Part shown: in pieces, positions 1-64,000 of the stretch
Numbering within the stretch: position 1 is the stretch's first letter
Layout of the letters: the number at the start of each line of letters is the position of its first letter
Origin: Elusimicrobiota bacterium
Lineage (GTDB): Bacteria; Elusimicrobiota; Elusimicrobia; UBA1565; UBA9628
Length of the DNA stretch: 64,000 bases
Assembly (NCBI GenBank): GCA_023249675.1
Contig: JAHFCE010000008.1
Location: 39,246-103,245, forward strand
Reading direction: 5' to 3'
The notes under the pieces: model-generated
The model's input: only the letters and a program-made list of their open reading frames with translations
What the model was told of the DNA's origin: nothing
Databases searched by the model: none
Translations under genes and position numbers: made by a program

Positions 1-160
1 CGCCTTATCTCAGCCCTGCGCGCCGCGCCGGAGGCGGCCGCGATCAGCTTCGGCAGCCCCTTCGTTTTGTCCGGCCTACCGGCGAAAACAGCCGGGCTTT
101 GTGTCTATTCGCGCGCCGAAGCGGCGCAGACCGCCGCCGCCGCTCATTTACTGGGAGAAA

Positions 161-1681
161 ATGATGAATGAAGCGATCAGCTCGTGGTTTCCGGGCGAGA
201 CGACTTTAACCGCGGCGGACTTCAGCGTCCTTGCGGGCACGCTCGTTTTGATGTTTCTTGTCGGCTGGTGGGGCGGACGCGGCGCCAAGAACACGAACGA
301 CTTTTTCCTCGGCGGGCGGCGCATTCCGTGGTGGGCCGCGATGCTGTCCTTCATCGCCACCGAGATCAGCGCGATGACCATCATCGGCGTGCCGGCGACG
401 ACCTTCCGCGAGAATTGGGGCTACCTGCAGTTCTTCATCGGCTCGGCGGGCGCGCGTATCTTGATCGCGTTTCTGTTCATCCCGGCCTTCTACAAGTACA
501 ACAGCACGACGATTTACGAGTACCTGCGCCAGCGCTTCGGCCCGCGCAGCCAATACACGGCCACCGGCTTTTTCTTCGTCACGCGCCTGCTCGCCTCGGG
601 GGTGCGCCTGATGGCCGCGAGCGTGGCGGTCAGCGTCTTGCTCGGCTGGCATATCGTGCCGACCATCCTCCTGTTCACGATCGTCAGCGTCGCCTACATT
701 TCCTACGGCGGCATCGAATCGGTCGTCTGGACGAACGTGCTTCAGGCGCTGACCTTTCTCGGGGTCGGCGTGCTGACCATCATTTTCCTGCTCCATCGCG
801 TCGAGGGCGGCCTTCCGGCGGCCTTGCAGCTGGCGCGCGATGCCGGCAAGCTCCAAATGTTCAACTGGGGGCCGAACGTGATGGAGCCTGGCTTCCTCGT
901 GAAGTTCTTCAGCAACCCGAACATCGTCTGGATCGCGATTCTCAACGGCTTCGTCGGCTCGACGGCCGCGTTCGGCACGGACCATGAGATGACGCAGAAG
1001 CTTCTGACCGTGGAGACGCGCCGCGAGAGCCAGAAGACGATCCTGCTCTCGATCGCGGGCTCCCTGCTGACCCTGCTCATCTTTGTCGCCGTGGGGACGC
1101 TGCTATTCGTCTTCTACAAGCAGAACCCGGGGCTCGCCCTGCCGGCCAAGCTCGACACGATCTACCCGCACTTCGCGGCGACGGCGATGCCGCGCTTCCT
1201 GCGCGGCGCGGTGCTGACGGCGATCGTGATGGCCTCGATCGACTCGCCGCTCGCGTCGCTCACCGCGGTGTTCGTCAACGACCTCTACAAGCCGCTCATA
1301 CGCAAGGAGGCCGCGCAGAAGCACTACATGAAAGTCTCGCGCGTCTGCGTGGCGCTGTTCGCGGTCGCGCTCGCGGGCATCGCGTACTTCTTCAGCTTCT
1401 TTGACAAGATGCTGTGGCTCGCCTTCAAGATCGGCGGCGTGACCTACGGCTCGCTGCTCGGGGTGTTCCTGCTCGGCCTGCTGACCAAGCGCAAGGGCGA
1501 CAAGGCCGCGGCGGTCGCGATGGGCGTCATGGCCGCCGTCAACGCGTCGCTGCTCCTGCTGTCGGAGTCCGGCGTCCTGCCGCTTGGTTGGAGCTGGCTT
1601 GTGATCATCGGCACGGCCGGGACATTCGGTCTGGGCTGGGCGCTCGCGCCGGCGCTCGACGGCGAAGGCCGGACGGCTTGA
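161..1681 (+). CDS. Sodium:solute symporter family (SSF) transporter
   Basis: About 13 predicted TM helices with SSF-like N-terminal pattern (GGRRIPWW, ATEISAMT). Start chosen at MMNEAIS, because the longer ORF start at 101 adds an Arg/Pro-rich leader. Confidence 0.72.
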   Translation: MMNEAISSWFPGETTLTAADFSVLAGTLVLMFLVGWWGGRGAKNTNDFFLGGRRIPWWAAMLSFIATEISAMTIIGVPATTFRENWGYLQFFIGSAGARILIAFLFIPAFYKYNSTTIYEYLRQRFGPRSQYTATGFFFVTRLLASGVRLMAASVAVSVLLGWHIVPTILLFTIVSVAYISYGGIESVVWTNVLQALTFLGVGVLTIIFLLHRVEGGLPAALQLARDAGKLQMFNWGPNVMEPGFLVKFFSNPNIVWIAILNGFVGSTAAFGTDHEMTQKLLTVETRRESQKTILLSIAGSLLTLLIFVAVGTLLFVFYKQNPGLALPAKLDTIYPHFAATAMPRFLRGAVLTAIVMASIDSPLASLTAVFVNDLYKPLIRKEAAQKHYMKVSRVCVALFAVALAGIAYFFSFFDKMLWLAFKIGGVTYGSLLGVFLLGLLTKRKGDKAAAVAMGVMAAVNASLLLLSESGVLPLGWSWLVIIGTAGTFGLGWALAPALDGEGRTA

Positions 1682-1698
1682 CTGTTTCCGGAAACAGT
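1682..1698. repeat. Perfect palindrome ACTGTTTCCGGAAACAGT (CTGT-N8-ACAG), copy 1, immediately after the symporter stop
   Basis: Read directly from the sequence. An identical 21-mer ACTGTTTCCGGAAACAGTTGG recurs at 14844-14864. Confidence 0.6.
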
Positions 1699-1699
1699 T

Positions 1700-1725
1700 G
1701 GTCTAGTACAGCCGGTCTAGTACAG
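1700..1725. repeat. Tandem direct repeat GGTCTAGTACAG x2 (2-bp spacer) overlapping the NamZ stop codon
   Basis: Read directly from the sequence: ttGGTCTAGTACAGccGGTCTAGTACAGg. Confidence 0.55.
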
Positions 1726-2955
1726 GAGAATCGCTCGTCGCGCGGACTCGAAGTCTCGCGGCCCTTGATTGAACAGGGCGCTGAAGGCCTTCTCGTCGGC
1801 GCCCGTTTCCCATAGAAGGCGGAACTCGTCGACTCCGACCATGCGCTTGACCTCGTCCCAGCGCCATTCGAATTCCTTCGGGTGGAGATCACGCAAGGCG
1901 AGTGCGAGGTGTCGGAACACGGTGAGCGGGCGCATCGCGTCGCGGTCGGTGACCGTGATCCTCACGCCGCGGCAGAGTTGTCCCTCGAAGACGCTCTTGG
2001 TCGGCGTCTGGTCCTCAACCGAGAACTTGACGCCCGCGACCGTGCCCTGCAGGCGCGCGACGATCTCCTCGGCCCGCAGCCAGGGCGCCCCGATCCAGCG
2101 AAAGGGCGCGGGCGTGCCGCGTCCGACCGCGAGGTTTGAGGCCTCGAAGAGGCCGATGCCCGGATAGAGCTCGGCGGCTTCGATATTCGGCATGTTCGGC
2201 GAGGGGGGAACCCAGGGCAGGCCGGTCTGGTCGTGCCAAAGGCCGCGTCTCCAGCCGCGCAGCTTGACGACGTTCAGGCGCGGATGGCCGACGGAGCGGT
2301 TGTGCCACAGCGTCATCTCGCCCGCGGTGAGGCCGTGGCGGACGGGGACTTGGAAGTAGGCGGTCGGCGTGACCAACCGCAGGTTGGAGTCGGCCAGAAT
2401 CGGGCCCTCGATGATGTCGCCGCGGATGGGGTTCGGGCGGTCGAGGACGACGAAGTCCACGCCCGCGGCCTTCGCCTCTTCGAGAGCCATCGCCATCGTG
2501 GCGAGATAGGTGTAGAAGCGCGCGCCGATGTCCTGAATGTCGAAGACAAGAACGTCTAGACCTTGAAGCTGTTCGGGCTTGGGACGCATGCCCCGGATGC
2601 CGCCTCCGTACAGGCTGTAGAGCGGGATCTCCCGTCCTGCGACGCGAGTCCGGCTCGACGCGATGTTCTCGGACTCGGCCGACGCCGCAAATCCGTGTTC
2701 GGGCGTAAAGATGGCGGCCAACGTCACGTCTGGGGCCGCGGCGAGGAGATCGACGATCGAGCGGCTGCGGCGGTCGACGGCGGTGCTGTTGGCGATCACG
2801 CCGACGCGCTTGCCGCGCAGGGGGCGGAAGCCGTCCTCGACCAGGATGTCGAGCCCGGACATCGTGCCGGAGAGGGAAGGACGTCGGGCCGAAGGTCCAG
2901 AACAGGCGCAGAGACCGGCGGCGAACGTCAGCAAGGCGAGACGGGCGGCCTTCAC
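1717..2955 (-). CDS. DUF1343 family exo-beta-N-acetylmuramidase (NamZ/YbbC-like), exported lipoprotein
   Basis: Signal peptide with lipobox (LCAC), then DUF1343 motifs (GVDFVVLDRPNP, GVIANSTAVD). Confidence 0.7.
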   Translation of the reverse strand: MKAARLALLTFAAGLCACSGPSARRPSLSGTMSGLDILVEDGFRPLRGKRVGVIANSTAVDRRSRSIVDLLAAAPDVTLAAIFTPEHGFAASAESENIASSRTRVAGREIPLYSLYGGGIRGMRPKPEQLQGLDVLVFDIQDIGARFYTYLATMAMALEEAKAAGVDFVVLDRPNPIRGDIIEGPILADSNLRLVTPTAYFQVPVRHGLTAGEMTLWHNRSVGHPRLNVVKLRGWRRGLWHDQTGLPWVPPSPNMPNIEAAELYPGIGLFEASNLAVGRGTPAPFRWIGAPWLRAEEIVARLQGTVAGVKFSVEDQTPTKSVFEGQLCRGVRITVTDRDAMRPLTVFRHLALALRDLHPKEFEWRWDEVKRMVGVDEFRLLWETGADEKAFSALFNQGPRDFESARRAILLY

Positions 2956-3356
2956 AGAGCCTTATCGAGGCGCACCGTCACGCCGCGATCGCCGGGATGC
3001 GCCGGCTCCGGGCTGCGGCCCTCGAGGTCGCCCCGTTTCGGGGCGCCGAGAGCGCCATGCGCGTTGAGGCGGGCGACGATCGTGAGGAGCTCGTTGCGGC
3101 GGATGCCCGGGACGAGCAGGTCTTGGGGGGACATCTTGAACGCGGCCGGAAACTCGGGATTGACGATGCGGTGCACGGCGATGGGAACGCCGCCGGCGTT
3201 CTGCGCGATCACGAACAGGACCGAGTTCGTCTTCGGCGCCCGGGCTTCGAGGAAAGGGGACATCTCGACGACGCCCGAGAGGCGAAATTCTCCCGTCAGC
3301 CACTCGCAGGCGCCGCAGAGAGACGCGGCGAGCGCGAGGAGGGCCGCTCTCTTCAA
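2952..3356 (-). CDS. Small lipoprotein, unknown function
   Basis: Signal peptide plus lipobox (LCGAC). Overlaps neighbours by 4 nt in an operon-like arrangement. Confidence 0.45.
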   Translation of the reverse strand: MKRAALLALAASLCGACEWLTGEFRLSGVVEMSPFLEARAPKTNSVLFVIAQNAGGVPIAVHRIVNPEFPAAFKMSPQDLLVPGIRRNELLTIVARLNAHGALGAPKRGDLEGRSPEPAHPGDRGVTVRLDKAL

Positions 3357-4144
3357 ATCGCCGAGGTCTGGGCGGCGGCTGAGTTCGCCTTCACGGCCAT
3401 CCAGAGGTAGACCGAGGTGATGAGGATCGTGATCAGGCCCGACATCGGGATCGCGAATGGGAGGAAGGACAGAATGATCCGTGCGAGAAGCGCCGTCGTC
3501 TGCGCGTGAATCGCGACCTGATAGAGGGCGCCGAACGTGAGCGCGCCGCCGGCGACCGAGTTCAGGAGCATGGCGAGCAGCGCGTAGAGCAGGCCCGCGA
3601 AGGCCGTCCAGGCCGCGGCCAGCACGAACACGGCGAGGAGCGCGAGGGGATACACGACTTTCTTCAGCGCGCCGGCGGCATCGCGGAAGAACTTGGCGTC
3701 GACGACCATCGGGCGCTCGAGCGCGGCCTTCGACAGGTCGTAAACCTCGATCTTGCCTTGCTGCTGCTCAAGGTAGAGGGCGTTGTTGGTCAGATAGGCG
3801 AGGACCTTCGCGTCCCGCATCGTCTGCAAAGTCACGGGCTCGGTGCGGGCCGTGTCGATCATGACGGCAACCTCGGGAGCTTTGGGGTGCGCCAGGCGCT
3901 TCGCGGCGGGTTCGGAGCTCGTGACCTTGCCCGCGGAGAAGGTCAACGTCGGCACTTCCGCGCCGAGCCAGGCGAACGTTGTATCGACGACCGGTCCGAG
4001 GCGCAGCTGCATCGCGACCCCGCCGCCGATCGTGAACAGGAAGCTGATGAAGAAGAGGTAGAGAACGGTGCGGCTCGTCTTTTCTCCAGCGAAGCGGCGA
4101 TAGGCTTGCGTCGAGGCGATCGAGCCGAGCAGGTCTTGGATCAT
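3353..4144 (-). CDS. Hypothetical polytopic membrane protein
   Basis: N-terminal and C-terminal TM helices flanking a soluble loop. Same operon as the NadD-like gene and NamZ. Confidence 0.45.
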   Translation of the reverse strand: MIQDLLGSIASTQAYRRFAGEKTSRTVLYLFFISFLFTIGGGVAMQLRLGPVVDTTFAWLGAEVPTLTFSAGKVTSSEPAAKRLAHPKAPEVAVMIDTARTEPVTLQTMRDAKVLAYLTNNALYLEQQQGKIEVYDLSKAALERPMVVDAKFFRDAAGALKKVVYPLALLAVFVLAAAWTAFAGLLYALLAMLLNSVAGGALTFGALYQVAIHAQTTALLARIILSFLPFAIPMSGLITILITSVYLWMAVKANSAAAQTSAI

Positions 4145-4173
4145 GTCGACAGTCTAGCAAGGCCGAAGAAGGC

Positions 4174-5337
4174 CTACAAGGGAGCCGGCGGCAGGCCGTA
4201 GAGGCCTTTGCGCCGGGCGTGCTCGAAGGCCGCGTGCGGCATCAAGGTCCATCGGCCGTTGCGCACCTGGGTCGAGGAGGCTTCAAAGCCCACGTTGGCC
4301 AGGAAGCGGACTTCGAGGTCGGTGGGCACGGCCTCGGCGGGACTTTCGCGGCGTATGAAGGCCACCTTCAACTCGTGGAGCGCCGGGTTGGCCTCCCTAT
4401 GCCGGCGGTCGTTGCGCCCCAATTTGGGCAAGGTGTCCGGGTTGCCCCTCTTGTCGACCAGGCGGTAGTGGTCGTCCCCGACCATGTACCAGGCCTCGAG
4501 GTCCTGCCGGGGGTTGAGGGCGAGGAGGCGGAAGATGTTGGTCTCGCCGTCAAGCGTGGTGCCCACGGCGATGGGGGAGTATTCGAAGAAAGGTGCGAAG
4601 AGTTCCAAGACGGCCTGACCCATGGGGTGGCGATGTTCGACGGGGGTCATGGCGGGCTTGCGCGGGTCGTCGCCGGCCAGGACGAAGACCACTTTGTCCA
4701 CGCCCAACTCTCCCACCGCGCGCAGGGCGATGAGCAGGTGGCCCCACTGGAACGGGTCGGCGGCCACAGGGTAAACGCCGATGCGCATGCGTCGCGAAGA
4801 AGAGGGAAGCTCGGGGTCGGAGGCGGAGAGACGGATCTTTGAGGATGGATCGATGTCGCCCTGATCGAGACGGTCTTGGATCTTGGCCAGGGCCCCGTCG
4901 GCCTCGCGGGCCACGGTCTCCAGCAGTTCGGGTTCGGGCTCGGCGTAGTCGCGGGCGGCGGCGAGGAGTTGGGAACGCACGCGCGCGCGGACTTGTGCCG
5001 TCGGCGAGCCTTCGGGCAAGGCGTACTGGGCGTCCAGCTTCCGGAAAAGCGAGGTCAACCGTTCCGGGAGGTCGAGCCTCTCGTGGGCGGCGGCTGGGAT
5101 GGAGGGCGTGGGCGTGAGGGCGGCCGGCGTTGCGGGGGGGAGGGACGCGGCGAGGCCGAGGGCTGGAGACGGGGTCGTGACCGCTGCGGCGGAGGCGACG
5201 GCAGAGCCGGGCAGGACCGGGAGCGCGGGAAGGCCGGCTCGGATCTGAGCGCCGGCCGGGAGGGGTACAGCCAGGATGAGGACGAGGAGGAGCTTGAAGG
5301 GCCTCATGAGGAGAGTAAACCAGGAAACTCCGGTCAT
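4174..5337 (-). CDS. Exported divergent NadD-like (cytidylyltransferase-fold) nucleotidyltransferase
   Basis: The C-terminal roughly 190 aa follow the NadD layout (RIGVYPVAADPFQWGHLLIA...EHR...). The first His of HxGH is replaced (QWGH) and the GG(T/S)F motif is missing. The N-terminus is a signal peptide plus an Ala/Pro-rich linker of about 150 aa. Confidence 0.5.
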   Translation of the reverse strand: MTGVSWFTLLMRPFKLLLVLILAVPLPAGAQIRAGLPALPVLPGSAVASAAAVTTPSPALGLAASLPPATPAALTPTPSIPAAAHERLDLPERLTSLFRKLDAQYALPEGSPTAQVRARVRSQLLAAARDYAEPEPELLETVAREADGALAKIQDRLDQGDIDPSSKIRLSASDPELPSSSRRMRIGVYPVAADPFQWGHLLIALRAVGELGVDKVVFVLAGDDPRKPAMTPVEHRHPMGQAVLELFAPFFEYSPIAVGTTLDGETNIFRLLALNPRQDLEAWYMVGDDHYRLVDKRGNPDTLPKLGRNDRRHREANPALHELKVAFIRRESPAEAVPTDLEVRFLANVGFEASSTQVRNGRWTLMPHAAFEHARRKGLYGLPPAPL

Positions 5338-5381
5338 TCCCAGTGTCCTTGGCCCCGATGGTGCGTAGGTCTAAAGACCCG

Positions 5382-6680
5382 TCAGAAATTCCGGTAGATG
5401 TCCATGCGTCCCTCGACTCGGGGGACGTAAACCTGGGTTTCCGATGGGGTGAACTGGCGGATGAGGCCTAAGACCTCGGCGTTGCTGAGGGCGTCGACGT
5501 CGTAGCGCGAGGTGACGCTCTTGCGGACGTTGCCGGGGCCGCAATTATAGGCGGCGATGCTGAGGCTGCGGCGGTTGTCGGGGTTCTTGACCTTGCCGTA
5601 ATGCCGGGTCATGAGCATGTGCAGGTAGGTTGAACCCAGCATGATGTTGTTGTCCGGGTCGAAGAGATAGTCCGGGGTCACGAGAGCGTCCTTCTTGTAG
5701 AGATATTTGTAGGCCTCGTTGCCCGCGGTCCTGGGGACCAGCTGCATCAGTCCCAAAGCGCCCGCGGGCGACTTCGCCTTTGGGTTGAACTCGGATTCGG
5801 TGTGGATGACGGCGTAGATCAGGGCCGGGTCCAGGCCGTACTTCTTGGCGTAAAGGCCGATCTGGTCGGCGTAGCGGGCGGCGCGGATCTTCAGGTGGTC
5901 GGGGACCAGGTCGATCTTGACCGTGACCTTCAGGCGGGGCTTGCCGTCCTTGGCCACGACGGGCTTTTCCTCCACCACCATGGTCGGGGCGAGCTGTTCC
6001 TTGACGAAGCGGTCTGAGTTTTTCTCGGTGACGACAGCGCCGTCCTTGGCCTTGACCTGGTCCTTGAGCACCTCGGTCTTATGCTCCTCCTTGGTCGAGA
6101 GCATCTTCTTGGTCTGCGCGCGGATCTTCTCCTCGGCGAGGGCGCGGAGCTTCTCCTGTTCCTTCTTGTTGAGGTCGCCGGCGCTGGCGACGCCCTTCCT
6201 GGAGGGGGCCACCTCCTCCAAGGGAATCAGGACCTCGACTTCGATCCTGCCCTTTTCGAAGTCGACGGCGCTCTTGGAGTCGCCGCGCTCGTTGTAGTCC
6301 ACCCACTCCTTCTTGGTGGAATCTTGGTATTCGGCCCACTGCTCCTCGACGCGCTTCTTCATCCACGCGCTTTGCTCGGCCATCTTCCGCGCCAGTTCCT
6401 TGTACTGCGCCTCCATTTGAGCGGAGAGGCGGGACCAGTCTTCCTGCTGCTGTGCGTTGACGTCGTCGACATCGGCGCGCATCTGCTGCCGCGACTTGGC
6501 AAGGTCCTCCTGCATCTGCCGGGCGGGGTCGACGGCCGTTTTTGTCCTCTCCTGTTCGCGGTCTAGCTCATCGAAGGTGGAGCCCTCGGCGGCCTGCGCG
6601 CGCGGCGCGAGGGACATCAAGAGGATGAATGCACAGGCGGCGGTCGGCACAGCGCGGGCGGACATGGTTGATTCCTTCAC
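5382..6680 (-). CDS. Membrane-bound lytic murein transglycosylase (MltC/SLT domain) with N-terminal coiled-coil region
   Basis: Signal peptide. C-terminal SLT motifs (AVIHTESEFNP, GLMQL, AYNCGPG). Confidence 0.72.
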   Translation of the reverse strand: MKESTMSARAVPTAACAFILLMSLAPRAQAAEGSTFDELDREQERTKTAVDPARQMQEDLAKSRQQMRADVDDVNAQQQEDWSRLSAQMEAQYKELARKMAEQSAWMKKRVEEQWAEYQDSTKKEWVDYNERGDSKSAVDFEKGRIEVEVLIPLEEVAPSRKGVASAGDLNKKEQEKLRALAEEKIRAQTKKMLSTKEEHKTEVLKDQVKAKDGAVVTEKNSDRFVKEQLAPTMVVEEKPVVAKDGKPRLKVTVKIDLVPDHLKIRAARYADQIGLYAKKYGLDPALIYAVIHTESEFNPKAKSPAGALGLMQLVPRTAGNEAYKYLYKKDALVTPDYLFDPDNNIMLGSTYLHMLMTRHYGKVKNPDNRRSLSIAAYNCGPGNVRKSVTSRYDVDALSNAEVLGLIRQFTPSETQVYVPRVEGRMDIYRNF

Positions 6681-6721
6681 GGGACAATGTACATGAAAAC
6701 TGCCGGGAATAACAGCCGGGG

Positions 6722-6730
6722 TGGTATAAT
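6722..6730 (+). promoter_or_regulatory. Extended -10 element TGgTATAAT ending 6 nt before the GTG start of the cyclase gene (leaderless transcript suspected)
   Basis: TGGTATAAT at 6722-6730, GTG start at 6737. Not tested. Confidence 0.3.
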
Positions 6731-6736
6731 AAGGGC

Positions 6737-9700
6737 GTGCGGTGTTTGAAGTGTCAATCCGTTAGTCCCGATCAGAACAAATTCTGCGGTTCCTGCGGCA
6801 GTCCCCTGGCTCTCGCCGCGCCGGTCCCTTCCTCGACTGTCCCGGCCTCGGCCCATTCCGAAGAGCGCAAAGTCGTCACCATCCTCTTTGCCGATGTGAA
6901 GGGATTCACCAGCCTCTCGGAACGTTTAGATCCCGAAGAGGTCCGGGATATGATGCAGGAGATTTTTGCGCGTCTGACGGAGGTGATCGGCCGCTACGGC
7001 GGCGTGGTCGACAAATACATCGGGGATTGCATCATGGCCCTTTTCGGGGCTCCGAAAGCGCATGAGAACGATCCGGAGCGAAGCGTTTTGGCGGCCCTGG
7101 GAATGCAGCAGGCACTGCAGAAATTCCGGCGGGAAAAGAATCTGGAGATCGGCATGCGCGTGGGCGTCAACACCGGCATGGTGCTGGCGGGCTATGTGGG
7201 CAATCGTTCCGTGGACTACACCGTCATGGGCGATGAGGTCAATATCGCTTCCCGGCTTGAACAGGCCGCCCCGGTCGATGGAATTTTGATCAGCTCGAAG
7301 ACTTTTTCTCATGTGTCCGATCTATTCGATTGCGAAGCCCTGCCGGCGATCGCGGTCAAAGGCAAGGCGGAGCCCGTGGCCGCCTACCGCGTTTTGAGGG
7401 ACAAGAGGAAGCGCAGCTCTCATGACAAGGTTCGTTCCCGCAGCATCTCGACTCCCATGGTCGGCCGGGACGCCGAGTTAAAACTTATGCTGGAGAGCGC
7501 CCAATCCTGCCGGCAGGCCGGGCAAAGCCGCTTGATTTTTGTCAAGGCTTCCCCCGGCGGCGGCAAGAGCCGTCTGCTCTATGAGTTCCATCGTTGCGAG
7601 AAGGCGCTGGCCGCCCCTCCTCATTTCTTTGTGGGACGGGCTTCGCCCTACACCGTGAACACCTCCTACTATCTTTTCGGTGAAATTCTGAGGGGTCAAT
7701 GCGGCATCGCCGATGAGGACAAGGCGGCGGTCGTGCGCTACAAGCTGCTGGCGGGAGTGGGTTCGGTGATGTCGACGGCCGGCGATGAGGAAATCGAGGA
7801 AACCACCCATCTGATGGCCTCGCTGCTCAATATCGATTTTCCAGGGAGCCCCTACTTGGCGCCTTTGCGCGAGGATCCTATCCAGCTCAGACAGCGCGCC
7901 CACGGGGCCTTTCTGCGGTTTTTCAGATCTTCGAGTTCAGAGCCGACCCTCCTGTATCTCGAGGACTTGCATTGGGCGGACCATCCTTCCCTCGATTTGA
8001 TCGCGGAAATTTATCAGGACAATCGCGAAAGGCCCTTGCTGATCGTGGCTCTTGCGCGGCCTGAGTTTTTCGAGCGCTTCCCTTCCTTCTTGGGGTCTTT
8101 CGCGGGGGTTGAGAAAATCGAGTTGGCGCCGCTGGGTGAGGAGGCCGTGCGCGCTCTCATCCGGGAGCTGCTCAAGCCTATGGGTCTTATTCCGGAAAAC
8201 CTCTATCGTCTTGTCATCCGGAAATCGGAGGGCAATCCCTATTACGTGGAGGAATTGATCAAGAGATTCATCGAGGCCGGAGTGATCGAGAAGGGGGATG
8301 CCGGCTCTCCCGGGCGGGTTTTCCAAGAGAAGCTGCAGCAGATAAAAATTCCAGACACGATCCAAGGCCTTCTCCAGACGCGGCTCGATGATCTCAAAGA
8401 GGAGGAAAAAGGGGTCTTGCAGCGGGCCGCCATCGTGGGGGGAACTTTCTGGCAGCGCGCCGTCGACATTTTGTTGGAGGACCTTGAGGTGTCCAGCACC
8501 GGACCGGTGCTGAGCGATTTAAGCCGGAAAGAGTTTATTTTGCCGTCTAAACACTCCGCGCTCTTCGGCGATGAATTTATGTTCAAGCACGCCCTGCTTC
8601 GGGATGTCACCTATGAGACGATCCTCAAGAAGAAGCGCACCATCTATCATGCCTTGGTGGCCGAGTGGTTGGAAAAAAATTCCGGGGACCGCAAAGAAGA
8701 GCATTTGCCCCTGATTGCCATACACTATGAGTTGGGCCATAAGCCTGAGCAAGCCCGCGAGTACTATTTCTTGGCGGGCGAGCAGGCCCGCAAGACCTTC
8801 GCCAATCACGAGGCCCTGTCTTATTTCGACAAGGTGATTCAGCTGCAGGAGAAGCCCCGCTTTTCTCATTACCGGGTGCGGGGGGCCACTTCAGACGTGT
8901 TGGGGGATTATGAAAGCGCTTTGAAGGACTACCAGGCCATGCTGGGCGTGTGCCGCAATCGCTTGGATGAGGGCGTGGCGTTCAAGCACTTGGCCGAGAC
9001 TCATATACGCCTGGGGCATTATGAGCTGGGGCGGGATTTCGTGGAAAAAGCTCTTCAGGTCGGTCAAGAGCTCAAGGACTGGAAGATGTGCGCCGACAGC
9101 CTCAATCTCAAGGGGCGGATCGATCATCATACGGGCGAGTCGGACCGGGCCCTTGAATGCTACGCCCAATCCATCGCGATCCATCGTCAGAACGGCAGCA
9201 TCTTGGGCGAATCGCGTGCTTTAGGCAACCAGGGGGTGGTTTATGTCCACAGGGGCGAATACGATAAGGCGATTGCAGCCTATCGGGCGGCCCTTGACCT
9301 TGACCGCGCTCAAAACAACAAGCAGCGCATGACCATGATGATGTCGAATCTCGGCGAGTGCTACCAGTTTTTAGGCGCCATGGAGCAGGCCATTGGACAT
9401 CACCAGGAGGCGCTGGCGCTGGCCCGCGGCATCGGCTATAAAATCATGGAGATCGAGACCCTGCGCAACCTCGGCATCGAGCATGTCCATCAAGGGAGAA
9501 TGGAGCAGGGTTTCTCGCTTTTGCGGGAGTCTCTGCGGATGGTGGATGAGGTCCAGGATATGGAGCTGCTTCCCCAGGTACTCTATAGTCTTGGGGAGGG
9601 GCTGTTCCTCGGAGGGCAGAAAGCAGAGGCGTTGACATTGGCTCAAAGGCTGCTGGACATCGCGGAGAAAAACAGCGTTAAGGATTACATCGCCAAGGGC

Positions 9701-9997
9701 CTGCTCCTGAAAAGCTATTGCCTTTCTTTGACCCAGGGACAGGAAGACCTTCGGCGAGGCTTGCAAATCGCCCAGGAGCTTCGGGCCACGAATCTTCTGT
9801 GGGAATTTTATTACGCCCTTTCTTTGGCCAGCGTCGACCTTGTGGAGGCGTTGGGGCATATTCGGGCGGCTAAGGAAAACGTGGATCTGGGGGCCGATTC
9901 CATCGCCGATGCGGATTTAAAAAAGAGTTTTTTGACCTCTCCGCGGGTGGCGGCCATCCTCTCGCGTTTTGATCGGCTGACCCGGGCCACGGCCTAG
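6737..9997 (+). CDS. Zinc-ribbon + class III adenylate/guanylate cyclase + STAND-type AAA ATPase + TPR repeat protein
   Basis: N-terminal CxxC...CxxC ribbon. Cyclase homology domain (VTILFADVKGFTSLSE, GDCIMALFGAP). P-loop (ASPGGGKSRLL). C-terminal TPR-like repeats. Confidence 0.8.
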   Translation: MRCLKCQSVSPDQNKFCGSCGSPLALAAPVPSSTVPASAHSEERKVVTILFADVKGFTSLSERLDPEEVRDMMQEIFARLTEVIGRYGGVVDKYIGDCIMALFGAPKAHENDPERSVLAALGMQQALQKFRREKNLEIGMRVGVNTGMVLAGYVGNRSVDYTVMGDEVNIASRLEQAAPVDGILISSKTFSHVSDLFDCEALPAIAVKGKAEPVAAYRVLRDKRKRSSHDKVRSRSISTPMVGRDAELKLMLESAQSCRQAGQSRLIFVKASPGGGKSRLLYEFHRCEKALAAPPHFFVGRASPYTVNTSYYLFGEILRGQCGIADEDKAAVVRYKLLAGVGSVMSTAGDEEIEETTHLMASLLNIDFPGSPYLAPLREDPIQLRQRAHGAFLRFFRSSSSEPTLLYLEDLHWADHPSLDLIAEIYQDNRERPLLIVALARPEFFERFPSFLGSFAGVEKIELAPLGEEAVRALIRELLKPMGLIPENLYRLVIRKSEGNPYYVEELIKRFIEAGVIEKGDAGSPGRVFQEKLQQIKIPDTIQGLLQTRLDDLKEEEKGVLQRAAIVGGTFWQRAVDILLEDLEVSSTGPVLSDLSRKEFILPSKHSALFGDEFMFKHALLRDVTYETILKKKRTIYHALVAEWLEKNSGDRKEEHLPLIAIHYELGHKPEQAREYYFLAGEQARKTFANHEALSYFDKVIQLQEKPRFSHYRVRGATSDVLGDYESALKDYQAMLGVCRNRLDEGVAFKHLAETHIRLGHYELGRDFVEKALQVGQELKDWKMCADSLNLKGRIDHHTGESDRALECYAQSIAIHRQNGSILGESRALGNQGVVYVHRGEYDKAIAAYRAALDLDRAQNNKQRMTMMMSNLGECYQFLGAMEQAIGHHQEALALARGIGYKIMEIETLRNLGIEHVHQGRMEQGFSLLRESLRMVDEVQDMELLPQVLYSLGEGLFLGGQKAEALTLAQRLLDIAEKNSVKDYIAKGLLLKSYCLSLTQGQEDLRRGLQIAQELRATNLLWEFYYALSLASVDLVEALGHIRAAKENVDLGADSIADADLKKSFLTSPRVAAILSRFDRLTRATA

Positions 9998-10001
9998 CCG
10001 C

Positions 10002-10769
10002 TCAGCGCGCGTCGCGGCGGGAGGCGACGTAGACGCAGGCCGCGAGCATCGCGGCCGCGAAAGCGGCGAGGAGCATGAGGCAGGCGCTCATCGAGGCCGC
10101 GCCTTCCGGAACGACGGAGGGCAGCAGGGCGCGTTGGAGCCCGGTGACCGCGTAGGAGACCGGATTGGCCGCGATCGCGGCTCGCAGGAAGCGCGGCGCG
10201 GAGGCGGCGGGAAACAGCGCGCCCGACAGCATCCACATCGGAATGAGAAAAAGATTCATGACGGCGTGAAAGCCCTGCGACGAGTCGAGCACCCACGCGA
10301 TGCAGAAGCCAAGCCCCGTCAGGCCGATCGAGGCGAGCGTCAAGACGGCGGCGGCCAAGGCGTAGCCGTGAAGTCCGGGATGCAGGCCCGCGGCTCCGGC
10401 GAGCAGCAAAAAGGCGAGGCCCTGGGCCAGGCCGACCGTCGAGGAGCCCATCACCTTGCCGAGCACGATGGACAGGCGCGAGACGGGAGCCACGAGCACC
10501 GACTGCAGGAAGCCCTCGCGGCGGTCCTCGATGATCGAGATTGTTGCGAAGATCGAGGTGAACAGCACGATGAGGACCAAGGTCCCCGCGTAGAAGAACT
10601 GGAGGAAGCTCAGGCCCTCGGGCGCGCCGGGCACGCGCACGGCCGTGCCGAGGCCGGCGCCGATCAGGAGCCAGAACACGATCGGCGGCACGAGGCCGCC
10701 GATCACGCGCGGCTTATCGCGGAAAAAGCGCACGATGTCGCGCTCCCACAGCGTCAGCAGCGCGCTCAT
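10002..10769 (-). CDS. ABC-2 type transporter permease
   Basis: Six TM helices of the ABC-2 family. 4-nt overlap with the upstream ATPase gene. Confidence 0.65.
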   Translation of the reverse strand: MSALLTLWERDIVRFFRDKPRVIGGLVPPIVFWLLIGAGLGTAVRVPGAPEGLSFLQFFYAGTLVLIVLFTSIFATISIIEDRREGFLQSVLVAPVSRLSIVLGKVMGSSTVGLAQGLAFLLLAGAAGLHPGLHGYALAAAVLTLASIGLTGLGFCIAWVLDSSQGFHAVMNLFLIPMWMLSGALFPAASAPRFLRAAIAANPVSYAVTGLQRALLPSVVPEGAASMSACLMLLAAFAAAMLAACVYVASRRDAR

Positions 10770-11713
10770 GGAACGGCCTCGGCGTCGGAGAAACGCCGGC
10801 CGGCGTGATGCAAGAAGGCGTCTTCGAGGCTCGGGCGCGAGAGGCTCACGGTGCGCAGGCGCCCGGGGAAGGCCTCGACGAGCTGAGGGATGAAGGCATG
10901 GCCGGCGGCGCGCTCAAGGCGCAGCTGGTCGCCGAACGCCCGCGGGGTGACGCCGAAACGCTGCGTGATCTCGTCGCGCAGTCCCGAGGCGTCGTCTGTT
11001 TCGATGGTGATCACGTCGCCGCCGATCTCGGCCTTCAGCGCGGAGGGCGTTCCCATGGCCACGATCTTTCCCTGATCGAGGATGGCGACGCGGTCGCAGC
11101 GGTCGCCTTCGTCCATCAGGTGGGTGGTCGTCATGATCGTCGCGCCCTCGGCCTTGAGTGTCCGCAGGTGCTCCCACAGGTCCTGGCGCGCGGCGGGGTC
11201 AAGGCCCGTCGAGGGCTCATCGAGAAGTATGACGGACGGCTTGTGAAGCAGACTTTTGGCCAATTCGACTCGGCGGCGCAGGCCGCCGGACAAGGTTCCG
11301 CACAGGTCGCTCGCGCGGGCGGCGAGCCGGTAGCGGGACAACATCTCGTCGATACGCTTCGTTAAGCTTGTTCCAGAAAGGCCGTACAGCCGCCCGCCAT
11401 GGATGAGGTTCTCGCGCACGGTCAGTTTATTGTCGAGGCTCGGGCTCTGGAAGACGACGCCAAGAAGCGGTCGTACCGACGCGGGATCGGCGACGAGGTC
11501 GCGACCCAGGATCGCCGCCGATCCGCCGGTGGGCGCAAACGCAGTGGCGAGGATCCGGAACAAGGTGCTCTTGCCTCCGCCGTTGGGGCCGAGCAGGCCG
11601 AACAGTTCGCCTTCGGCGACGGAAAAAGAAACGCCGTTGAGCGCTCGGCGAGCGGCCGTCTTTCGTGCGGCGGGGTACTCGTGAATGACGCCCTTGACGA
11701 CGACCGCGTTCAT
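10766..11713 (-). CDS. ABC transporter ATP-binding protein
   Basis: Walker A (GPNGGGKST), ABC signature (LSGGLRRR) and Walker B (ILLDEPSTGLD). Start set at MNAVVVKG, because the longer ORF overlaps the neighbouring gene. Confidence 0.8.
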   Translation of the reverse strand: MNAVVVKGVIHEYPAARKTAARRALNGVSFSVAEGELFGLLGPNGGGKSTLFRILATAFAPTGGSAAILGRDLVADPASVRPLLGVVFQSPSLDNKLTVRENLIHGGRLYGLSGTSLTKRIDEMLSRYRLAARASDLCGTLSGGLRRRVELAKSLLHKPSVILLDEPSTGLDPAARQDLWEHLRTLKAEGATIMTTTHLMDEGDRCDRVAILDQGKIVAMGTPSALKAEIGGDVITIETDDASGLRDEITQRFGVTPRAFGDQLRLERAAGHAFIPQLVEAFPGRLRTVSLSRPSLEDAFLHHAGRRFSDAEAVP

Positions 11714-12285
11714 TTTTTCAGTCCGGTCCACGGCGTCTCGGCGTGTCCGGTCTCTTTGTTGACGAAACGGGCGGCGACAAAAAGCCAAGTCGATAAACGA
11801 TTCATGTAGACGATCACGCCTTCCGGGACCGCCTCGACCGAGGCGAGCGCGACGACCGCGCGTTCAGCGCGGCGGCTCACGGCGCGCGCCAGATGCAGGG
11901 CCGCGCCCGCGCGCCCGCCGCCGGGAAGGATGAAGGTCTTCAGCGGGGCTAGATTTTTGTCCCAGGCGTCGATCTCGGTCTCGAGGCGCTTCGGGGCGTC
12001 GGCGGGAAGGCCTGAATCGAAGGGGGGCGGGAGCTTGGCGAGTCTATCGGCGGGCGTGGCGAGCAAGGCGCCGATGACGAAGCACTCGGCCTGGATGCGC
12101 GCCAGGCCTCGATCCACCGAGACGAGAGCGGGGTCCTCGCGGAAAGCCGAGCGCGCCGAGCCGAGCGCGCTGTTGAGCTCGTCGATGTCTCCATACGCCG
12201 CCACGCGCGGATGGCTCTTGGGCACGCGGCCGCCGCCGAACAGGCCGGTCTCGCCTTTGTCGCCCGTGCGCGTGTAGATCGCCAC
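11710..12285 (-). CDS. PduO-type ATP:cob(I)alamin adenosyltransferase
   Basis: N-terminal motif IYTRTGDKGETGL. GTG start at 12285 overlaps the upstream stop (ATGA-like). Confidence 0.7.
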   Translation of the reverse strand: MAIYTRTGDKGETGLFGGGRVPKSHPRVAAYGDIDELNSALGSARSAFREDPALVSVDRGLARIQAECFVIGALLATPADRLAKLPPPFDSGLPADAPKRLETEIDAWDKNLAPLKTFILPGGGRAGAALHLARAVSRRAERAVVALASVEAVPEGVIVYMNRLSTWLFVAARFVNKETGHAETPWTGLKK

Positions 12286-12286
12286 T

Positions 12287-13006
12287 CTAGAACTGGGCGC
12301 CAAGTCCGAGGTCGAAGCCCGGGACGCCGTGGCGTACAGTGTAGGCGCCGCGCAGGCTGACCAGGGGCAGGGGATGGACGTCCACACCGGCCGAGAAGCG
12401 CGAGCCGCGCGCGGCGGCCTTCGTGCCGGCCACGCCCGCCGTCGTCGCCGCGCCGACCTTGACCTCGGTGACGTCGTAGCCGGCGATGAAGAACGGCTTG
12501 ACGATCGGCAGGTTCCAGGTCGCGGCCGCGTTGAGGCTGCCGTGCGACGCGCTGAAATACTTATGGTTGACCTTGTCGCCGAAGGCCGAGATCGAGACGT
12601 TCGGCAGGAAGGAGTCCACGAGGCTGGTGCGGTACAGTCCGTAGCGCAGCCCGCCGCCGTAGATTGAGGCGCCCTGAGCGCTGAGGCCGTGCACGATGAC
12701 GTCGATCTTGAAGGGCAGCCCCACGCCGGCTTCGATCAAGGGCAGGCCGAAGGCCTTGACGCCCGCGTCGCGCAGGACGCGGTCGTTCTTGTCCGGCCGG
12801 AGCTGGACCGCGGCGACAGAACCCACCCAGAACCCGGGCAAACCGAGCGTGCGGCCGGTGTGGGCCGAGGCTCCGCCCAGAACGCCGCCGAGGTCGAGGG
12901 CGAAGGGCTTGATGTACTCGTTGCGCACGGCGGTCGAGAAGTCGGCGAACGGATCGGCGTGCGCGGATGACGCGAGCAGGGCGAGAACGGCGAGGATGAT
13001 TTTCAT
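12287..13006 (-). CDS. Outer-membrane beta-barrel protein (signal peptide, alternating amphipathic strands, C-terminal Phe)
   Basis: Signal peptide (ASSAHA), Gly/aromatic-rich strands, terminal ...GLGAQF. Confidence 0.5.
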   Translation of the reverse strand: MKIILAVLALLASSAHADPFADFSTAVRNEYIKPFALDLGGVLGGASAHTGRTLGLPGFWVGSVAAVQLRPDKNDRVLRDAGVKAFGLPLIEAGVGLPFKIDVIVHGLSAQGASIYGGGLRYGLYRTSLVDSFLPNVSISAFGDKVNHKYFSASHGSLNAAATWNLPIVKPFFIAGYDVTEVKVGAATTAGVAGTKAAARGSRFSAGVDVHPLPLVSLRGAYTVRHGVPGFDLGLGAQF

Positions 13007-13010
13007 GAGG

Positions 13011-13700
13011 CTATTTTGCCAAATTCGGGCGCTTCTTGACGAGGTCCTGGCGTCCCGCCCAGTTGTAGATGAAGCACCAATGCATGGCCGCGCCGACGAT
13101 CACAAGGAAGTGGAACAACTCGTGCGCGCCGAGAACGCCCGTGAAGATCACGGGCCCCTCGAGATAGTCGATGAGAGCGCCGCAGATGTAGGCGATGCCG
13201 CCGAGAAATAGGAGCGTGGTCTCCTTCCAGCCGTAGCGCGCCGTGATGTGGGCAAACGAGATCACGCCGAGCGAGGCGACGCCGATGTAGGCGAGGACGA
13301 TCGACCAGTAGGGCAGCCGGTTGAAATAGACGTCGATGAGCACGAGGCAGGTGAGCGCCGCGCCCCAGAACAGCGCGGTCAGGCCCCAGCGCCAGCGTCC
13401 CGTGAACAGCAGGATGTGCACGGGCGTGGCCGAGCCGGCGATGACGATCCAGATGCCGGCGTAGTCGAGCCGCCGGAAGAAGATGCGCCAGGGCCCGGGA
13501 GGCAGGCCATGATACACGCCGCTCATCGAGAAGAGGAACAGCAGCGAGGCGCTGAAGATCAGCAGCGACGAGCTGCGCAGCGCGTCGCCGCGGCCCTTCT
13601 TGTGCAGAAAGTAGGTTCCGCACAGAGCGCCGCAAGCGGCCGTGAGGTGGCTGAGGCTCGAGACCGGGTCATTGAGGCCGAAATAGTGTACGAGCCTCAT
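13011..13700 (-). CDS. Hemolysin III / PAQR family channel protein
   Basis: Seven TM helices with conserved His motifs (YHGLP, HELFH), typical of the HlyIII family. Confidence 0.7.
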   Translation of the reverse strand: MRLVHYFGLNDPVSSLSHLTAACGALCGTYFLHKKGRGDALRSSSLLIFSASLLFLFSMSGVYHGLPPGPWRIFFRRLDYAGIWIVIAGSATPVHILLFTGRWRWGLTALFWGAALTCLVLIDVYFNRLPYWSIVLAYIGVASLGVISFAHITARYGWKETTLLFLGGIAYICGALIDYLEGPVIFTGVLGAHELFHFLVIVGAAMHWCFIYNWAGRQDLVKKRPNLAK

Positions 13701-14803
13701 GGCGGCCTCTGGAGCGCGCTCTTCTCGATGTCATGGCGCTTTTCGAGGCGCGTGCGCAGGGCGCCGCGCAGGATCGTCGCGCCGAACAGCCTTGACGCCC
13801 CGACGAGGAGTTTGATGCAGCCCTCCACGTCCGACAGACGCACCTTCTCGGGCGCCACCGCGTCAGCGCCCCAGCCGTTGTGATAATTGACAAGGGGAAC
13901 GGCCACGCCGCCGGACTCGTAGCCGAAGGTGAGATAGGCGGTCGCTTCGCAGGTGCCGCCCGTTAGGCGCAGGCGCTGGACGGCGGTTCCGCGCTTGCGC
14001 AGGGCTTCGGCCGCGCTGTCGAGCAAAGCGGTCAGATTTGGATCGAAGGCCGTCGCCTTGTCGCCGAGGCGGATCGTGGGACCCCGGCCCGGTCGGGAGC
14101 CCGGTAGCTCGCGCGAGGACTCGATCGACAGGTACGAGTCGCGCGCCGACAGGACGCCGGAGCGGATCATGTCGAGCGCGCCGATGAAGCCGACCTCCTC
14201 GGCGCGGTTGAGCAGGACGGTGAGGTTTACCTTCGCGCGCTTCGTTGACAGCCGTCGCATCGTCTCGAGGCTGATCGCGCAGCCGAGCAGGTCGTCCACC
14301 GAGCGCGACAGAAGCCAGCCGTTCTTGAGTTCGCAGGCGGGCAAGGCCAGCACCGCGAAGTCGGGCGTTGTGCCGATTTTCGGCGGCTCGGTCCATGCAA
14401 TGGTCCACAAGCCGCCGTCCTTCTTCGGCCGCGGGCCGAGCACGCCGCGCGCGAGCGGGCGGTTGTTTTTCGGCACGCGGGGAAAGGCCTCGACGCAAGC
14501 GCCCGCCAACAAGTGAGGGGGCAGGCCGCCGCGCAAGCGGGCTGTGGCGCCCGTGTGTGTCACCTTGATCAGCTCGAAGGCGGGATGGTCGAGATGGGCC
14601 GCCAGGCACAGCGCCGGGCCCTTGCCCGCGCCGCGGTATGAGACGATGAGGCCGCCGCGCGCGCGGCGGACCTTCACGCGCGCGCCGAGGTTCGCGCGAA
14701 TCCACTCGAGGGCTTTTCGCGACACGGCGGCCTCGCGGAAGGGGGCGGTGGGCACGGAGGTCAGGCGCTGAAAGAGGGAGAGCGCGCCGGGTTTGTCCTT
14801 CAC
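13697..14803 (-). CDS. M42/M28-like metallopeptidase (family assignment tentative)
   Basis: AAHLDHP motif, about 360 aa. Weak family-level recognition only. Confidence 0.4.
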   Translation of the reverse strand: MKDKPGALSLFQRLTSVPTAPFREAAVSRKALEWIRANLGARVKVRRARGGLIVSYRGAGKGPALCLAAHLDHPAFELIKVTHTGATARLRGGLPPHLLAGACVEAFPRVPKNNRPLARGVLGPRPKKDGGLWTIAWTEPPKIGTTPDFAVLALPACELKNGWLLSRSVDDLLGCAISLETMRRLSTKRAKVNLTVLLNRAEEVGFIGALDMIRSGVLSARDSYLSIESSRELPGSRPGRGPTIRLGDKATAFDPNLTALLDSAAEALRKRGTAVQRLRLTGGTCEATAYLTFGYESGGVAVPLVNYHNGWGADAVAPEKVRLSDVEGCIKLLVGASRLFGATILRGALRTRLEKRHDIEKSALQRPP

Positions 14804-14840
14804 CCGTCTATTTTACAGATTACCGGGGCCGGTGTGTCTT

Positions 14841-16691
14841 TCAACTGTTTCCGGAAACAGTTGGGCGGAGGTGCTTGGCCAAAAAGATTTCGGCCTTCGC
14901 GTAGAAGTCGAGGCGGTTGGCGGGCTTGGCGAAGCCGTGGCCTTCATCGGGATAGAGCAGGTACTCGACGGGCTTGCCTCTCGCGCGCAAGGCCGCGACG
15001 ATCTGTTCCGACTCCGCTTGCTTGACGCGCGGGTCGTGGGCGCCTTGGGCGATCAAGAGCGGAATGCCGATCTTGTCGACATGAAACAAAGGGGAGCGGG
15101 ACTTGAGGAACTCTTCTTCGGTGTCGACGGATCCGACGCGGAGGTCGAAGACGCGCTTCAGCGGCTCCCAGTACGGCGGGATGGACTTGATCAAGGTGAT
15201 CAGGTTCGAGGGTCCGACCACGTCGATCGCGCAGCGATACACGCCGGTCGTGAAGGCCGCGCCGGCGAGCGCGGCGTATCCTCCATAAGAGCCGCCGTAG
15301 ATCGCCACGCGTTCGGGATCGGCGATGCCCCGCGCGACCGCCCAGCGCACGCCGTCGGTGAGGTCGTCCTGCATCTTAGCGCCCCACTCGCGGTCGCCCG
15401 CGTGCAGGTGGCGCTTGCCAAAGCCGGCGGAGCCGCGGTAGTTGATCTGCAGGCAGGCGAAGCCGAGGCTTGACAGCCACTGCGCTTCGGGATGGAAGCC
15501 CCAATGGTCGCGCACCCAAGGGCCGCCATGGACGAGCAGCACGAGTGGAAGGCCCTGCACTTGCCCGCCCGCCGGCGTCGTCAGGTAGGCGCGCACCGTC
15601 AGGCCGTCGCGCGCCGCGTATTTTACGGAGACCATCGGCGCGAGCGTGTAGGCAGCGAGTTGGGGACGCGTGACGAAGAGGGGAGAGGCGACGCGCGCGA
15701 CGCGGTCCCAGCGCAGGAAGGCGGGGGAACTATCGGGTTTGTTGACGAGGATGTACCAGACGGTGTCCGCGTCGTTGCGGCTGACGATCGTGACCTCGCC
15801 GTTGAGGGCGGCCAGCGCCGTAAAATCGGCTTGAAGCCTCGCATCGAGGACGCGCCAGTCGAGCCGGTCGAGCTCGAAGGCCGCGGCCTCGACCGTATGG
15901 TTGCGCGGATGGATCAGGACGGCGCCGAGGTCGGATCCTGGATGTTCGGCGAGGATTCGACCCGGTCCGCCTGCGAGCGGCATCTCGAACAGCGCGGTCG
16001 TGTCGCGGTTGACGCTCGACTCGATGTAGAGGTGGAGGCCGTCCGGCGAAAAGCCGTGGGCGCCGAGCTGGTCATCGGGCCCGCAGGAGAGGAAGTCACG
16101 CCAGCCGTCGCCGTTCCGGACGCGCAGGAGCGTGCCGCCGTCGATGGTCATCGCCTTGTGCAGGCCGATCTTGAAATCGCGGTCTGCCAGCCAGCCGATC
16201 GCGTCGCCGGGGTTCGTCGCCTCAAGCGCGCGCTCGCCGGTTGTCAGGTTGAGGCGCCACGCGTCATGCAGCTTCGGGTCGCGGTCGTTGAGCGCCACCA
16301 GGATCTCGTCCGGGAAGCGGGGTTCGGTCGCGACGATTTGGGCTTGCACGCCGGGATAGGGCGTTAGGTCGCGGGTGGCGCCGGTCTTGAGGTCGGCCTG
16401 GTAGAGGTGCCAGTTCTCATCGCCGTTGAGGTCCTGCAGATAGAGGATCGAGCGCTCGTCCTCGGCCCATAGAAAGACGCGGATGCCCCGTCCGCGATCT
16501 TTTGTGAGAGGCTTCGCAGGCCCGCCCTCGGGACCGACCCAGATGTTGAGCACCCCCTCGTCGGGGGCGAGGTAGGCCCAGAGCTTCCCGTTCGGGGAGA
16601 TCTTCGGAGAGGCTTTTTCCGGATTGCCGAACAGCAGTTCGCGGGGGATCCTCCCGCTCCTGCGTGCGCCGAGGTCCGGTTGTCTCAACAT
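14841..16691 (-). CDS. S9 family prolyl oligopeptidase / acylaminoacyl-peptidase with N-terminal beta-propeller
   Basis: C-terminal alpha/beta hydrolase with GGSYGG nucleophile elbow. N-terminal TolB-like propeller repeats. Confidence 0.75.
   Translation of the reverse strand: MLRQPDLGARRSGRIPRELLFGNPEKASPKISPNGKLWAYLAPDEGVLNIWVGPEGGPAKPLTKDRGRGIRVFLWAEDERSILYLQDLNGDENWHLYQADLKTGATRDLTPYPGVQAQIVATEPRFPDEILVALNDRDPKLHDAWRLNLTTGERALEATNPGDAIGWLADRDFKIGLHKAMTIDGGTLLRVRNGDGWRDFLSCGPDDQLGAHGFSPDGLHLYIESSVNRDTTALFEMPLAGGPGRILAEHPGSDLGAVLIHPRNHTVEAAAFELDRLDWRVLDARLQADFTALAALNGEVTIVSRNDADTVWYILVNKPDSSPAFLRWDRVARVASPLFVTRPQLAAYTLAPMVSVKYAARDGLTVRAYLTTPAGGQVQGLPLVLLVHGGPWVRDHWGFHPEAQWLSSLGFACLQINYRGSAGFGKRHLHAGDREWGAKMQDDLTDGVRWAVARGIADPERVAIYGGSYGGYAALAGAAFTTGVYRCAIDVVGPSNLITLIKSIPPYWEPLKRVFDLRVGSVDTEEEFLKSRSPLFHVDKIGIPLLIAQGAHDPRVKQAESEQIVAALRARGKPVEYLLYPDEGHGFAKPANRLDFYAKAEIFLAKHLRPTVSGNS
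14844..14861. repeat. Perfect palindrome ACTGTTTCCGGAAACAGT (CTGT-N8-ACAG), copy 2, about 40 bp upstream of the M42-like peptidase start
   Basis: Identical to 1682-1698, including the flanking TTGG. Confidence 0.6.
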
Positions 16692-16737
16692 CGTCGGAAT
16701 TGGTAGAATGAACCGTTGCCGTCTTCGGGGTTCTGGT

Positions 16738-16814
16738 GGCGCGTTCGTCTAGCGGCCTAGGACGCTTCCCTCTCAAGGAAGAGATCACGGGTTCAAATCC
16801 CGTACGCGCCACCA
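16738..16814 (+). tRNA. tRNA-Glu(CTC)
   Basis: 77-nt cloverleaf. Acceptor GGCGCGT/ACGCGCC, anticodon loop CTCTCAA, T-loop GGGTTCAAATCCC, CCA encoded. Confidence 0.85.
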
Positions 16815-16828
16815 GACCCCCGAGAAGA

Positions 16829-16852
16829 AGGCCCCCGCTCGCGCGGGGGCCT
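16829..16852. terminator. GC-rich hairpin (GCCCCCGC-tcgc-GCGGGGGC) between convergent tRNA-Glu and SWIB gene
   Basis: 8-bp perfect GC stem with 4-nt loop. Likely bidirectional terminator. Confidence 0.5.
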
Positions 16853-16887
16853 TCCGACTGTCGGAGCGTTCCGAAGAGCCGAATGCG

Positions 16888-17145
16888 TTAGCTGAGGTGC
16901 TTGCTGACGAGCTTCGTCATCTCGAACATGTTGACAACGGCCTTGCCCGCGAACACGGCCTTCAGCGTCGCGTCAGCGTTGATGTTGCGGCGGTTCTTCT
17001 TGTCCTGCAGGTCGTTCTTCTTGATGTAGGCCCAGAGCTTCCTCGCGACCTCGGTGCGGGGCAACGGCTTGCTGCCGACGATCTCCGCGAGCTTGTCGCT
17101 TGGGGTCAGGGGTTTCATGAACGCCGCGTTCGCCTTCTTCGCCAT
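16888..17145 (-). CDS. SWIB/MDM2 domain protein
   Basis: 85 aa with SWIB pattern (KLAEIVGSKPLPRTEVARKLWAYIKKNDLQD). Confidence 0.7.
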   Translation of the reverse strand: MAKKANAAFMKPLTPSDKLAEIVGSKPLPRTEVARKLWAYIKKNDLQDKKNRRNINADATLKAVFAGKAVVNMFEMTKLVSKHLS

Positions 17146-17227
17146 GGTGATTTATCTCCTGGAAGCCGGCGCCTCGAAGGGCTTTCCCGGCGTTATGGCC
17201 ACATTCAACATGATTTCCCCTTGGAGG

Positions 17228-17701
17228 TCAAGGATTCCTCGTCGTGGCTTCGACGAGGCGGATCGCGTCGCGGCCTGACTCGCGGACCTCATCGGGGACG
17301 TGGGGGAGCCCCAGTTCGTCATGAGTGTGCCAGCGGATGTCGTCGCTTTCGTCCGGACGGTGGGTGTGGGCGCCGGCCTTGGCGCGCAGGTAGTAGATGA
17401 AGTCAATGTGGTGGTTGTGACCGGGGATTTCCTCGATCTGCACGCGCTGGGGCTCGTGCAGGGACTCGACGCGGCCGTTGTGTATGATCGGCGCGCGCGG
17501 GGGCGTCATGAACTCGGCCTCGAGGCCGGTCTCCTCTAATACCTCGCGCAGAACGCCCTCGTCCGTCGTTTCACCGTCCTCAATGTGTCCGCCCGGAGGC
17601 AGCCACATTCCAAGCTTTTTGTGCTTGAGGAGGAGGGTCTTGCCGTCGCGGACCAGATAGCCGGTGGCGACGAAGCAGTAGCGCCGCGGCGGTGCGCTCA
17701 C
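17228..17701 (-). CDS. NUDIX hydrolase
   Basis: Nudix box GGHIEDGETTDEGVLREVLEETGL. Confidence 0.8.
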   Translation of the reverse strand: MSAPPRRYCFVATGYLVRDGKTLLLKHKKLGMWLPPGGHIEDGETTDEGVLREVLEETGLEAEFMTPPRAPIIHNGRVESLHEPQRVQIEEIPGHNHHIDFIYYLRAKAGAHTHRPDESDDIRWHTHDELGLPHVPDEVRESGRDAIRLVEATTRNP

Positions 17702-18498
17702 GCGGGCAACTCCCGCGCCCAGGCGGCGAGAGCGGCGGCGAGTTCCGCGGGTTTGTCGAGCGGTATGTGGTGATGGGCGTCCATGATCTCAATGCCGCGG
17801 CCGCGCGGCAGGGCCGCGACGACTCGGGTCATGGCCTCGCGGGGCAGGATCGAGCTGTGCTCGCCGCGCACGATCAAGGCGTCCGCGGAGATTTTCGCAA
17901 GCTGCGGCCACACCGGGCCGTACGGAAAAGCAAACGAGCGCCAGTCGAACTTCCAGGACCAGCCGCGGGGGCCTTGCCGCACGCCGTGGCGCCCGAGCGC
18001 TCGGAGAGCGGCCGCGTCGAGCAAGGTGCCGGGAGGCTGGAGGCGGAACTTGGCGAGCATCGCTTCTTCATTCTCGTAAATCGGCTGGGGGCGCGAGCGG
18101 GTTTTTTCGTACTTGCGCTCGCGCGACGCGTAGACATCCGGCAGAAAGTCGATCGCGCAGACTCCGCGCAGGTGAGCGCTGCGCCGCTCGGCGTAGTCGA
18201 GGGCGATGCGCGCGCCCATCGAGTGCCCCACGAGAATGAAGCGCTCCCAGCCGAGGGCCTTGCGCGCGCTCTCGATATCGTCCACCCACGCCGAGCCGGT
18301 ATAGGCTTCGTTCTCGAGCCAGTCGCTGTCGCCGTGGCCGCGGAAATCGAGCGCGACCGCGTGGAACACGCCCTTCCAGAGGGGAGCGACCGCATCCCAC
18401 CAATGCGTGTGCGCGGCCATGCCGTGCGTCAGGAGGACCGGGACTCCGGGGCCGCCCCAGTCGCGCAGGTGGACCGCGCCGGCCTTGCGGCTCGTCAC
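17698..18498 (-). CDS. Alpha/beta hydrolase fold protein
   Basis: GHSMG nucleophile elbow. Conserved HG oxyanion region. Confidence 0.7.
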   Translation of the reverse strand: MTSRKAGAVHLRDWGGPGVPVLLTHGMAAHTHWWDAVAPLWKGVFHAVALDFRGHGDSDWLENEAYTGSAWVDDIESARKALGWERFILVGHSMGARIALDYAERRSAHLRGVCAIDFLPDVYASRERKYEKTRSRPQPIYENEEAMLAKFRLQPPGTLLDAAALRALGRHGVRQGPRGWSWKFDWRSFAFPYGPVWPQLAKISADALIVRGEHSSILPREAMTRVVAALPRGRGIEIMDAHHHIPLDKPAELAAALAAWARELPA

Positions 18499-21400
18499 GG
18501 CGCCTTGTCGGCGGGGACGATCGCGGCCTGATAGATCTCGTCGTAGGTCCGCACGGCCGTGAGCTTGACGGCGTCGCGCACCTCCTTCGGGATACCCTCG
18601 AGGTCCTTGAGGTTGGCGAAGGGGAAGATCACTTCCGTGTAGCCCATGCGGTGCGCGGCCATGACCTTTTGCTTGAGGCCGCCGATCGGCAGGACGTCGC
18701 CGCGCTTGGTGATCTCTCCGGTCATCGCCAGGCCGGCAACGACCGAGCGTCCGGTGAGATCGCTGAGGATCGCCGTGACCATCAGGCTGCCCGCCGAGGG
18801 CCCGTCAATCTTGCCCGCCGGCGTGATGTTGATGTCCATGTCGATCTTCGTGAAGTCGATCTTTTCGAGGCCGAACTTGGCCGCGTTCTTCCTCACGTAG
18901 GCGTACGCGTTCTTGGCCGAGTCCTCGATGTCTTGGCCGAACTGCTTGCGCAGGGTCAACTTGCCGGTGCCGGGCTCGCTCCAGGCCTCGACGTTCAGCG
19001 TGGAGCCGCCGTAGTCGTTGACCGCGAGTCCCGTCGCCACGCCGACGCCGTTCTGCGCCATCTGGCGCGGGCTGAACTCCTCGCCGCCGAGGTAATGCGC
19101 GATGTCTTTTTCGTCGACGACGCCGGGGACGTTCTCGCCGCGCGTCTCGATCCAGGCGGAGATTTTGCGCAGGACGGACGCGACTTTCTCGCGCAGCCCG
19201 CGCACGCCGGCCTCCATCGTGTAGCCCTCGATGAGGCGGCGCAGGGCCCCTTTCGTCAGCGTCGCCTCAGCAGCTTTGAGACCCGCCTCCTCGAGCTCCT
19301 GAGGCACGAGGTGGCGTTCGGCGATCGCGATCTTTTCGAGCGTCGTGTAGCCCTCGAACTCGATGAGTTCCACACGGTCGCGCAGGGGCCCGGGAATGTT
19401 GCTCAGCTCGTTGGCGGTGACGATGAACAGCACCTCGGAGAGGTCATAAGGAACGTCCAGGTAGCGGTCGCGGAAGGTGTTATTCTGCTTCGGGTCCAGG
19501 ATTTCGAGCAAGGCCGCGGTCGGGTCGCCGGCGTTGCTGTTGCGGCCCATTTTGTCGACCTCGTCCATCAGCATGACGGGATTGACCGTGCCGGCGGCCC
19601 TCATCTGGCGCATGATCTCGCCGGGCATCGAGCCGACGTAGGTCCGGCCGTGTCCGCGCAGCACCGTCTCGTCGTGGACGCCCCCGAGCGAGAGGCGCAC
19701 GAACTTTCGGCCGAGGGCTTGGGCGATCGCGGCGGCAATCGAGGTCTTGCCCACGCCGGGGGGGCCCGTGAAGGCGATGATCGCACCCTTCTTGGACCCC
19801 GTCCTCTTGCGCACCGCCAGGAACTCGAGCACGCGCTCCTTGACCTTCTCCAGGCCTGCGTGATCCCGGTCGAGCGTCCCGCGCGCCGCCGCGATGTCGG
19901 TCACGTCCTCCGTGCGCCGGCTCCAGGGGACGTCTATCAGCCACTCAATGTAGGTCCGAACCTTCTGCGTCTCGGAGTCCCTCGGGGCCATCTGCGCCAT
20001 CTTCTCGTACTCGCGCGTGGTGATCTCTTGGATCGCCTCGGGCATGCCGATCGCCTTCATCTTCGCCTGGAGGGCCTCGATCGAGTCGAGGCTTCCGCCC
20101 CGGCCGTCTTTGGGGTCCGCGGCTCGATGCTCCGCCGGCTTTTTCAGCACGCGAACCCACGTCGAACGGTTGCCGCGTTTGCTGAACTTTAGATTTTCGA
20201 TGAACGCCCGCGTCAGCTCCGCGCCGCGCGCGAGCTCGGCGTCCTTCTTGTCGCCGACCGCTTTCCGGAGCACTTCGAGCGTCGCGACCGCGTCGAGGCC
20301 CGCGGCGAGGTCGGCGCCGATGTTCTGGCGCCGTTCCGCGGCATAGTGGACGTTGGACAGCAAGGACAGGCAGAGTCGGACGACGTCGAGCGGGTCTTTG
20401 GAGAGGGAGCTGCCCAGGGTTTTCTCGTACAGACGCAGCGAGCTCGTGATCGCCTCGAGCTTCGCATTGCCGAGCGCGATCGAGACCTGTTCAAGCGCCT
20501 TGGACTTCGGGCTCAGGCCCTTGTGTGCGGAGTACTTCTTGAAGACCGCGTCGAGGCGCGCGACCGCGCGCAGGTGGCTGGCGGCGTCGGGCGCGTTGGC
20601 GAGCTTGATCGCGTCGATCGCCTCGTTGTGCAGCTCCCAGATGTTGTCGGAGCTGTTCCCGGCCTGCTCGATCAGATCGAAGTAGACGACCTTGCCGTTG
20701 GCGAGAACGAGAAGCTCGCCGCGCGCGGCCAGAGCGAAGATCGCCGCGTTCATCTGCGGCATGTCGAGGCCCAGGGCCTTGCCCGCGCGAGTGAGCGTCT
20801 CGGGCGCGACGGTCTCGCCGGCGGAGGTATGCGCGCGGATCTGTGCGGCGAAGGCCGCGGTCTGCTGGCCCGAGGGCGTCCACGATTCCTCGGGCGCGGG
20901 CGTTTTGGACGTCGGCCCTTCATATAGGAAATCGCGGGCGTCGAATTGTTCAAGCAGAAGGAGTGCCGCGATATAGCCGTCGGCGACCTCGTCCTCGGCG
21001 GGGCGGCCGTCCTTTTTCAGCGGATCGAGCGAGTCGACCAAGGCGACGAGCTTGCGGTGCACGCGCGCGGGCATCGGCGGGACGTAGCCGGCCTGATAGG
21101 TCGCCGTCTTGAGCCACGCGAGGGCTTCCGCCAGGTCGGCGACGCGCTCTGTCAGCTTCGGCGTCAGGGTTTTGAGGCTTTCGAGGTCCTTCTTATGCGC
21201 GCCGAGGAACCCCGAGAAGAACTCGAGCATCGCATTGGCGCGCAGGACCTTGGCTTCCTCGAGCTGGGGAAGCGTCTGGCCCGGTTGGCCGGCCTTCTCG
21301 TAAGCGGCGACGGCCCGGTCCGCTTGGGCGACGGCGCGGGCGTGGTCGGCGGGATTGGCGCTGTTCAACAGCGCGACGGCGTTGCTGGCGAGGACGTCGG

Positions 21401-22103
21401 CGGCGTGTTCGGGGGCGGGCGCATGGGCGGGGGCGTCTACGCGCGCGCGGAAACTGAAGTAAACCGTGTCTTTGTTGTCTCGCATCGCGAGATGGCCCTC
21501 TTGGAGTAGCTCGGTGAACAAGGTTCCGGTTTTCTCCGGGTCGAGGCCGAGCCTCGCGCCGATCTCGCCGACCTTCGCGTAGGTCGCGATCGTGCCCGGC
21601 GCCGTTTCGTTGCGGATGCCGGCGAGGAGCCCGGCCTTGGCGTCCGGCGGCGCGTTCCCGCCGGGGGGCGCGGTCTTCTCGGAGCGAGGCAGGGCCTTGG
21701 GGCCGGAGCTCTCGGAACCGGCGACGTCGAAAGCCGCGGCGCGGCGTTCGGACGCGCCTTCAAACGCGCGGCCGGCCTGCGCCTTCGATTCGCTACCGCT
21801 TGACGTCGGCGTGAGCGTTACGGTTTGGCGCGCCGCGCCCGCGAGCGCCGCGCGCGGATCGGGGGTTGCGGCCTGCGCCGCTGTAGGCGCCGTGAGCAGA
21901 GATGGGGTCAGCCCCGCCGCGGACGCAGTGAGCGGCGGCGTGTTCGTCGCGGGGGCCTCAAGTCGCGGGAGCGCGAGCGACATGGTGAGTCCCGCTTCGC
22001 CCGCGACGGGCACACGCGCGACGCCCGTTGCGAAGGCAGGCCCGGGCGCCGCCATGGAAAGGGCGAGGGCGGCCGCCAGGCATCGGCGGGTGAACCGTCT
22101 CAT
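18495..22103 (-). CDS. lon: LonA-type ATP-dependent protease with atypical N-terminus (signal-like segment, A/P-rich linker, two winged-helix-like module repeats in place of the LON N-domain)
   Basis: AAA+ (GPPGVGKTS) and protease Ser (DGPSAGS). LonA linker motif (YIEWLIDVPW). N-terminus is MRRFTRRCLAAALALSMAAPGPAFA followed by low complexity. Confidence 0.85.
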   Translation of the reverse strand: MRRFTRRCLAAALALSMAAPGPAFATGVARVPVAGEAGLTMSLALPRLEAPATNTPPLTASAAGLTPSLLTAPTAAQAATPDPRAALAGAARQTVTLTPTSSGSESKAQAGRAFEGASERRAAAFDVAGSESSGPKALPRSEKTAPPGGNAPPDAKAGLLAGIRNETAPGTIATYAKVGEIGARLGLDPEKTGTLFTELLQEGHLAMRDNKDTVYFSFRARVDAPAHAPAPEHAADVLASNAVALLNSANPADHARAVAQADRAVAAYEKAGQPGQTLPQLEEAKVLRANAMLEFFSGFLGAHKKDLESLKTLTPKLTERVADLAEALAWLKTATYQAGYVPPMPARVHRKLVALVDSLDPLKKDGRPAEDEVADGYIAALLLLEQFDARDFLYEGPTSKTPAPEESWTPSGQQTAAFAAQIRAHTSAGETVAPETLTRAGKALGLDMPQMNAAIFALAARGELLVLANGKVVYFDLIEQAGNSSDNIWELHNEAIDAIKLANAPDAASHLRAVARLDAVFKKYSAHKGLSPKSKALEQVSIALGNAKLEAITSSLRLYEKTLGSSLSKDPLDVVRLCLSLLSNVHYAAERRQNIGADLAAGLDAVATLEVLRKAVGDKKDAELARGAELTRAFIENLKFSKRGNRSTWVRVLKKPAEHRAADPKDGRGGSLDSIEALQAKMKAIGMPEAIQEITTREYEKMAQMAPRDSETQKVRTYIEWLIDVPWSRRTEDVTDIAAARGTLDRDHAGLEKVKERVLEFLAVRKRTGSKKGAIIAFTGPPGVGKTSIAAAIAQALGRKFVRLSLGGVHDETVLRGHGRTYVGSMPGEIMRQMRAAGTVNPVMLMDEVDKMGRNSNAGDPTAALLEILDPKQNNTFRDRYLDVPYDLSEVLFIVTANELSNIPGPLRDRVELIEFEGYTTLEKIAIAERHLVPQELEEAGLKAAEATLTKGALRRLIEGYTMEAGVRGLREKVASVLRKISAWIETRGENVPGVVDEKDIAHYLGGEEFSPRQMAQNGVGVATGLAVNDYGGSTLNVEAWSEPGTGKLTLRKQFGQDIEDSAKNAYAYVRKNAAKFGLEKIDFTKIDMDINITPAGKIDGPSAGSLMVTAILSDLTGRSVVAGLAMTGEITKRGDVLPIGGLKQKVMAAHRMGYTEVIFPFANLKDLEGIPKEVRDAVKLTAVRTYDEIYQAAIVPADKAP

Positions 22104-25100
22104 TTCTTCCTCTCTGCCGTGAACGCGCCCTTGGCGGCGTTCCAGTCCACAGTGATCGCATCGCCCTGAGCGATGCGGTCCTCGAGCTCGGCCGCGACGA
22201 TTGCGTCGGGCAGCTTGTGGTCGACAATCTGCTTGAGCGGGCGGGCGCCATATTTCTGGGCTTCGGTGCGCTTGAGAATCTCGGCGCGGGCGCCGGGCGT
22301 GAGCGTCATTCTCATGCTGCGCTTCTCCCGGAGTTGGTTTTCGAACTTCTTTAGGAGGAGATCAAGAATCTTTTCCATCTGGGGCCTGCCGAGGTCTTTG
22401 AACACCACGACCCCGTCGTCCTCGCCGACGCGGCCGATGAGTTCCGGCCGCAGCGCGGCCCGAAGCGCGGCAAGGTACTGCGCGTGCCGCGCGGCCGCGG
22501 CTTCCTCGGGCTGCTCGCTCCCGGAGCGAAAGCCCATGTGGGGGCGCCCGGGCGAGTCGACGCCCTCGTCGTCTCCGGCGAGCGCGCCGCCGATGTTCGA
22601 GGTCATCATGACGATCGTGTGGGAGAAGTCCACTGTGCGGCCACGGCCATCGGTGAGCCGCCCGTCCTCAAGGATTTGCAGGAGGATGTTCAACACCTCG
22701 GGGTGAGCCTTCTCGATTTCGTCGAACAGGATGACGGAGTACGGGTTGCGGCGGATTTTTTCGGTGAGCTGGCCGGCCTCCTCGTAGCCGACATAGCCGG
22801 GGGGCGCTCCGACCATGCGGGAAACCGCCTCCTTGCCTACGTACTCGCTCATGTCCAGGCGAACCATCTTATTCTCCGAGCCGAACACGATCCTCGCCGT
22901 TTGGCGCGCGAGCTCGGTTTTGCCCACCCCTGTCGGGCCGAGGAAGATGAATGCGGCGGTCGGCTGTTTGGGATCGCGCAGGCCCATGCGGCCGCGCTGC
23001 ACGCCCTTGGCCACCTTTGAGACCGCCTCATCCTGGCCGATCACGGCCGCGCCGAGCTTTTCGGGCAGGTTCTTGAGCCGGTCCTTTTCCGCGGCGCTGA
23101 TCTCGCCGGCGGGAATACCGGTGCGCCGGGAGATTTCCTGGGCGATGTCTTCCGGAAGGACCTCGCGCCGCGCCTTCGCGGCGCCTGACTGTGCGGCCAA
23201 GGAGGCCCTCATCTTGACTGCGACGCTCGCGTCGTCGAGCAGGTCGAGGGCCGAGTCGGGAAGGTTGCGGTCCGTGATGTAGCGCAAGGCCAGCGCCACG
23301 ACGGCCTTCACCGTTTCCGCGCCGATCACGACTCCTTGCTTTTTTTCGTAGATCGACTTGACGCCCGCGACGATGTGTTCAGCCTCCTCCTGAGTTGGAG
23401 GCAGGAGCTGGATGGGGTTGAAGCGGCGGGCAAGCGCGCCGTCCTTCTCGATCGTGCGGTACTCATCCAACGTCGTCGCTCCGATCAGCGAGATCGAGCC
23501 ATCGGCGAGGGCGGCCTTCAACATGTTGGCGGCGTCCTGCGTGCCTTCCTTGATGGCCCCGGCTCCGACGAGCGTGTGGATCTCGTCGATGAAGAGACGG
23601 ACCTTTCCCTGCGAGTCGCGGGCCTCTTGTATGATTTTGACCATGCGTTTTTCGAAGTCGCCGCGAAAAGTCGTGCCGGCGACGACCGCGGCGAGGTCGA
23701 GGTGGATGATGTTGACGCCCTCAAGTTCGGGGATCTTTCCGTCGACGATCATCTGCGCCAAGCCGTTGACCATCTCGCTCTTGCCCACGCCCGGCGCGCC
23801 GATGATGAGGGGATTGGTTTTCTTGAGGCGCAGCAGGGTCTTCACGATCTGGAGCATCTCGGACTCGCGGCCGATCAGCGGGGGCAGTTTGCCCTCGACG
23901 GCGAGGCGCGTCACGTTGGCGCCGTAGGCGTTGAGCGCCGTGTAACTCTTGTCGTCCTTCGCGATAAGCGGGAACAGCCCGCGGCGGATATTGGCGACCG
24001 GGATCAGGTCGATGTCGTTGCCGGGAAGCGGCGCGCCCTTGTGGAATGCCTGGAACAGGGCCCAGCCGGCGGACATGGCCTTCTGCTGGTCGGGGTCCCA
24101 GTGCTGGAACGGCGGGAGCTTCACGGCGAATTTGGCGAGTCGAGCCTGTTTGTCGGCATCGAGCGGCGTTGGATCGGCCTGATTAGCGGCATAGAATTGG
24201 CCCTCGAGCGCCTTCAAGACGTCATCGATGAACGCGTGCGCGTTCTGGTTGACCGGGTCCGCGGGCTTCACGGGGAGCTTCTTGCCGTACGCGGAGAGCA
24301 CGTCGCGCGAGAGTTCGAGGGCCGCGTTCTTATAGAGGATGGCCACTTCGGCGCGGGCCGCGTCGGCGCCGGCGGCCGCGAGGAGGCGCAGGGCTTCGCC
24401 GAAAGAGGCGAGGGCGAGCACGTGAGAATCCGGGCTGCGGCCGTTGAGCAGGTCGATGCCCTCGATTGTCTTTTCGTTGGCCCCATCGAGCAAGGTGTCG
24501 TTGGCCCGGGCTCCGTCGTCGCGCTGGACCGCTTGGCTGTAAATGTAGACGCGGCCGGAGAAAAGACGGACGAGCTGGCCTTCCTTGGCGAGCTCGTCGA
24601 CCGCCCGGTTGCCCTGGGCGGCCGGCACGCCGGCGCCGATCGCGAGCTGGTTGATGCGCATGCGGTCGAGGGCCTCTCCGGGCTTCACATTTTGGGCCAG
24701 CGCGTCGCGCATCGCTTGGACCTGGTCGGCGGTCGGCTTGGCCGGTGTGGGGTCGCTTGCGGCGGCGGCGGAGCGCAGCGGGGTCAGAGCGGAGAGCACG
24801 TCGAACCTTTCCCCGCCTTCGAAGGCGGCGGCGGCGGCGGACTTGGACGCGCTGGGACTCAGCGCCGGAGTGAGGTTCTGGGCCGAGAGCGCGGCGCCAT
24901 CGAGAACGGCCTTGGCGGCGGCCGGCTGGCCCTGGGCGGGGATCGCGGCTGCAACGAGACCGGCCGGCATCGGAGCGGAAAGGGGCGTCTCCGCGGGGCT
25001 TGCGGGTGAAAGCGTCGCGGGAAGTTTCGGCGTCATGGAGAGGCCGCCGAGCGTGGCGCCGATGGCGCCGACTGTTCCGGAGGCGGGGACCGCGGCCCCC

Positions 25101-25225
25101 CGGGCTTTGCCCACCTGGGCGAAGGCCTCGTGATTTCCTGGAAGCGCGACGAGGAAGGCGGCCAGAAGAGAGCGGGACAGGAGGGTCGAGGGGCGGCCGT
25201 TCATCTTTTTCATGAGTGTCTCCAA
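22100..25225 (-). CDS. ClpA/ClpB-family double-AAA+ unfoldase with atypical N-terminus homologous to that of the adjacent Lon
   Basis: D1 (GAPGVGKSEMV) and D2 (GPTGVGKTELAR) AAA modules with a short inter-domain linker (ClpA/C-like). N-terminal signal-like segment MKKMNGRPSTLLSRSLLAAFLVALPGNHEAFA. 4-nt overlap with lon. Confidence 0.85.
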   Translation of the reverse strand: METLMKKMNGRPSTLLSRSLLAAFLVALPGNHEAFAQVGKARGAAVPASGTVGAIGATLGGLSMTPKLPATLSPASPAETPLSAPMPAGLVAAAIPAQGQPAAAKAVLDGAALSAQNLTPALSPSASKSAAAAAFEGGERFDVLSALTPLRSAAAASDPTPAKPTADQVQAMRDALAQNVKPGEALDRMRINQLAIGAGVPAAQGNRAVDELAKEGQLVRLFSGRVYIYSQAVQRDDGARANDTLLDGANEKTIEGIDLLNGRSPDSHVLALASFGEALRLLAAAGADAARAEVAILYKNAALELSRDVLSAYGKKLPVKPADPVNQNAHAFIDDVLKALEGQFYAANQADPTPLDADKQARLAKFAVKLPPFQHWDPDQQKAMSAGWALFQAFHKGAPLPGNDIDLIPVANIRRGLFPLIAKDDKSYTALNAYGANVTRLAVEGKLPPLIGRESEMLQIVKTLLRLKKTNPLIIGAPGVGKSEMVNGLAQMIVDGKIPELEGVNIIHLDLAAVVAGTTFRGDFEKRMVKIIQEARDSQGKVRLFIDEIHTLVGAGAIKEGTQDAANMLKAALADGSISLIGATTLDEYRTIEKDGALARRFNPIQLLPPTQEEAEHIVAGVKSIYEKKQGVVIGAETVKAVVALALRYITDRNLPDSALDLLDDASVAVKMRASLAAQSGAAKARREVLPEDIAQEISRRTGIPAGEISAAEKDRLKNLPEKLGAAVIGQDEAVSKVAKGVQRGRMGLRDPKQPTAAFIFLGPTGVGKTELARQTARIVFGSENKMVRLDMSEYVGKEAVSRMVGAPPGYVGYEEAGQLTEKIRRNPYSVILFDEIEKAHPEVLNILLQILEDGRLTDGRGRTVDFSHTIVMMTSNIGGALAGDDEGVDSPGRPHMGFRSGSEQPEEAAAARHAQYLAALRAALRPELIGRVGEDDGVVVFKDLGRPQMEKILDLLLKKFENQLREKRSMRMTLTPGARAEILKRTEAQKYGARPLKQIVDHKLPDAIVAAELEDRIAQGDAITVDWNAAKGAFTAERKK

Positions 25226-25318
25226 CCGGTATTGTAACGGCGTGGCGCGCAGTCCGCGGGGGCCGATTGGGCCCAGGGGGAAGGGGAAAGGCCCTACTAA
25301 AGGTAGGAGGCGGAAGGC

Positions 25319-26236
25319 CTAGTCCTTTTGGGTCTTGGGGCCTGGAGCCCGGTCGTTCCAGTCGACGTTCTTGAAGCGGCGGTGCGCCCACAGGGCTTGG
25401 CCGGGCACGGCGCGCATCCAGCCCTCGACATGATCGGCCAGGCGCTGATTATCGGCCTTGTCGTCATCAGTGAGCGTGATCTCGGGCTCGATGATGATCC
25501 GCACGCGGCCGTCGGCCTCGCGTTTCGGGAGCACGGGCAGGATCGTCGCTCCCGTGCGGCGCGCGAGCGGCGCGATCGCGGCCAAGGTGTGCACCTGGAC
25601 TCCGAACAGGCGCATCGGTTCGCCCATCGGCGGGGGCATGTACTGGTCCATGACGAACACGACCCCGCCGCCGTCGCGAAGGGCTTTCATCACGGTCGCA
25701 ATCGTGCGCGGCTGGTAGGCGGCCTTCACGCCGAGCGAGAGGCGGGTCCTCTCCATCCAGTCGTGAAGCCACGCGGGCTTGAGCCGGCGCGTGACGATGG
25801 TGACGGGAACGCCCCTGATCGCGGCGATCGCGGCGGCGAACTCCCAGTTCGCGATGTGCGTGCCGAGAAACAGCACGCCCTTGCCGCGCGCCCGCGCCCG
25901 CTCCCAGTGCTCGTCGCCCTCGACGGTGACGTTGCGCCGGACGTAGGAGCGGAAGTGGCCCGGCAGAGGCGCGAACATGTGCGCGAGCTCGAGCACCATC
26001 CGGCCGTAGTGCTCGTAATTCTCGCGCAGCAGGAGCCGGCGCTCTTCCGCCGTCCGCTCCGGGAAGCAATGCGCGAGGTTGTCGCGCGCGACGCGGACGT
26101 GCCTCGTCTCGAAGATGAGCGCCAAGCGGCCCAGGAAGCCCCCCAAGGACATTTCCCAGGAGCGCGGCAGGGCGGCGACGAATAGTCCCATGCCGTGCAG
26201 CGGGACGCGCAGCAGCAGCGCGAGGATCGGATTCAC
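25319..26236 (-). CDS. lpxL: Lipid A biosynthesis secondary acyltransferase (LpxL/HtrB family)
   Basis: N-terminal TM anchor and LpxL family pattern (about 305 aa, HX4D-like region). Confidence 0.68.
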   Translation of the reverse strand: MNPILALLLRVPLHGMGLFVAALPRSWEMSLGGFLGRLALIFETRHVRVARDNLAHCFPERTAEERRLLLRENYEHYGRMVLELAHMFAPLPGHFRSYVRRNVTVEGDEHWERARARGKGVLFLGTHIANWEFAAAIAAIRGVPVTIVTRRLKPAWLHDWMERTRLSLGVKAAYQPRTIATVMKALRDGGGVVFVMDQYMPPPMGEPMRLFGVQVHTLAAIAPLARRTGATILPVLPKREADGRVRIIIEPEITLTDDDKADNQRLADHVEGWMRAVPGQALWAHRRFKNVDWNDRAPGPKTQKD

Positions 26237-26242
26237 GCGGTC

Positions 26243-27103
26243 TTAGTCGCGGCCGCCGCGGGGCAAGGTCGGGAGCAGGGCGCGCGCGATGCTCGGCACG
26301 AACTCGGGGCGCAGGAGGCGTGGATCGTAGGGCGCCAGGCGCTTCTCGTTCTCGCGCAGGCACAGCTCGACGAACTCGCGCGGCGAGATGTCGCCGAACT
26401 GGGCGTGCGCGTTCATCGTGAAGTTGTCCTGCCCGCTGTCGGCCGCGCCCTTGATGCGCATCGCGGTTTTCAGCCGGCTCAGCGCCTGCAGCCACATGGC
26501 CAGGCCGCGCCGGAACACGTAGCGCGGGCGGCCGGCGTAGGGCAGCCGGGCCTGGTTGTAGGCGACCCAGTTCACGTGGAAGATGATGTGGCGGCCTTCT
26601 TCCTGCATGATCGGCTCGAACAGCTCCACGAGCGGTGGAGGGAAGAAGCCGGAGTCGCGCGCGAGCGCGAACAGGCCGAAGGCGAAGAACGAGTCGAAGC
26701 ATTCCCCGTAGCCGATGCGCATGAACGCCCAGCTCGGATCGGCGGGCGCCGCGGGGGAGAACGCCGGGACCGGGATGCCGTACTTCTCGGTCAGGAGCTT
26801 GAGAATTTCGGCATGGCGCTGCTCCTCGTAGCCCTGCAAAGTGATCGCTTTCGACAGGATGGGATCTTTCTCGGCGGCGCCCATCGTCAGCACGGCGAGC
26901 GCTGTCTCCGCTTCGGTGCGCACCGCCTCTTCCCAGATCGGCAGAGCCTGCAGGCGCTTGACCACGTCGCCGCTCAGCGCGGGCCATTGGAGCTCGGCCG
27001 GCACATAGGGATCGTGGCTTTCCGTGAAAAAGGAGCACAAAAGCTCCTTGTGCGCGGGCGAGCCGATCGCGAGAGGGGGGCGAGCTGGGACGGTGGTCTT
27101 CAT
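26243..27103 (-). CDS. Ferritin-like diiron-carboxylate protein (acyl-ACP desaturase/AurF-like), 7 bp upstream of lpxL
   Basis: Two ExxH motifs (YEEQRHAEIL, MQEEGRHIIF) about 90 aa apart. Start set at MKTTVPARP. Confidence 0.5.
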   Translation of the reverse strand: MKTTVPARPPLAIGSPAHKELLCSFFTESHDPYVPAELQWPALSGDVVKRLQALPIWEEAVRTEAETALAVLTMGAAEKDPILSKAITLQGYEEQRHAEILKLLTEKYGIPVPAFSPAAPADPSWAFMRIGYGECFDSFFAFGLFALARDSGFFPPPLVELFEPIMQEEGRHIIFHVNWVAYNQARLPYAGRPRYVFRRGLAMWLQALSRLKTAMRIKGAADSGQDNFTMNAHAQFGDISPREFVELCLRENEKRLAPYDPRLLRPEFVPSIARALLPTLPRGGRD

Positions 27104-27198
27104 AACGTTCCCGACGTAAATTCTACAAAATTGACAATTTGGGGGCACGCTGAAAATTAACATTGACGTCCGCCCCGGGCGGAGGCTATGCTTGCCGG

Positions 27199-27546
27199 AT
27201 GAGACATCTTCGACCTTTCGGACTCCTGCTGGCCGCCGCGACTTTGGCCTCGTGCGGCATCCTTTACACGGACATCAAGGTCCCGCGCGGCTACCGCACG
27301 GCGACGCCCGCGGAGGTGAAGTCGGCGCCGGAGGATCCGACGGTCACCGGGCAGGCCTGCAACCGCTCGGCGATTTTCCTCTTCGCCTGGGGCGACGGCT
27401 CCTATGCCGCGGCGGTCTCGGACGCGCTCGGCAAGCGCGACGGCATCCTCTACGACGTGCGCGCGGACGTCAAGGTGAACGCCTACGTGCTCGGCCTGTA
27501 CACGAAGGTGTGCACGGTGCTCAGCGGCAAGGTCGCCAAGCCGTGA
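27199..27546 (+). CDS. TRL-like family lipoprotein, paralog 1
   Basis: Signal plus lipobox (LASCG). Conserved C-terminal half shared with the downstream paralog (YDVRADVKVNAYVLGLYTKVCT). Confidence 0.55.
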   Translation: MRHLRPFGLLLAAATLASCGILYTDIKVPRGYRTATPAEVKSAPEDPTVTGQACNRSAIFLFAWGDGSYAAAVSDALGKRDGILYDVRADVKVNAYVLGLYTKVCTVLSGKVAKP

Positions 27547-27998
27547 GATTTCGGGTTCTTGCTCTTGCCGGGCTTCTTCTTGCCGCTTTCGTGTCCGCCG
27601 CCCGAGCGAGGGGCGAGAACGACGAAGACACGGCGGTGCCCGGCCTGATTCCGGCGGGAAGCTTGATGCTTTTCTACCAGACGCAGGGCCCGCTGTCGTT
27701 TGTCGCGATGACGCCGAAGGACCGTCCCCAGGGCGCGCGCGAGCTCGGCACGGTTAAGGGCGTCTCCTGCCAGCACGGCCTGTCCATTCCGCTGTCGGCC
27801 GACGTGCGCGGAACCAGCGTTACCGGCGCGTACGGCAACGGGAGCTTCGTGAAGGCGATCGCGCAGATCAAGAAGATGAAGCCCGAGGTGAGCGGGATCT
27901 ACGACGTGCGCGTCGATCTGCGCGTGTTCAGCCTCCTCGGCATTTACCGGAAGCTCTGCACCGAGGTGACCGCGCGCGCCTTCGGCGCCGCGGCGTAG
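27543..27998 (+). CDS. TRL-like family protein, paralog 2 (GTG start overlapping upstream stop)
   Basis: Signal peptide. Paralogous C-terminus (YDVRVDLRVFSLLGIYRKLCT). Confidence 0.5.
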   Translation: MRFRVLALAGLLLAAFVSAARARGENDEDTAVPGLIPAGSLMLFYQTQGPLSFVAMTPKDRPQGARELGTVKGVSCQHGLSIPLSADVRGTSVTGAYGNGSFVKAIAQIKKMKPEVSGIYDVRVDLRVFSLLGIYRKLCTEVTARAFGAAA

Positions 27999-28331
27999 AG
28001 CTTGCTTGGCCGCCAGGTCTGACTGCGCGCCGGGAACCTCGTCGAGGCTCGCGACCTTGACGACGCGGCCGAACGTGGCCTGGATCGCGTCGGTGATCTC
28101 CTGGTAGACTGGGCCCGAATCGATGTTGCCCATGCCGCCGATCCGGCTTCGCAGGTATCCCATCGCCTTCTCGGTATTTTGCGACGGCATGATTGCCACG
28201 GAAAGATTCCTGTAGCGCGAACTGCCCGGGGCCTGGATACCCGCGAAAGGATCCGTGCGGGGCGGCGGAGTGTTGCAGCCCGTGAACGCCGCGAGTCCAG
28301 CGCAAAACGGCAGCAGCAGAATCCTTGTCAT
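27999..28331 (-). CDS. Putative lipoprotein (N-terminal about 110 codons look coding; 3' end unresolved)
   Basis: MTRILLLPFCAGLAAFTGC lipobox. The frame stays open to 27483, antisense to the TRL paralog, where it becomes Arg-rich junk. Confidence 0.3.
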
Positions 28332-28417
28332 CGTGTCTCCGTGAAAGCGACCGCGTCAAATTATACCAAGCGATCCAAGGACGCAAGTCCGCGAATGCGG
28401 CTTCCTGTTCGCTCTCC

Positions 28418-28436
28418 GTCTAACGCCGGGTTGGGC
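28418..28436. repeat. Short GTCTAAC..GTTGGGC palindromic core pair just past the last cassette ORF (possible degenerate terminal attC)
   Basis: RYYYAAC and GTTRRRY cores only 5 bp apart. Too short for a complete attC. Confidence 0.3.
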
Positions 28437-28446
28437 TTCAGCCTGC

Positions 28447-28857
28447 TTACCAGGCCAGCAAATCCTTCAAGTACCACGGCTCAAGTGCCGCAATGACCAA
28501 TATCCGAGCTGTCGCCATCAGAACGATCGCCTTCCACAAGGCCAGCGTCTTCCTGTTTCCGATCAGCGCGCCGCTCACGCCGATTTCGAGAGGCAAGAGG
28601 AGAAAGCCCAAATATGGAAGTTGAGATAAAAACAGGACGATCGGCATGCTCGCGCGTAATGCGGCCCAATGGGCCTTCGGAAGATCGATATAAAACAGGA
28701 AAGCCCATGCGAGGCCAAAAAAGAATATCGGCGAGCAGAAGATCGCATAGACGCCGGTGCTCTGATTGAAAAAAAATCCGAGGCCAAGCACCGCGACGGC
28801 AGTCGATCCGGCGATGAGTCTCTTGCGTCTGGTCGATTCACTCATATGTGAGCCCAA
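28447..28857 (-). CDS. Cassette ORF: small polytopic membrane protein, unknown function
   Basis: Four TM helices. Low-GC. Confidence 0.4.
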   Translation of the reverse strand: MGSHMSESTRRKRLIAGSTAVAVLGLGFFFNQSTGVYAIFCSPIFFFGLAWAFLFYIDLPKAHWAALRASMPIVLFLSQLPYLGFLLLPLEIGVSGALIGNRKTLALWKAIVLMATARILVIAALEPWYLKDLLAW

Positions 28858-28861
28858 CGAG

Positions 28862-28916
28862 AGGGTGAGCGGCGGCTATGAAGGTACTCCTTTTACGCTG
28901 TTAAGTCGTTCTTGAC
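28862..28916. repeat. attC-like site (short, about 55 bp): GCCCAAC...GTTAAGT
   Basis: Left half aligns with the other attC copies (GAGGGTGAGCGGCGGCTATGAAG). Overlaps the stop of the DUF2975-like ORF. Confidence 0.5.
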
Positions 28917-29370
28917 CGGCATTCTGCAAAATCCGTTCAAACATCACCGCCGCTGTGGCGCTAAGAGCAGAACCGAAGGTAATGAGGGCGCCCATAAAAA
29001 CACCGCCTGCACGATCATCACTGTTGCTCAACATAATGAAAAGTTCTCCTACCGCAACAGAACCGATAATGGCTAACGCACAAAGTTTTATAGTCCGCAG
29101 AGCCGCCTCTGTTGCTTGCGAGAACGCCTTGTTTTGTCCGATGTATCCCAACACCTTGAATGCCTGATAGAGTGCCACATAAAATGGAATGGACGCTAAA
29201 TACGCATACGCCAAAAAGGGGTCTTTGAAATAGATCTCAAAGAGCGTGGCGTGCGCGTTTCTACCTTCGATGCGGGGCTCCCAAAGCATGAGAGCAAGAG
29301 CCCCAATGCTGGTGAGCATAATGACTGCCTGAAGGAATTTCGTTGGAATGACGAGTGACCGCTTTTTCAT
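28876..29370 (-). CDS. Cassette ORF: DUF2975-like membrane protein
   Basis: Four TM helices with YoaS/DUF2975-like pattern. Low-GC. Confidence 0.4.
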   Translation of the reverse strand: MKKRSLVIPTKFLQAVIMLTSIGALALMLWEPRIEGRNAHATLFEIYFKDPFLAYAYLASIPFYVALYQAFKVLGYIGQNKAFSQATEAALRTIKLCALAIIGSVAVGELFIMLSNSDDRAGGVFMGALITFGSALSATAAVMFERILQNAGQERLNSVKGVPS

Positions 29371-29379
29371 CTTATGGCC

Positions 29380-29456
29380 GCCGAACGCCGAGGATGGGCG
29401 GCGGCTATTAAGATATTCCGCACTGAGTCTTCGTCCGCTCTATCCATTAGTTAGGC
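29380..29456. repeat. attC-like site (77 bp): GCCGAAC...GTTAGGC
   Basis: About 80% identical to the 30092-30171 copy, including the internal inverted repeat GCGGCGGCT/..GAG..CGC. Confidence 0.6.
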
Positions 29457-30065
29457 AGCCTCCGACGTATTCTGTGTTGCGCTTACATCAAGATCTCGCA
29501 GCAGGCCATCATGAAGGTCGTAAATCCAGCCGTGCACGGTCAGAGGACGCCCCTTGGCCCATGCCGAGGTGAGAATTGGAAGACGGCTGAGCTCTCGAAC
29601 CTGGCTAATCACGTTGAGTTCGCAGAGGCGTCGCCAACGCGCGTCCGCGTCGGTTCTACCGTCAATATCGGCCGCTTGGGAACGGCGTATCTCGCGTATT
29701 GGTGCAATCCAGCGCTCAAGCGGCTTCGGAACGGGTGCCCCAAGTGCTGCTTGAACGCCGCCACAGCCATAGTGGCCGCATACGATGACATCTGTGGTGC
29801 CAAGAAATTCGATCGCATACTGAAGAACGGCGATGCAGTTTAAGTCATCCGCGCGAACGATATTGGCCACGTTGCGGTGAACGAACAACTCGCCGGGTTC
29901 GAGGCCGACGATTTCGTTGGCCGGCACACGACTGTCCGCGCAACCGATCCAAAGGTAGCGGGGTGTCTGAATTGCGCACAGGCGTGTAAAATACTGCGGA
30001 TTCTGACTAACGCGCTTGGTTGCCCAGGCGCGATTGTTGGCGAAAAGTTCCGGCAAGTAACGCAT
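29451..30065 (-). CDS. Cassette ORF: beta-class carbonic anhydrase
   Basis: CADSRV and HYGCGG zinc-ligand motifs. Confidence 0.8.
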   Translation of the reverse strand: MRYLPELFANNRAWATKRVSQNPQYFTRLCAIQTPRYLWIGCADSRVPANEIVGLEPGELFVHRNVANIVRADDLNCIAVLQYAIEFLGTTDVIVCGHYGCGGVQAALGAPVPKPLERWIAPIREIRRSQAADIDGRTDADARWRRLCELNVISQVRELSRLPILTSAWAKGRPLTVHGWIYDLHDGLLRDLDVSATQNTSEAA

Positions 30066-30091
30066 TTGTTTCCCTTGAACCTAAATGGCTG

Positions 30092-30171
30092 GCCTAACGC
30101 AGGGGCTGACCAGCGGCGGCTATCAAGATATTCCGCACTGAGCCGCCGGCCGTTCTATCCATTGGTTAGGG
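30092..30171. repeat. attC-like site (80 bp): GCCTAAC...GTTAGGG
   Basis: Terminal inverted cores plus an internal inverted repeat (CAGCGGCGGCT...GAGCCGCCGGC). Lies between the brnA stop and the carbonic anhydrase start. Confidence 0.65.
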
Positions 30172-30402
30172 CAATGGGTGACGAGTTGCATAGGCATCAA
30201 TCAGTTTGCGGATCATCTTCTGATAGGGCGTGTGATATTTCTGCGCGGCCTTCTTGAAGAAGGCAACGCTCGACTTGCTGAGCGCCATGGTTATCTTCAC
30301 GCTCTCCTCCTTGAAGGCCAGTTCTTCAGGAGGGGGCAGGGAATCCCTGACCACGCTCAACGCGCCAAGAGGTTCATCCGTGTATTTGATTTTCTTTTTC
30401 AT
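30166..30402 (-). CDS. Cassette ORF: BrnA-like ribbon-helix-helix antitoxin
   Basis: MKKKIKYTDEPLG... with C-terminal RHH pattern (VKITMALSKSSVAFFKKAAQKYHTPYQKMIRKLIDAY). Its start lies inside the 3' end of the BrnT-like frame. Confidence 0.6.
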   Translation of the reverse strand: MKKKIKYTDEPLGALSVVRDSLPPPEELAFKEESVKITMALSKSSVAFFKKAAQKYHTPYQKMIRKLIDAYATRHPLP

Positions 30403-30646
30403 AAAGAGCCTTCCCTTTTCGCCAGTAGCCCGCTCCAAAGAGGCGAATCTTTTTCTCTCTGTACGTGAATCGAACGGTGAGGATTCCGTCGCCGACGCGG
30501 CCGAAGCAATACAACCGTTTTTCCTTCTGACTGTGCTCCAGATCTTCCGCGATAACTCTTTTGCTATCAGCGAATGCATGTTGAGCCGTTTCAAATGAAC
30601 CATGCGCCTCTTTAAGTATATATTGTATATGTATAAATAGCCATAC
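30374..30646 (-). pseudogene. BrnT-like (DUF497) toxin reading frame lacking a canonical start; out of frame with the SD-preceded ATG at 30603
   Basis: Frame -3 encodes ...HGSFETAQHAFADSKRVIAEDLEHSQKEKRLYCFGRVGDGILTVRFTYREKKIRLFGAGYWRKGKALYEKE*. The only ATG, preceded by AAGAGG, is in another frame (MVHLKRLN...). The 145-aa six-frame ORF is a chimera of both. Confidence 0.5.
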
Positions 30647-30699
30647 TTATTTATGGTCTAAAATAACATCATTTCGTCCCTGACGATTTGGCTGAATTG

Positions 30700-30777
30700 C
30701 CCTAACGCAGAGGATGACGAGCGGCGGCTATCAAGATCTCCATGCAAGCCGCCGTCTCGTCAATCCAATGGTTCGGT
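30700..30777. repeat. attC-like site (78 bp): CCCTAAC...GTTCGGT (degenerate cores)
   Basis: Aligns over about 80 bp with the 30092-30171 copy (AGCGGCGGCTATCAAGAT shared). Confidence 0.55.
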
Positions 30778-30800
30778 GTCCACTGCAATTTCATTTTAAC

Positions 30801-30873
30801 GCCGTTCATGCCGTTGCCTTCAAAGCCGTTTCGCCGTTCAGCCGTTTACGCCGTTTTGTCCGTCCTTCCGTTA
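30801..30873. repeat. Array of six GCCGTT direct repeats (8-15 bp spacing) plus one TCCGTT, between the caspase stop and the attC-like site
   Basis: GCCGTT at 30801, 30810, 30825, 30833, 30841 and 30850. TCCGTT at 30868. Confidence 0.5.
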
Positions 30874-30930
30874 CCCTGCATTAGAAATCTTTCTGCGGAC
30901 ACAAAATTAAAAATGTTTGAGATCATGGAA

Positions 30931-32346
30931 CTACTTCAGGCGTACTATCTCTTCCGCAGAGCCGGAACCCAGCATCGCCGGCGTCTGCTCGCGGTTCTGT
31001 CGGCGCGCGTCGTCCTGGACCTTGCTCGCGAGATAGTCGAAGAGTTTTTTCGCCCTGACGACTCCGTCGGCGTCGGCCGCGGCGCCGCCCAGGCCCTTCA
31101 GGAAGTGGTAGGTGAACGTCCCGTGACCCTGGTCGTCGCGGACGGTCGTGATCTGATCGGCTCCCGTGGCGGCGAAGACGGTCATTCGGTCCGCGACCGG
31201 CTGGACGCTCTCCGTCTTCGTGACCAGAGGGCGCGCGCCTTTGGCGAGGACGGAGCGTCCTCCGGCGCCCGAGAAGCAGGCGTCCAGGGCGACGATGACT
31301 TGCTTGACCTTCAAGCCGCCGAGCTTCTCGTAGAGGCGCTTGACGGGGTAGGCCGTGTTTTCAAGGAAACTGGGGTCGCCGTCCCAGGGCACGAGGTAGG
31401 ACGCGCCGGAGGAGGGATCGGGGGCTCCATGGCCGGAGAAGTAGAAGAAAACCCGACTGTTGGGCGTGACGTTCTTGGGAAGCCATACCTCGAGGAACTT
31501 CTGCAGGGCGGTGAAGCCCGCTTTCTCGCCCAGCAGGGAAACGACGTTGCGGCTGGGGTAGCCCATCGCCAGCAGGTGGTTCTTGACGGCTTGCGCGTCG
31601 CGCTCCGCGAACGCGGCTTCGGGCAGGTCCGAGTATTTCGAGATGCCCATGACAATGGCGAAGTCGTCCGGGCGCTGCGCGAGCTTGAGCGCGGAAGCGT
31701 CGACGTCCGAGTGGATCTCGGGCGCCGGTTTCGCGGGAGCCGCCTGGCCGGCCGCCACCGCCTCCGTCACCAAGCTCTGCATCTCGGCCTTGGAGATTCC
31801 CGACCCAGAGGGCTTCGCGAGCTCTTTGCGTTTGAGGCTCTCCGCGCGTTGCGCCATCACTTTTTGGTGCAGGGTGCTGCCCGGATAAAAGTTCGCCCGC
31901 AACATCTGGCCCATCCCTTTCCAGGGGTTGCTGAAGGGGGAGGAGTAGATTTCCTCGTAGTAAAGCTCCTCCTTCGTGTAGGCGGAGAGGGCCTGGATTC
32001 CGTAATGCATGCGCAGCGTGTTTTGCGGCGGCGGCTCTCGGAACGGGCCGAATTTCCCGAACATGGTGTTGACGATCACGTCAGCGTTGCGGGGTTCGTT
32101 TGGGTTGGCGATCAGGAATATGTGCCAGGAGGGATTGGCCATCTGCATCCGGGTGATGATGATGTCGGTGTAGACAGACGCGGCGGAGGTGACGCCGAAG
32201 CTCAACTCCTGGTTGGAATTTCCCGTCTCAACGGTGACCGTGGTTCCGCCGCCCTTGACGCGCTCCGCGCCGCCGCAGCCAGTGAGAAATCCTCCGCAAC
32301 CAAGAGCGACAATTAAAACCGCTGCTCGATGTACCAAAGGTGCCAT
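30931..32346 (-). CDS. First cassette ORF: lipoprotein with C-terminal caspase-like (peptidase C14) domain
   Basis: Lipobox LTGC. Catalytic His in FFYFSGHG and Cys in VIVALDACFSGAG. GGAGGA RBS 9 nt upstream. High GC, unlike the other cassettes. Confidence 0.75.
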   Translation of the reverse strand: MAPLVHRAAVLIVALGCGGFLTGCGGAERVKGGGTTVTVETGNSNQELSFGVTSAASVYTDIIITRMQMANPSWHIFLIANPNEPRNADVIVNTMFGKFGPFREPPPQNTLRMHYGIQALSAYTKEELYYEEIYSSPFSNPWKGMGQMLRANFYPGSTLHQKVMAQRAESLKRKELAKPSGSGISKAEMQSLVTEAVAAGQAAPAKPAPEIHSDVDASALKLAQRPDDFAIVMGISKYSDLPEAAFAERDAQAVKNHLLAMGYPSRNVVSLLGEKAGFTALQKFLEVWLPKNVTPNSRVFFYFSGHGAPDPSSGASYLVPWDGDPSFLENTAYPVKRLYEKLGGLKVKQVIVALDACFSGAGGRSVLAKGARPLVTKTESVQPVADRMTVFAATGADQITTVRDDQGHGTFTYHFLKGLGGAAADADGVVRAKKLFDYLASKVQDDARRQNREQTPAMLGSGSAEEIVRLK

Positions 32347-32542
32347 TGACAGTTCCTCCCGTTCCTAATAATTTCAGTGCTGAGCCAGGTACGCCGAACT
32401 TATCAGTATGCGGTTCCGCATAGTGCGACTTCCAATGTTAATCATACTTCGAATTGTGGAGAGAAAATCAGGGCTTTGCCAATGGGGGCGAATATTAATA
32501 TTGCGAAAGGCCGCGATGGGCGACGGTATAGCATCGGTGAGG
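32347..32542. other. AT-rich intergenic region between the intI stop and the first cassette: candidate attI plus cassette promoter
   Basis: GC drops sharply. Contains a GTTAATC core-like sequence (32436-32442). No attC copy here. Confidence 0.35.
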
Positions 32543-33745
32543 TCATTTGGAACCGAGCCCAAGTCGGTCCGCGGGGCTCTGCACGCCGCGTCCTCCGCGA
32601 TTCAGGACATGGGTGTAAATCATCGTGGTGCTGACATCGCTGTGCCCCAGCAGCTCTTGGATCGTGCGAATGTCGTAGCCGTCCTCCAGGAGATGGGTGG
32701 CGAAGGAATGCCTCAAGGTGTGGCATCCGGCCGCCTTGGTGATGCCGGCGTCGATGCGCGCTTGGTGAAAGGCCTTTTGAAGCACCGATTCGTGGAGGTG
32801 ATGCCTTCTCCTTTGGCCGGTCTCGCGATCCACATAGTGGCTCGCGGCGGGAAACACCCATTGCCACCCCCACTCTTTGTCGGCGTTCGGATACTTTCGC
32901 GCCAATGCATTTGGCAGCTCTACCCGGCCCAGGCCCGCCGTGAGATCGTCCTCATGCTGTCGTTTGACCGCGGACAGGTGGCGCTGAAGGTCTTCGCGAA
33001 GCCCCGAGGGCAAGGTCGTGTAGCGGTCTTTGCCGCCTTTGCCCGAACGCACGACCAGTTGATTGAGGCCCCAGTCGAGGTCCTTGACTCTGAGCTGGCA
33101 GCACTCGAGCAGGCGCAGTCCCGAGCCGTAGAGGAGCATCGCCATGAGGCGAGGCACGCCGCGCATGCGGTCGAGCACATGGCGCACCTCATCTTTGCTC
33201 AGGACGACCGGCAAGCGCTCCGGTCGCTTGGCGCGCACGACGCCCGAGATCAAGCCCAGCTTGCGGCCCAGGCCGTGCTCGAAGGCGAACAGGAGCGCGT
33301 TGAGCGCCTGATTTTGAGTGGAGGCGCTGACATGTCCGGCCTCGGCCAGGTCGGACAGGAAGCGGCCGACGGCGGCCTCGTCGAGCTCCGCGATCGGGTG
33401 CTCGGTGTGCTCAAGGAGCCGCCGAGTCCATGCAACATAGGCGGTTTCGGTGCGCGGGCTGAAGTGTCGGGCCCTGATCGCCGTCCGAACCTTGTCGAGG
33501 AGAGCATCGCATGCGCGCGAAGGGCGGAGGGAGGACGTTGGGGAGCCGGCGAGCTCGACGCGATCATCGGCGAACAAGGCGGTGAGGCGGGCGAGCGCGT
33601 CCTCTTCGCGAGGAACGGACCAGCATTTTTCCGCGTCGTGCCAGCGGCGTCCGGGCACCGTCTTGATCCTGGCGACGCGTTCGGGGGCGTACGAAAAGAA
33701 AACGAGGAGGCGGCCGTTCTCGGGGCGGACGACGATCGAAGCCAT
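32543..33745 (-). CDS. intI: Integron integrase IntI (tyrosine recombinase) with an extra N-terminal domain of about 75 aa
   Basis: IntI-specific insertion ALARKYPNADKEWGWQWVFPA. Catalytic region HTLRHSFATHLL...LLGHSDVSTTMIYTHV. The N-terminal MASIVVRPENGRLLVFFSYAPERVARIKTVPGRRWHDAEKCWSVP is not part of canonical IntI. Confidence 0.85.
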   Translation of the reverse strand: MASIVVRPENGRLLVFFSYAPERVARIKTVPGRRWHDAEKCWSVPREEDALARLTALFADDRVELAGSPTSSLRPSRACDALLDKVRTAIRARHFSPRTETAYVAWTRRLLEHTEHPIAELDEAAVGRFLSDLAEAGHVSASTQNQALNALLFAFEHGLGRKLGLISGVVRAKRPERLPVVLSKDEVRHVLDRMRGVPRLMAMLLYGSGLRLLECCQLRVKDLDWGLNQLVVRSGKGGKDRYTTLPSGLREDLQRHLSAVKRQHEDDLTAGLGRVELPNALARKYPNADKEWGWQWVFPAASHYVDRETGQRRRHHLHESVLQKAFHQARIDAGITKAAGCHTLRHSFATHLLEDGYDIRTIQELLGHSDVSTTMIYTHVLNRGGRGVQSPADRLGLGSK

Positions 33746-33796
33746 TACTACTAGACGATCGAGCCGCCCGAAAAGTTCCCTGAATCGGCCGGGGTT

Positions 33797-36046
33797 TTAG
33801 TCCTTGCGCAGCATGCGCGTGAGCCAGCCGACGAGGCCGCCGCGGTGCAGGGCGCAGTCGCGGCTGGGTTCGGTGCCGGCCAGGAACAGCTCGCCGTGCC
33901 TTCCGGGGCAGCCGGAGCGCGCGATCATGCCCGACTCGGGGCACACGAGGACCTCGACGACGGTTTCGGGGCGCGTGAACGGTTCGCCCGGGCGGTCGGC
34001 GGCGGCTTCCTTCATGAACGCGGCCCAGAGCGGCAAGGCGTCTTTTGCCCCGGTAAGCTTGAGGGCGCGGTTGCGGTCGTCACCGACCCAGACGCCGGCG
34101 AGAAGCGCGGACGTGTAGCCGACGAACCAGGCGTCGCGCCCGGCGTTGGTCGTGCCGGTCTTGCCCGCCGTCGGGAAGGTCACGCCGAGATTCTTGAGAT
34201 TGCGCGCGGTGCCCGACTTCGTCACGCTTTCAAGCAACGAGTTCATCAAGAACGCGGTCGCGGGGTCAAGCGAGATCGAGACCTCAGGTGCGACCACCTC
34301 GAGGGCGACGCCGTCGGAATCCACGACCGAGGTCACCAGGCGCGGCGCGGGGCGGATGCCGCCGTGAGCGAAAGGTTCGTAGGCGCTCACGAGCTCAAGG
34401 AGGCCGACCTCGGAGGCGCCGAGCGCTAAGCCCAGGTCGTCGCGCAGGGGGCTCGTGAGGCCGCAGTTCCGGGCCGTTTCCTGGATGCGCTTGAGGCCGA
34501 CGCGCTCCGTCAAGTCGAGCGTCGCCGCGTTGAGCGAACGGGTCAGGGCCTGACGCAAGGTCGTGGTGCCGAAGTAGACGCCCTCGTAATTGGAGGGCGA
34601 CCAGCCTTTGCCGCTTCCGGGCCAGGTCTTCGGCTTGTCGCGCAGGATCGTTGCGGGCGTGAGGCCCATTTGGAGCGCGGCGGCGTACACGAACGGCTTG
34701 AACGCGGAGCCGGGCTGGCGCAGGGCTTGTGTCGCGCGGTTGAACTGGCTTTCGCTGAAGCTGCGTCCGCCCGTGAGTGCCAGCACCGAGCCGTCGCGCG
34801 GGTCGATGACCGCGAGTGCCGCCTGATGCTTCGACGCCCCGAGCGTTTTGCGCGCGAGGTGCTGTAGGAGCGGGTCCATCGCGGTGTGGATCGAGAGGCC
34901 GTAGCGGTACAGTTCGTTGCCGCCGTAGCGCGGCAGGAGTTGGCGCACGACCTCGGCGGCGTAGTAGGCGGAGTCGCGCCGGTCTTCGGGGGCGGCGCCG
35001 CGCGCCGGCTCAAGCGCTGTGCCGAGCGCCGCGTCAAGCTCGGACGGGGAGATCATGCCCTCCTCGCGCATGCGGCGCAGGATGTGGTCGCGCCGCGCCC
35101 TCGCCGCCGCGGGGTCGCGGAAGGGGTTGTAGACGCCGGGGCCGCGGATGACGCCCGCGATCAGAGCCGACTCGGGCAAGGTGAGATCGGAGACTTCTTT
35201 CGAAAAATAGTGGCGCGCGGCCGAACGCACGCCCATGATGCTTGCGGGACCGTCCTGGCCGAGATAGATGTGGTTGAGGTAGAGCGTGAGGATGCGCTTC
35301 TTGTCGAGGCGGAGCTCGAGGTACACCGCCAAAGCGGCCTCGGCCAGCTTGCGCCCGAGCGTGCGGTGCGGAGACAGGAAGAGATTCTTCGAGAGCTGCT
35401 GGGTGATCGTGCTGGCTCCCTGCAGCTCGCGGCGGCGCAGGTTGGAGGACGCCGCGCGCGCCATCGCGCGCGGATCGAGGCCGTGATGACTCCAGTAGCG
35501 CTTGTCTTCGGCGGCGACGACCGCGTCCTTGAGCGAGGGGGGAATCTGCTCCCAGGAGGCGGGCTCGCGCCGTTCGGCCCGCTCGCCTGCGAGTTCGGCG
35601 ACGAGCTCGGGCTCGAGGCGGATTTCGGGGACCGCCCCGCCGAGGTCGTCGAGGATGTTCCAGGATCCCGCGTCGGAGCGGCGCAGGAAGAAGAGGCCTT
35701 CGCCTTGCTCGGAGCCGGGGATGCGGTGGCCGTGCAGAGAGACGGCGAGTTCAGGCGGCGTCCAGCGGTACTCGCCCTTGGCCGGCGCCTGCGACGTGCG
35801 GCGGTAGCCGAGGCGGTCGAGGCGCTCGATGAGGCGCTGCGCCTCGCCCCGCGCGCCGTCCCTGACCGGAAACGGCGCCGCCCAAATGCGCGTCGAGAAG
35901 CTCACGCCCAGGCCGCCGAGCACGAGAGTGGAGAGCTTGCGCTCGGCTTGGAGCGCGAGCCACAGCGACGCGAGGGCCGTCCCGGCGAGGAGAGCCGCCG
36001 CCGCCCAGAGCCAGGCGGAACCGGAGCGCCGTCGCCGTCGAGTCAT
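33797..36046 (-). CDS. mrcA: Bifunctional class A penicillin-binding protein (PBP1 transglycosylase/transpeptidase)
   Basis: GT51 motifs (EDKRYWSHHG, ITQQLSKNLFL). Transpeptidase motifs SAFKPFVY, SLN, KTGTT. Confidence 0.85.
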   Translation of the reverse strand: MTRRRRRSGSAWLWAAAALLAGTALASLWLALQAERKLSTLVLGGLGVSFSTRIWAAPFPVRDGARGEAQRLIERLDRLGYRRTSQAPAKGEYRWTPPELAVSLHGHRIPGSEQGEGLFFLRRSDAGSWNILDDLGGAVPEIRLEPELVAELAGERAERREPASWEQIPPSLKDAVVAAEDKRYWSHHGLDPRAMARAASSNLRRRELQGASTITQQLSKNLFLSPHRTLGRKLAEAALAVYLELRLDKKRILTLYLNHIYLGQDGPASIMGVRSAARHYFSKEVSDLTLPESALIAGVIRGPGVYNPFRDPAAARARRDHILRRMREEGMISPSELDAALGTALEPARGAAPEDRRDSAYYAAEVVRQLLPRYGGNELYRYGLSIHTAMDPLLQHLARKTLGASKHQAALAVIDPRDGSVLALTGGRSFSESQFNRATQALRQPGSAFKPFVYAAALQMGLTPATILRDKPKTWPGSGKGWSPSNYEGVYFGTTTLRQALTRSLNAATLDLTERVGLKRIQETARNCGLTSPLRDDLGLALGASEVGLLELVSAYEPFAHGGIRPAPRLVTSVVDSDGVALEVVAPEVSISLDPATAFLMNSLLESVTKSGTARNLKNLGVTFPTAGKTGTTNAGRDAWFVGYTSALLAGVWVGDDRNRALKLTGAKDALPLWAAFMKEAAADRPGEPFTRPETVVEVLVCPESGMIARSGCPGRHGELFLAGTEPSRDCALHRGGLVGWLTRMLRKD

Positions 36047-36050
36047 CGGA

Positions 36051-36977
36051 TTAGAAGCGCACGCCGAAACCGACGTGATGGGTCTGACCCAAAGCGCGTT
36101 TGTCGGCCATCGCGTAGTCGAGCGTGAAGCGGCCCTCGCGCATGCCGACGCCGAGAGTCAGGCGTGCGTAATCGGAGTTGAGGCGCCAGCCGGCGCGCAG
36201 GGCGATCGAGGTTTCGGCGCCGAAGTCCATCGCGAGCTCGGAGCCGAGCGCGCCGATGACGGCCTCGTCGATGGTCTTCATCGCCTCCGCCGAGGCGAGA
36301 AAGCGCGTGACGGTGAGATACGACTCGACCTCTTTGGCCTCAGCGCTCTTCCAAGACCAAGATGCGCCGCCGCTCGTCGTGAGGGGTAGGGGATCGCTGT
36401 CCTGTTCGAACTTCACGCCGGGCCCGAGGTTCTGCACGGCCGCGCCGAGGCTCAGTCCGGAGACCGGGGTCCGCCATTGGGCGCCGGCGTCGCCGGCGAA
36501 GCCCGCGGCCCGCGCTTCCTGCGCGAGTTCGAAGCGGTAGTACTTGCCTGTCGCGCCGAGGGCGAGGCCGCCGGGCAGCGCCAGGCCCCAGGCCAGGTGT
36601 CCGACGAAGTCGAGCTGGGCGGTCCGCGTTTCGGTCCTGCCTCCGGTGAAATGCAGGTCCACCTTGCCCGCGTCGTAGTACGACAGGCCCGCGGCCGCCG
36701 TTCCCAGGGGCAGGGGCTGAGCCCAGCCCAGGAAGCCGAAGGAGTCGTCGAGCACGCCGCTCGTGAAGGTCGTGTCCAGCTGGGGACGGCGCGCGGCCGC
36801 GAGTCCCGCGGGATTGGTGCTCAAAGAGGAAAGTCCGCCGGACACGGCCGCGTAGGCGTCGGCCATCGCGGCCGAGCGCGCGGAGAGCGAGCGGCGCAAG
36901 GTGGGCGAGCCGGCCGCTCCCGCCGGCGCGGCGAGGGCGAGCGTCAGGCCGACCGCGAGGAGGGGGCGGTGATTCAT
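36051..36977 (-). CDS. PorV/PorQ-like (UPF0164-like) outer-membrane beta-barrel protein
   Basis: Signal peptide, N-terminal motif ARSAAMADAYAAVSGGLSSLSTNPAGLA, beta-barrel periodicity, C-terminal aromatic. Confidence 0.45.
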   Translation of the reverse strand: MNHRPLLAVGLTLALAAPAGAAGSPTLRRSLSARSAAMADAYAAVSGGLSSLSTNPAGLAAARRPQLDTTFTSGVLDDSFGFLGWAQPLPLGTAAAGLSYYDAGKVDLHFTGGRTETRTAQLDFVGHLAWGLALPGGLALGATGKYYRFELAQEARAAGFAGDAGAQWRTPVSGLSLGAAVQNLGPGVKFEQDSDPLPLTTSGGASWSWKSAEAKEVESYLTVTRFLASAEAMKTIDEAVIGALGSELAMDFGAETSIALRAGWRLNSDYARLTLGVGMREGRFTLDYAMADKRALGQTHHVGFGVRF

Positions 36978-38458
36978 CGGATCACGATGATCTTGCTCTT
37001 GACCGAGATCTTCGGCCCGCTCACGGCGACGAAGTAGAGTCCGCTCGGGACCACGGCGCCGGATGCGTTCCTGCCGTTCCAGTTAAAGCCGAAAGAACCC
37101 TCGGCGTGCTCGTCGTCGAACAAGGTTCGGATTGGGTGGCCTGCGGAGTCGTACACGCGCACCGAGACGCGGCCCGCGGTGAAGGTGGTCAGGTCGATGA
37201 TCGTGGATCCGCCGCTGCGCGGGCGCAGGAGATTGTCGGTCAGCGCCACCTCGCCCGGCGCGAAGTCAAGAGTCAACGCCGAGACCAAGGTGGTCGACGC
37301 GCCGTCGGCGTTGGTCACGGTCAGGTCCCAGCTTCCGAGCGCCTGGCCCTGCGTGGCGAAGGTCGCGGTGATGTTTTGGTCGTCGGTCCGGTTGACGTTT
37401 GTGCCGACGATCGTGACGCCGCTGTTCGAGATCGACGCCGTGGGTGCGGCCGAGAAGATCTCGCCGGCGATGGCCAGCGGGATCGCGCTTGCGCTGCGGT
37501 ACACCGTGGGCGGGGTCATGGAGATGGGAGCGGGCGCTCCGGTCAGCGCCGAGCGGATGTCGCCGGTCGAGTTGGACGCCTCGTAGTAGGAATAATACAG
37601 CCGCCAGCGAAAGGAGTCGGTGGATCGGACGGGGACGGGAAAGGACAGCGCGCCCGTGACGGCGGGAGTCGAGATCCGCGCACCGGTCTCCAGCGTGAAG
37701 GAGGAGCCCAGGGCGTCGCTCGACAAAGCGCTCATGATCACGGTGGCGCTTGACCCGGCGCTTGGCGGTTGGGAATAGAAAAGACGGATCTTGCCGTCGG
37801 TCAGTTTGGCGGCGCCGGATTCGTAGGCGGTCGTGGACAGGACGACCGAGGAGGCGCCCCAGGTGGCGCCCTGGTCGGTCGAGCGAGCGCTGAAGATCTG
37901 CCGGTCCGGGAGATCATTTCCCCCGTTGGAGTCGCGCGTGTAATACATCCGCCAGTCCCCGGAGTTGAGGACGACGAGGCGCGGCACGCCGACATAGGTG
38001 GCCGTCGCCCCGTCGACGGCGATGGCCGCTTGGTTCGCCCAGGCCAGTCCGTCGGCCGAAGTGGCGCTGTGGATGCGGAAAGCGCCGGTCGTCGAGACGA
38101 TCGAATACAGCATCCGGAAGCCGCCGCCGACGAGCGGTTGAAGCGCGCAGCCCGTGATCGAGCTGGCTGACACCGAGGGCACCGTGTTTGTGGCCACGCG
38201 CACGCCCGTTTCCTTGGTCCAGGTGATGCCATCGGCCGACGTCGCCGAGAGGATCGCCGTGCCGGAGCTCGCGTGCGGCGCGCCGCTCGAGATCGCGGGG
38301 AGATAGTACATGCGTTGGGGGTAGGCCACGCCGACGGTGACTTCCGCGAACGCCTGGGCGGTCGCCGAGGACAGGACGATCGCGCCCTCCTTGCTGAACG
38401 TCGGGATCGCGCGCGCCGGAACGGCGAGGGTCCACAGCAAGGCGAAAACCCCAGCCAT
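36974..38458 (-). CDS. Secreted BNR/sialidase-like repeat protein with T9SS C-terminal sorting domain (CTD)
   Basis: Signal peptide starting MAGVFALLWTLAVPARA. BNR-like motifs (DQGATWG, GDWRMYYTRDS). C-terminus VSVRVYDSAGHPIRTL...NWNGRNASGAVVPSGLYFVAVSG...KIIVIR matches the Por secretion tail. Confidence 0.55.
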   Translation of the reverse strand: MAGVFALLWTLAVPARAIPTFSKEGAIVLSSATAQAFAEVTVGVAYPQRMYYLPAISSGAPHASSGTAILSATSADGITWTKETGVRVATNTVPSVSASSITGCALQPLVGGGFRMLYSIVSTTGAFRIHSATSADGLAWANQAAIAVDGATATYVGVPRLVVLNSGDWRMYYTRDSNGGNDLPDRQIFSARSTDQGATWGASSVVLSTTAYESGAAKLTDGKIRLFYSQPPSAGSSATVIMSALSSDALGSSFTLETGARISTPAVTGALSFPVPVRSTDSFRWRLYYSYYEASNSTGDIRSALTGAPAPISMTPPTVYRSASAIPLAIAGEIFSAAPTASISNSGVTIVGTNVNRTDDQNITATFATQGQALGSWDLTVTNADGASTTLVSALTLDFAPGEVALTDNLLRPRSGGSTIIDLTTFTAGRVSVRVYDSAGHPIRTLFDDEHAEGSFGFNWNGRNASGAVVPSGLYFVAVSGPKISVKSKIIVIR

Positions 38459-38731
38459 GCGGCGCAGGCCGCGCACGGCCTTCTTCAAGAGGGCGATCTT
38501 CTCGTCGCGTTTGAGCGATTTGATGCGGGCTTCCTCAATAAGGGCGGCGGAGCGGGTCATCCCTTTCTTATGGTAGACAAGGCCGACTGGCCGCCGGCTG
38601 CGCGTGTACGCCGCCCCTTTTCCTGAGTTGTGGGCGACAATGCGCGCGTCCACGTTCTTGGCGATGCCGGCGTACAGGCTCTCATCGGCGCAACGCACGA
38701 GATACACGGACCATTCTTTCGGCGGCTTCAC
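38459..38731 (-). other. GIY-YIG (UPF0213-like) coding segment fused in frame upstream of the signal peptide of the T9SS cargo
   Basis: WSVYLVRCADESLYAGIAKNVDARIVAHNSGKGAAYTRS... No stop codon before the downstream signal peptide. A fusion artefact or a lost stop is suspected. Confidence 0.4.
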
Positions 38732-38787
38732 GGGCTCAATCGTAGCAGTCCTGTGGGCCCCCGTCCAGAAAAGCCTATAATTGCGGC

Positions 38788-39060
38788 ATGGATATCCGCG
38801 TTTTCGCGACGACTTTCGTGACTTTGTTCCTCGCCGAGATGGGTGACAAAACCCAACTCGCCGCGGTCAACCTCTCTGCCTCGACGAAGCAGCCGCTGTC
38901 GGTGTTTCTCGGCGGCACTGCGGCGCTGGCCGCCGTCACCGGCCTCGGGGTGCTCTTTGGCGAGGGGCTCATGCGCGTGATCCCCGAGGTTTACATCCGT
39001 CGCGGAGCAGCCGCGCTTTTCGTCGGGATCGGCGTCTTTATGTGGTTCAAGCGCGACTAA
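38788..39060 (+). CDS. UPF0016 (GDT1/TMEM165) family half-size membrane protein
   Basis: E-x-G-D-K-T motif (LAEMGDKTQL). Three TM helices, 90 aa. Confidence 0.65.
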   Translation: MDIRVFATTFVTLFLAEMGDKTQLAAVNLSASTKQPLSVFLGGTAALAAVTGLGVLFGEGLMRVIPEVYIRRGAAALFVGIGVFMWFKRD

Positions 39061-39264
39061 CGGCCGGGCGGTTCGAGTCGTTGCCACCCGGTCCCCAGGC
39101 CCAGACGGCGGCCAAGACTCCCAGGGCCCAGATGCCTACGACTCCGAGGACCATGAGGGGTACGAGACGCAAAATGCTTTCCCGTACATTTTCAGTGTTG
39201 TTGACGAAAATATACCGCACGACATTGAGCTGCTCGGCGGTTCTACTTGGGTCCTATGGCGGTC

Positions 39265-40224
39265 TCAGGGCCTTGACTCGGAGGCCGCGCCGATCGACTG
39301 CATCAGCGACGCGAACGTCGGTCCCAGTTCGGCCACGCGGTCGCGGTGCTGGATGCCCGGCAGCTTATCGGCGACCGAGCTGATTTTGGTCACGTCCTCG
39401 CCCCGGCAGGCGTCGGCCGCGCAGACGTTGGAGACGCGGCACGCGCCGCGGTACACATAGTCATTCTCACCGCGGACGAGGATGCCCTCGATGAGGCCGG
39501 ACCGGGCGTTGAACACCGCCGAGCCGGAGTTTCCGCCGTACGTGTCAAGGTTGGTGACGAAGTATCCCTCCTGCGACGCGTCGCGCACCTCGGCGCCGCC
39601 GGCGATTTTCGTCGGCAGGCCCGCGGGATGGCCGATCACGAGGATCGGGGTCTTGCTCTCGATGACGCCTGTCAAATTGAGCTTGAGCGGCGCGTGCCCG
39701 GCCACCGGATGGTCGAGCTGGATCAGCGCCCAGTCGGCGCCGTTATCGACCTGTTCGCGGCCGAGAAGCTTCTTGCAGCCGTACACCTCCTTTGTCGGGG
39801 CCGTGAGCGGCATCTTGTCCTTCTCTTTCACTGAGAAGCCGAACACGAACTTCGTGTCCGCGCAGGAGGAGTCGGAGGTGACGCAGTGGCCGGCCGTCAT
39901 GATGATGTCGGGCGCGACCAAGGAGCCGGAGCAGAAGGCGGCGGTGACCTGGTCGTAGAAGGGCTCGTCCTTGCAGAGTCCGTTGCCGGGGCCGTAGGGT
40001 TCGGTGGCGAGCTTGGCGATGTCGCCCTCGGCCTTGACCGCTGAGGCCTCCATCAGCGCGACGGTTGAATCCGCGAGCGCGCGGAGTTTCGCGTTCTCGG
40101 TCTGGTATAGATCGATGCGGCCGTCCGAGCCGTAAATCACCTGCCCGTCGACTTGCGCTACGGCCGGAACGGCCAGGCTCAGGGCGGCCGCGAGCGCTGC
40201 TGCCGACATGGTGGTTGTCTTCAT
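39265..40224 (-). CDS. Secreted trypsin-like (S1) serine protease
   Basis: Signal peptide. His motif TAGHC and Ser motif GNSGSAVF. Start at MKTTTMSAA. Confidence 0.7.
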   Translation of the reverse strand: MKTTTMSAAALAAALSLAVPAVAQVDGQVIYGSDGRIDLYQTENAKLRALADSTVALMEASAVKAEGDIAKLATEPYGPGNGLCKDEPFYDQVTAAFCSGSLVAPDIIMTAGHCVTSDSSCADTKFVFGFSVKEKDKMPLTAPTKEVYGCKKLLGREQVDNGADWALIQLDHPVAGHAPLKLNLTGVIESKTPILVIGHPAGLPTKIAGGAEVRDASQEGYFVTNLDTYGGNSGSAVFNARSGLIEGILVRGENDYVYRGACRVSNVCAADACRGEDVTKISSVADKLPGIQHRDRVAELGPTFASLMQSIGAASESRP

Positions 40225-40309
40225 TGGTCTCTCCTTTCCCTCAAGCCTCGATAATCCGATTTCAGCAAAGGGCGGCGGCGGAGTCAAGGAAAAAGGACTT
40301 AAGACCTAT

Positions 40310-43300
40310 TTATTGAATAGGCCCATTGAGCGCTGGGCGCAGGGTCGCTTCGTCGCCGACGACGATCGTGACCATCTTCGCGGGGTCGAGGTATCGTTGC
40401 GCGGCCCGGCGGATATCCTCGGGCGTGAGCGCGTTGAGGCGCTCAAGATACGACGCCATTTCGAGCTCGGCGGACTGCCTGTTGCGCTCGTAGCCGGCGA
40501 GCGCTGCGGCTTGGGAGTCGATCGAGGAGAGCTTGAGGAGGAAGAGGCCCGCGAGGTAGCGTTTGACCGCGCCGAGAGTCTGCTCGGTCACGAGGCCCTC
40601 GCGCAGGGCCGCGATTTCCTTTTTCATCTCGGCCAGCGCGGGTGCTGCGACTTCGTTGCGGACCTCGGCCGATGCGGTCCACAGCAGGCCTTTCTCCATA
40701 ATCTGCGGGTGCGAGTACGCGCCGTAGGTGTAGCCTTTTTCGACGCGGAGGTTGAGGAACAGACGCGAGGTGGCCGAGCCGCCGAGAATCTGGTTCATAA
40801 CGAAGAAGGCCAGGTAGTCGGGGTCGGTCGGCGCAAGCTCGATTGCCTGCGAGATCGTGAGGTTCGCCTGCCGAGAGTCGGGGCGATCCACGAGCAGTTG
40901 GCGCGCTTGCCCATGTTGGGCAAGCGCGGGAATCTCGGTTTTGGAGGCGTCCCCGGTCCAGCCGGCGAAGGCGGCCTCCAATTCCGCGCGAAGCGCAACG
41001 GGATCGGCGTCGCCGGCGAGCACGAGAGTGGCGCCACGGGCGGCGAGGGCTCGGCGCGCGAACGCGAGCGTCTGTTCGCGCGTGATGGCTTGAATCTGCT
41101 CGTCGCTGAGCGCGGGCTTGCCGTATGGATGCGCGCCGAACAACTCGGCCTTGATGCGCTCAGAGGCCATGAAGTCGGGCTTGAAGCGCTGGGTCTTCAT
41201 CTCCTCGAGCTTGTTCTCTCTCCAGAGGGCGACCTCGTCCTCGGGAAAGGTCGGCCGGGAAAGCACGAGTGCGAGTTCTTTAAAGAAGGACGCGGCGTTG
41301 CGCGACAGGCCCGCGGCCTCGATGGCGAGGCTCTCGAGTCCGCGACCGATCTTGAGCTTCCAGCCGAGGCCGGAGAACGCGGCGGATAGCGCGCGCGCGT
41401 CGCGTCCTTCGGCGCCTTGAAGCAGGAGTTCCGAGACGGCGGCGGACAGGCCGTCCTCGCCGGGACCTTCCGAGGTTCTTCCAGAGGGGATCGAGAGGCG
41501 TGCCTCAAGCAGCGGCAGGCGCGCGTCGCGCACGAACACGACCTTCAGGCCGTTGGCAAGCGTGAAGCGTTCGAGGCGCGGGATCTGGGCCGGGCGCTGG
41601 GCGTCGATCTCGGGGCGCGGGTCGCCCTCGGGCCGCGGCTTCGGATCGGGGATTGGGGGTGTGGCGATATCAGGAGCTAACGCCAGTCCGGGCGTCGGCC
41701 GGGCCTCGAGGACGGCGCGAGGCTTGCTCATGATCCACTCGTTGACCGCGCGCTGCACGTCCGTCACCGTAATGGACATGAGCGCTTCAAAGTCGCGCGC
41801 AAGGTTCGCTGGGTCGCCGACGAGGGCCGCGTAGGAGCTGAGCGTCTTGGCGCGGTCGATGAGCTGCTCGAGGTCCTTGGTCCAGGAGAGCTCGATGCGG
41901 GCCTTGGCCGCGGCGAGGCGCTCGGGCGTCGTGTCGCCCCACACGAACTGGGACATGACGACGTCCACGAGCTCGAGCGCGGCGCCCGCGGCGACACCGG
42001 GCTTGAGCGGCATCATGAGCCCGAACAGATCGGGCCCGCCGGGGTTGAACGGCCCGCTCCACCATGGGAAATTGCTGTCCACGCCGAGCGCGAGCTTGGA
42101 CTGCTTGACCAGGGTCTGATACAGCGGGCTGTCCTCGCCGGCTCCCAGAATCTCACCGAGCACGGTCAGTGCCCAGTAGTCCTTGGTGCCGCGCTCGGGC
42201 GCGCGCCAGGCGGCCATGAGCAGGGGGACCTGTGCGAATTTGTCCTCGACCACGCGGCGGGTCTCGCCGGCCATGGGCGGCTCGGAGAGATCGGGCGCCG
42301 GTGCGATCACGTGAGGCTGCAGCGGCCCGAAGAAGCGCTCGGCGAGCTGCCGGGCCTCGGCCTCGTCCACGTCGCCGGCCAAAGCGAGCACCGCGTTGTT
42401 TGGCGCGTAGTGCGCCTGGTAGAACGCGCGCACGTCTTCGAGCCGGGCGTTGCGGATGTCCTCCATCTCGCCGATCGTCGTGTGCCGGTTCTCCCATTTG
42501 GAGAAGGCGGCCTCGGCCATGCCCGCGTCGCGCGCTTTGGCGTAGGGTGCATTCGTGTGGCGCAGGCGCATCTCCTCGAGCACGACCTGCTGTTCGAGCG
42601 CGAGCGCCCTCTCGTCCACGTTCAAGGTGCTCATGCGTTCGGCCTCGGCCCAGAGCACTGTTTTCAGCGCGCTTTTCGGAACGACCGAGTGGTAGGTCGT
42701 GTTGGTGCGCATGGTGTACGCGTTGCGCACGCCGCCGTTGGACTCGATGAGCTGGGAAATCTCGCGCGGTTTGAGGCTTTTCGTGCCCTGCGCCATCAGG
42801 TGCTCGAAGAGATGGGCGAAGCCGGAGAGACCTTGGGTCTCATGCTGAGACCCGACCTTATAAGTGACGGAGACGGCGACGACGGGACTCGTCTTGTCCG
42901 TGTGCACGACGACGGTGAGGCCATTGGCGAGATGGAAGGTCCTCACCGGCAAGGAGAGGCGGGGCGCGGCGGCCGATGGTTCCGGCGCGAGCACGGGGGG
43001 CGCGTCATCCCTCGCCGGCTTCTTTGCGGCTTGACCATCGAACGTCTCGCTCGGGCGCTCCGGCTGGCTGGGTGCCGCGGCTGCGGACAGCAGCACGGGG
43101 AGCGCTCGCGCGGCGGCCGGTGCGGGGACGGGGGAAGGATTGACGAGAGCGGGAGAAAGAGACAACAACGATGGAACGGCGACGGAGGGGGCGCTCCAGG
43201 GGAGACCGGAATTCTGAGCGGGGAGACCGACGGCAGGGATCAACGACGTTTGACCGGCACGCGCGGCCACGACCTGCGCCCGAGCCAACGGCTGGAGAGC

Positions 43301-43336
43301 CAAAATCAGAACGAGGCAGGCGCTGAGGATCTTCAT
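40310..43336 (-). CDS. Secreted tandem M16 (pitrilysin/insulinase-like) zinc peptidase
   Basis: Inverted zinc motif HLFEHLMAQGT in the first unit, degenerate second M16 unit. Start reset to MKILSACLV, because the longer ORF runs through tRNA-Cys. Confidence 0.75.
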   Translation of the reverse strand: MKILSACLVLILALQPLARAQVVAARAGQTSLIPAVGLPAQNSGLPWSAPSVAVPSLLSLSPALVNPSPVPAPAAARALPVLLSAAAAPSQPERPSETFDGQAAKKPARDDAPPVLAPEPSAAAPRLSLPVRTFHLANGLTVVVHTDKTSPVVAVSVTYKVGSQHETQGLSGFAHLFEHLMAQGTKSLKPREISQLIESNGGVRNAYTMRTNTTYHSVVPKSALKTVLWAEAERMSTLNVDERALALEQQVVLEEMRLRHTNAPYAKARDAGMAEAAFSKWENRHTTIGEMEDIRNARLEDVRAFYQAHYAPNNAVLALAGDVDEAEARQLAERFFGPLQPHVIAPAPDLSEPPMAGETRRVVEDKFAQVPLLMAAWRAPERGTKDYWALTVLGEILGAGEDSPLYQTLVKQSKLALGVDSNFPWWSGPFNPGGPDLFGLMMPLKPGVAAGAALELVDVVMSQFVWGDTTPERLAAAKARIELSWTKDLEQLIDRAKTLSSYAALVGDPANLARDFEALMSITVTDVQRAVNEWIMSKPRAVLEARPTPGLALAPDIATPPIPDPKPRPEGDPRPEIDAQRPAQIPRLERFTLANGLKVVFVRDARLPLLEARLSIPSGRTSEGPGEDGLSAAVSELLLQGAEGRDARALSAAFSGLGWKLKIGRGLESLAIEAAGLSRNAASFFKELALVLSRPTFPEDEVALWRENKLEEMKTQRFKPDFMASERIKAELFGAHPYGKPALSDEQIQAITREQTLAFARRALAARGATLVLAGDADPVALRAELEAAFAGWTGDASKTEIPALAQHGQARQLLVDRPDSRQANLTISQAIELAPTDPDYLAFFVMNQILGGSATSRLFLNLRVEKGYTYGAYSHPQIMEKGLLWTASAEVRNEVAAPALAEMKKEIAALREGLVTEQTLGAVKRYLAGLFLLKLSSIDSQAAALAGYERNRQSAELEMASYLERLNALTPEDIRRAAQRYLDPAKMVTIVVGDEATLRPALNGPIQ

Positions 43337-43427
43337 GTCGGAAGATTTTAGCCTGGTCCCCGGGTGCTTCGTGTGGGACCGATGGCCCAGAGAGCGCGCG
43401 GAAATGGGCCTATGCCAAAGACAAAAG

Positions 43428-43504
43428 TGGAGGTGCGAGCGGGATTCGAACCCGCGAATAATGGTTTTGCAGACCATCCCCTTGGACCGCTTGGGTATCG
43501 CACC
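43428..43504 (-). tRNA. tRNA-Cys(GCA)
   Basis: 77 nt. Acceptor GGTGCGA/TCGCACC, anticodon loop CTGCAAA, T-loop GGGTTCGAATCCC, CCA encoded. Confidence 0.85.
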
Positions 43505-43585
43505 GAAATGAGCCTTCCCAACGGGAATTCTACTAATTTTTTGGCTGCCCATCCCGGATCGCGCCATGATCCCGCCGCCGCGCCG

Positions 43586-44257
43586 CTAGAACAGCGACAG
43601 GAAACGGTCTTCGTACTCCTTGAAAAAGTCGTATTCGCGCAGCTTCCGTCCCAGCGCTTCGATCGCGGAGCGGTCGCGCCGAGCGGAGTCGAACAGCGCC
43701 TCCACCTCGCGCCGCCGCCGGCCGCCCTCGCCGCGGTCGGGGGAGAACATGTCGCGCCGCTCCAGGTCCCGCACGTGGCCGGGAAAGGAGCGGGCCGCTT
43801 CATCGAGCGTGAATTTCATCAGGGCCAGCGACCACGCGCCGTCGGGACAGCGGATCACGGCCCGGTCGGTCACGTCGCGCGTGTCGAAGTCGGCCAGCAT
43901 CCGGTCGGCGACGAGGCGCGGGTCGTCGTGGACGACGCGCGCGGCGAGGCCCTGGTTGCGGAAGTTGTACTCGAGCCCGCGCAATAGATCGCGGTAAGAT
44001 GTCGAGATCCAGCGCGCGAACTCGGCGGACTCGTCTTCGAAGCCTTCAAACCGCTCTTTGAACGCGCTCGGTGTCAGGATCTGCGGACGCTGAGCGACGA
44101 CCGTTCCCTCGCGCACGCGCGTCCGGTCGGGCAGCTCGTCGACCGCCGAGATGAGGTGATAGTCGATGTGCGTTGAGCCGAAAGTGGCCAGACGGCGTTT
44201 CGGCTCGCGCAGAATCTGGGTGCGGGAGAGAAGATTCCAGATCGGGTCCGAGGCCAT
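43586..44257 (-). CDS. Hypothetical protein
   Basis: Protein-like composition, no recognisable motif. Confidence 0.4.
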   Translation of the reverse strand: MASDPIWNLLSRTQILREPKRRLATFGSTHIDYHLISAVDELPDRTRVREGTVVAQRPQILTPSAFKERFEGFEDESAEFARWISTSYRDLLRGLEYNFRNQGLAARVVHDDPRLVADRMLADFDTRDVTDRAVIRCPDGAWSLALMKFTLDEAARSFPGHVRDLERRDMFSPDRGEGGRRRREVEALFDSARRDRSAIEALGRKLREYDFFKEYEDRFLSLF

Positions 44258-44347
44258 CCGTCTATTCTATCAGTCCGGGCCCGTCTTTACAGGCCATAAT
44301 CCCCTAAGCCTCGACATGGGGGGAGCGTAAAAAGTAGAATCGTCGAG

Positions 44348-45106
44348 GTGAGCCATCCACAACAGCCCGTCGGGCCTTCGCCTGCCGCCCCTGAGACGCC
44401 CACTCTCGATCTGCGCGAGAAGGGCGGACCCAAGGACGGCCAGCCTCAATTTTCCGACAAACGACTCTTCATGCAGTTGACCGCGTTTACCGGCTGCCGC
44501 GATGCCCGGCCCTTGATCGATGGGCTCATCGGCTGCGGCGTGGACTGCGTCCTTTATGAGGAAGTGAATGATCCGACCGGCGTCGCCGTGCTCGCGATGA
44601 CCGAGAACCCGGAACTGCTCGTCACGAAGCTGCGCCGCGACCTCGCGTCCGGCCCGTTCAAGGATCTCACGCCGAAAAATGAGTTCGCGATGCTCGGCCG
44701 CACCTACGCGCTCGGCTACGAGCCGAAGCTGGAGGACTGGCTCCTGCACCGTCCGCGCCGCATGGCGTTGGATCCTGGAACACCCTGGGCGCTCTGGTAT
44801 CCCTTGCGTCGCACGGGGTCCTTTTATCGCCTGCCGCGCCCCGAGCAGCAGCAGATCCTGCGCGAGCACGGGGTGATCGGCCGCCAGTTCGGCGACGCCG
44901 GCGCAGCCCAAGACGTGCGCCTCGCCTGTCACGGCCTCGACAAGAACGACAATGACTTCGTCATCGGCCTGATCGGCAAGGAGCTTCACCCGCTCTCCGC
45001 GCTTGTCGAGGCGATGCGCCCCACGGTGCAGACCTCGCAGTATCTTGAGAGCCTGGGACCATTCTTCGTCGGCCGCGCGCTGTGGCGCACGCCGCAGAAA
45101 GCTTAA
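44348..45106 (+). CDS. Chlorite dismutase/HemQ-like family protein (tentative)
   Basis: Cld-like pattern around WYPLRRTGSFYRLPRPEQQQILREHGVIGRQF, about 250 aa. Confidence 0.4.
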   Translation: MSHPQQPVGPSPAAPETPTLDLREKGGPKDGQPQFSDKRLFMQLTAFTGCRDARPLIDGLIGCGVDCVLYEEVNDPTGVAVLAMTENPELLVTKLRRDLASGPFKDLTPKNEFAMLGRTYALGYEPKLEDWLLHRPRRMALDPGTPWALWYPLRRTGSFYRLPRPEQQQILREHGVIGRQFGDAGAAQDVRLACHGLDKNDNDFVIGLIGKELHPLSALVEAMRPTVQTSQYLESLGPFFVGRALWRTPQKA

Positions 45107-45130
45107 AACCCCGTCCGCAAGGAGCCCTCC

Positions 45131-45535
45131 ATGTCCATTCGCAAATTCCGCATCGCGATGTCCGAGCGCTGCTTTCGCTTTAAGCCCGATGCGCTGCCCT
45201 CTCATGCCCCGCACAAGCCCGGCGTGTATGAGTTCGTCACCTTCGACGCGCAGAAAAACCCGCAGGTGCTGTTCGTCGGCGTGGCATTGACGGGCTCCGT
45301 GTACGAGGCGCTCGCCGCGCACATGGACAACAAGGTAGCACCCACCGCGAAGGAGCTTTTTGCCGCGGCGCCCGACATCTACTTCGACTACGTCGCCTCC
45401 GCCGACATCGACGAGGCCGACGAGCTCAAGGACATCGCGGGCGCGTTCGTCGCGAAGCATAAGCCCCGCTTCAACGTCGGCCCGGCTCCGACGTCCGGCA
45501 AGCACGCCTCTGTCGAGGTGGAAGAGGTCGGGTAA
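45131..45535 (+). CDS. Hypothetical protein with weak GIY-YIG-like N-terminal motif (PGVYEF...LFVGVA)
   Basis: Motif resemblance only. Confidence 0.35.
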   Translation: MSIRKFRIAMSERCFRFKPDALPSHAPHKPGVYEFVTFDAQKNPQVLFVGVALTGSVYEALAAHMDNKVAPTAKELFAAAPDIYFDYVASADIDEADELKDIAGAFVAKHKPRFNVGPAPTSGKHASVEVEEVG

Positions 45536-45536
45536 G

Positions 45537-45950
45537 TTGCCGCTTTCTTCTTTCCCGGCGCTGAACGCGGGCCTCAACGCGACCTGCGCTGTTCTACTTC
45601 TGCTGGGCTGGGTCCTGATCAAGACGGGCCGGCGCGAGGCGCATCGCCTCGCCATGGTCGCGGCCTTCCTATGCTCGGCGGCGTTCCTGGCCTGCTATCT
45701 GTGGTATCACTTCCACGTGGGCTCGGTGCGTTTCCAGAAGACGGGCTTGATTCGGACCGTGTATTTCTCAATCCTGCTCACGCACACGATTCTCGCCGTT
45801 GCCGTCCTGCCCGTGATCCTGCGGACTTTATTTCTCGCGGCGAAGGGGCGCTTCGCCGAGCACCGGCGCTGGGCGCGCTGGGCTTTCCCGATCTGGCTGT
45901 ACGTCTCGGTCACGGGCGTGACCGTCTACTGGATGCTCTACCGCCTGTAG
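45537..45950 (+). CDS. DUF420 family membrane protein
   Basis: Four TM helices. TTG start immediately after the upstream stop. Confidence 0.5.
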   Translation: MPLSSFPALNAGLNATCAVLLLLGWVLIKTGRREAHRLAMVAAFLCSAAFLACYLWYHFHVGSVRFQKTGLIRTVYFSILLTHTILAVAVLPVILRTLFLAAKGRFAEHRRWARWAFPIWLYVSVTGVTVYWMLYRL

Positions 45951-45960
45951 GCGGGAGTCG

Positions 45961-46281
45961 TCAGGTCGCGAACGACTTGCCGCAGGAGCAGGTCGAGGTG
46001 GCCTGCGGATTTTTGACCACGAAGCTGGATTTCATGAGGCTCTCTTCGTAGTCCACTTGAGATCCGCCGATGAAGAAGTCGGCCTTCGGGTCCACGACGG
46101 TCTTCGCGCCGAACGCCTCGTGCACGAGATCGTCCTTGGCGATCTCCCCGGCGACGACGAACTCGTAGCTCATGCCCGAGCATCCTCCCGAGCCGACCTT
46201 CACGCGCAGAACCGGCGGCAGGCCTTTTTTGGAAGCCAGGGCCTGGATCTTCTTGGCGGCGCGCTCGGTCAGAGTGATCAT
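45961..46281 (-). CDS. Iron-sulfur cluster insertion protein (IscA/ErpA/HesB family)
   Basis: HesB signature with three Cys (GCSG...C.CG). Confidence 0.75.
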   Translation of the reverse strand: MITLTERAAKKIQALASKKGLPPVLRVKVGSGGCSGMSYEFVVAGEIAKDDLVHEAFGAKTVVDPKADFFIGGSQVDYEESLMKSSFVVKNPQATSTCSCGKSFAT

Positions 46282-46290
46282 GTTTTGAAT

Positions 46291-46614
46291 TTAGAACTGC
46301 TTGGATTTGCCGCAGCCGCAGGAACCTTTCTCGAGCGGGTTCTTGATCTTGAAGCCGGAGCTCGTCTCGTCCTCGGTGTAGTCGATCGTCGCGTTCTCGA
46401 CGAACTTCAGGCTGTCGGCGTCCACGATGACGTCGAAGCCGGACTGGGGGAGGATTTTGTCGGCGGGCGTTTTGTCATCGAAGCCGATCTTGTACTCGTA
46501 ACCGGCGCAGCCGGACGCCGCGACGCGCAGGCGCAACGCCTTGCCCTGTGCGGTGTCTTCGGTTTTGAGGAAATCGGTGATCTTCTTGGCGGCTTGCGGC
46601 GTGATGGTCAACAT
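46291..46614 (-). CDS. Second IscA/HesB-family paralog
   Basis: Same fold (GCAGYEY...SCGCGKS). Confidence 0.75.
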   Translation of the reverse strand: MLTITPQAAKKITDFLKTEDTAQGKALRLRVAASGCAGYEYKIGFDDKTPADKILPQSGFDVIVDADSLKFVENATIDYTEDETSSGFKIKNPLEKGSCGCGKSKQF

Positions 46615-46699
46615 TGGTTTCTCCCAACCTTTTAATCCTGACTGAAAAGGTCGTGTATACAGTATAGGCCGACGAAGGGGACCGCGTCAAGAGCTCGAA

Positions 46700-47194
46700 T
46701 CAGGCCAAGCGGCCGGATTTGAGGAAAGCGGCGAGCCGCGGGCGCTCGAACAGCCTGTGACGCCGGGACAGCCTAACGAGAAGGATCAGCCCGGCGATCT
46801 CGCCCAAGACGTTCCACGGCGTAAAGGAGTCGGCGATCGGTCCGCGGACGAACGGAGGGAAATCTCCGAGCAGCGGCCAGAACAGGATGGCGGGATTGGG
46901 GTCGCGCCACATGCTGTCGAGCAGGAAATGACCGATGTAGCAGGCCCACAGCACGAGCGCGGGCTTCGGCCGCCGCTTCCAGATCAGGAGTGCGGTCAGG
47001 ACGAATAGCGATAAGAATACAGTGTGCCCGAAGCTGCGGGTGTTGTGATTGATGAGAGCTGGGTCCAAGAGCGACAGAGGCTTGTCGAGGAGGTCGGGCC
47101 CCAGCGCGAGCGCGGCCGCCCAGCGCGGATCGACGTCGCGATCGATAGCGCGCGCGGCTGAGATCGTCAAGCCGGCGTGAGCGAAGACGAGCAC
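46700..47194 (-). CDS. Membrane-bound metal-dependent hydrolase (YdjM/DUF457-like)
   Basis: His-rich TM protein (HNTRSFGH, GHFLLD). 4 bp downstream of the giant membrane protein gene. Confidence 0.45.
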   Translation of the reverse strand: MLVFAHAGLTISAARAIDRDVDPRWAAALALGPDLLDKPLSLLDPALINHNTRSFGHTVFLSLFVLTALLIWKRRPKPALVLWACYIGHFLLDSMWRDPNPAILFWPLLGDFPPFVRGPIADSFTPWNVLGEIAGLILLVRLSRRHRLFERPRLAAFLKSGRLA

Positions 47195-47198
47195 TGCG

Positions 47199-50100
47199 TC
47201 AGCGCAGTTGGCCGTTGATCCAGAAGATCAGCGCCAAGGCCGCGATGATCCCGGCGAGCGCGAACGCGCCGAGAACGCCCGTTGCGGCGAGCGCGCCCAC
47301 GAGGAGCCAGCCGGCGAGGCCGAGTGGCGCCCACGAGGTCATCAGCATGACGCCAAGGCCGATCACAGCGCCCGCGATGCCCCACGCGAAGAAGGACGCG
47401 GCGGTTTTCTTTGCCGAGCGCCACGTGCGGTCCCAATGCCGGCTCGCGTCCTGATCGACGATGGGAGACGGGATCGGGCCCCCGCTTTTCGCCGAGCGGT
47501 AGGCGACGACGAGGCTGCGGACGTAGCCGACCCAGCCTGGGATCGTCGCCGCGAAGGCCGCGACGATGGTGGCGGGAAGAATATTGGCCATGCGGATCCA
47601 GCCGTCCGAGATCGCGGCCTCGCCTTCGGGGAATTGGAAGCGGTCCGTGAGCTGGTTTAAGCGCTGCATTTCGGCGCGCAGGGCGCCGTACGTCCAATGG
47701 TCGAGGTAGCGCTGGGCCGGGCCGCCGATGTCCGCGAAACGGAAAGCCAGCGCGACCGAGGAGGTCAGCGCGTACGGAGCGGCCACGAGAACGCCCGCGG
47801 CGACGCCGACCAGGCCGAACGCGACGCCGAGGACGAAGGCGACAAGCTTGAGAAACGCGTTGCCGAGGAAGCCCAAGGCTCCCGAATATTTAAAGTCGTC
47901 GGCGACGACATGCTTGAAGTACGGGCGGCCCAGGATCAGCGCGCCGAAGGCGGCCGAGCCGATTATGCCCGAGACGAGCCCGGCGAGGAAGCCGAACACG
48001 AAGGGCACGATACGGCGCAGGACCTTCATGGCGGTCTCGAAGGCGGTGCGCAGGAAGGGGAGCATCTCGTAGACGACCTGGCGCGCGCCTGCGTAGGCGG
48101 CGGAAGCTCCGACGGACGCGACCGCGAACGCGGCTCCGGCTTGGGCCCAGGCGAGGCCGAGCGTGCCGCCGATGGCGCGGTACACAGGCTCCAGACGCAC
48201 GGCCTTGCCGGCTGCGGTCCAGTAGTCGAGCGAGAGACTGAAGCCGGCCTGCGAATGGTCGACGGCGCTCGGGAGTAGGCGCGTCCACAGCAGGGGCTGG
48301 GACACGGCAAGACCGGCGGAGAGGCCCGCGAGGGCGGCGAGAGGGGAGATCAGGGGCAGGCCGAGGGCGACCGCGGCGTAGACCCCGGCGGCGAGGCCGA
48401 GAGCGCCGAGTGTCGCGGCAAGCCACACGGGCGGCTTTCCGACCGGCGCCTGCTCTGTCTTGGGAGCGGGTGCTGCAGGGGCTTCATAGGAAGAAGCCCG
48501 TTCGGCTTCGGGCTTGGACTTGGCCAGCCTCGCGTCGGCGAGGCTGCGCAGGTAGGCGACTCCTCCGGCGACGACCAAGGCGATCGTCGAGGGGATCGCG
48601 GCGAGGAGGAAGCTGACCGTGCGCACGTACAGGCGCCAGATCGGCAGTTCGGCGCCTTCGGAGCCGAGCTTGATTGTGACCACATCGCGCGCCTGACTCA
48701 GCGCGTTTGGAAGCGAGCGGCGATCCCAGGTCCGGAAATACTTTTCAGACGCCTCGCCCGTGCCGGCCCAGCGCACGCCGAGCGACAGGCCGTGGGTGAG
48801 CGCGACGGGAATGCCCGCGATCACCCCGACGACGAAAGAACCGACAAACACCGCGAGCGCGGGCACGACTAAGGTCAGTGCCATCAGCACTCCCGCGCTG
48901 ACCTGGGCCCCGGACGGCCTGGAGCGCAGGGCGTCCTCACGCTTGAAGATTTCGCCCATCGGGCGGAACAGGTTCGTGGCGACGAAGAAGCCGGATTTGA
49001 GCGCGCCCAAGAGGGTTCCGAAGATAAAACCAGGCACGAACGGCACGATGTTTTTCAGGACCTTGACGGCCCAGTTGAAGAAGCGCTTGAGGAAGGGAAC
49101 GAACTGCGTCACCACGGCCATGAAGCCGGTCCACGCCGCGGCGCCGGGCTTGGCGGCCGCGCCGAGCAGGCCGCCGATCAGGCCGGACAGGGGCGCGGCG
49201 AAAATGGTGAGAATGTAGAGGGACTCCGACTCTCGTAGAGTGGCGTCGCCGCGAAGCATGGCGGCGTAGATCCGCTGATTGGCATCGATCCAGCCTTCGA
49301 ATGACTGTTTGGTGGAGAGGCCGCCTTCCGAGATCACATCGGACAACCAGCCGGACAACACCTGAGGCTGGCTCAGAGCCAAGCCTAAGCCTGCGCCGGC
49401 GAGGCCGCCCAGAACTCCGTACGCCAGGACGCCGGCGCCCGCGCCGATCAGGCCGAGCATAGTGGGCGCGACGAAGCCGGGTCGCGGGGTGACCGCAGGT
49501 TCGGTTCCGGTTTCACCGGTCGAGCGCGAGGGGGTGTCGGCGCGCTTGACGTCCACGCCGTGCAACGCGGCGCTCGTCGCGCGGACGATGGTTCCGATCG
49601 AAACCAAGGGCAGCCAGAGCGCCGTATAAAGGGAGATGGCGGTCCCATTGAGCGCGCGGGTCGTGCGCGCGGCCAAAGACAGGTTGTCTTTCGCGAGCGG
49701 GAAGCCGCGTTCAATAAGGACGCTGAAGGCGCCGTCATTTTTGACGGCGAGTACCCAGCGCTTGAAGAACGTCGCGCCCGCATCATTGACGCCGGACCAG
49801 GCGAAGGCGTTCAAGAGCGCGCCCATCATGACGTGCACGGGGCTGACGAGCAGGCCGATCGCCGTGCCGAGAGCACCCGTGACGACGATCGCCGCGAGCG
49901 CGGCCACCTGTGTTAGGCGGTAGGCGACCCAGCCGGGCAAGGACGCGGGCTTGTACGTGGTTCCAAAGGCGTCGCGGGCGATCGGACCGGCGAGAAGAAC
50001 CGCGCCCACGCTGGCGCCGGCGAATGCGGTCTTGAGCGCGCCGGTGATGAAGCCGACGATGAAGGGGAAACTGTGCTCGATGACGCGGGTGAGGAAGCGG

Positions 50101-51578
50101 ATCACGCGCTCCATCCACGGCAGGAAGCCGACGATGACCTCGCGCGCGCCGCGGAAGGCGGCGAGCAGCGGCGTGCCCACCACGCGGTAGGCCGCGCCGA
50201 GGGCGAAGGCGATCGGGGACATGACGTAGCCGGCGAGGATGAAGGGCCAAGCGATGACGGGGTATCGGAGAATGTTGGCCGAGAGTTCCTTTTTCATGGC
50301 CTCGTCGGTGGAGCTGCCGCGCAGGACGGAGTCGAAGATCAGGCCGAAGCGCGCCCAGAAGCGGTAGGTCATGGCGCCGGCGGAGACCGAGCTGTTCTTG
50401 AGATCGGTGGGAAAGCCTTTCCATGTTTCCACGGAGAACGCGGCGAAGCCGGCGAGCGCGCCGAGCGCGATCCAGCCGGCCGCGAGGGCGAGAGCGGGGA
50501 CGGCGACGACTGGAGCGAGAAGACCGCCCAAAACGGCGACGGCCCAGGCGGATGTGTACCACGCGGCGGCAGCGCCCGCGGCGGCAAGCGCCAAGCCGAC
50601 GGAGACGCGGGCGTGCGGGGTTTTGGGCGCGTTGTTTGACGGAGGCGCGGAGACGGGTCGTGTTTTGCCGGAGAGAGCATCCGCCTTGTCTGCCTTAATC
50701 TTTTGCGAAGCGGAGGGGGCGTTATCGTTTGAGGGGGCTCCCAGAAACAGAAGGCCTTCTTCCTCCCGGGAAGTCTCCATGGGAGTTCTTGCGGTCACGA
50801 GAGAACGAGCGTAGCTTGAAACCAATTCAGGGTACTTCCCTTGAATCGCTCCTCCGACCGCCATCTCGCTTCCTTCAGGGACCTTTAAAAAGAGGCTGAT
50901 CTCATCAAGCCCCATCCTCTCGGCTTGATCGATTAGAGGATCTGGATCTTGCACCATTTGATGGCCGATGACTTTCAAGAATGCAGCGACTTTCTGCTGC
51001 AATCTTCCTTCGCCCTGCAGAGCGGCGCTCTTGACGTGGAGTATGATCTGGCCGGGCCGGTACTCGATTGCGGCGGGCGCGGACGGAACGGGCAGGCCTC
51101 CTTTGTGAGGACGGGACCCGTCGAAGTGCCTGCGCATTTCGTCGAAGCGAGCCTCAAGAGAAACAGATGGTTCTACAACGGGGATGGGGATGGGATTATT
51201 CGGGGTCAGCGCGGCGGGAACGACGGGCCCGGCGGCGTCAACGGCGACGGATTTCACCGCTGCAGGTAAGGCGGAAGTCTTGAACGACAACGGCGCGACG
51301 GCAACGGAGGGGGCAAGCGGTGTCGGCACGGCGTTCGCGCCGGAGAGCGACAGATTTAAACCCAGTGGGGAACCCGGAGCGAGCGCGGCACCCGCCGACG
51401 GCAAGGACATCTCCACGCGGACGGGGGCACCGTTCATAGCGCCGCCGGTCGTTACCGCTGTCGTCCGCATTTGAGCGACGGCTTGGTAAACGCTTAGACC
51501 TGGGGCGGTTTGGATCAAGACAAAGGTCAGAAACGACGCGACAAAACGGCAGAACGAGGAGCGGGGGAAGTTGGCCAT
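47199..51578 (-). CDS. Giant (1459 aa) polytopic membrane protein: exported Ala/Pro-rich N-terminal region plus three internal repeats of about 340 aa; no recognisable family
   Basis: Signal-like N-terminus. Repeat cores FLTRVIEHSFPFIVGFITGALK (aa about 496), FLKRFFNWAVKVLKNIVPFVPGFIFGTLLGALK (aa about 829), FLRTAFETAMKVLRRIVPFVFGFLAGLVSGIIG (aa about 1175). Confidence 0.6.
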   Translation of the reverse strand: MANFPRSSFCRFVASFLTFVLIQTAPGLSVYQAVAQMRTTAVTTGGAMNGAPVRVEMSLPSAGAALAPGSPLGLNLSLSGANAVPTPLAPSVAVAPLSFKTSALPAAVKSVAVDAAGPVVPAALTPNNPIPIPVVEPSVSLEARFDEMRRHFDGSRPHKGGLPVPSAPAAIEYRPGQIILHVKSAALQGEGRLQQKVAAFLKVIGHQMVQDPDPLIDQAERMGLDEISLFLKVPEGSEMAVGGAIQGKYPELVSSYARSLVTARTPMETSREEEGLLFLGAPSNDNAPSASQKIKADKADALSGKTRPVSAPPSNNAPKTPHARVSVGLALAAAGAAAAWYTSAWAVAVLGGLLAPVVAVPALALAAGWIALGALAGFAAFSVETWKGFPTDLKNSSVSAGAMTYRFWARFGLIFDSVLRGSSTDEAMKKELSANILRYPVIAWPFILAGYVMSPIAFALGAAYRVVGTPLLAAFRGAREVIVGFLPWMERVIRFLTRVIEHSFPFIVGFITGALKTAFAGASVGAVLLAGPIARDAFGTTYKPASLPGWVAYRLTQVAALAAIVVTGALGTAIGLLVSPVHVMMGALLNAFAWSGVNDAGATFFKRWVLAVKNDGAFSVLIERGFPLAKDNLSLAARTTRALNGTAISLYTALWLPLVSIGTIVRATSAALHGVDVKRADTPSRSTGETGTEPAVTPRPGFVAPTMLGLIGAGAGVLAYGVLGGLAGAGLGLALSQPQVLSGWLSDVISEGGLSTKQSFEGWIDANQRIYAAMLRGDATLRESESLYILTIFAAPLSGLIGGLLGAAAKPGAAAWTGFMAVVTQFVPFLKRFFNWAVKVLKNIVPFVPGFIFGTLLGALKSGFFVATNLFRPMGEIFKREDALRSRPSGAQVSAGVLMALTLVVPALAVFVGSFVVGVIAGIPVALTHGLSLGVRWAGTGEASEKYFRTWDRRSLPNALSQARDVVTIKLGSEGAELPIWRLYVRTVSFLLAAIPSTIALVVAGGVAYLRSLADARLAKSKPEAERASSYEAPAAPAPKTEQAPVGKPPVWLAATLGALGLAAGVYAAVALGLPLISPLAALAGLSAGLAVSQPLLWTRLLPSAVDHSQAGFSLSLDYWTAAGKAVRLEPVYRAIGGTLGLAWAQAGAAFAVASVGASAAYAGARQVVYEMLPFLRTAFETAMKVLRRIVPFVFGFLAGLVSGIIGSAAFGALILGRPYFKHVVADDFKYSGALGFLGNAFLKLVAFVLGVAFGLVGVAAGVLVAAPYALTSSVALAFRFADIGGPAQRYLDHWTYGALRAEMQRLNQLTDRFQFPEGEAAISDGWIRMANILPATIVAAFAATIPGWVGYVRSLVVAYRSAKSGGPIPSPIVDQDASRHWDRTWRSAKKTAASFFAWGIAGAVIGLGVMLMTSWAPLGLAGWLLVGALAATGVLGAFALAGIIAALALIFWINGQLR

Positions 51579-51804
51579 GAATCAATTCTACGCGCGAAGC
51601 CTTGAAATCCGTACGGGTCCCAAGACCCAATATTCTGCGAGGTAATGGGCCTAGATTTTATGGGCCTCGGCCTAGGTCCTCGCCGCTCTGGACTTGGTCG
51701 CGGCAAGATTTATAGGATGATTCCCGACGGAGGAGGACCGGCGGCGGCGATACAAGCTGCTCCGGGATAGCCCGTCATAGCCGCTTAAATCAAATGGAGG
51801 GAAG

Positions 51805-53982
<2,178 letters not shown>

Positions 53983-53990
53983 GAGGTTTT

Positions 53991-55070
53991 ATGCCCAGCA
54001 AAGACGAGGTGTTGAAGGCGTTGTCGACGTGCATCGAGCCGGAGCTTCATAAGGACATCGTGACGCTCGGCATGGTGCAGAACCTCGTTGTGAACGGGGG
54101 GGTGGTGAGCTTCGACTACGTGCTCACCACCCCCGCCTGTCCTCTCAAGGGGATGATGCAGCTTGAGGCCGAAGAGGCGGTCAAGAAGGTCCCGGGCGTC
54201 AAATCGGTGAAGATCAACATGACCGCGTCCGTGAAGAAGGATGCGCGGCTTGAGAACATCCTGCCGCCCGGCATCAAGAACCTCATCGCCGTCGCCGCCG
54301 GCAAGGGCGGCGTGGGCAAGTCCACCGTCGCCTCCAACATCGCGGTCGCACTCGCCCTCGACGGCGCGCGCGTCGGCCTCATGGACGCCGATATCTACGG
54401 CCCCAACCAGCCGCAGATGATGGGCGTCTTCGGCTATAAGCCCACGGCCGGCGCCGACAACAAGATCGAGCCCGCCGCGAACCACGGCGTCAAGATCATG
54501 TCCATGGGTTTTCTCATGGATCCCGACGCTCCCGTGATCTGGCGCGGTCCGATGCTGCACGGCGCGATCACCCAGTTCCTCAAGGACGTGAAGTGGGGGG
54601 AGCTCGACTATCTGATCCTGGATCTTCCTCCGGGCACCGGCGATGTCCAGCTGACGCTATGCCAGACCGTGCCGATTGCGGGTGCGGTCATCGTGACGAC
54701 GCCGCAGTCGATCGCGCTCTCCGACGTGCGCAAGGCCGTGGCGATGTTCAAGAAGCTCAACGTGCCGATTTTGGGTGCCATCGAGAACATGTCCGGCTTC
54801 ATCTGCCCGAAGTGCTCGACCGAGAGCAAGATTTTCGCGGACGGCAGCGCGGCCGCCCTGAAGAAAAACTTCGCCATCGACCTGCTGGGAGGGATTCCGC
54901 TCGATCCGAAGGTCTGCCAGGCGTCGGAAGACGGCAAGCCGATCGTGCTGTCGCACCCGGATTCGGCGCCCGCCAAGGCCCTGCGCGAAGCCGCCCGCAA
55001 GGTTGCCGCCCAGGTCAGCATACGCAACGCGACCAGCCGCCCCATCGAAATTAAGCTCGTGAAAGCCTAG
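53991..55070 (+). CDS. apbC: Mrp/ApbC/NBP35 family Fe-S cluster carrier ATPase with N-terminal DUF59 domain
   Basis: Deviant Walker A AAGKGGVGKST and CxxC (ICPKC). Confidence 0.85.
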   Translation: MPSKDEVLKALSTCIEPELHKDIVTLGMVQNLVVNGGVVSFDYVLTTPACPLKGMMQLEAEEAVKKVPGVKSVKINMTASVKKDARLENILPPGIKNLIAVAAGKGGVGKSTVASNIAVALALDGARVGLMDADIYGPNQPQMMGVFGYKPTAGADNKIEPAANHGVKIMSMGFLMDPDAPVIWRGPMLHGAITQFLKDVKWGELDYLILDLPPGTGDVQLTLCQTVPIAGAVIVTTPQSIALSDVRKAVAMFKKLNVPILGAIENMSGFICPKCSTESKIFADGSAAALKKNFAIDLLGGIPLDPKVCQASEDGKPIVLSHPDSAPAKALREAARKVAAQVSIRNATSRPIEIKLVKA

Positions 55071-55078
55071 GAGACAAC

Positions 55079-55564
55079 ATGACCACCAGCGTATTCGCGC
55101 CGGAAACCACCCCGATCGCCGTCGGAGCCGCCGCCCCCGACTTCAAGCTGCCCGATTCCGAGAAAAAGGAGTGGACGCTGTCCGAGTTCAAGGGCAAGAA
55201 GCCCGTCGCCCTGTTCTTCTACCCGCTCGATTTCTCCCCGACGTGCTCGAAGGAGAACGCCTGCTTTTCCCAAGACCTTTCCCGCTACGAAAAGTACGCG
55301 CAGGTGTTCGCCGTCTCGGTCGACTCCGTCTGGGCGCACAAGGCCTACAAGGCGCAGATGGGCTTGAAGCACACGCTTCTCGCCGACATGCACCGCTCCG
55401 CGATCAAGGCCTACGGCCTGTTCCACCCGGGCGGCAACATCTCCCAGCGCGCGACCGTCCTGATCAACAAGGATGGCACAGTCGCCTGGGTGAAGGTCGA
55501 GGCCGACATCACCAAGGAGCGCGACTACAAGGAGCTTGAAGCGCAGCTCGCCAAGCTCACGTAA
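55079..55564 (+). CDS. Peroxiredoxin (AhpC/TSA/Bcp family)
   Basis: FYPLDFSPTCSKE peroxidatic Cys motif. Confidence 0.8.
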   Translation: MTTSVFAPETTPIAVGAAAPDFKLPDSEKKEWTLSEFKGKKPVALFFYPLDFSPTCSKENACFSQDLSRYEKYAQVFAVSVDSVWAHKAYKAQMGLKHTLLADMHRSAIKAYGLFHPGGNISQRATVLINKDGTVAWVKVEADITKERDYKELEAQLAKLT

Positions 55565-55651
55565 GTTCCAGAGATTCTGGGTCCATTGTCTCTCGTGGCC
55601 TGGGTCCAAAGTCTCTTCTGGCGCGCACCGCCGCCTTGATACACTGGCGCC

Positions 55652-56527
55652 ATGAAAATGACATCATCCGTGCCCTGCTTTGTCGCTGTTTCTGCTTTTC
55701 TTTTCGCGCCGTCGCTGATCTGCGCTCAAAATTTTGATGGGGGAGCACCTGAGCCCGGTGACGCTCCGCCGGCCGTCGAGGTGCCCGTTGCGACCGCCGC
55801 TCCGGCGGCGATGGACGCGGCCACGCGCGAGGCCACGCGGCTTGCCCTGATTCGCGGCCTTTCCTCGGATCAGACCTTGGCCCCCGACGCCGCCGTGCTC
55901 GCGGAGATCAAGGCGGCGCTGGCCGCCGTTCGGGCTCTTGATCCCGAGATGGCCCAATATGCCCTTGACCCGAGAGATAGGCCCGATGACACCGTGATCC
56001 TCGGCTACAAGGACACGCTCAAGCCGACGTTGGCTGCGCTGATCCAGAAGAACGCGGCCAGCAGGGGCCCGGACAATAAGATTCGTCTGGCCGCGCTTGG
56101 CGTCAAGGAGCTGGACGATGTCGCCGCCGCGACAAACGGGGTCTTCGTTCTCTCGGAATCGTTTGGCGGTATAGAGCTGTGGCTGCACTTCGACCAGCTC
56201 GTCGACTTACAGAAAGTTGTCAAGAAGTTCGCGGGCGCCTCGCAGCTGAGATATGCCGAGGCCAACTGTGGGTTCTACATGGGTGGTGGGCGGCTGACGG
56301 GAGGCTTCCCCGTGCTCGTGGACCAGGACGGCGCCAACTGGCGCGTCACGTTTCACAACGGCTGGGGCGACTGCATGGCCGGCTGCATCAACAACGAGTA
56401 CTGGTTCTACTCCGTGGACAACGGCGTCGCGACGCAGGCCGGCCACTACAAGACCTCTCACGGCGTCGAGATGGGCTCCATTCCCTGGACGCCCGCCTCG
56501 CCTTGGTCGTCCGCGGCCGGGAATTAA
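55652..56527 (+). CDS. Secreted hypothetical protein
   Basis: Signal peptide. C-terminal Cys/Trp-rich region. Confidence 0.4.
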   Translation: MKMTSSVPCFVAVSAFLFAPSLICAQNFDGGAPEPGDAPPAVEVPVATAAPAAMDAATREATRLALIRGLSSDQTLAPDAAVLAEIKAALAAVRALDPEMAQYALDPRDRPDDTVILGYKDTLKPTLAALIQKNAASRGPDNKIRLAALGVKELDDVAAATNGVFVLSESFGGIELWLHFDQLVDLQKVVKKFAGASQLRYAEANCGFYMGGGRLTGGFPVLVDQDGANWRVTFHNGWGDCMAGCINNEYWFYSVDNGVATQAGHYKTSHGVEMGSIPWTPASPWSSAAGN

Positions 56528-57717
56528 ACCGGGCGCAGGGCCCGATTGAAGTCTTCCGTGAGGTCGATGATGTCCTCGAGACCGACGGAAACCCGCACGA
56601 GGCTATCGGTTATCCCAAGGGCCGCGCGGTCGGCGGGCGACATGCCGGCGTGGGAGGTCGTGGCCGGCCGCGTGATGAGGGATTCGACGCCGCCGAGACT
56701 CGGCGCGACGACGGGCAACGTCACCCCCTGGATGAATCTGCGCGCAGCCGCAAGGCCGCCCCTGAGCTCGAAGCTGAGCATGCCGCCGAAGCCGTCGAAG
56801 AGAGCTTGGGCGCGCGCGTGGCCTCGTGTCGTCGGCAGGCCCGGATAGTTGACGGATTTGACCGCCCGGTGCCGGGCGAGAAATCGCGCGAGCCTGAGCG
56901 CGCTTTGATTTTGCTGGCGGACGCGCACGCCCAAGGTTTTGAGTCCGCGGTGCAGCAGAAAGCAGGCGTGGGGATCGAGGCTTCCTCCCAAGTGGTCGAG
57001 CTTCCTCTTAATCCTGCCGATGAGGTCCTTGGAGCCGATGACAGCACCCGCGACGATGTCGGAGTGTCCGTTGAGGTACTTCGTCGCGCTGTGAAGAGAT
57101 AGGTCGAAGCCCCATTCGGCGGGCCGGAAGTTGACCGGAGTCGCGAAGGTGTTGTCGATGAGAGACAGCAGGCCGTGCTTCTTGGCGAAGGCCGCGGCGG
57201 CCTTCAATTCTCCGACCTGCATCAGCGGATTTGAGATCGTCTCAACGTAGAGCGCACGGGTGTTGGGCTTGAGTGCTGCCTGCCACTGCGCGGGCTTGTC
57301 GGCGCGGATGAAGCCGCAGGAGATGCCGTAGGCGGGCAGATCCTTCGTGACGAGATCGTGGGTGCCGCCGTAGAGGCAGTCCTGAAGAAGAACGTGGTCG
57401 CCCGCGCCCAGGATAGTCAAGAGAGTCGTCGAGATGGCGGCCATGCCCGAGCCGAAGACGAGGGCGTCCTCGGCGTTCTCGAGAGCGGCGAGCTTGGTGT
57501 GCAAGGCGGCGTGGTTGGGCGTGTTGTTGAGCCGGATGTACTTGAGATCGTGGTAGTCGCCGCCATCGCCCGAGTATTCGTAGGTCGAGGATTGAAAGAC
57601 CGGCAAAGCGACCGCGCCGCCCACCCGGGGAACAGGCTCTCCGGCGTGCACGAGTCGAGTGTCAAGACGAAGTCTCATCTGTTTCATCGCGCTGCCCATC
57701 GTACATTTTTTCATCAC
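56524..57717 (-). CDS. PLP-dependent cystathionine gamma-synthase/beta-lyase family enzyme (Cys/Met metabolism)
   Basis: PLP-lysine motif SATKYLNGHSD. About 390 aa. Confidence 0.75.
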   Translation of the reverse strand: MMKKCTMGSAMKQMRLRLDTRLVHAGEPVPRVGGAVALPVFQSSTYEYSGDGGDYHDLKYIRLNNTPNHAALHTKLAALENAEDALVFGSGMAAISTTLLTILGAGDHVLLQDCLYGGTHDLVTKDLPAYGISCGFIRADKPAQWQAALKPNTRALYVETISNPLMQVGELKAAAAFAKKHGLLSLIDNTFATPVNFRPAEWGFDLSLHSATKYLNGHSDIVAGAVIGSKDLIGRIKRKLDHLGGSLDPHACFLLHRGLKTLGVRVRQQNQSALRLARFLARHRAVKSVNYPGLPTTRGHARAQALFDGFGGMLSFELRGGLAAARRFIQGVTLPVVAPSLGGVESLITRPATTSHAGMSPADRAALGITDSLVRVSVGLEDIIDLTEDFNRALRPV

Positions 57718-57822
57718 TCAGGATAACGATGACAGGATGCCGAGCTTCTTTGCGACTCGAACAAGGGCCTTATCGCGGCTCCAGATTGGCGGGCTGGCAA
57801 ATGGTAGTATGAAGGAACGCTC

Positions 57823-58923
57823 ATGCCGCCCCTGCCCCAAGCCCTGCGTCAGTCGGCCCGGCGTGGTCGCTGGACTCCAGAGAGGATGTCGCGTCTGGCG
57901 GCGGAGCTACCCAAGGTCGAGACGCACCTGCACCTGGACGGTTCGCTCTCGCCGGAGACGGTGCTCCGCCTGGCCCGGTCCACCCCGGACTCGCCCCTGC
58001 GCGGCCTCAGCGTCGAGGAGATCCGCCGACAAGTGGTCGTGGACCAGCCGCGCGCCTCCCTAGCCGCGGTCTTGGAGGCCTTTCATGCGTTCTATCCCCT
58101 GCTGCGCTCAGCTCAAGCGCTTGAGTTGAGCGCCTACGAGCTGATGCGGGACTGCGCGCGCCAGAACATCCTGCACGCCGAGGTGCGCTTCGCGCCGTGG
58201 CTGCAGCGGGCCGAGGGCTTCGCGATGGACGCGGCGCTCGACGCGGTCTTGCGGGGCCTGGAGCGCGGGGGCCGGGACTTTGGGGTCGGCAGCGGCGTCA
58301 TCCTCTGCCTGTTGCGCCCTTTCGCGGCGGTGGACCGCGAGGCGAATGAAGCGATGACCGCACTCGCCGTGGATTACGCGGGACGCGGCGTGGTCGGGCT
58401 CGACGTGGCCGACGCGGGGCCGGGCAACCAGGCGCTTGCCGACTATGGGACCTGGCTGCGGCGCGGGCGCGCGGCGGGGCTCGGTCTCACCGCGCACGCC
58501 GGCGAGTCCCCGCGCGGCGGGGAGATCGAGGACGCGCTCGACATCGGCGTGGACCGCATCGGCCACGGAATCATTCTGCGCGAGCGCCCGGACCTGCTCA
58601 AAGAGCTCGTCCGGCGTGGCGTCGTCGTCGAGGTCAACCCCACCTCGAATCTGCGGACCGGCGCTGTCTCCTCCTACCGGGAGCACCCGGCGCGCGCCTG
58701 GAAGGACGCGGGCCTGAAGATGACGCTCAGCACCGATGATCCCGGAGTGTTCGGCATCGACCTCGCGCACGAGTACGAAGCGCTTTCCCGGGAAGCGGGC
58801 TTCACGGCCGAGGAGCTTCTGGATATGACGTGGGATGGGATTTGGGCGCTGTTTCTGCCCGAGACGCGGCGCGCGGCTTTGGCCGCGCGCTTTGAGCTGG
58901 CCGCCTCCGCCGCTCTTGATTAA
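57823..58923 (+). CDS. add: Adenosine deaminase
   Basis: KVETHLHLDGS zinc-binding motif and LSTDDPGVFG. Confidence 0.8.
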   Translation: MPPLPQALRQSARRGRWTPERMSRLAAELPKVETHLHLDGSLSPETVLRLARSTPDSPLRGLSVEEIRRQVVVDQPRASLAAVLEAFHAFYPLLRSAQALELSAYELMRDCARQNILHAEVRFAPWLQRAEGFAMDAALDAVLRGLERGGRDFGVGSGVILCLLRPFAAVDREANEAMTALAVDYAGRGVVGLDVADAGPGNQALADYGTWLRRGRAAGLGLTAHAGESPRGGEIEDALDIGVDRIGHGIILRERPDLLKELVRRGVVVEVNPTSNLRTGAVSSYREHPARAWKDAGLKMTLSTDDPGVFGIDLAHEYEALSREAGFTAEELLDMTWDGIWALFLPETRRAALAARFELAASAALD

Positions 58924-58942
58924 TCGCGGCGGGGGGCTATAA

Positions 58943-59494
58943 TTGGGGTTGGACGCCCTGAACCCGATGATCGAAGAAGAAGACGAAGTCCCGCCGTTGG
59001 ATCCCAAGAAGGTCGCTCTCTTTGTGCTTCTGCTCGGGTTGATCGCCTTCGCGGGCTGGCGTTATTGGCGGGCCCGCGTGGCCGTTGCCGCGGTCGCCGA
59101 GGCGTCCAAGGATTACCGCAGGCTCTTTCCCGCGCGCTCCGCCGAGGCGCCGGCTCCGCCGCCGAAACCGATCGTCGTGGCCGGAGCGCCCATCTCGGGC
59201 ATCGGGCTGCTCAAGATCGACGACGACATGCGCGAGCCCAAGCCCGTTCCGGCGGCCGCGCCCCCGGCCGCGCCGCCTGAGACCCCGCCCGTCGCCGTCG
59301 TGAAGACCGAGTCCGCCGCCCCCATCGTGAAGCCCGTCAAGAAGGAGTTCAAGCGGCCGCGCCTGAACTCCGGCGCGTTTTCGGGGCTCAATGGAGGCTC
59401 GGGAGTGGGTTTCTCGGGCCGGACGGTCAGTGGAGGCGGAGGCGCGCCTCCGCCCGCGGATCCCCCTGTGCCCACGGCCGAGGACAAGAAGTAG
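58943..59494 (+). CDS. Membrane-anchored proline-rich hypothetical protein
   Basis: One TM helix, then a PAPPP-rich tail. Confidence 0.35.
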   Translation: MGLDALNPMIEEEDEVPPLDPKKVALFVLLLGLIAFAGWRYWRARVAVAAVAEASKDYRRLFPARSAEAPAPPPKPIVVAGAPISGIGLLKIDDDMREPKPVPAAAPPAAPPETPPVAVVKTESAAPIVKPVKKEFKRPRLNSGAFSGLNGGSGVGFSGRTVSGGGGAPPPADPPVPTAEDKK

Positions 59495-59503
59495 TTTCCC
59501 GTT

Positions 59504-60541
59504 TCAGACGGCGACGGCGTCGAAGCCGACGAGCTTTTGGCGCTCTTCGTCCCACAGGGTCAGGGACACGCAGCGAAAGCTCTTCCAGAAGGTCAGCCGC
59601 GCGGGGTTTTGCAGGATGGGATTCTCGTTCATGCAGCGCTCGAGCTTGTAGTTCGGGATGCGGCTATTGAGGTGGTGGATGTGGTGGAAGCCGATGTTGC
59701 CCGTCAGCCATTGCAGGACGCGGGGGAGCTCGTAATAGGAACTGCCGCGCAGGCTCGCCTCGACGACGTCCCATGTCTCGTCGTTGCGCCAGTAGGTGCC
59801 CTCGAACTGGTGCTGCACGTAGAAGAACCATACGCCGCCGATCGCGGTGCCGATGCCGACAGCGAGCTGGACGAGAAAGAACGGTCCGAGTCCAACGGTC
59901 TCGTGCGCGAGGGCGAGGAGTCCGACCAAGGCCAAGTCGTTGAGGAGGATGCTGCGGCGCTCGGACTTCCAGTTCGCGGGGACGATGCCGGGCCAGCGAT
60001 GGTAAACGACGAAGTGGAACGCGGGACCGATGAAGAAGAGGACGGGGATCGAGCGGTAAGCGCGGTATTTCCAGCGGCCCCAGCGCGTCAGCGCGGCGTA
60101 CTCGCGCACGGTCAAGGTTTCGATGTCGCCGTAGCCGCGGCGGTCGAGGTTTCCGGATGTCGAGTGATGAATCGCGTGGGTCTGCTTCCAGTACGTGTAA
60201 GGGGTCAAGGTCAGCACGCCGATGACGGCACCCACCCAGTCGTTGGCGCGGGGGGACTTGAAGAAGGAGCCGTGACCGCAGTCATGCTGGATGATGAACA
60301 TCCGCATGAGGAGGCCGGACGCCGGGACCACGAGGAGCAAGGTCACCGGCCAGTAGCCGCGATACGCGGTCAGGTACATCAGGGCCATGACGGAAAAGAA
60401 CGGGGTCGCGGTGTTGGCGATCTGCCACAGCGAGCTGGGCAGGTGGGATTCCCTGTACCGCGCCAGGACGGCGTTGAGTGCGGCCAGGTCGAAGGAGGAC
60501 TCGGGGCTCGGGGCCGCGGCGGCTGCGTTCATCGGGCCCAT
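59504..60541 (-). CDS. Membrane fatty-acid desaturase (DesA-like)
   Basis: Three His boxes (HDCGH, HAIHHS, HHIHH). Start set at MGPMNAAA, because the longer ORF adds a non-protein-like leader. Confidence 0.75.
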   Translation of the reverse strand: MGPMNAAAAAPSPESSFDLAALNAVLARYRESHLPSSLWQIANTATPFFSVMALMYLTAYRGYWPVTLLLVVPASGLLMRMFIIQHDCGHGSFFKSPRANDWVGAVIGVLTLTPYTYWKQTHAIHHSTSGNLDRRGYGDIETLTVREYAALTRWGRWKYRAYRSIPVLFFIGPAFHFVVYHRWPGIVPANWKSERRSILLNDLALVGLLALAHETVGLGPFFLVQLAVGIGTAIGGVWFFYVQHQFEGTYWRNDETWDVVEASLRGSSYYELPRVLQWLTGNIGFHHIHHLNSRIPNYKLERCMNENPILQNPARLTFWKSFRCVSLTLWDEERQKLVGFDAVAV

Positions 60542-60577
60542 CGTACAAAAAAATAAGGTCCGGCATTGGTGTAAACT

Positions 60578-61036
60578 ATGGGCATGAGAAACATTCTCTT
60601 GACCGTCCTGCTGGCCGCCGCCGTCGGTGCCGTTCCGGCGGGCGCGGCCGAGAACGAAAAGCTCGGCGTCGGCGTCGTTCTCGGCGTGCCGTTCGGCGTC
60701 ACGGCCAAGTACTGGCTCGACTCTCAATATGCGGTCCAAAGCCATCTCGGCGTTTCCGAGGGCAACCTCACGCTGAACGCCGATGTCTTGAAGAATTTCG
60801 ATCAGATTCTGCCGCGCAAGCGTCCCGGAACCCGCCTGCCGCTGTACGCCGGGCTGGGGCTGAAGTTCAAGACGGAGACCGAGACTTTCGTCGGGATACG
60901 CTTTGTCGGCGGCGTCTCGATGTTCCACTCGAAAAAGCCCATCGAGTTTTTCGCGGAGGTCGCGCCCGTTCTGCGGCTGGCTCCAAACGAAGGCGGCGCC
61001 TTTGACGGCGCCGTAGGCGTGCGCCGTTACTTCTAG
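60578..61036 (+). CDS. Small outer-membrane beta-barrel (OmpW/Omp_b-brl-like) protein
   Basis: Signal peptide. Alternating strands. C-terminal RRYF. Confidence 0.45.
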   Translation: MGMRNILLTVLLAAAVGAVPAGAAENEKLGVGVVLGVPFGVTAKYWLDSQYAVQSHLGVSEGNLTLNADVLKNFDQILPRKRPGTRLPLYAGLGLKFKTETETFVGIRFVGGVSMFHSKKPIEFFAEVAPVLRLAPNEGGAFDGAVGVRRYF

Positions 61037-61260
61037 CGTGCAATGGCGGGGGTCTTGACGAAATTACCCCTCACTGTTATCCTCCGCCGAAGCCGAAGCC
61101 ACAGAGCACTGGAGACACCCTGATGACCCTCACGTTTTTTGTCGCCGTTCCCGCCGTCCTCCTCACCGCGATGTACCTGCGCGAACGCCGCAGGACGTTT
61201 CCTCTGCGCGCGCGCGCGGCGCGTTCGACCCTCGACAACGCTCTTCGCGGCCGCCGCTGA

Positions 61261-62043
61261 TCAGCGCTGGCAGGACGGGCAGTAGGCGCTCGCGCGGCCG
61301 CCGATGCTCTTGCGCGTGCCGATGACGGCCCCGCCGCACGTTCCGCACTCCGTGCGCCCGTAGATCTGCACGCCCATCTGCATGCGGCCCGGGCGGCCGA
61401 GCGGATCGAGGAACGCCTCGTCATCGAGCGTCGCCCCCCCGGCCTTCACGCCGAGGCTCAGGATGTCGCGGCAGGCGGCGGCGAGCTTCTCGACTTCGGC
61501 GCGACGGAGGGATTTGCCGGCGCGGCCCGGACGGACGTTCGCCGCGTGCAGGGCCTCGGTCGCGTAGATGTTGCCCAGGCCCGCGATCAGCTTCTGGTCC
61601 ATGATCAGCGCCTTCACCGGGGCGGTGCGCTTGCGCAGGATATTCCAAAGGTAATCCGCGGTGAACTCGGGGTCCATCGGCTCGGGCCCAAGGTCCGGGA
61701 GAGGGCAGCCGACGCGGCCGAAGCGGCGCGAGTCGTGGAAGCGCACCGCCTCGGTGCCGATCCACATTTGGAAGCGGACGTGCGGGCTCTCGCCGCCGAC
61801 GGTGATGCGCCCGGACATGCCGAGGTGAAAGACGACTTCACCGCGGCCTTCCAATGCGACGATGAGGTATTTCCCGCGGCGCTTGAAGGCGGCGATGACG
61901 CCGCCCGTGAGGGTCTTGATCGCGGCCAGGGGCGGAGGGCGGTAGAACGTGGGCTTGCCCAGGGCAACGGCCGTCACCGTCTGTCCGACGTAGCGCTCCT
62001 GCAGGACCCGGCGGACGGTCTCGACCTCGGGAAGCTCGGGCAC
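61261..62043 (-). CDS. mutM: Formamidopyrimidine-DNA glycosylase
   Basis: N-terminal MPELPEVE and C-terminal zinc finger (CGTCGG...CPSCQ). Confidence 0.85.
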   Translation of the reverse strand: MPELPEVETVRRVLQERYVGQTVTAVALGKPTFYRPPPLAAIKTLTGGVIAAFKRRGKYLIVALEGRGEVVFHLGMSGRITVGGESPHVRFQMWIGTEAVRFHDSRRFGRVGCPLPDLGPEPMDPEFTADYLWNILRKRTAPVKALIMDQKLIAGLGNIYATEALHAANVRPGRAGKSLRRAEVEKLAAACRDILSLGVKAGGATLDDEAFLDPLGRPGRMQMGVQIYGRTECGTCGGAVIGTRKSIGGRASAYCPSCQR

Positions 62044-62050
62044 GGCCTCG

Positions 62051-63466
62051 TCAGTACTGCGCCACCGAGGGATCGATCGACTGCGACCAGGCGTTGATGC
62101 CGCCCGCGACGTTGACCGCGTCGAAGCCCTTCTCGCGCAGAAACTGCACGGCCCTTGCCGAGCGCCCGCCCATCTTGCAGTGCACGATCAGCGGGAGGTT
62201 CTTGTCGAGCTCGCCGAAGCGCTCGGGCAGCTTGCCCAGGGGGATCAAGGTCGAGCCGGGAATTTTAGCGATCTCGTACTCGTGCGGCTCGCGGACGTCG
62301 AGGAGGACGAATTTTTCCTTCCTGTCGAGCTTTGCTTTGAGGTCTTGAACGGAAATGTCTGGAATCGTCATGGGTTTCTCCTTGAGGCCGCAAAAGGCCT
62401 CGTAATCGATGGGTGCCGTGATGGTCGGATTTTCCGAGCACACGGGGCAAGAGATATTTTTCTTCACCTTCAGCGTGCGCCAGCTCTGTTCGAGCGCGTC
62501 GTAGAGCATCAGACGCCCCGAGAGCGGCCGGCCGATGCCGAGGATGAGTTTGAGAGCTTCGAGGGCCTGCAAAGTGCCAATCACGCCGGGCAGCACGCCC
62601 AACACGCCGGCCTCGGCGCACGACGGCACGAGGCCGGGGGGAGGGGGCTCGGGATAGAGGCAGCGGTAGCAGGGACCGTTTTTGAGGGCGAAAACGGAGA
62701 GTTGGCCCTCGAACCGGAAGATGGAGCCGTACACGTTCGGCTTGCCGGTCAAAACACAGGCGTCATTGACGAGATATCGCGTCGCGAAGTTGTCGGTGCC
62801 GTCGACGACGATATCGTAGCGCTGAAACAGCTCCACGGCATTCGCCGAAGTCAGGCGCAGTTCGTGCGTTTCGACGGATATGAAGGGATTCAACGCGAGC
62901 AGTCTTTTCTTGGCGGAGGCCAGCTTTGAGGTCCCGACCGAGGGGGTGTCGTGCAAAATTTGCCGCTGCAGATTCGACTCATCGACCACGTCGAAGTCGA
63001 CGATGCCGATGCGGCCCACTCCGGCCGCCGCGAGATACAGGGCCAAGGGCGAACCGAGCCCGCCTGCGCCCACGCACAGCACCGACGCGTTCTTAAGCTT
63101 CTTCTGGCCTTCGGGGCCGACCTCGGGCATGATCAGGTGCCGATCGTAGCGTGATTTCTCCGCCGTCGTCAGCTCGAGTTCGGCGGTGGTCGAACCGCCG
63201 GCGATGGCGGGGACGATCAGTATCGTATCGCCCTCCTTCACGGCGGTGGCGAGTCCCTGCTTGTCGCGGGCGTCATCGTCGTTCACATAAACATTGACGA
63301 ATGAACGGAGCTTGCCCTCGGGCGACATCAATTGTTGCCGTAGGCGCTCATGTCGGACAAAAAGTCGCTCCAGAGCTTCCCCGACGTTCTTGGCGTCGAC
63401 GGATATTTTTTCTTGCTTGTCGGCGAACGCGCGCAATGCCGTTGGTAATCGGATCTCAATGCTCAT
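62051..63466 (-). CDS. Fusion protein: MoaD/ThiS/CysO-like sulfur carrier (ending ...AIAGG) + MoeB/ThiF E1-like adenylyltransferase + rhodanese
   Basis: N-terminal ubiquitin-like domain ending in Gly-Gly at about aa 92. E1 nucleotide-binding motif (CVGAGGLGS) and CxxC. C-terminal rhodanese Cys (VHCKMGGRS). Confidence 0.8.
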   Translation of the reverse strand: MSIEIRLPTALRAFADKQEKISVDAKNVGEALERLFVRHERLRQQLMSPEGKLRSFVNVYVNDDDARDKQGLATAVKEGDTILIVPAIAGGSTTAELELTTAEKSRYDRHLIMPEVGPEGQKKLKNASVLCVGAGGLGSPLALYLAAAGVGRIGIVDFDVVDESNLQRQILHDTPSVGTSKLASAKKRLLALNPFISVETHELRLTSANAVELFQRYDIVVDGTDNFATRYLVNDACVLTGKPNVYGSIFRFEGQLSVFALKNGPCYRCLYPEPPPPGLVPSCAEAGVLGVLPGVIGTLQALEALKLILGIGRPLSGRLMLYDALEQSWRTLKVKKNISCPVCSENPTITAPIDYEAFCGLKEKPMTIPDISVQDLKAKLDRKEKFVLLDVREPHEYEIAKIPGSTLIPLGKLPERFGELDKNLPLIVHCKMGGRSARAVQFLREKGFDAVNVAGGINAWSQSIDPSVAQY

Positions 63467-63469
63467 GCT

Positions 63470-63916
63470 CTATCCTTCCAGCACTATCTCTTCTTCAATG
63501 AATGACCGCCCGTCTTCCGTTCTCTGCCATGATCGTGAGTCGACGGTCTTCCCGTCACGCACTTGTACAATCAAGTAACTGCAGCAAGGCATCGCCATCG
63601 TCAGGTCGAACGGCGAGGGCCACGCGGGGACCTGGGGATGCGAGTGGAAAAAGCCGACGACGCCGCGGCCGGTCCCCGAAAGCTCGGCCTCTATGCGGGC
63701 CATGACCTTCGGATCGATCAGATACCGGTTCGTCTTCGCCGATGCGTCCCAGCCGTTGGGCAGGGGACGGGCCTCGTCCACCTCGACCGTGCGGCCGGGG
63801 CGGTCGAAGTCGTTCGGGATCGGGCCGATCAGGAGGCCGCAGCCTTCCTCTGGGAAGGCCTTCTCGGCGGTCCGCACCGCGATGTCCTTGACGGCGCGCT
63901 TGAGCTTCAGGCTCAT
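63470..63916 (-). CDS. JAMM/MPN+ metalloprotease (Mec+ family)
   Basis: EEGCGLLIG and HSHPQVPAWPSPFD (HxHx7Sx2D) motifs. Confidence 0.75.
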   Translation of the reverse strand: MSLKLKRAVKDIAVRTAEKAFPEEGCGLLIGPIPNDFDRPGRTVEVDEARPLPNGWDASAKTNRYLIDPKVMARIEAELSGTGRGVVGFFHSHPQVPAWPSPFDLTMAMPCCSYLIVQVRDGKTVDSRSWQRTEDGRSFIEEEIVLEG

Positions 63917-64000
63917 GGTGCCCAGAACCTCTCGCCCAGGTAGCGCTCGCCGGAGTCGCAGAACACGGTGGCGATGACTGCTTCGCGCCCCTGCGCAACA
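63913..64000 (-). CDS. C-terminal fragment of a cysteine synthase (CysM/CysK-like), truncated by the window edge
   Basis: Encodes ...IATVFCDSGERYLGERFWAP*. Stop overlaps the JAMM start (ATGA). Confidence 0.4.
   Translation of the reverse strand, partial: VAQGREAVIATVFCDSGERYLGERFWAP

Follow-up and report, generated by a model that had tools for sequence, protein, structure and literature searches.

How can two ATP-dependent protein-degrading machines begin with sequences that resemble export signals? The question is raised by two adjacent genes on a 64,000-nucleotide stretch of DNA from an Elusimicrobiota bacterium, the whole of which is here called the window. An earlier note had read them as an operon of a ClpA/B-type unfoldase and a LonA protease, both lacking their canonical N-domains and both carrying a common, export-signal-like N-terminal region that, by the positive-inside rule, would put the bulk of the enzymes outside the cytoplasm. 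The genome has a GC content of about 65% and is Ala-rich. All coordinates given below are on the minus strand.

The gene pair and its two engines

The gene for the ClpA-type double-AAA+ unfoldase, assigned from its Pfam hits and open reading frame, occupies 22100..25213 and encodes 1037 amino acids from an ATG at 25213. A TTG at 25225 is an alternative start (open reading frame 22100..25225), and the more likely one is the ATG, which begins the sequence MKKMNGR and has a GGAG 6 nt to its 5' side. The gene for the LonA-type protease (18495..22103; 1202 amino acids), called from its open reading frame and from TIGR00763, has AGAGAGGAAG 5' of its ATG. The two genes are translationally coupled, the Lon start overlapping the Clp stop by 4 nt (ATGA), and at its own stop codon Lon shares another 4 nt with the gene that follows. 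The operon is thus present as the earlier note described it, with both open reading frames on the minus strand.

The Lon engine (18495..20093) takes in the last part of the N-terminal helical region, then the AAA+ module and finally the S16 protease domain. Its Pfam hits, Lon_C, AAA and Lon_lid, are confined to amino acids 777-1196, and the protein has no Pfam match to LON_substr_bdg (PF02190). The TIGR00763 model scores 630.5 bits at a cutoff of 608 and is aligned over its positions 254-794 only, and Lon sequences in the PDB match the AAA+, lid and S16 region (amino acids 664-1199) with E values of about 1e-143 to 1e-148, in an alignment that begins at Lon residue ~235. The Clp engine (22100..23944), with its D1 and D2 AAA+ rings, is defined by Pfam, TIGR and PDB matches and by motifs. 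Its Pfam hits, AAA, AAA_lid_9, AAA_2 and ClpB_D2-small, are confined to amino acids 473-1026, with no match to Clp_N; the ClpA model TIGR02639 (score 582.6, cutoff 993) is aligned over positions 161-733, and a PDB sequence match covers E. coli ClpA 169-741 in a single stretch. At the level of sequence, the absence of the canonical N-domains from both machines is confirmed.

What remains is intact in both cases. The Lon engine has the AAA+ motifs GPPGVGKTS and MLMDEVDK and the S16 dyad, with Ser in DGPSAGS and Lys in GGLKQKV, and the Clp engine has Walker A and B motifs in each ring (GAPGVGKSE with LFIDEIH, GPTGVGKTE with ILFDEIEKA) as well as the pore loops TFRG and GYVG. From the conservation of all ATPase motifs it follows that ATP is used. 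No M-domain was found in Clp, to which ClpA aligns in one stretch and the ClpB and ClpC models in two; identity with the ClpB disaggregase was rejected, there being no coiled-coil middle domain and the ClpB model TIGR03346, aligned in two separate stretches, scoring 650 at a cutoff of 1232. Loops with an [IML]-G-F tripeptide dock ClpA, ClpC and ClpX onto ClpP, and such a loop, RPHMGFRSG, lies in D2 (amino acids 890-898, 22520..22546). Equivalent loops in relatives read PMGF, RIGF, TIGF or PIGF, and among Clp members the loop is missing only from P0043, a fusion with its own M48 protease. Neither the window nor the related loci that were compared yielded a ClpP gene.

The shared front end

In place of the canonical N-domains, both proteins begin with a signal-peptide-like leader: amino acids 1-25 in Lon (22029..22103), MRRFTRRCLAAALALSMAAPGPAFA followed by T-G, and amino acids 1-32 in Clp (25118..25213), MKKMNGRPSTLLSRSLLAAFLVALPGNHEAFA followed by Q-V. 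In each, a basic n-region leads into a hydrophobic core (9-12 residues), which is followed by a Pro/Gly break and then by an A-x-A site, with putative cleavage between AFA and T in Lon and between AFA and Q in Clp. Both therefore read as candidate Sec/SPase-I signals, for which a basic n-region, an h-region of 7-15 residues, a helix breaker and small residues at -3 and -1 are expected. The Clp-type leader is also kept in P0009-P0016, and A-x-A followed by Q or A occurs in nearly all of the approximately 43 N-terminally complete, otherwise divergent members of the family (42 in an automated count, checked by eye, where a permissive regular expression mis-picks some sites). The window also encodes a trypsin-like peptidase that is genuinely exported, and its signal, AVA before Q, is similar. 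A Tat signal was rejected: the Lon leader carries T-R-R-C-L-A, and there is no conserved S/T-R-R-x-F-L-K, the RR being absent from P0005, P0007 and the window Clp leader. On a crude 19-residue membrane-insertion score, the window leaders reach +5 to +7 and group with the signals of OmpA, PhoA and MalE, unlike membrane anchors such as FtsH TM1 (-0.2), B. subtilis LonB (-0.2) and PBP1 of the same genome (+0.3). A stable transmembrane anchor needs a longer core than this, and in the window proteins neither a second hydrophobic segment nor stably hydrophobic transmembrane helices of the FtsH or LonB kind were found, the leader being the only candidate.

In both proteins an Ala/Pro spacer, some 80-90 residues long (about 80-125 family-wide), comes after the leader and is closed by a motif, K-x-x-x-G-x-x-F-[ED]-G, the most conserved of the short elements across the family. 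In Lon the conserved motif region is SESKAQAGRAFEGASERRAAAFDV (amino acids 104-127, 21723..21794) and in Clp SASKSAAAAAFEGGERFDV (amino acids 121-139, 24797..24853). The same prefix of leader, spacer and motif stands before canonical Lon N-domains (LON_substr_bdg) in relatives, and also before a third gene of the window (47199..51578), which encodes a polytopic membrane protein of 1459 amino acids with no Pfam family found. Its leader is MANFPRSSFCRFVASFLTFVLIQTAPGLSVYQAVA followed by Q, its motif, after an Ala/Pro spacer, is SLEARFDEMRRHFDGSRPHKGG, and then come a soluble stretch of about 160 amino acids, a basic patch and a large polytopic membrane region. The presence of the prefix on this polytopic protein suggests a shared address or partner.

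After the motif comes a module of about 235 amino acids, present once in Clp (amino acids 160-398, 24020..24736; hmmsearch E=4e-80) and twice in Lon (copy 1, amino acids 154-396, 20916..21644, E=1e-89; copy 2, amino acids 407-638, 20190..20885). The common leader, motif and homologous module that the earlier note had pointed to are borne out by sequence alignment, hmmsearch and AlphaFold, the last of which gives a confident model of a winged helix (WH) joined to a helical bundle (pLDDT 94, and mostly 83-96 over the Clp module), with no evidence of the motif docking onto the module. Even at E<=10 the module has no Pfam match, GntR, FCD and other helix-turn-helix families included, and it has no sequence relative in the PDB; nor was a match to its whole fold found, GntR/FadR-type structures giving E>=0.1 and a TM score of about 0.25. 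These results support the conclusion that the module is none of the N-domains described for Lon or Clp, and to read it, along the lines of the earlier note, as a unit for localisation or recognition of a new kind is fair.

The module was found in 54 clusters among 1.84 billion representatives, and all named members that carry it are Elusimicrobiota. One to three modules occur per cassette, on Lon or on Clp engines. The locus of the window pair is housekeeping-like and syntenic, and it is co-transcribed with genes for an alpha/beta hydrolase and a NUDIX protein. The tandem order of a 1-module gene followed by a 2-module gene is kept in synteny when the engines are Clp+Clp (L008), Clp+Lon (window) or Lon+Lon (L001), and Clp+Clp is likely also in L004, L005 and L009, where a Clp engine gene ends just upstream of the 2-module gene. 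When engines change and the pair of cassettes does not, the cassette is the conserved unit and the unfoldase-protease partnership is not. An anti-phage defence system of the BrxL or similar Lon/AAA kind was considered and rejected, since defence-system models gave only weak generic matches to AAA or Lon_C (BrxL 2.5e-10, in the protease domain only) and the locus is housekeeping and syntenic.

Location of the machines and the unit that is conserved

About 20 relatives have, between motif and modules, a hydrophobic hairpin with a net charge of +2 to +5 directly upstream, a neutral or acidic loop between its helices and a short second arm of 13-17 residues (APLAxLAGTLGG-like). In three relatives a mirror-image hairpin follows the Clp C-terminus, its outer flanks also being basic, and the basic patch of the polytopic protein likewise precedes its first membrane stretch. 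By the positive-inside rule, basic flanks on the hairpins mean that spacer, modules and engine would be cytoplasmic. A hairpin is absent from both window genes, and in the L008 tandem it is present in one gene and absent from the other, from which follows that it is most simply taken as topologically neutral.

The topological paradox is real: the leaders score like cleavable signals and not like anchors, and other sequence signals in the family argue for the cytoplasm. Dependence on ATP, the [IML]GF loop and the Lys/Arg-flanked hairpins of relatives would favour a cytoplasmic location; the conserved A-x-A leader would favour export. We prefer, with a little less than even confidence, to regard Clp and Lon as a cytoplasm-facing, envelope-associated and Elusimicrobiota-specific set of AAA+ proteases with a transferable cassette. 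The cassette, in which signal-like leader, Ala/Pro spacer and motif lead on to one to three WH + bundle modules, in relatives optionally by way of a hairpin, would be placed before interchangeable degradation engines. The prefix would localise or tether these at the inner membrane, with modules and engines acting on its cytoplasmic side, where the LonA engine would degrade through its own S16 peptidase and the ClpA-type unfoldase would pass its substrates to ClpP by way of the HMGF loop. The modules would take the place of the canonical N-domains as domains recognising protein, either substrate or adaptor, and the pair that is retained, one protein with a single module and one with two, would represent two variants in specificity. 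In this picture the architecture, the homology and fold of the module, the integrity of the engines, the taxonomic restriction, the synteny, the exchange of engines and the sharing of the prefix are shown by the data, and we infer cytoplasmic sidedness, tethering at the membrane, recognition of protein rather than DNA and the partnership with ClpP. It comes at a price: with a hydrophobic core too short for an anchor, a cytoplasmic model must give a signal-like sequence a role that has no precedent.

Suppose instead that the leader functions as a signal in the Sec pathway and is cut off after AFA in both proteins. When there is no second hydrophobic segment and thus no stop-transfer in the window proteins, a leader that exports anything exports everything, so that whole Lon and Clp proteins, and with them the family, would be extracytoplasmic, in the periplasm, on the cell surface or in another cell, with some further supply of ATP; hairpins in relatives would then be tethers with both ends outside. 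This is possible, if doubtful. The canonical signal features that the family members conserve, Q or A at +1 among them, the resemblance to the signal of the exported peptidase and the leaders' hydrophobicity all speak for it. So does the polytopic protein, whose N-terminal soluble region of about 290 amino acids would need a cleavable signal, and so does P0040, a fragment that joins an outer-membrane-barrel-like C-terminal strand to the module; this last support is unverifiable, coming from a 1-kb contig only. A precedent exists in Plasmodium HSP101, an exported Hsp100. Bacteria, however, are not known to have any ATP-dependent protease outside the cytoplasm, nor diderm bacteria to keep a pool of ATP in the periplasm, and the conserved ATPase motifs imply that ATP is used. 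In addition, the ClpP-docking loop would require that ClpP be exported too, the basic hairpin flanks would lie outside in violation of the positive-inside rule, and the locus is of a housekeeping type, its co-transcribed hydrolase and NUDIX enzymes being cytoplasmic in type. The full claim, that Elusimicrobiota export ATP-dependent Lon and ClpA-type machines through Sec, with cleavage after A-x-A and before Q or T, and organise them by motif and modules, is rather unlikely. If true, it would mean ATP-driven unfolding and proteolysis outside the cytoplasm, and the rule that bacterial proteolysis beyond the cytoplasm runs without ATP would have to be given up.

An intermediate case is type-I anchoring as in FtsH, in which the leader is cleaved, spacer and motif form a periplasmic 'antenna', and the long arm of the hairpin, as a single transmembrane helix, returns the chain to cytoplasmic modules and engine. 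A signal-like leader would thereby be reconciled with cytoplasmic engines in the approximately 20 members with hairpins, where the second arm may be too short to span the membrane, and the fairly constant distance from leader to motif, 87-128 amino acids, would suit a periplasm-spanning tail. It is an improbable case all the same: both window genes are without hairpin and would have to be derived, either fully exported or no longer exported, orthologues would have opposite topologies, only one gene of the L008 tandem has the hairpin, and Lys/Arg before the long helix, rather than after it, is on the wrong side for a stop-transfer anchor.

Very improbable is the alternative drawn from the earlier note, in which a dedicated Clp unfoldase supplies the co-encoded Lon and a shared winged-helix module that binds nucleic acid directs them both. 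The 4-nt overlap with its translational coupling and the winged helix in the common module are compatible with it. The pair of engines, however, varies among related genomes, Clp+Clp and Lon+Lon occurring as well as Clp+Lon. Lon also has an unfoldase ring of its own, and Clp, with its ClpP-type HMGF loop, would rather have ClpP as its partner. Nor is nucleic-acid recognition supported: the charge of the winged helices runs from neutral to acidic, the helix that stands where a recognition helix would be carries a net charge of -3 to +1 in all 20 copies, and no GntR or other helix-turn-helix family is matched; recognition of protein is the more probable function. That wrongly placed starts, or Ala-rich N-termini of low complexity in a genome of high GC content, only mimic signal peptides is most unlikely. 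The base composition and the low complexity of the spacer would fit, but Shine-Dalgarno sequences lie 5' of both starts, and leader, spacing and motif are conserved as protein among dozens of divergent homologues whose assemblies are independent.

Comparison with known systems

Among the LonA proteases (MEROPS S16; E. coli and Meiothermus Lon, PDB 7fd4 and 3m6a), which have the same AAA+ module, lid and Ser-Lys S16 domain, we know of none with a signal-like leader; in the window Lon, the place of LON_substr_bdg, a globular, PUA-like domain that binds substrate, is taken by the leader, spacer and motif together with two modules of the WH + bundle kind. ClpA and ClpC, the class I Hsp100 partners of ClpP, agree with the window Clp in having two AAA+ rings, an [IML]GF-type D2 loop and no ClpB-type M-domain, and differ in that the window Clp has the cassette of the neighbouring Lon where they have Clp_N.

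A likeness in working, as AAA+ proteases at the cytoplasmic membrane and possibly with envelope-related substrates, may exist with FtsH and with LonB, which in Bacillus and archaea is anchored in the membrane. A treatment of LonBA is reportedly given in PMC9569914. FtsH has two true transmembrane helices and an M41 domain, and the window proteins have neither, no M41 domain being found by Pfam, whereas LonB-type anchors are strongly hydrophobic (-0.2 for B. subtilis LonB) compared with the window leaders (+5 to +7) on the same crude score.

HSP101 of the Plasmodium PTEX translocon is a ClpB/Hsp100-type AAA+ protein with a signal peptide that acts outside the cytosol of the producing cell, and to our knowledge it is the only well-known exported Hsp100. 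Its structures (PDB 6e10 and 6e11) are among the PDB hits of the window Clp, but HSP101 belongs to a eukaryote, acts in the parasitophorous vacuole and lacks WH modules, so that the likeness is conceptual only. DNA-binding winged-helix regulators have a fold in common with the module, which differs from the GntR/FadR type (winged helix plus all-helical FCD domain) by its lack of a Pfam hit and its non-basic recognition-position helix. At the locus described here, two adjacent protein-degrading machines have had their usual front ends replaced by one shared, phylum-specific cassette.

The gene pair and its engines

The interval from 18495 to 25225 is filled by two open reading frames on the minus strand. 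The upstream gene encodes a ClpA-type double-AAA+ unfoldase (Clp), to which the ORF finder assigns a TTG start at 25225, four codons further upstream than an ATG at 25213 that has GGAG 6 nt on its 5' side; when translation starts at this ATG, with MKKMNGR, the protein has 1037 aa. The downstream gene (18495-22103, minus strand) encodes a LonA-type protease (Lon) of 1202 aa, and its ATG, preceded by AGAGAGGAAG, overlaps the TGA of Clp (ATGA). The Lon stop overlaps by 4 nt the GTG start of an alpha/beta hydrolase gene (17698-18498, minus), which has a 4-nt overlap with a NUDIX gene (17228-17701, minus); next comes the gene for a SWIB/MDM2-domain protein (16888-17145, minus). The order hydrolase, NUDIX, SWIB is kept at the related loci L001, L008 and L012, and from this conservation follows that the AAA+ genes are part of a long operon with enzymes of cytoplasmic type. 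A scan for promoters and terminators yielded no usable signal on this strand. Between the SWIB gene and an S9 peptidase gene, on the opposite strand, lies a tRNA-Glu(CTC) gene (16738-16814, plus); a tRNA-Cys(GCA) gene is found at 43428-43504 (minus).

The window is ordinary chromosome, with a GC content of about 65% and genes for PBP1, glutamine synthetase III, an M16 peptidase, LpxL and a ThiF/MoeB-like protein. A defence-system reading was rejected, as the PADLOC matches are generic only. The GC content dips to 0.56-0.58 at 8001-10000 and 28001-32000, from about 0.65-0.69 elsewhere, and these segments may have been acquired; the second contains small membrane proteins, one with DUF2975 and one of 136 aa, besides a 524-aa protein without family. 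At 6737-9997 (plus) there is a 1086-aa adenylate/guanylate cyclase - AAA_16 - TPR signalling protein.

The engines, i.e., the motor parts of the two proteins, belong to known kinds. Residues 664-1199 of Lon form a standard LonA AAA+/lid/S16 unit with intact Walker A/B motifs and Ser-Lys dyad. PDB Lon structures match it with E values of about 1e-143 to 1e-148, starting at residue ~235 of PDB Lon, and the TIGR00763 score is 630.5 bits (cutoff 608), with only model positions 254-794 aligned. Residues ~427-1030 of Clp align in a single stretch with residues 169-741 of E. coli ClpA; ClpB and ClpC each align as two separate stretches, from which follows that Clp is without M-domain. The Walker pairs and pore loops of Clp, two of each, are intact, and its D2 loop, RPHMGFRSG, contains an [IML]-G-F tripeptide, the type that docks ClpA, ClpC and ClpX onto ClpP. 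A tblastn search with E. coli ClpP as query found no ClpP gene in the window and 13 related loci. Pfam detects no LON_substr_bdg domain in Lon and no Clp_N domain in Clp, so that the canonical N-domains are missing from both, as the earlier note had stated.

The N-terminal cassette

The N-termini of Lon and Clp are built from the same three elements, a leader, a spacer and a motif, and the shared leader, Ala/Pro/Thr-rich linker and motif described in that note are seen in both sequences. The leader consists of a basic n-region, a hydrophobic core of 9-12 residues, a Pro/Gly break and A-F-A; the spacer is rich in Ala, Pro, Ser and Thr; and the motif reads SESKAQAGRAFEGASERRAAAFDV in Lon and SASKSAAAAAFEGGERFDV in Clp. 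Nearly all N-terminally complete members of the family have a leader ending in A-x-A with Q or A next, then an Ala/Pro spacer, and then a motif of the form K-x-x-x-G-x-x-F-[DE]-[GA] followed by one to three modules, the distance from leader to motif being 87-128 residues in 13 genes. When residues 93-398 of Clp were modelled with AlphaFold as a test of motif docking on the module, motif and spacer had pLDDT values below 50. Tat export was discarded, since a twin arginine is not conserved. Both the motif and the occurrence of a signal-like leader on Lon and Clp appear undescribed, and the literature search found nothing on signal-bearing Lon or Clp, nor on Elusimicrobia proteases.

The same prefix of leader, spacer and motif begins a third protein, a polytopic membrane protein of 1459 aa (47199-51578, minus) for which Pfam gives no family. 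Its leader, MANFPRSSFCRFVASFLTFVLIQTAPGLSVYQAVA with Q next, is followed by an Ala/Pro spacer and the motif SLEARFDEMRRHFDGSRPHKGG, which contains RHFDGSR; then come about 160 soluble residues, a basic patch and a polytopic membrane region that is very large and has three internal repeats (FLPWMERVIRFL..., FVPFLKRFFNWAVKVL..., MLPFLRTAFETAMKVL...). As read from these three sequences, the prefix is not a feature of AAA+ proteins alone, and would be an address common to different envelope-linked proteins.

After the motif follow modules of about 235 aa, one in Clp and two in Lon. In BLASTP, the first Lon copy matches the second with E=3e-8 and the second matches the Clp copy with E=1e-5. An alignment of 20 copies, drawn from the window and from its relatives, extends over their whole length, and its G, N, N, Y and G columns are invariant. 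Judged by these alignments the homology between the copies is real, and the one (Clp) or two (Lon) homologous copies described in the note are borne out. For the second Lon copy, AlphaFold2 run on the 20-copy alignment predicts, with pLDDT 94.1 and pTM 0.92, an N-terminal helix, a winged helix-turn-helix and an all-helical bundle, and the Clp copy has the same predicted fold, so that the winged helix suspected in the shared region, for which an AlphaFold check had been proposed, is present in the model. Foldseek gives no significant match to the whole module (best E 0.1, TM 0.25), the weak matches being FadR/GntR-FCD proteins. None of the 20 copies has a Pfam match at E<=10, no sequence relatives of the module profile are found in the PDB, and the module, without relative in either, appears undescribed. 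The winged helices are neutral to acidic, and the helix at the position of the recognition helix has a net charge of -3 to +1; for these reasons they are read as probably protein-binding rather than DNA-binding, which speaks against the nucleic-acid recognition that had been considered for the module. A leaderless isoform made from an internal start was rejected for the window Lon, which has no Met close to where its modules begin.

When 5.8 billion proteins were searched by word index, the two N-regions gave only 8 and 6 relatives, all those with a named source being from Elusimicrobia/Elusimicrobiota MAGs. An exhaustive HMMER search of 1.84 billion cluster representatives with the module profile gave 54 proteins at E<=1e-3 (39 of them at E<=1e-10), and again every match with a source name is from Elusimicrobiota, as are the seven loci found when GTDB species genomes were scanned with the closer alignment (A2). 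The engine behind the cassette is ClpA-like in 31 proteins and Lon in 7. In a 323-aa protein from a 1-kb JGI contig (P0040), an outer-membrane-barrel-like terminal strand (...NRLTLAFRF) stands directly before a module of winged helix and bundle; this arrangement, if real, would place the module in the periplasm, and was left aside as evidence because of the shortness of the contig.

Position relative to the membrane

We tentatively prefer the reading that these proteins may be cytoplasm-facing, envelope-associated AAA+ proteases, in which the modules would act as receptors for substrates or adaptors and the prefix would give the engines their place at the membrane. If the leader is instead a working signal, Lon and Clp would be found outside the cytoplasm, which is possible but rather unlikely. 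An FtsH-like type-I arrangement is improbable. The leader does resemble a signal of the cleavable kind, with the defining features kept across divergent members. By a crude measure, in which Hessa insertion free energies are summed over 19 residues, the leaders score +3 to +7 and the signals of OmpA, PhoA and MalE +2.4 to +8; the same crude sum gives -0.2 to -3.2 for the anchors FtsH TM1, LepB H1 and B. subtilis LonB and +0.3 for the PBP1 anchor of this genome. An exported trypsin-like serine peptidase in the window (Trypsin_2; 39265-40287, minus) has a closely similar signal, MKTTTMSAAALAAALSLAVPAVA, ending in AVPAVA with QVDG next, and the ordinary signals of the organism therefore resemble the leaders, Gln at +1 included. 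Furthermore, the leader is the only hydrophobic segment of the window Lon and Clp.

Against export, the engines are intact ATPases, which we count for the cytoplasm, and the ClpP-type loop is kept in the Clp members, being lost only in P0043, in which HAD and M48 (HtpX-like) membrane-protease domains are joined to Clp. In about 20 relatives, moreover, a hydrophobic hairpin lies between the motif and the first module, with an arm of about 19 residues, a short loop and an arm of 13-17 residues of the form APLAxLAGTLGG. The loop of this hairpin is neutral or acidic; in front of the hairpin lie 12-14 residues with a net charge of +2 to +5, and behind it K/R residues. A mirror-image hairpin with basic outer flanks comes after the Clp C-terminus in P0039, P0043 and P0046. 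By the positive-inside rule, both ends of the hairpin, and with them spacer, modules and engine, would be cytoplasmic. A leader that crosses the membrane puts the spacer outside, and the basic patch then violates this rule; if there is no crossing, a canonical-looking signal serves another purpose. Some orthologues have the hairpin and others lack it, even inside the tandem of L008; the hairpin is therefore most simply taken to be topologically neutral, in which case the family is either all inside or all outside.

The number of TM segments between Clp and the M48 domain of P0043, the parity of which would give the sidedness, is ambiguous. P0039, P0043 and P0046 are distant members that continue beyond the Clp engine with a membrane hairpin and additional domains: in P0043 (2405 aa; L011, 10001-17218) a HAD-like domain and an M48/HtpX-like metalloprotease (HELSH), in P0046 (1811 aa) a CPBP-like intramembrane protease region.

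A working signal would make these the first ATP-dependent proteases of bacteria located outside the cytoplasm, and export, if shown, would make the Lon/Clp set categorically new; if the leader is no such signal, a signal-like sequence has found a new use in placing cytoplasmic machines at the membrane.

Exchange of engines behind the cassette

L001, L008 and L012 are syntenic with the locus in the window and share with it PBP1, a TRL lipoprotein, an unknown protein of ~290 aa and LpxL on one side, and the alpha/beta hydrolase, MOSC, a cNMP-binding protein, NUDIX, SWIB and the S9 peptidase on the other. In the window a one-module Clp is followed by a two-module Lon; in L008 a one-module Clp is followed by a two-module Clp; and L012 has a single Lon with leader, motif, one module and canonical Lon N-domain. 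L001 (4210-13366 of a JGI 3300009777 contig) carries three Lon paralogues in tandem, with near-identical engines and N-regions that all differ, the same type of leader standing before a canonical Lon N-domain (the full prefix with LON_substr_bdg), one module or two modules. In L004, L005 and L009 the end of a Clp engine gene lies directly upstream of a two-module Clp, and P0077 and P0078 have a module-less prefix ahead of canonical Lon N-domains.

From this variation at a syntenic position follows that the N-terminal architecture defines the genes, while the motor is swapped. Judged by gene order, the conserved unit is the cassette and not the Clp-Lon pairing. The dedicated unfoldase-protease pair suggested in the earlier note does not agree with a position that holds Clp and Clp, Lons, or Clp and Lon, and the survey of related genomes for conserved co-occurrence of the pair found engines swapped and the cassette kept; a dedicated pair, like the DNA-binding idea joined to it, is thus very improbable. 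An artefact is extremely improbable. The engine-swapping tandem appears undescribed.

Between the genes for the TRL lipoprotein and LpxL lies that of a conserved 306-aa protein (26243-27163, minus) without Pfam match, with counterparts of 283-313 aa in L001, L008 and L012; its EEQRHAE and EEGRH motifs suggest a di-iron fold.

The N-domains of Lon and Clp decide what is degraded and where, and here they are displaced by a phylum-specific cassette that Lon and Clp engines exchange; nature here offers a clear example of a unit for specificity or localisation that evolves apart from the motor. The neighbours PBP1, LpxL and TRL lipoprotein hint at envelope-related substrates. FtsH controls LpxC in E. 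coli, and the action on envelope substrates that may be envisaged here for the cassette-bearing proteases would be analogous to this established case.

Follow-up and report, generated by a model that had tools for sequence, protein, structure and literature searches.

Where does an ATP-dependent protease work when its sequence begins like that of an exported protein, and what selects its substrates when the usual N-domain is gone? Bacteria dispose of proteins chiefly by means of Lon and Clp unfoldases, whose N-domains set the choice of substrate. The questions arise from two adjacent genes of an uncultured Elusimicrobiota bacterium from a groundwater metagenome, located in a 64,000-nucleotide stretch of contig JAHFCE010000008.1 (the window). 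The genome (2.6 Mb, not reduced) also encodes a canonical cytoplasmic Lon and ClpB, and the two machines described here are therefore regarded as specialised paralogs. Magnetotaxis is found in some members of the phylum (bioRxiv 10.1101/2022.07.08.499144).

Operon organization

Three consecutive genes on the minus strand encode a ClpA/ClpC-like unfoldase, a LonA protease, and an alpha/beta hydrolase, with an overlap of 4 nt at both junctions (Table 1). The overlap noted in the original prediction is the ATGA at the Clp/Lon junction; the Lon/hydrolase junction carries a GTGA overlap (18495–18498) and is translationally coupled. The reading frame of the unfoldase gene extends over 22100–25225 (−), and translation most likely begins with the ATG at 25213, located 5 nt downstream of a Shine-Dalgarno sequence, GGAGA (gene, 22100–25213 (−)). 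With a Shine-Dalgarno sequence in front of this ATG, and with Lon translation coupled to the unfoldase gene by ATGA, we ruled out that the signal peptides described below are artefacts of wrong start codons. A scan of the operon for promoters and terminators found nothing specific to it. A survey of related genomes showed that the operon is conserved in relatives (L002), with the hydrolase retained and the same N-terminal architecture, including the module described below, fused to Lon or ClpA/ClpB cores.

Table 1. Features of the operon and its upstream neighbor in the window
Feature	Position	Strand	Basis
Lipid A biosynthesis acyltransferase (LpxL/HtrB-like), directly upstream of the operon	25319–26236	−	Same synteny in L002
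ClpA-like signal-peptide-like segment MKKMNGRPSTLLSRSLLAAFLVALPGNHEAFA, AxA site	25118–25213	−	Sequence; conserved across homologs
ClpA-like Ala/Pro-rich linker with AFEG..ER..FDV motif (motif 24797–24835)	24731–25117	−	Sequence
ClpA-like module, one copy: winged helix and helical bundle	23966–24730	−	Homology to Lon modules; module profile
ClpA/ClpC-type D1+D2 AAA+ core, no M-domain, Walker A/B intact	22100–23965	−	Pfam/NCBIfam, ClpA alignment, motifs
Putative ClpP-binding HMGF loop	22520–22546	−	Motif position
ATGA overlap, ClpA-like stop and Lon start, translational coupling	22100–22103	−	Sequence
LonA protease gene	18495–22103	−	Open reading frame
Lon signal-peptide-like segment MRRFTRRCLAAALALSMAAPGPAFA	22026–22103	−	Sequence; MAAPGPAFA motif conserved in homologs
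Lon Ala/Pro/Thr-rich linker with AFEG motif (motif 21741–21776); relatives' transmembrane helix missing	21657–22025	−	Sequence
Lon module 1: winged helix (residues 150–217) and 5-helix bundle	20910–21656	−	AF2 pLDDT 86; VIA winged-helix Z ~8
Lon module 2: second winged helix and helical domain	20109–20909	−	Internal repeat; AF2
LonA AAA+ domain; Walker A AFTGPPGVGKTS at 19740–19775	19119–20108	−	Pfam/NCBIfam, motif
Lon S16 protease domain	18495–19118	−	Pfam, motifs
Alpha/beta hydrolase (Abhydrolase_1)	17698–18498	−	Overlaps Lon by 4 nt

AAA+ cores of the two machines

The Lon core (residues 666–1194) scored 630.5 bits against TIGR00763, above the cut-off of 608 (Pfam/NCBIfam), and its catalytic Ser (DGPSAG, 18777–18806) and Lys (GGLKQK, 18663–18683) are intact. 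It shares with E. coli Lon (endopeptidase La) the AAA+ and S16 core with intact Walker A/B motifs and S-K dyad, whereas a signal-like segment, an Ala/Pro linker, and two modules occupy the place of the LON N-domain (PF02190) and its helical arm.

The unfoldase had been predicted to be of the ClpA/B type; the assignment to ClpA held, now as ClpA/ClpC-like, and that to ClpB did not. Its core (residues ~424–1027, Pfam/NCBIfam) matched the NCBIfam ClpA model over positions 161–733 of 734, and the protein aligns end to end with ClpA (1ksf/6uqe) and also with ClpC. The ClpB-type M-domain is absent, the alignment with Thermus ClpB (1qvr) skipping ~80 chain residues there. D1 and D2 rings without an M-domain are shared with ClpC and ClpA. 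A putative ClpP-binding loop of the form [IM]GF, HMGF in D2, aligns with the VGF site of ClpC, with M in place of the I/V/L of [ILV]G[FL]. In contrast to ClpC and ClpA, in which Clp_N binds MecA/ClpS, this domain is replaced by a signal segment, a linker, and one module.

Signal-like segments and the common linker

Pfam searches with the N-terminal regions at E ≤ 10 returned only weak sub-threshold matches (DUF3253, Sigma70_r2, F-93_WHD, and PaaX), and neither LON_substr_bdg (PF02190) in Lon nor Clp_N (PF02861) in the ClpA-like protein was matched. Because the regions match no known family at this threshold, both canonical N-domains were called absent, as the original prediction had it.

Both proteins begin with a conserved segment resembling a signal peptide (MRRFTRR…PGPAFA and MKKMNGR…AFA); the AFA boundary falls between MRRFTRRCLAAALALSMAAPGPAFA and TG in Lon and between MKKMNGRPSTLLSRSLLAAFLVALPGNHEAFA and QV in the ClpA-like protein. 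By inspection and a hydropathy scan, both segments are of the Sec type, with an n-region of +4, an h-region of 10–12 residues, and an AxA site, in keeping with the basic n-region and hydrophobic stretch ending in AFA that had been described initially. The AFEG..ER..FDV linker motif, another element of that description, is also common to both proteins (AGRAFEGASERR…FDV at residues 110–127 of Lon and AAAAFEGGERFDV at residues 131–143 of the ClpA-like protein). The segments are strongly conserved across homologs, the same MAAPGPAFA motif occurs in those of relatives bearing a transmembrane helix, and several homologs possess a twin-arginine-like SRRxLA motif. In their own genome, the signal and linker were found only in the pair, apart from one chance match (E = 0.34) on C5.

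A winged-helix module in one or two copies

A module of ~250 aa occurs once in the ClpA-like protein and twice in Lon. The homology of the copies, proposed on first reading, was supported by BLASTP (E = 5e-8 between the two Lon modules and E = 1e-5 between the Lon and ClpA-like modules), and all three module cores quoted at that time were found in the sequences, with the winged-helix core ALDRMRIN.. of the ClpA-like module at 24629–24673.

AlphaFold modelled the module as a winged helix, which had also been anticipated, followed by a bundle of five helices. The winged helix is generic: VIA-align gave Z scores of 7–8 with many winged-helix families, including GntR, FadR, CRP, and MCM. These alignments covered the winged helix only, and no structural match was found for the helical bundle. 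The top Atlas and Foldseek matches of the module were GntR/FCD regulators, but they were weak (TM-score 0.25–0.35); Foldseek with the two-module model against the PDB gave no significant match, and a profile built from the module alignment gave nothing meaningful against PDB sequences, only 3hgf at E = 0.023. The possibility that the module is a canonical Lon or Clp N-domain was rejected on the basis of the missing Pfam match and a modelled fold that appears different.

A profile search with the module matched 46 distinct proteins, and the module is confined to a single order of Elusimicrobiota (12 of 301 genomes). Proteins without an AAA+ domain carry it as well: P0021 combines a signal, a transmembrane helix, and four modules, and P0031 and P0035 are module-only proteins of ~300 aa without any signal. 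Its occurrence in such proteins suggests an adaptor unit that is separable from the AAA+ machines and can reside in the cytoplasm. We consider it most likely that the module is a shared substrate-recruitment (adaptor) domain of both machines. The proposal of an unfoldase–protease pair with a shared N-terminal module replacing the canonical N-domains is supported, and the pair is co-translated.

Loss of the transmembrane helix and the localization of the pair

In most relatives, the signal segment and linker are followed by a transmembrane helix. A hydropathy scan detected no such helix downstream of the signal segment in either Lon or the ClpA-like protein (window proteins P0001 and P0002). 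The window pair has lost the helix adjoining the linker, and the loss is real; an assembly artefact was rejected, since the contigs of two runs are identical here (0 differences). By standard topology, the C-terminus of the relatives bearing the helix would be cytoplasmic. For the window pair, a good Sec-type signal without a downstream transmembrane helix leads the standard rules to predict export of the whole protein, and this predicted export is paradoxical for ATP-dependent machines with intact active sites. The original view that the bulk of the enzymes lies outside the cytoplasm therefore describes what is predicted for the window pair, but not the relatives with a helix, in which the motor would be cytoplasmic.

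Discussion

The joint explanation that we put forward, tentatively and with slightly less than even confidence, is that of a dedicated pair with shared adaptor modules, tethered to the membrane in most relatives and working on the cytoplasmic side in the case of the window pair. The ClpC/ClpA-type unfoldase and LonA would form a co-translated protein-destruction pair with a coupled alpha/beta hydrolase, and the unfoldase probably feeds cytoplasmic ClpP. The lineage-specific region, which consists of a targeting segment resembling a signal, a flexible linker rich in Ala and Pro, and one module or two, would stand in place of the canonical substrate and adaptor domains, and the shared modules may give both machines access to the same clients. 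In the relatives bearing the helix, from which membrane anchoring is deduced rather than from the window proteins, the machines would be held at the inner membrane, their ATPase and protease parts facing the cytoplasm, and would thus act on envelope-proximal substrates. The neighboring lipid A acyltransferase may hint at a connection with the biogenesis of membrane lipids. We presume that the window pair acts on the cytoplasmic side despite the loss of the helix, given that the ATPase and protease sites of the pair remain intact and conserved and that the partner ClpP is cytoplasmic; the N-terminal segment could then be an inefficient signal, a membrane-binding helix, or a route to co-assembly.

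The proposed arrangement resembles known systems in part. In FtsH, too, a cytoplasmic AAA+ protease is attached to the inner membrane, as would result from the N-terminal extracytoplasmic segment and transmembrane helix of the relatives; FtsH, however, belongs to the M41 zinc proteases, has two transmembrane helices and a periplasmic domain, and lacks a winged-helix adaptor, and the window pair has no transmembrane anchor. Archaeal LonB is likewise a membrane-anchored Lon without the LonA N-domain, although here an anchor is predicted only for the relatives bearing the helix; the LonB helices lie inside the AAA+ domain, whereas the anchor here, where present, is N-terminal and accompanied by a new module. 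Mitochondrial Lon and Hsp78 and chloroplast Clp also carry an N-terminal targeting extension on a Lon or Clp machine, but they are imported into ATP-containing organelles, whereas the bacterial Sec-like signal found here would lead to a destination without ATP unless a transmembrane helix stops the transfer.

The two enzymes might instead be soluble cytoplasmic machines, the signal-like segment being a vestige that stayed behind when the helix was lost, or else an amphipathic helix that binds membranes, with no role in export, and the modules serving as built-in adaptors for cytoplasmic proteolysis. The intact active sites and putative ClpP loop are compatible with this, as is the existence of cytoplasmic module-only proteins. 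A vestige would be expected to decay, however, and the strong conservation of the segments, with the same MAAPGPAFA as in the relatives bearing the helix, makes this explanation rather unlikely.

The alternative that the signal is cleaved and both enzymes are translocated, through Sec or Tat, to the periplasm or beyond draws on the classic form of the signal peptides, which are conserved across homologs and lie within the translated frames, and on the genuine absence of the helix from the window pair. A close relative originates from an amoeba enrichment culture (PMC9476967). The SRRxLA motif of several homologs and the presence of TatC and three secretins in the genome also speak for export; FHIPEP (flagellum/T3SS) was not found in the genome. 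However, ATP is essentially absent from the periplasm, and exported enzymes would work only with extracytoplasmic ATP, for example in, or secreted into, the cytoplasm of a host cell. The active sites are retained in divergent homologs without the helix (P0001, P0003, and P0012), the only ClpPs of the genome are without a signal and cytoplasmic, and the genome is neither reduced nor from a source other than groundwater. The search for an ATP/ADP translocase (TLC) in the genome gave only a weak partial match below the cut-off, so that there is no sign of an energy parasite. Taken together, we judge export of the pair to be unlikely, and we find it quite improbable that the pair is truly exported and ATP-active outside the cytoplasm, with the modules picking the targets and the lifestyle or compartment supplying ATP.

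A DNA-binding winged helix-turn-helix, through which the pair would degrade DNA-bound proteins or be recruited to DNA, is very improbable. In GntR/FadR regulators, which head the structural searches, a helical domain likewise comes after a winged helix, but the winged helix alone aligns: the VIA alignments cover nothing beyond it and gave no match of the helical domain to FCD. The recognition helix is acidic, and neither it nor the wing has a positive net charge (−2 and 0). No DNA-binding family reached significance, sequence homology is lacking, the module is fused to proteases, and the machines bear envelope-targeting features. The nucleic-acid recognition raised in the original prediction is accordingly not upheld.

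The AAA+ protease cores described here are known, and the N-terminal modules are new. With the module read as an adaptor, one order of Elusimicrobiota has exchanged the N-domains of Lon and Clp for a shared, previously undescribed winged-helix module. The added targeting region of membrane or export type and the coupled operon, together with the hydrolase and the adjoining lipid A acyltransferase, point to dedicated envelope-related quality control or regulatory proteolysis. Export and activity of the pair without the transmembrane helix would, if real, provide the first known case of an ATP-dependent Lon/Clp system outside the cytoplasm. This would call for a rethinking of where ATP-driven unfolding occurs in bacteria and would provide a clue to the way of life of this lineage.

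Gene organization of the protease pair

Judged from its sequence, the locus is a lineage-specific, translationally coupled pair of a ClpA/ClpC-type unfoldase and a LonA protease. Three consecutive minus-strand genes (Table) show 4-nt overlaps at both junctions; the original prediction had claimed the Clp-Lon overlap, and the Lon-hydrolase junction has the same length. The alpha/beta hydrolase gene also adjoins the protease pair in L002, another Elusimicrobiota MAG, and in CP096137, and its product probably acts in one pathway with the pair. The acyltransferase gene lies directly upstream of the ClpA-like gene, an arrangement kept in L002 (716-2086).

Table. Protease locus and upstream gene
Feature	Position	Strand	Remarks
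Lipid A biosynthesis acyltransferase (LpxL/HtrB-like)	25319-26236	-	Pfam Lip_A_acyltrans, E=4e-49
ClpA/ClpC-type double-ring AAA+ unfoldase	22100-25213	-	ATG with GGAGA Shine-Dalgarno site
LonA protease	18495-22103	-	4-nt overlaps with both neighbours
Alpha/beta hydrolase, 266 aa	17698-18498	-	Abhydrolase_1; GTGA overlap, translational coupling to Lon

Long GC-rich plus-strand ORFs inside the protease genes (e.g., 18651-20192 and 20346-20927) were rejected as high-GC artefacts. Further very large ORFs of the window encode 1459 (47199-51578, -), 1086 (6737-9997, +), and 1085 aa (40310-43567, -). Frameshifts interrupt the homologous Lon genes (5740-7965/6798-9056 and 3861-5210) of CP096137, a complete Nanopore-assembled Lineage IV Elusimicrobiota genome from an amoeba culture; they probably reflect homopolymer errors rather than real pseudogenization.

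The genome was assembled from a groundwater metagenome and belongs to an uncultured member of the Elusimicrobiota; it comprises 2.60 Mb in 54 contigs (98.6% complete; GC ~0.66). It carries three T2SS/T4P-type secretin genes (on C25, C9, and C1), and no FHIPEP was found in it, indicating neither a flagellum nor a T3SS. Magnetotactic members are known among Elusimicrobiota, and surveys of magnetotactic bacteria include UBA1565-related genomes (bioRxiv 10.1101/2022.07.08.499144).

Catalytic cores and the N-terminal module

Both cores are intact and predicted to be catalytic. Lon retains Walker A/B and the S-K dyad, and its score against TIGR00763 was 630.5 bits (cut-off 608). The ClpB M-domain is missing from the Clp protein, which can be aligned with ClpA from end to end and possesses the Walker motifs of both rings; its HMGF loop aligns with the position of the ClpC VGF loop, which we take to be the ClpP-binding loop. 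The genome also encodes a full-length canonical Lon (core 49% identical to the window Lon), a canonical ClpB, and two ClpPs without signals, and the window pair therefore appears to be old, specialised paralogs.

The predicted loss of canonical N-domains was borne out, no match being found in either protein even at E<=10, which argues against the module being a described Lon or Clp N-domain. Instead, both proteins start with a signal-peptide-like segment and an Ala/Pro/Thr/Ser-rich linker (conserved motif KLTPKxGGxESK..AG.AFEG..ERR), followed by a module of ~250 aa. As originally proposed, the module is shared: Lon has it twice (internal BLASTP E=5e-8) and the ClpA-like protein once (E=1e-5 versus Lon). 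An AlphaFold2 model based on a 16-sequence alignment (pLDDT 86, pTM 0.86) showed a three-helix/beta-hairpin winged helix (residues 1-68) and then a five-helix bundle. VIA-align placed the winged helix among many known ones (MCM8, GntR, CRP, and FadR; Z 7-8), and Foldseek and ESM Atlas weakly ranked GntR/FadR-FCD regulators at the top (TM 0.25-0.35); the bundle had no structural match in these three comparisons. The model thus supports the suggested winged helix, but DNA binding, also suggested, is very improbable because of the acidic or neutral character of its recognition helix and wing.

A profile search for the module gave 46 cluster representatives, the named sources being Elusimicrobiota in every case. 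It occurs in 12 of the 301 sampled Elusimicrobiota genomes, all in two families of one order, and the closest relatives with the pair's genes are without exception Elusimicrobiota MAGs. Most members, including the relatives of the window genus, combine signal, linker, TM segment, two modules, and a ClpA/ClpB or Lon core; the operon's first gene encodes signal, linker, one module, and a ClpA-like core. P0021 (Elusimicrobiota, 1044 aa) has a signal, a TM segment, and four modules without AAA+, and may be a membrane-anchored adaptor partnering module-bearing proteases; P0031 and P0035 are signal-less, module-only proteins (~300 aa). These varied architectures suggest that the module forms a separable adaptor unit, which several AAA+ machines have acquired.

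Predicted localization

The signals of the pair resemble classic Sec signals (n-region +4, Ala-rich h-region of 10-12 residues, AxA cleavage site), and several relatives show twin-arginine-like SRRxLA motifs, TatC being encoded in the window genome. Most relatives carry a hydrophobic segment, LWPxAxxxGVAAxSAFLLYKFG, C-terminal to the linker. With the signal cleaved, it would serve as a stop-transfer anchor, leaving modules and AAA+ cores cytoplasmic as for FtsH, a likeness that applies to these relatives and not to the window pair. The segment is lost in the window Lon (confirmed by contigs of two runs without differences), its 75%-identical relative P0003, and the homolog P0012, and one-module ClpA-like proteins never carry it. 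Standard rules predict that such TM-less machines are exported whole into a compartment without ATP. The localisation paradox of the original prediction accordingly holds for the window proteins, but not for their TM-bearing relatives.

Our preferred reading, still tentative, is that proteolysis is directed by the adaptor and takes place close to the envelope, the motors facing the cytoplasm as they would in the majority of members, which bear a TM segment. A shared targeting and winged-helix region, the putative adaptor, takes the place of the canonical N-domains, and cytoplasmic ClpP would be the likely partner of the unfoldase. That the TM-less pair is simply soluble in the cytoplasm seems less probable. 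Export is somewhat more doubtful still: the signal is conserved and translated, but the likely partner ClpP is cytoplasmic, and catalytic sites kept across divergent TM-less homologs disfavour dead-end export. Nothing in the genome points to an intracellular energy parasite, a search for an ATP/ADP translocase giving only a weak partial hit below cut-off, and the genome is not reduced.

The AAA+ protease types are already known; what is new is their shared N-terminal targeting and winged-helix adaptor region, whose winged-helix/helical module is an undescribed domain family. The pair would be categorically interesting if it were exported and active.

Follow-up and report, generated by a model that had tools for sequence, protein, structure and literature searches.

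A Clp and a Lon of an Elusimicrobiota bacterium sharing an export-signal-like leader and a new N-terminal module

The window analysed here, a stretch of 64,000 nucleotides from an Elusimicrobiota bacterium, contains two adjacent genes for a Clp-type unfoldase and a Lon-type protease whose products begin like exported proteins. Two ATP-driven machines thus seem to be exported from the sole compartment known to hold ATP, which raises the question of where they work. Domain searches, BLASTP, alignment and an AlphaFold2 model confirmed what the preliminary description had observed at this locus and supported part of its interpretation.

Gene order and AAA+ engines

The Clp gene (Clp1, 22100..25213, minus strand), as defined by its ORF, RBS and Pfam matches, encodes a leader, a tail, one copy of the module described below and a double AAA+ engine of the ClpA/C type. 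Its start is probably the ATG at 25213 (MKKMNGR), which has a GGAG 6 nt on its 5' side and gives a product of 1037 aa; the TTG at 25225, where the range first proposed for the operon ended, is an unlikely start. Downstream on the same strand lies the Lon gene (Lon2, 18495..22103), encoding a leader, a tail, two copies of the module and a LonA-type AAA+/S16 engine (1202 aa). The MKKMNGR..AFA leader belongs to Clp and the MRRFTRR..AFA leader to Lon, and the two genes overlap by 4 nt as previously noticed, the Clp stop and the Lon start being joined in ATGA. The Lon stop is overlapped by 4 nt by the start of a leaderless alpha/beta hydrolase gene (17698..18498, minus strand), and the stop of the latter has a 4-nt overlap with a NUDIX hydrolase gene (17228..17701, minus strand); on sequence grounds, the four genes are taken to be a translationally coupled run. 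The alpha/beta hydrolase follows the second AAA+ gene wherever the 3' flank was recovered (the window and 7 relatives), and the NUDIX hydrolase is present in the syntenic block of the relatives too. A SWIB-domain gene is also found in the syntenic block.

The Clp engine (22103..23950, minus strand) is composed of two AAA+ rings, D1 and D2, both with intact Walker A and B motifs; its matches in Pfam and NCBIfam (AAA, AAA_lid_9, AAA_2 and ClpB_D2-small) begin only at about aa 424. It shares the two rings and the D2-small domain with ClpA and ClpC, the ClpP-docking class I Hsp100 proteins, and matches ClpA in a single stretch, the M-domain being absent just as ClpA has no long M-domain. In the alignment, a M-G-F tripeptide (22529-22537) falls opposite the VGF loop by which B. 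subtilis ClpC docks on ClpP, a position where T. thermophilus ClpB lacks a tripeptide of this kind. The [MIL]GF loop is retained in 19 of the 21 Clps of the family, and one of the two without it, P0040, is a Clp fused to its own M48 protease. However, the window Clp falls far under the equivalog cut-offs (583 vs 993 for ClpA, 650 vs 1232 for ClpB), and a signal-peptide-like leader, a tail and one new module are found instead of the Clp_N repeats of ClpA and ClpC.

The Lon engine (18498..20099, minus strand) comprises a short helical neck, an AAA+ module with intact Walker motifs (Walker A GPPGVGKTS), a lid and an S16 protease with a complete dyad (Ser in DGPSAG, Lys in GGLKQK). Its AAA, Lon_lid and Lon_C matches start only at about aa 666 (positions 254-794 of TIGR00763, score 630.5 with a cut-off of 608). 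AAA+ module, lid, protease and Ser-Lys dyad are shared with LonA proteins such as E. coli Lon and B. subtilis LonA, the latter (PDB 3m6a) scoring 500 bits across the whole engine, but the LON N-terminal substrate-binding domain is missing, a signal-peptide-like leader, a tail and two new modules being present instead. Neither Clp_N nor LON_substr_bdg was matched at E<=0.1 by either protein in Pfam or NCBIfam, in agreement with the earlier claim that both AAA+ proteins lack their canonical N-domains.

Elsewhere in the genome we found a canonical Lon adjoining a ClpP gene, a canonical ClpC-type protein and two ClpP genes. This housekeeping Lon has only 49% identity to the engine of the window Lon, and neither of the two ClpP genes of full length (those with a strong CLP_protease match) leaves space for a leader. 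The Clp and Lon of the window are thus best explained as putative AAA+ degradation machines of an accessory kind, distinct from the housekeeping set. Since ATPase motifs, Lon dyad and ClpP-docking loop are all intact, the topology paradox stands.

Leaders, tails and the shared module

Both N-termini display the layout originally pointed out, which is the n/h/c order of a Sec signal peptide with A-x-A. The Clp leader (25118..25213, minus strand) has a basic n-region, a hydrophobic core of about 12 aa, Pro-Gly and A-F-A followed by Q, and matches our leader profile A2; the Lon leader (22029..22103, minus strand) starts with MRRFTRR, followed by a core of about 12 aa and P-G-P-A-F-A. A weak Tat likeness (T-R-R-x-L) is also seen in the latter. 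The core of the leader spans 12-14 aa, and in the alignment A2 of 22 leaders the only invariant columns are P20 and G21. The PG...ALAQ c-region of a genuine secretin encoded in this genome is like that of the Clp leader. The preliminary description had considered it paradoxical that the bulk of both ATP-dependent enzymes would lie outside the cytoplasm, and the paradox proved genuine; it is not an artefact of ORF calling, because the leader is conserved in relatives, shows a dN/dS of 0.27 in Lon versus the closest relative and is preceded by an RBS. The Lon tail gave 0.56 in the same comparison.

The Clp tail (24740..25117, minus strand) is rich in Ala, Pro, Ser and Gly and predicted to be disordered, with pLDDT below 50 over most of its length, and the Lon tail (21642..22028, minus strand) is rich in Ala, Pro and Thr. 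The AFEG..ER..FDV motif said to be common to both was recovered in the sequences and by BLASTP, as F-E-G..FDV in Clp (24797-24823) and as A-F-E-G..ERR..FDV in Lon (21723-21764); among 17 one-module relatives, the Phe of F-[DE]-G hardly varies.

The module, about 255 aa long, is present once in Clp (23951..24739, minus strand; alignment A1) and twice in Lon (copy 1, 20874..21641; copy 2, 20100..20873; both minus strand). Its homology, already proposed, was verified by BLASTP, the Clp N-region matching that of Lon with E=8e-8 (first copy) and 5e-6 (second copy), and the Lon copies matching each other with E=4e-8, as also seen by alignment; nine columns are invariant among 19 rows from relatives. 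The AlphaFold2 model of Lon copy 1 (m89e4162b62fb; pLDDT 88, pTM 0.85) confidently predicts a winged-helix-like start (H-H-H-strand-strand) followed by a bundle of about seven helices, as the preliminary description had anticipated, and the Clp copy, with the same predicted architecture, has pLDDT values mostly of 77-97. No match was found in Pfam, NCBIfam or the PDB. Among 1.84 billion proteins the module occurs in about 50 clusters, all within one order of Elusimicrobiota, and wherever an engine is recognisable it is a Clp or a Lon with the module at its N-terminus. These data support the module as a genuine domain, not described before, that starts with a winged helix.

Such a start could suggest machines associated with DNA, the modules binding DNA and so recruiting both enzymes to the nucleoid or particular operators. 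Its predicted secondary structure fits, and structurally the module comes closest to regulators of the GntR/FadR type (Foldseek E=0.05; Atlas TM 0.35); these proteins, like PCI-type modules, combine a winged helix and a helical bundle with the order or content of elements seen here. Yet the matches are weak, with TM-scores of 0.2-0.35 (all below 0.5) and Foldseek E of at least 0.05, and the best VIA-align score (Z 6.3) is to generic helical proteins. Moreover, the module has an acidic surface and no sequence family match, including any HTH family; with a pI of roughly 5-7 in most copies, its winged-helix part ranges from acidic to neutral, and the net charge of the third helix lies between 0 and -4, being below zero in 17 of the 19 copies. 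We thus regard the nucleic-acid-recognition role suggested earlier as unlikely, and recruitment of the machines to DNA as highly improbable.

Relatives of the locus and other carriers of the leader

The syntenic locus of relatives holds Lon+Lon, Clp+Clp or Lon+Clp+Clp, and the dedicated unfoldase-protease pair initially envisaged, as present in the window, is thus too narrow a view. By position, the N-regions are orthologous, with Clp and Lon engines exchanged between genomes; the N-region of the window Clp (P0001) has 35% identity (E=7e-35) to that of the Lon-borne P0015.

In most two-module and many distant one-module relatives, tail and module are separated by a hydrophobic segment of about 19 aa together with a short conserved LPxLxxAGT segment. 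The window Clp and Lon are without this hydrophobic segment, and the pair has lost it. In relatives its N-side is strongly basic and the following loop acidic, charges that are more easily reconciled with a hairpin whose two ends share one side than with one out-to-in crossing, and the second segment of the hairpin becomes polar wherever the first is deleted. By analogy, the segment could give relatives an FtsH-like topology: most two-module relatives have the layout of FtsH and HtpX (two hydrophobic segments, an extracytoplasmic stretch between them and a cytoplasmic engine), and the FtsH-like and M48 proteins of this genome bear the same leader as the window pair. However, the AAA+/M41 engine of FtsH is here a Lon or a Clp, its folded extracytoplasmic domain is here a disordered tail, and the second membrane segment is missing from the window pair.

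Contrary to the initial impression that leader and linker were peculiar to the Clp/Lon pair, leader and tail head about 27 proteins of this genome. Where a domain can be recognised, it is mostly that of a protease: FtsH-like AAA+/M41, M48, M50 (fused to a Clp), S8, DegP-like (trypsin-PDZ) and a CPAF homologue (S41) with a full-length match to chlamydial CPAF (PDB 3dor, E=8e-74); the others include two Fic proteins, a four-domain PLD and an animal-type haem peroxidase. The majority of the leader proteins are multi-pass membrane proteins, and the leader is equally conserved on those without a later membrane segment (the window pair, full-length LonA of relatives, the two Fic, the PLD and the CPAF homologue). 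Leader and tail are best explained as a genome-wide address label, separable from the module.

Possible location of the engines

We favour, with a probability of about 0.4, engines located at the cytoplasmic face of the inner membrane, addressed to the envelope by leader and tail, with a protein-binding module. The role of the module, which we infer from position and charge only, would be to take over from Clp_N or the LON N domain in binding a substrate, adaptor or partner. Leader and tail would send the machine to the cell envelope, where the engines, an interpretation as to their location, would run on ATP at the cytoplasmic face (Clp together with ClpP) and pull membrane-proximal substrates, in an FtsH/HtpX-like order of first hydrophobic segment, extracytoplasmic loop, second membrane segment and cytoplasmic engine. 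Consistent with this are the intact Walker motifs, Lon dyad and MGF loop together with a leaderless ClpP; the separate housekeeping Lon, ClpC-like protein and ClpP; the hydrophobic segment of about 19 aa in relatives; a confidently folded, acidic module restricted to Clp and Lon and without DNA-binding signature; N-regions orthologous across different engines; and the membrane proteases bearing the leader (FtsH-like AAA+/M41, M48, M50-Clp), whose catalytic parts face the cytoplasm in known families. Against it, the leader resembles a working Sec signal (basic n-region, 12-14 aa core, A-x-A, Q) and is kept on proteins without a later membrane segment, for which the usual rules mean whole export, and the charge pattern is hairpin-like. 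As the window pair has no membrane segment between tail and module, its staying on the ATP side is unaccounted for by a cytoplasmic-face location.

Secreted AAA+ effectors are a doubtful though serious candidate, in which a true Sec signal would let the soluble leader proteins (Lon, Clp, Fic, PLD, CPAF homologue) leave the cell, for example by a secretin pathway. They would then act inside another cell that offers ATP and a ClpP, either bacterial prey or a protist serving as host; the weakly hydrophobic hairpin of relatives would enter a membrane of the target, leaving its two ends in the cytosol there. The hairpin charges do put both flanks on one side, its loss is tolerated, and the leader is kept on proteins without a later membrane segment. 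Other leader cargo is effector-like (CPAF homologue, two Fic, four-domain PLD, haem peroxidase), and of these the Fic proteins likewise need a nucleotide co-substrate. Three secretins in the genome and the SWIB-domain gene of the syntenic block also agree, and Plasmodium HSP101, a PTEX component that also turned up in the PDB by sequence (6e10/6e11), is a Clp/Hsp100 ATPase with a signal peptide that works beyond the plasma membrane of its own cell; nevertheless, it is eukaryotic, ClpB-like, without ClpP loop and a member of a defined translocon. We know of no secreted bacterial Lon or Clp, and a literature search found none. No FHIPEP gene (type III or flagellar export) was found in the genome, the sole match to the ATP/ADP translocase family is below the family cut-off, and the DNA comes from groundwater metagenomes with no sign of a host. 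In addition, a secretin pathway alone does not deliver proteins into another cell, and most leader proteins are multi-pass and cannot be secreted, so that leader and tail are not effector-specific.

If the whole proteins were instead exported and remained periplasmic, whether soluble or held by a leader that is not cleaved, they would belong to a second, envelope-located protease set, ATP-free or using an energy source other than those known. The signal-peptide features and the likeness of the leader set to an envelope protease network (DegP-like, S41, S8, M48, M50) speak for it, but we know of no ATP pool in a bacterial periplasm, Walker motifs and ClpP-docking loop are conserved while ClpP is leaderless, and hairpin flanks outside would breach the positive-inside rule; we find this quite improbable. 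Also improbable, if not to that extent, is a leader that is no export signal and associates, as a short hydrophobic helix with an invariant Pro-Gly turn, only with the cytoplasmic leaflet, tail, module and engine being all cytoplasmic and the hairpin of relatives an optional anchor with both ends inside. To our knowledge such an anchor has no precedent; the same leader style heads a secretin as well as cargo whose families are usually extracytoplasmic (S41/CPAF-like, S8, trypsin-PDZ, haem peroxidase), and the residues after Pro-Gly are polar and unable to form a second membrane arm. On the other hand, Pro-Gly are the sole invariant columns of the leaders, the N-flank of the hairpin is basic, the second hairpin segment turning polar fits a topologically neutral loss, and a basic residue is often present within about 6 residues after A-x-A-Q. 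Finally, the charge bias of multi-pass leader proteins, by a crude and noisy method, indicated a tail inside in 9, the opposite in 3 and was neutral in 1.

The Clp and Lon genes and their engines

Sequence and profile comparisons confirmed that the Clp and the Lon of the window share an N-terminal region, which proved richer than the preliminary description had it: a Sec-like leader is followed by an Ala/Pro-rich tail, by one (Clp) or two (Lon) copies of a module, and by the AAA+ motor part, here called the engine. The Clp gene (22100-25213, minus strand) and the Lon gene (18495-22103, minus strand), read as open frames and translated, open a four-gene run (17228-25213, minus strand) in which each stop/start pair overlaps by 4 nt; the Lon stop overlaps the start of an alpha/beta hydrolase gene (17698-18498, minus strand), which overlaps in turn a NUDIX hydrolase gene (17228-17701, minus strand). 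A lipid A acyltransferase gene lies upstream of Clp. The most likely start of Clp is the ATG at 25213, with GGAG 6 nt upstream, and the TTG at 25225 is disfavoured; the operon and its 4-nt overlap had been described correctly, its end at 25225 probably had not.

A gene-model artefact, with the true start further downstream, was rejected because leader and tail are conserved at the protein level in relatives and ribosome-binding sites precede both ATGs, and also by the dN/dS of the Lon gene against its closest relative (0.27 in the leader, 0.56 in the tail). The scan for operon promoters and terminators gave no signal above chance. The assembly measures 2.6 Mb and is 98.6% complete; window DNA was found in four public runs, all of them groundwater metagenome DNA runs of one study, with no RNA run among these matches. 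Homologues named at NCBI belong to Elusimicrobiota.

The Lon protein (P0002) matched Pfam AAA, Lon_lid and Lon_C (2-204 of 205) from about residue 666 and scored 630.5 against TIGR00763 (cut-off 608.05), the match beginning at model position 254. It shares with LonA the AAA+ part, the Walker A and B motifs and the S16 Ser-Lys dyad (Ser in DGPSAG and Lys in GGLKQK, aligned with B. subtilis LonA), but differs from it in lacking the LON N-terminal substrate-binding domain (PF02190, no match at E<=0.1); the sole PF02190 match of the genome is the housekeeping Lon on contig 8. The Clp protein (P0001) matched Pfam AAA, AAA_lid_9, AAA_2 and ClpB_D2-small from about residue 424, its two rings having intact Walker motifs, and aligned to ClpA in one stretch, thus having no M-domain. 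This match begins at about ClpA residue 161-170, and Clp_N found no Pfam match in P0001 or P0002, so that the canonical N-domains are missing from both machines, as had been noticed earlier. With ClpA/ClpC the protein shares the two rings, the D2-small domain and a docking loop, whereas it differs in the missing Clp_N and in scores below the equivalog cut-offs (ClpA 582.6 vs 993; ClpB 649.7 vs 1232). In Clp, HMGF falls at the position of the VGF loop with which B. subtilis ClpC docks on ClpP, where T. thermophilus ClpB has no [ILVM]-G-[FL] tripeptide; of the 21 family Clps examined, 19 retain the [MIL]GF loop. By these alignments the docking loop is present in D2, ClpP binding being putative, and both engines are ordinary and intact. 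The window pair is an extra set, since the genome encodes elsewhere a ClpP adjoined by a housekeeping Lon that has its LON N domain, as well as a second ClpP and a ClpC-like protein in which repeats of the Clp_N type are present. A defence system was rejected as a candidate: PADLOC models gave no full-length match, and the partial AAA+/Lon-domain likeness (e.g. BrxL, over the protease part only) was generic.

A predicted winged-helix module before the engines

The module comprises ~255 residues, and its homology between the Clp copy and the two Lon copies, proposed from the sequence alone, was borne out by pairwise E-values of 8e-8, 5e-6 and 4e-8 (Clp against the Lon copies; Lon copy 1 against copy 2). 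AlphaFold2 modelled it with a pLDDT of 88 and a pTM of 0.85, with a helical bundle after an initial part made of three helices and a beta hairpin. An already known domain was rejected by sequence-family and fold searches: there was no Pfam, NCBIfam or PDB sequence match, Foldseek against PDB reached at best E=0.05, VIA-align at best a Z of 6.3 with generic helical proteins, and ESM Atlas features of <=0.81 with a shape TM of <=0.35.

That the module might be a DNA-binding winged helix held in part. The predicted secondary structure is compatible with the fold, the weak fold-search matches being GntR/FadR-like or generic helical, and no described domain was recovered. However, DNA-binding winged helices have a basic recognition helix and wing, whereas the net charge of the module's third helix ranges from 0 to -4, with 17 of 19 copies below zero, and the winged-helix part mostly has a pI of 5-7; this acidic to neutral character argues against DNA binding, and Clp and Lon as DNA-bound machines are highly improbable.

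A profile of 19 module copies was run against 1.84 billion representative proteins and retrieved 50 clusters at E<=0.001; where an engine is recognisable it is Clp in almost every cluster and Lon in a few, and the same type of leader heads nearly all of them. The module occurs in 13 of 301 Elusimicrobiota genomes, the window's genome counted, in two families of one order. We regard it as a new N-terminal module for Clp and Lon, whose role would be recognition, and the finding of such a module stands whatever the topology.

Leader, tail and the topology of the pair

The leader of both proteins consists by inspection of a basic n-region, a hydrophobic core of 12-14 residues, Pro-Gly and A-F-A, in agreement with the Sec (SPI) layout of basic n-region, 7-15 aa core, helix breaker and small residues at -3/-1 as read by eye. 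Both are predicted Sec signal peptides, translocation and cleavage being putative, and neither has a lipobox Cys near the predicted cleavage site. Lon and the two-module relatives have a twin Arg in the context T/S-R-R-x-L, compared with S/T-R-R-x-F-L-K for Tat, while Clp and the one-module relatives have a single Arg; TatC is encoded in the genome. The tail spans about 125 residues, among which Ala, Pro, Ser, Thr and Gly are abundant, and carries in both proteins the F-E-G..ER..FDV motif that the preliminary description had seen. Leader and tail gave no meaningful match to NCBIfam at E<=5. Most of the tail of Clp had a pLDDT <50 in AlphaFold2, and docking of F-[DE]-G on the module would put both on one membrane side.

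Leader and linker had been taken as a trait of the pair, a view that did not hold: a pattern scan followed by a leader profile (A2) found leader plus tail on about 27 open frames of the genome, plus one in the window. This last is a third such protein there (47199-51578, minus strand; 1459 aa, leader profile E=3e-4), with no Pfam or PDB match and with a leader nearly identical to that of a HAD-domain protein on contig 3. The label is confined to essentially the same order as the module, leader-class matches being found in 14 of the 301 genomes sampled.

Proteolytic proteins make up most of the cargo that has a recognisable domain: an FtsH-like AAA+/M41 protein, an M48 protein, M50 plus S8, S8 plus HEAT repeats, Rce1-like plus trypsin-PDZ, and a full-length homologue (L008, contig 22:15065-17248, minus strand; PDB 3dor/3dja, E about 8e-74, residues 169-725) of the chlamydial protease-like activity factor CPAF (CT858). 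A protein of 3346 aa (L048, contig 54:6090-16185, minus strand) combines an M50 (site-2 protease) piece with a complete Clp double ring at ~1977-2617; its signal-like leader ends MPVAAQ and has no Pro-Gly, and its tail contains a TFDG motif. Frames of about 3200 aa headed by a leader are found repeatedly in relatives. Among the other cargo are a four-domain PLD, two Fic proteins, a HAD hydrolase, an animal-type haem peroxidase (L009, contig 24:3204-6659) and a VWA/TPR/DUF58 protein of 2777 aa (L015, contig 33:28582-36915). In L009 the peroxidase precedes a pair of hydrophobic segments and a region whose weak likeness to caleosin stays under the Pfam cut-off, an unusual, eukaryote-like mix; the domains of L015 are parts of a Bat-like aerotolerance operon in fused form, with a second signal-peptide-like stretch at ~150-185. 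A leader protein of 1932 aa (L014, contig 25:191693-197491, minus strand) holds at least four copies of a [KR][KR]-D-G-A-N-G-G repeat (KKDGANGG three times, RRDGANGG once), each directly followed by a hydrophobic segment. Most leader proteins have more membrane segments past the tail; the nine without are Clp and Lon, the PLD, the two Fic proteins, the CPAF homologue, and L006, L016 and L019, in which no domain is recognisable. A clade-specific address label, strongly enriched on proteases, is thereby defined, whatever the topology.

AAA+ proteases are classically cytoplasmic or cytoplasm-facing machines, and an export-type leader on such engines is a paradox. The conserved signal stands on Clp and Lon with no stop-transfer segment, and in relatives a full LonA, several Clps and an FtsH-like protein also have it. 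A real signal peptide is favoured by the n/h/c layout, by a secretin of the genome with the same PG..ALAQ ending, and by several cargo families that are normally extracytoplasmic. Engines on the ATP side are favoured by ATPase motifs intact everywhere, by the retained docking loop (one exception being fused to its own M48), by the genome's ClpP, which is without a leader, and by the absence of any known ATP pool in the periplasm. At the tail-module junction, most two-module and many distant relatives have a basic flank and a hydrophobic segment of ~19 residues, then a short loop that is acidic or neutral and a conserved LPxLxxAGT segment, 11-18 residues long; if the region is one span, the topology is FtsH/HtpX-like and the paradox is gone for those relatives, while read as a hairpin it leaves tail and engine on the same side. 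P0001 and P0002 have no hydrophobic segment between leader and engine, and thus differ from FtsH in the missing span; by alignment they have lost the first segment, and in the window Clp the region aligned to the second is polar. Leader, tail and engines are conserved in the pair despite the missing segment. A charge-bias count on multi-pass leader proteins mildly indicated a tail inside, and was given no weight, its crude segment detection including false segments. Inspected by eye, the number of spans in the FtsH-like and M48 leader proteins could be read as odd or even.

None of the readings tested fits all these facts. The one we prefer, at a probability of about 40%, has Clp(-ClpP) and Lon as an accessory pair that is addressed to the envelope and works on the cytoplasmic side, with the new module as its presumed recognition domain; it agrees with the intact motors and docking loop, and the signal-peptide features count against it. 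Secreted effectors acting where ATP exists we consider rather unlikely. The genome encodes one SecA and one SecY with no accessory Sec system found, and type III/flagellar export and an ATP/ADP translocase gave nothing above cut-off. A wider reading, also unlikely, is that almost every kind of protease in the order (Lon, Clp, FtsH, HtpX-type, S2P-type, DegP-type, S41) has been duplicated, that the second set and Fic/PLD share leader and tail, and that the soluble members, Clp and Lon included, leave the cytoplasm to work in an ATP-containing compartment outside, either the cytoplasm of another cell, with Clp docking the victim's ClpP, or an energised extracytoplasmic space. The leader as a non-exporting membrane-association helix would keep the engines with ATP and goes against the secretin ending and the n/h/c layout, and seems improbable; residence of Clp and Lon in the periplasm accords with the signal and meets the lack of a known ATP pool there, and is quite improbable. 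Should the rules for reading signal peptides fail for this class of ~27 proteins, every secretome prediction of the clade would be affected; ATP-dependent proteolysis outside the producer's cytoplasm, if true, would be new for bacteria. No paper found joins Elusimicrobia, Lon and signal peptide, and among the matches listed for exported AAA+ proteases none seemed, judging from title and abstract, to deal with such a protease.

Engine exchange at the syntenic locus of relatives

The locus runs in relatives from an acyltransferase to an alpha/beta hydrolase, followed by MOSC, GAF, cNMP-binding and NUDIX genes. In most genomes of the genus three genes follow one another at the locus, leader-tail-full LonA, leader-tail-one module-Clp and leader-tail-two modules-Clp, the last with a hydrophobic segment in every case in which the N-terminal part was covered; two metagenomic relatives carry full Lon, one-module Lon and two-module Lon, and the window only one-module Clp and two-module Lon. 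On the closest relative's contig a Clp gene is directly upstream of the two-module Lon, the same order as in the window. The N-region of the window Clp is 35% identical (E=7e-35) to that of a one-module Lon, and Lon engines are 75-91% identical within the locus against 46-49% to housekeeping Lon. One genome has a one-module Lon that resembles its own neighbour most, which fits exchange between tandem copies. These comparisons show that engines have been swapped under constant N-regions, a natural experiment on combining specificity domains with AAA+ motors that is independent of topology. A putative recombination junction lies immediately ahead of the SLDSIEALQAKMK helix in the neck of Lon.

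Full LonA proteins of relatives, LON N domain included, stand behind the leader and an R/S-F-D-G tail without a later membrane segment (L001:3837-6635, L002:4210-7011 and L032:4109-6865, all minus strand), directly upstream of module-bearing genes; such a protein is absent from the window's genome. The closest relative of the Lon gene (L047:825-3014) shifts frame shortly past the beginning of the Lon neck and stops prematurely, either an assembly frameshift or a pseudogene. In this comparison dS is about 0.55 in leader and tail vs about 0.25 in the modules, which hints at within-gene recombination. In two proteins of metagenomic relatives (P0040 and P0053) the leader and module Clp is fused to a C-terminal multi-pass region, which in P0040, a protein without the [MIL]GF loop, ends in Peptidase_M48. 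Downstream of the AAA+ genes the syntenic block also contains a small gene with a SWIB domain (L002:18953-19210, L005:11261-11518), a domain that is rare in bacteria outside Chlamydiae.
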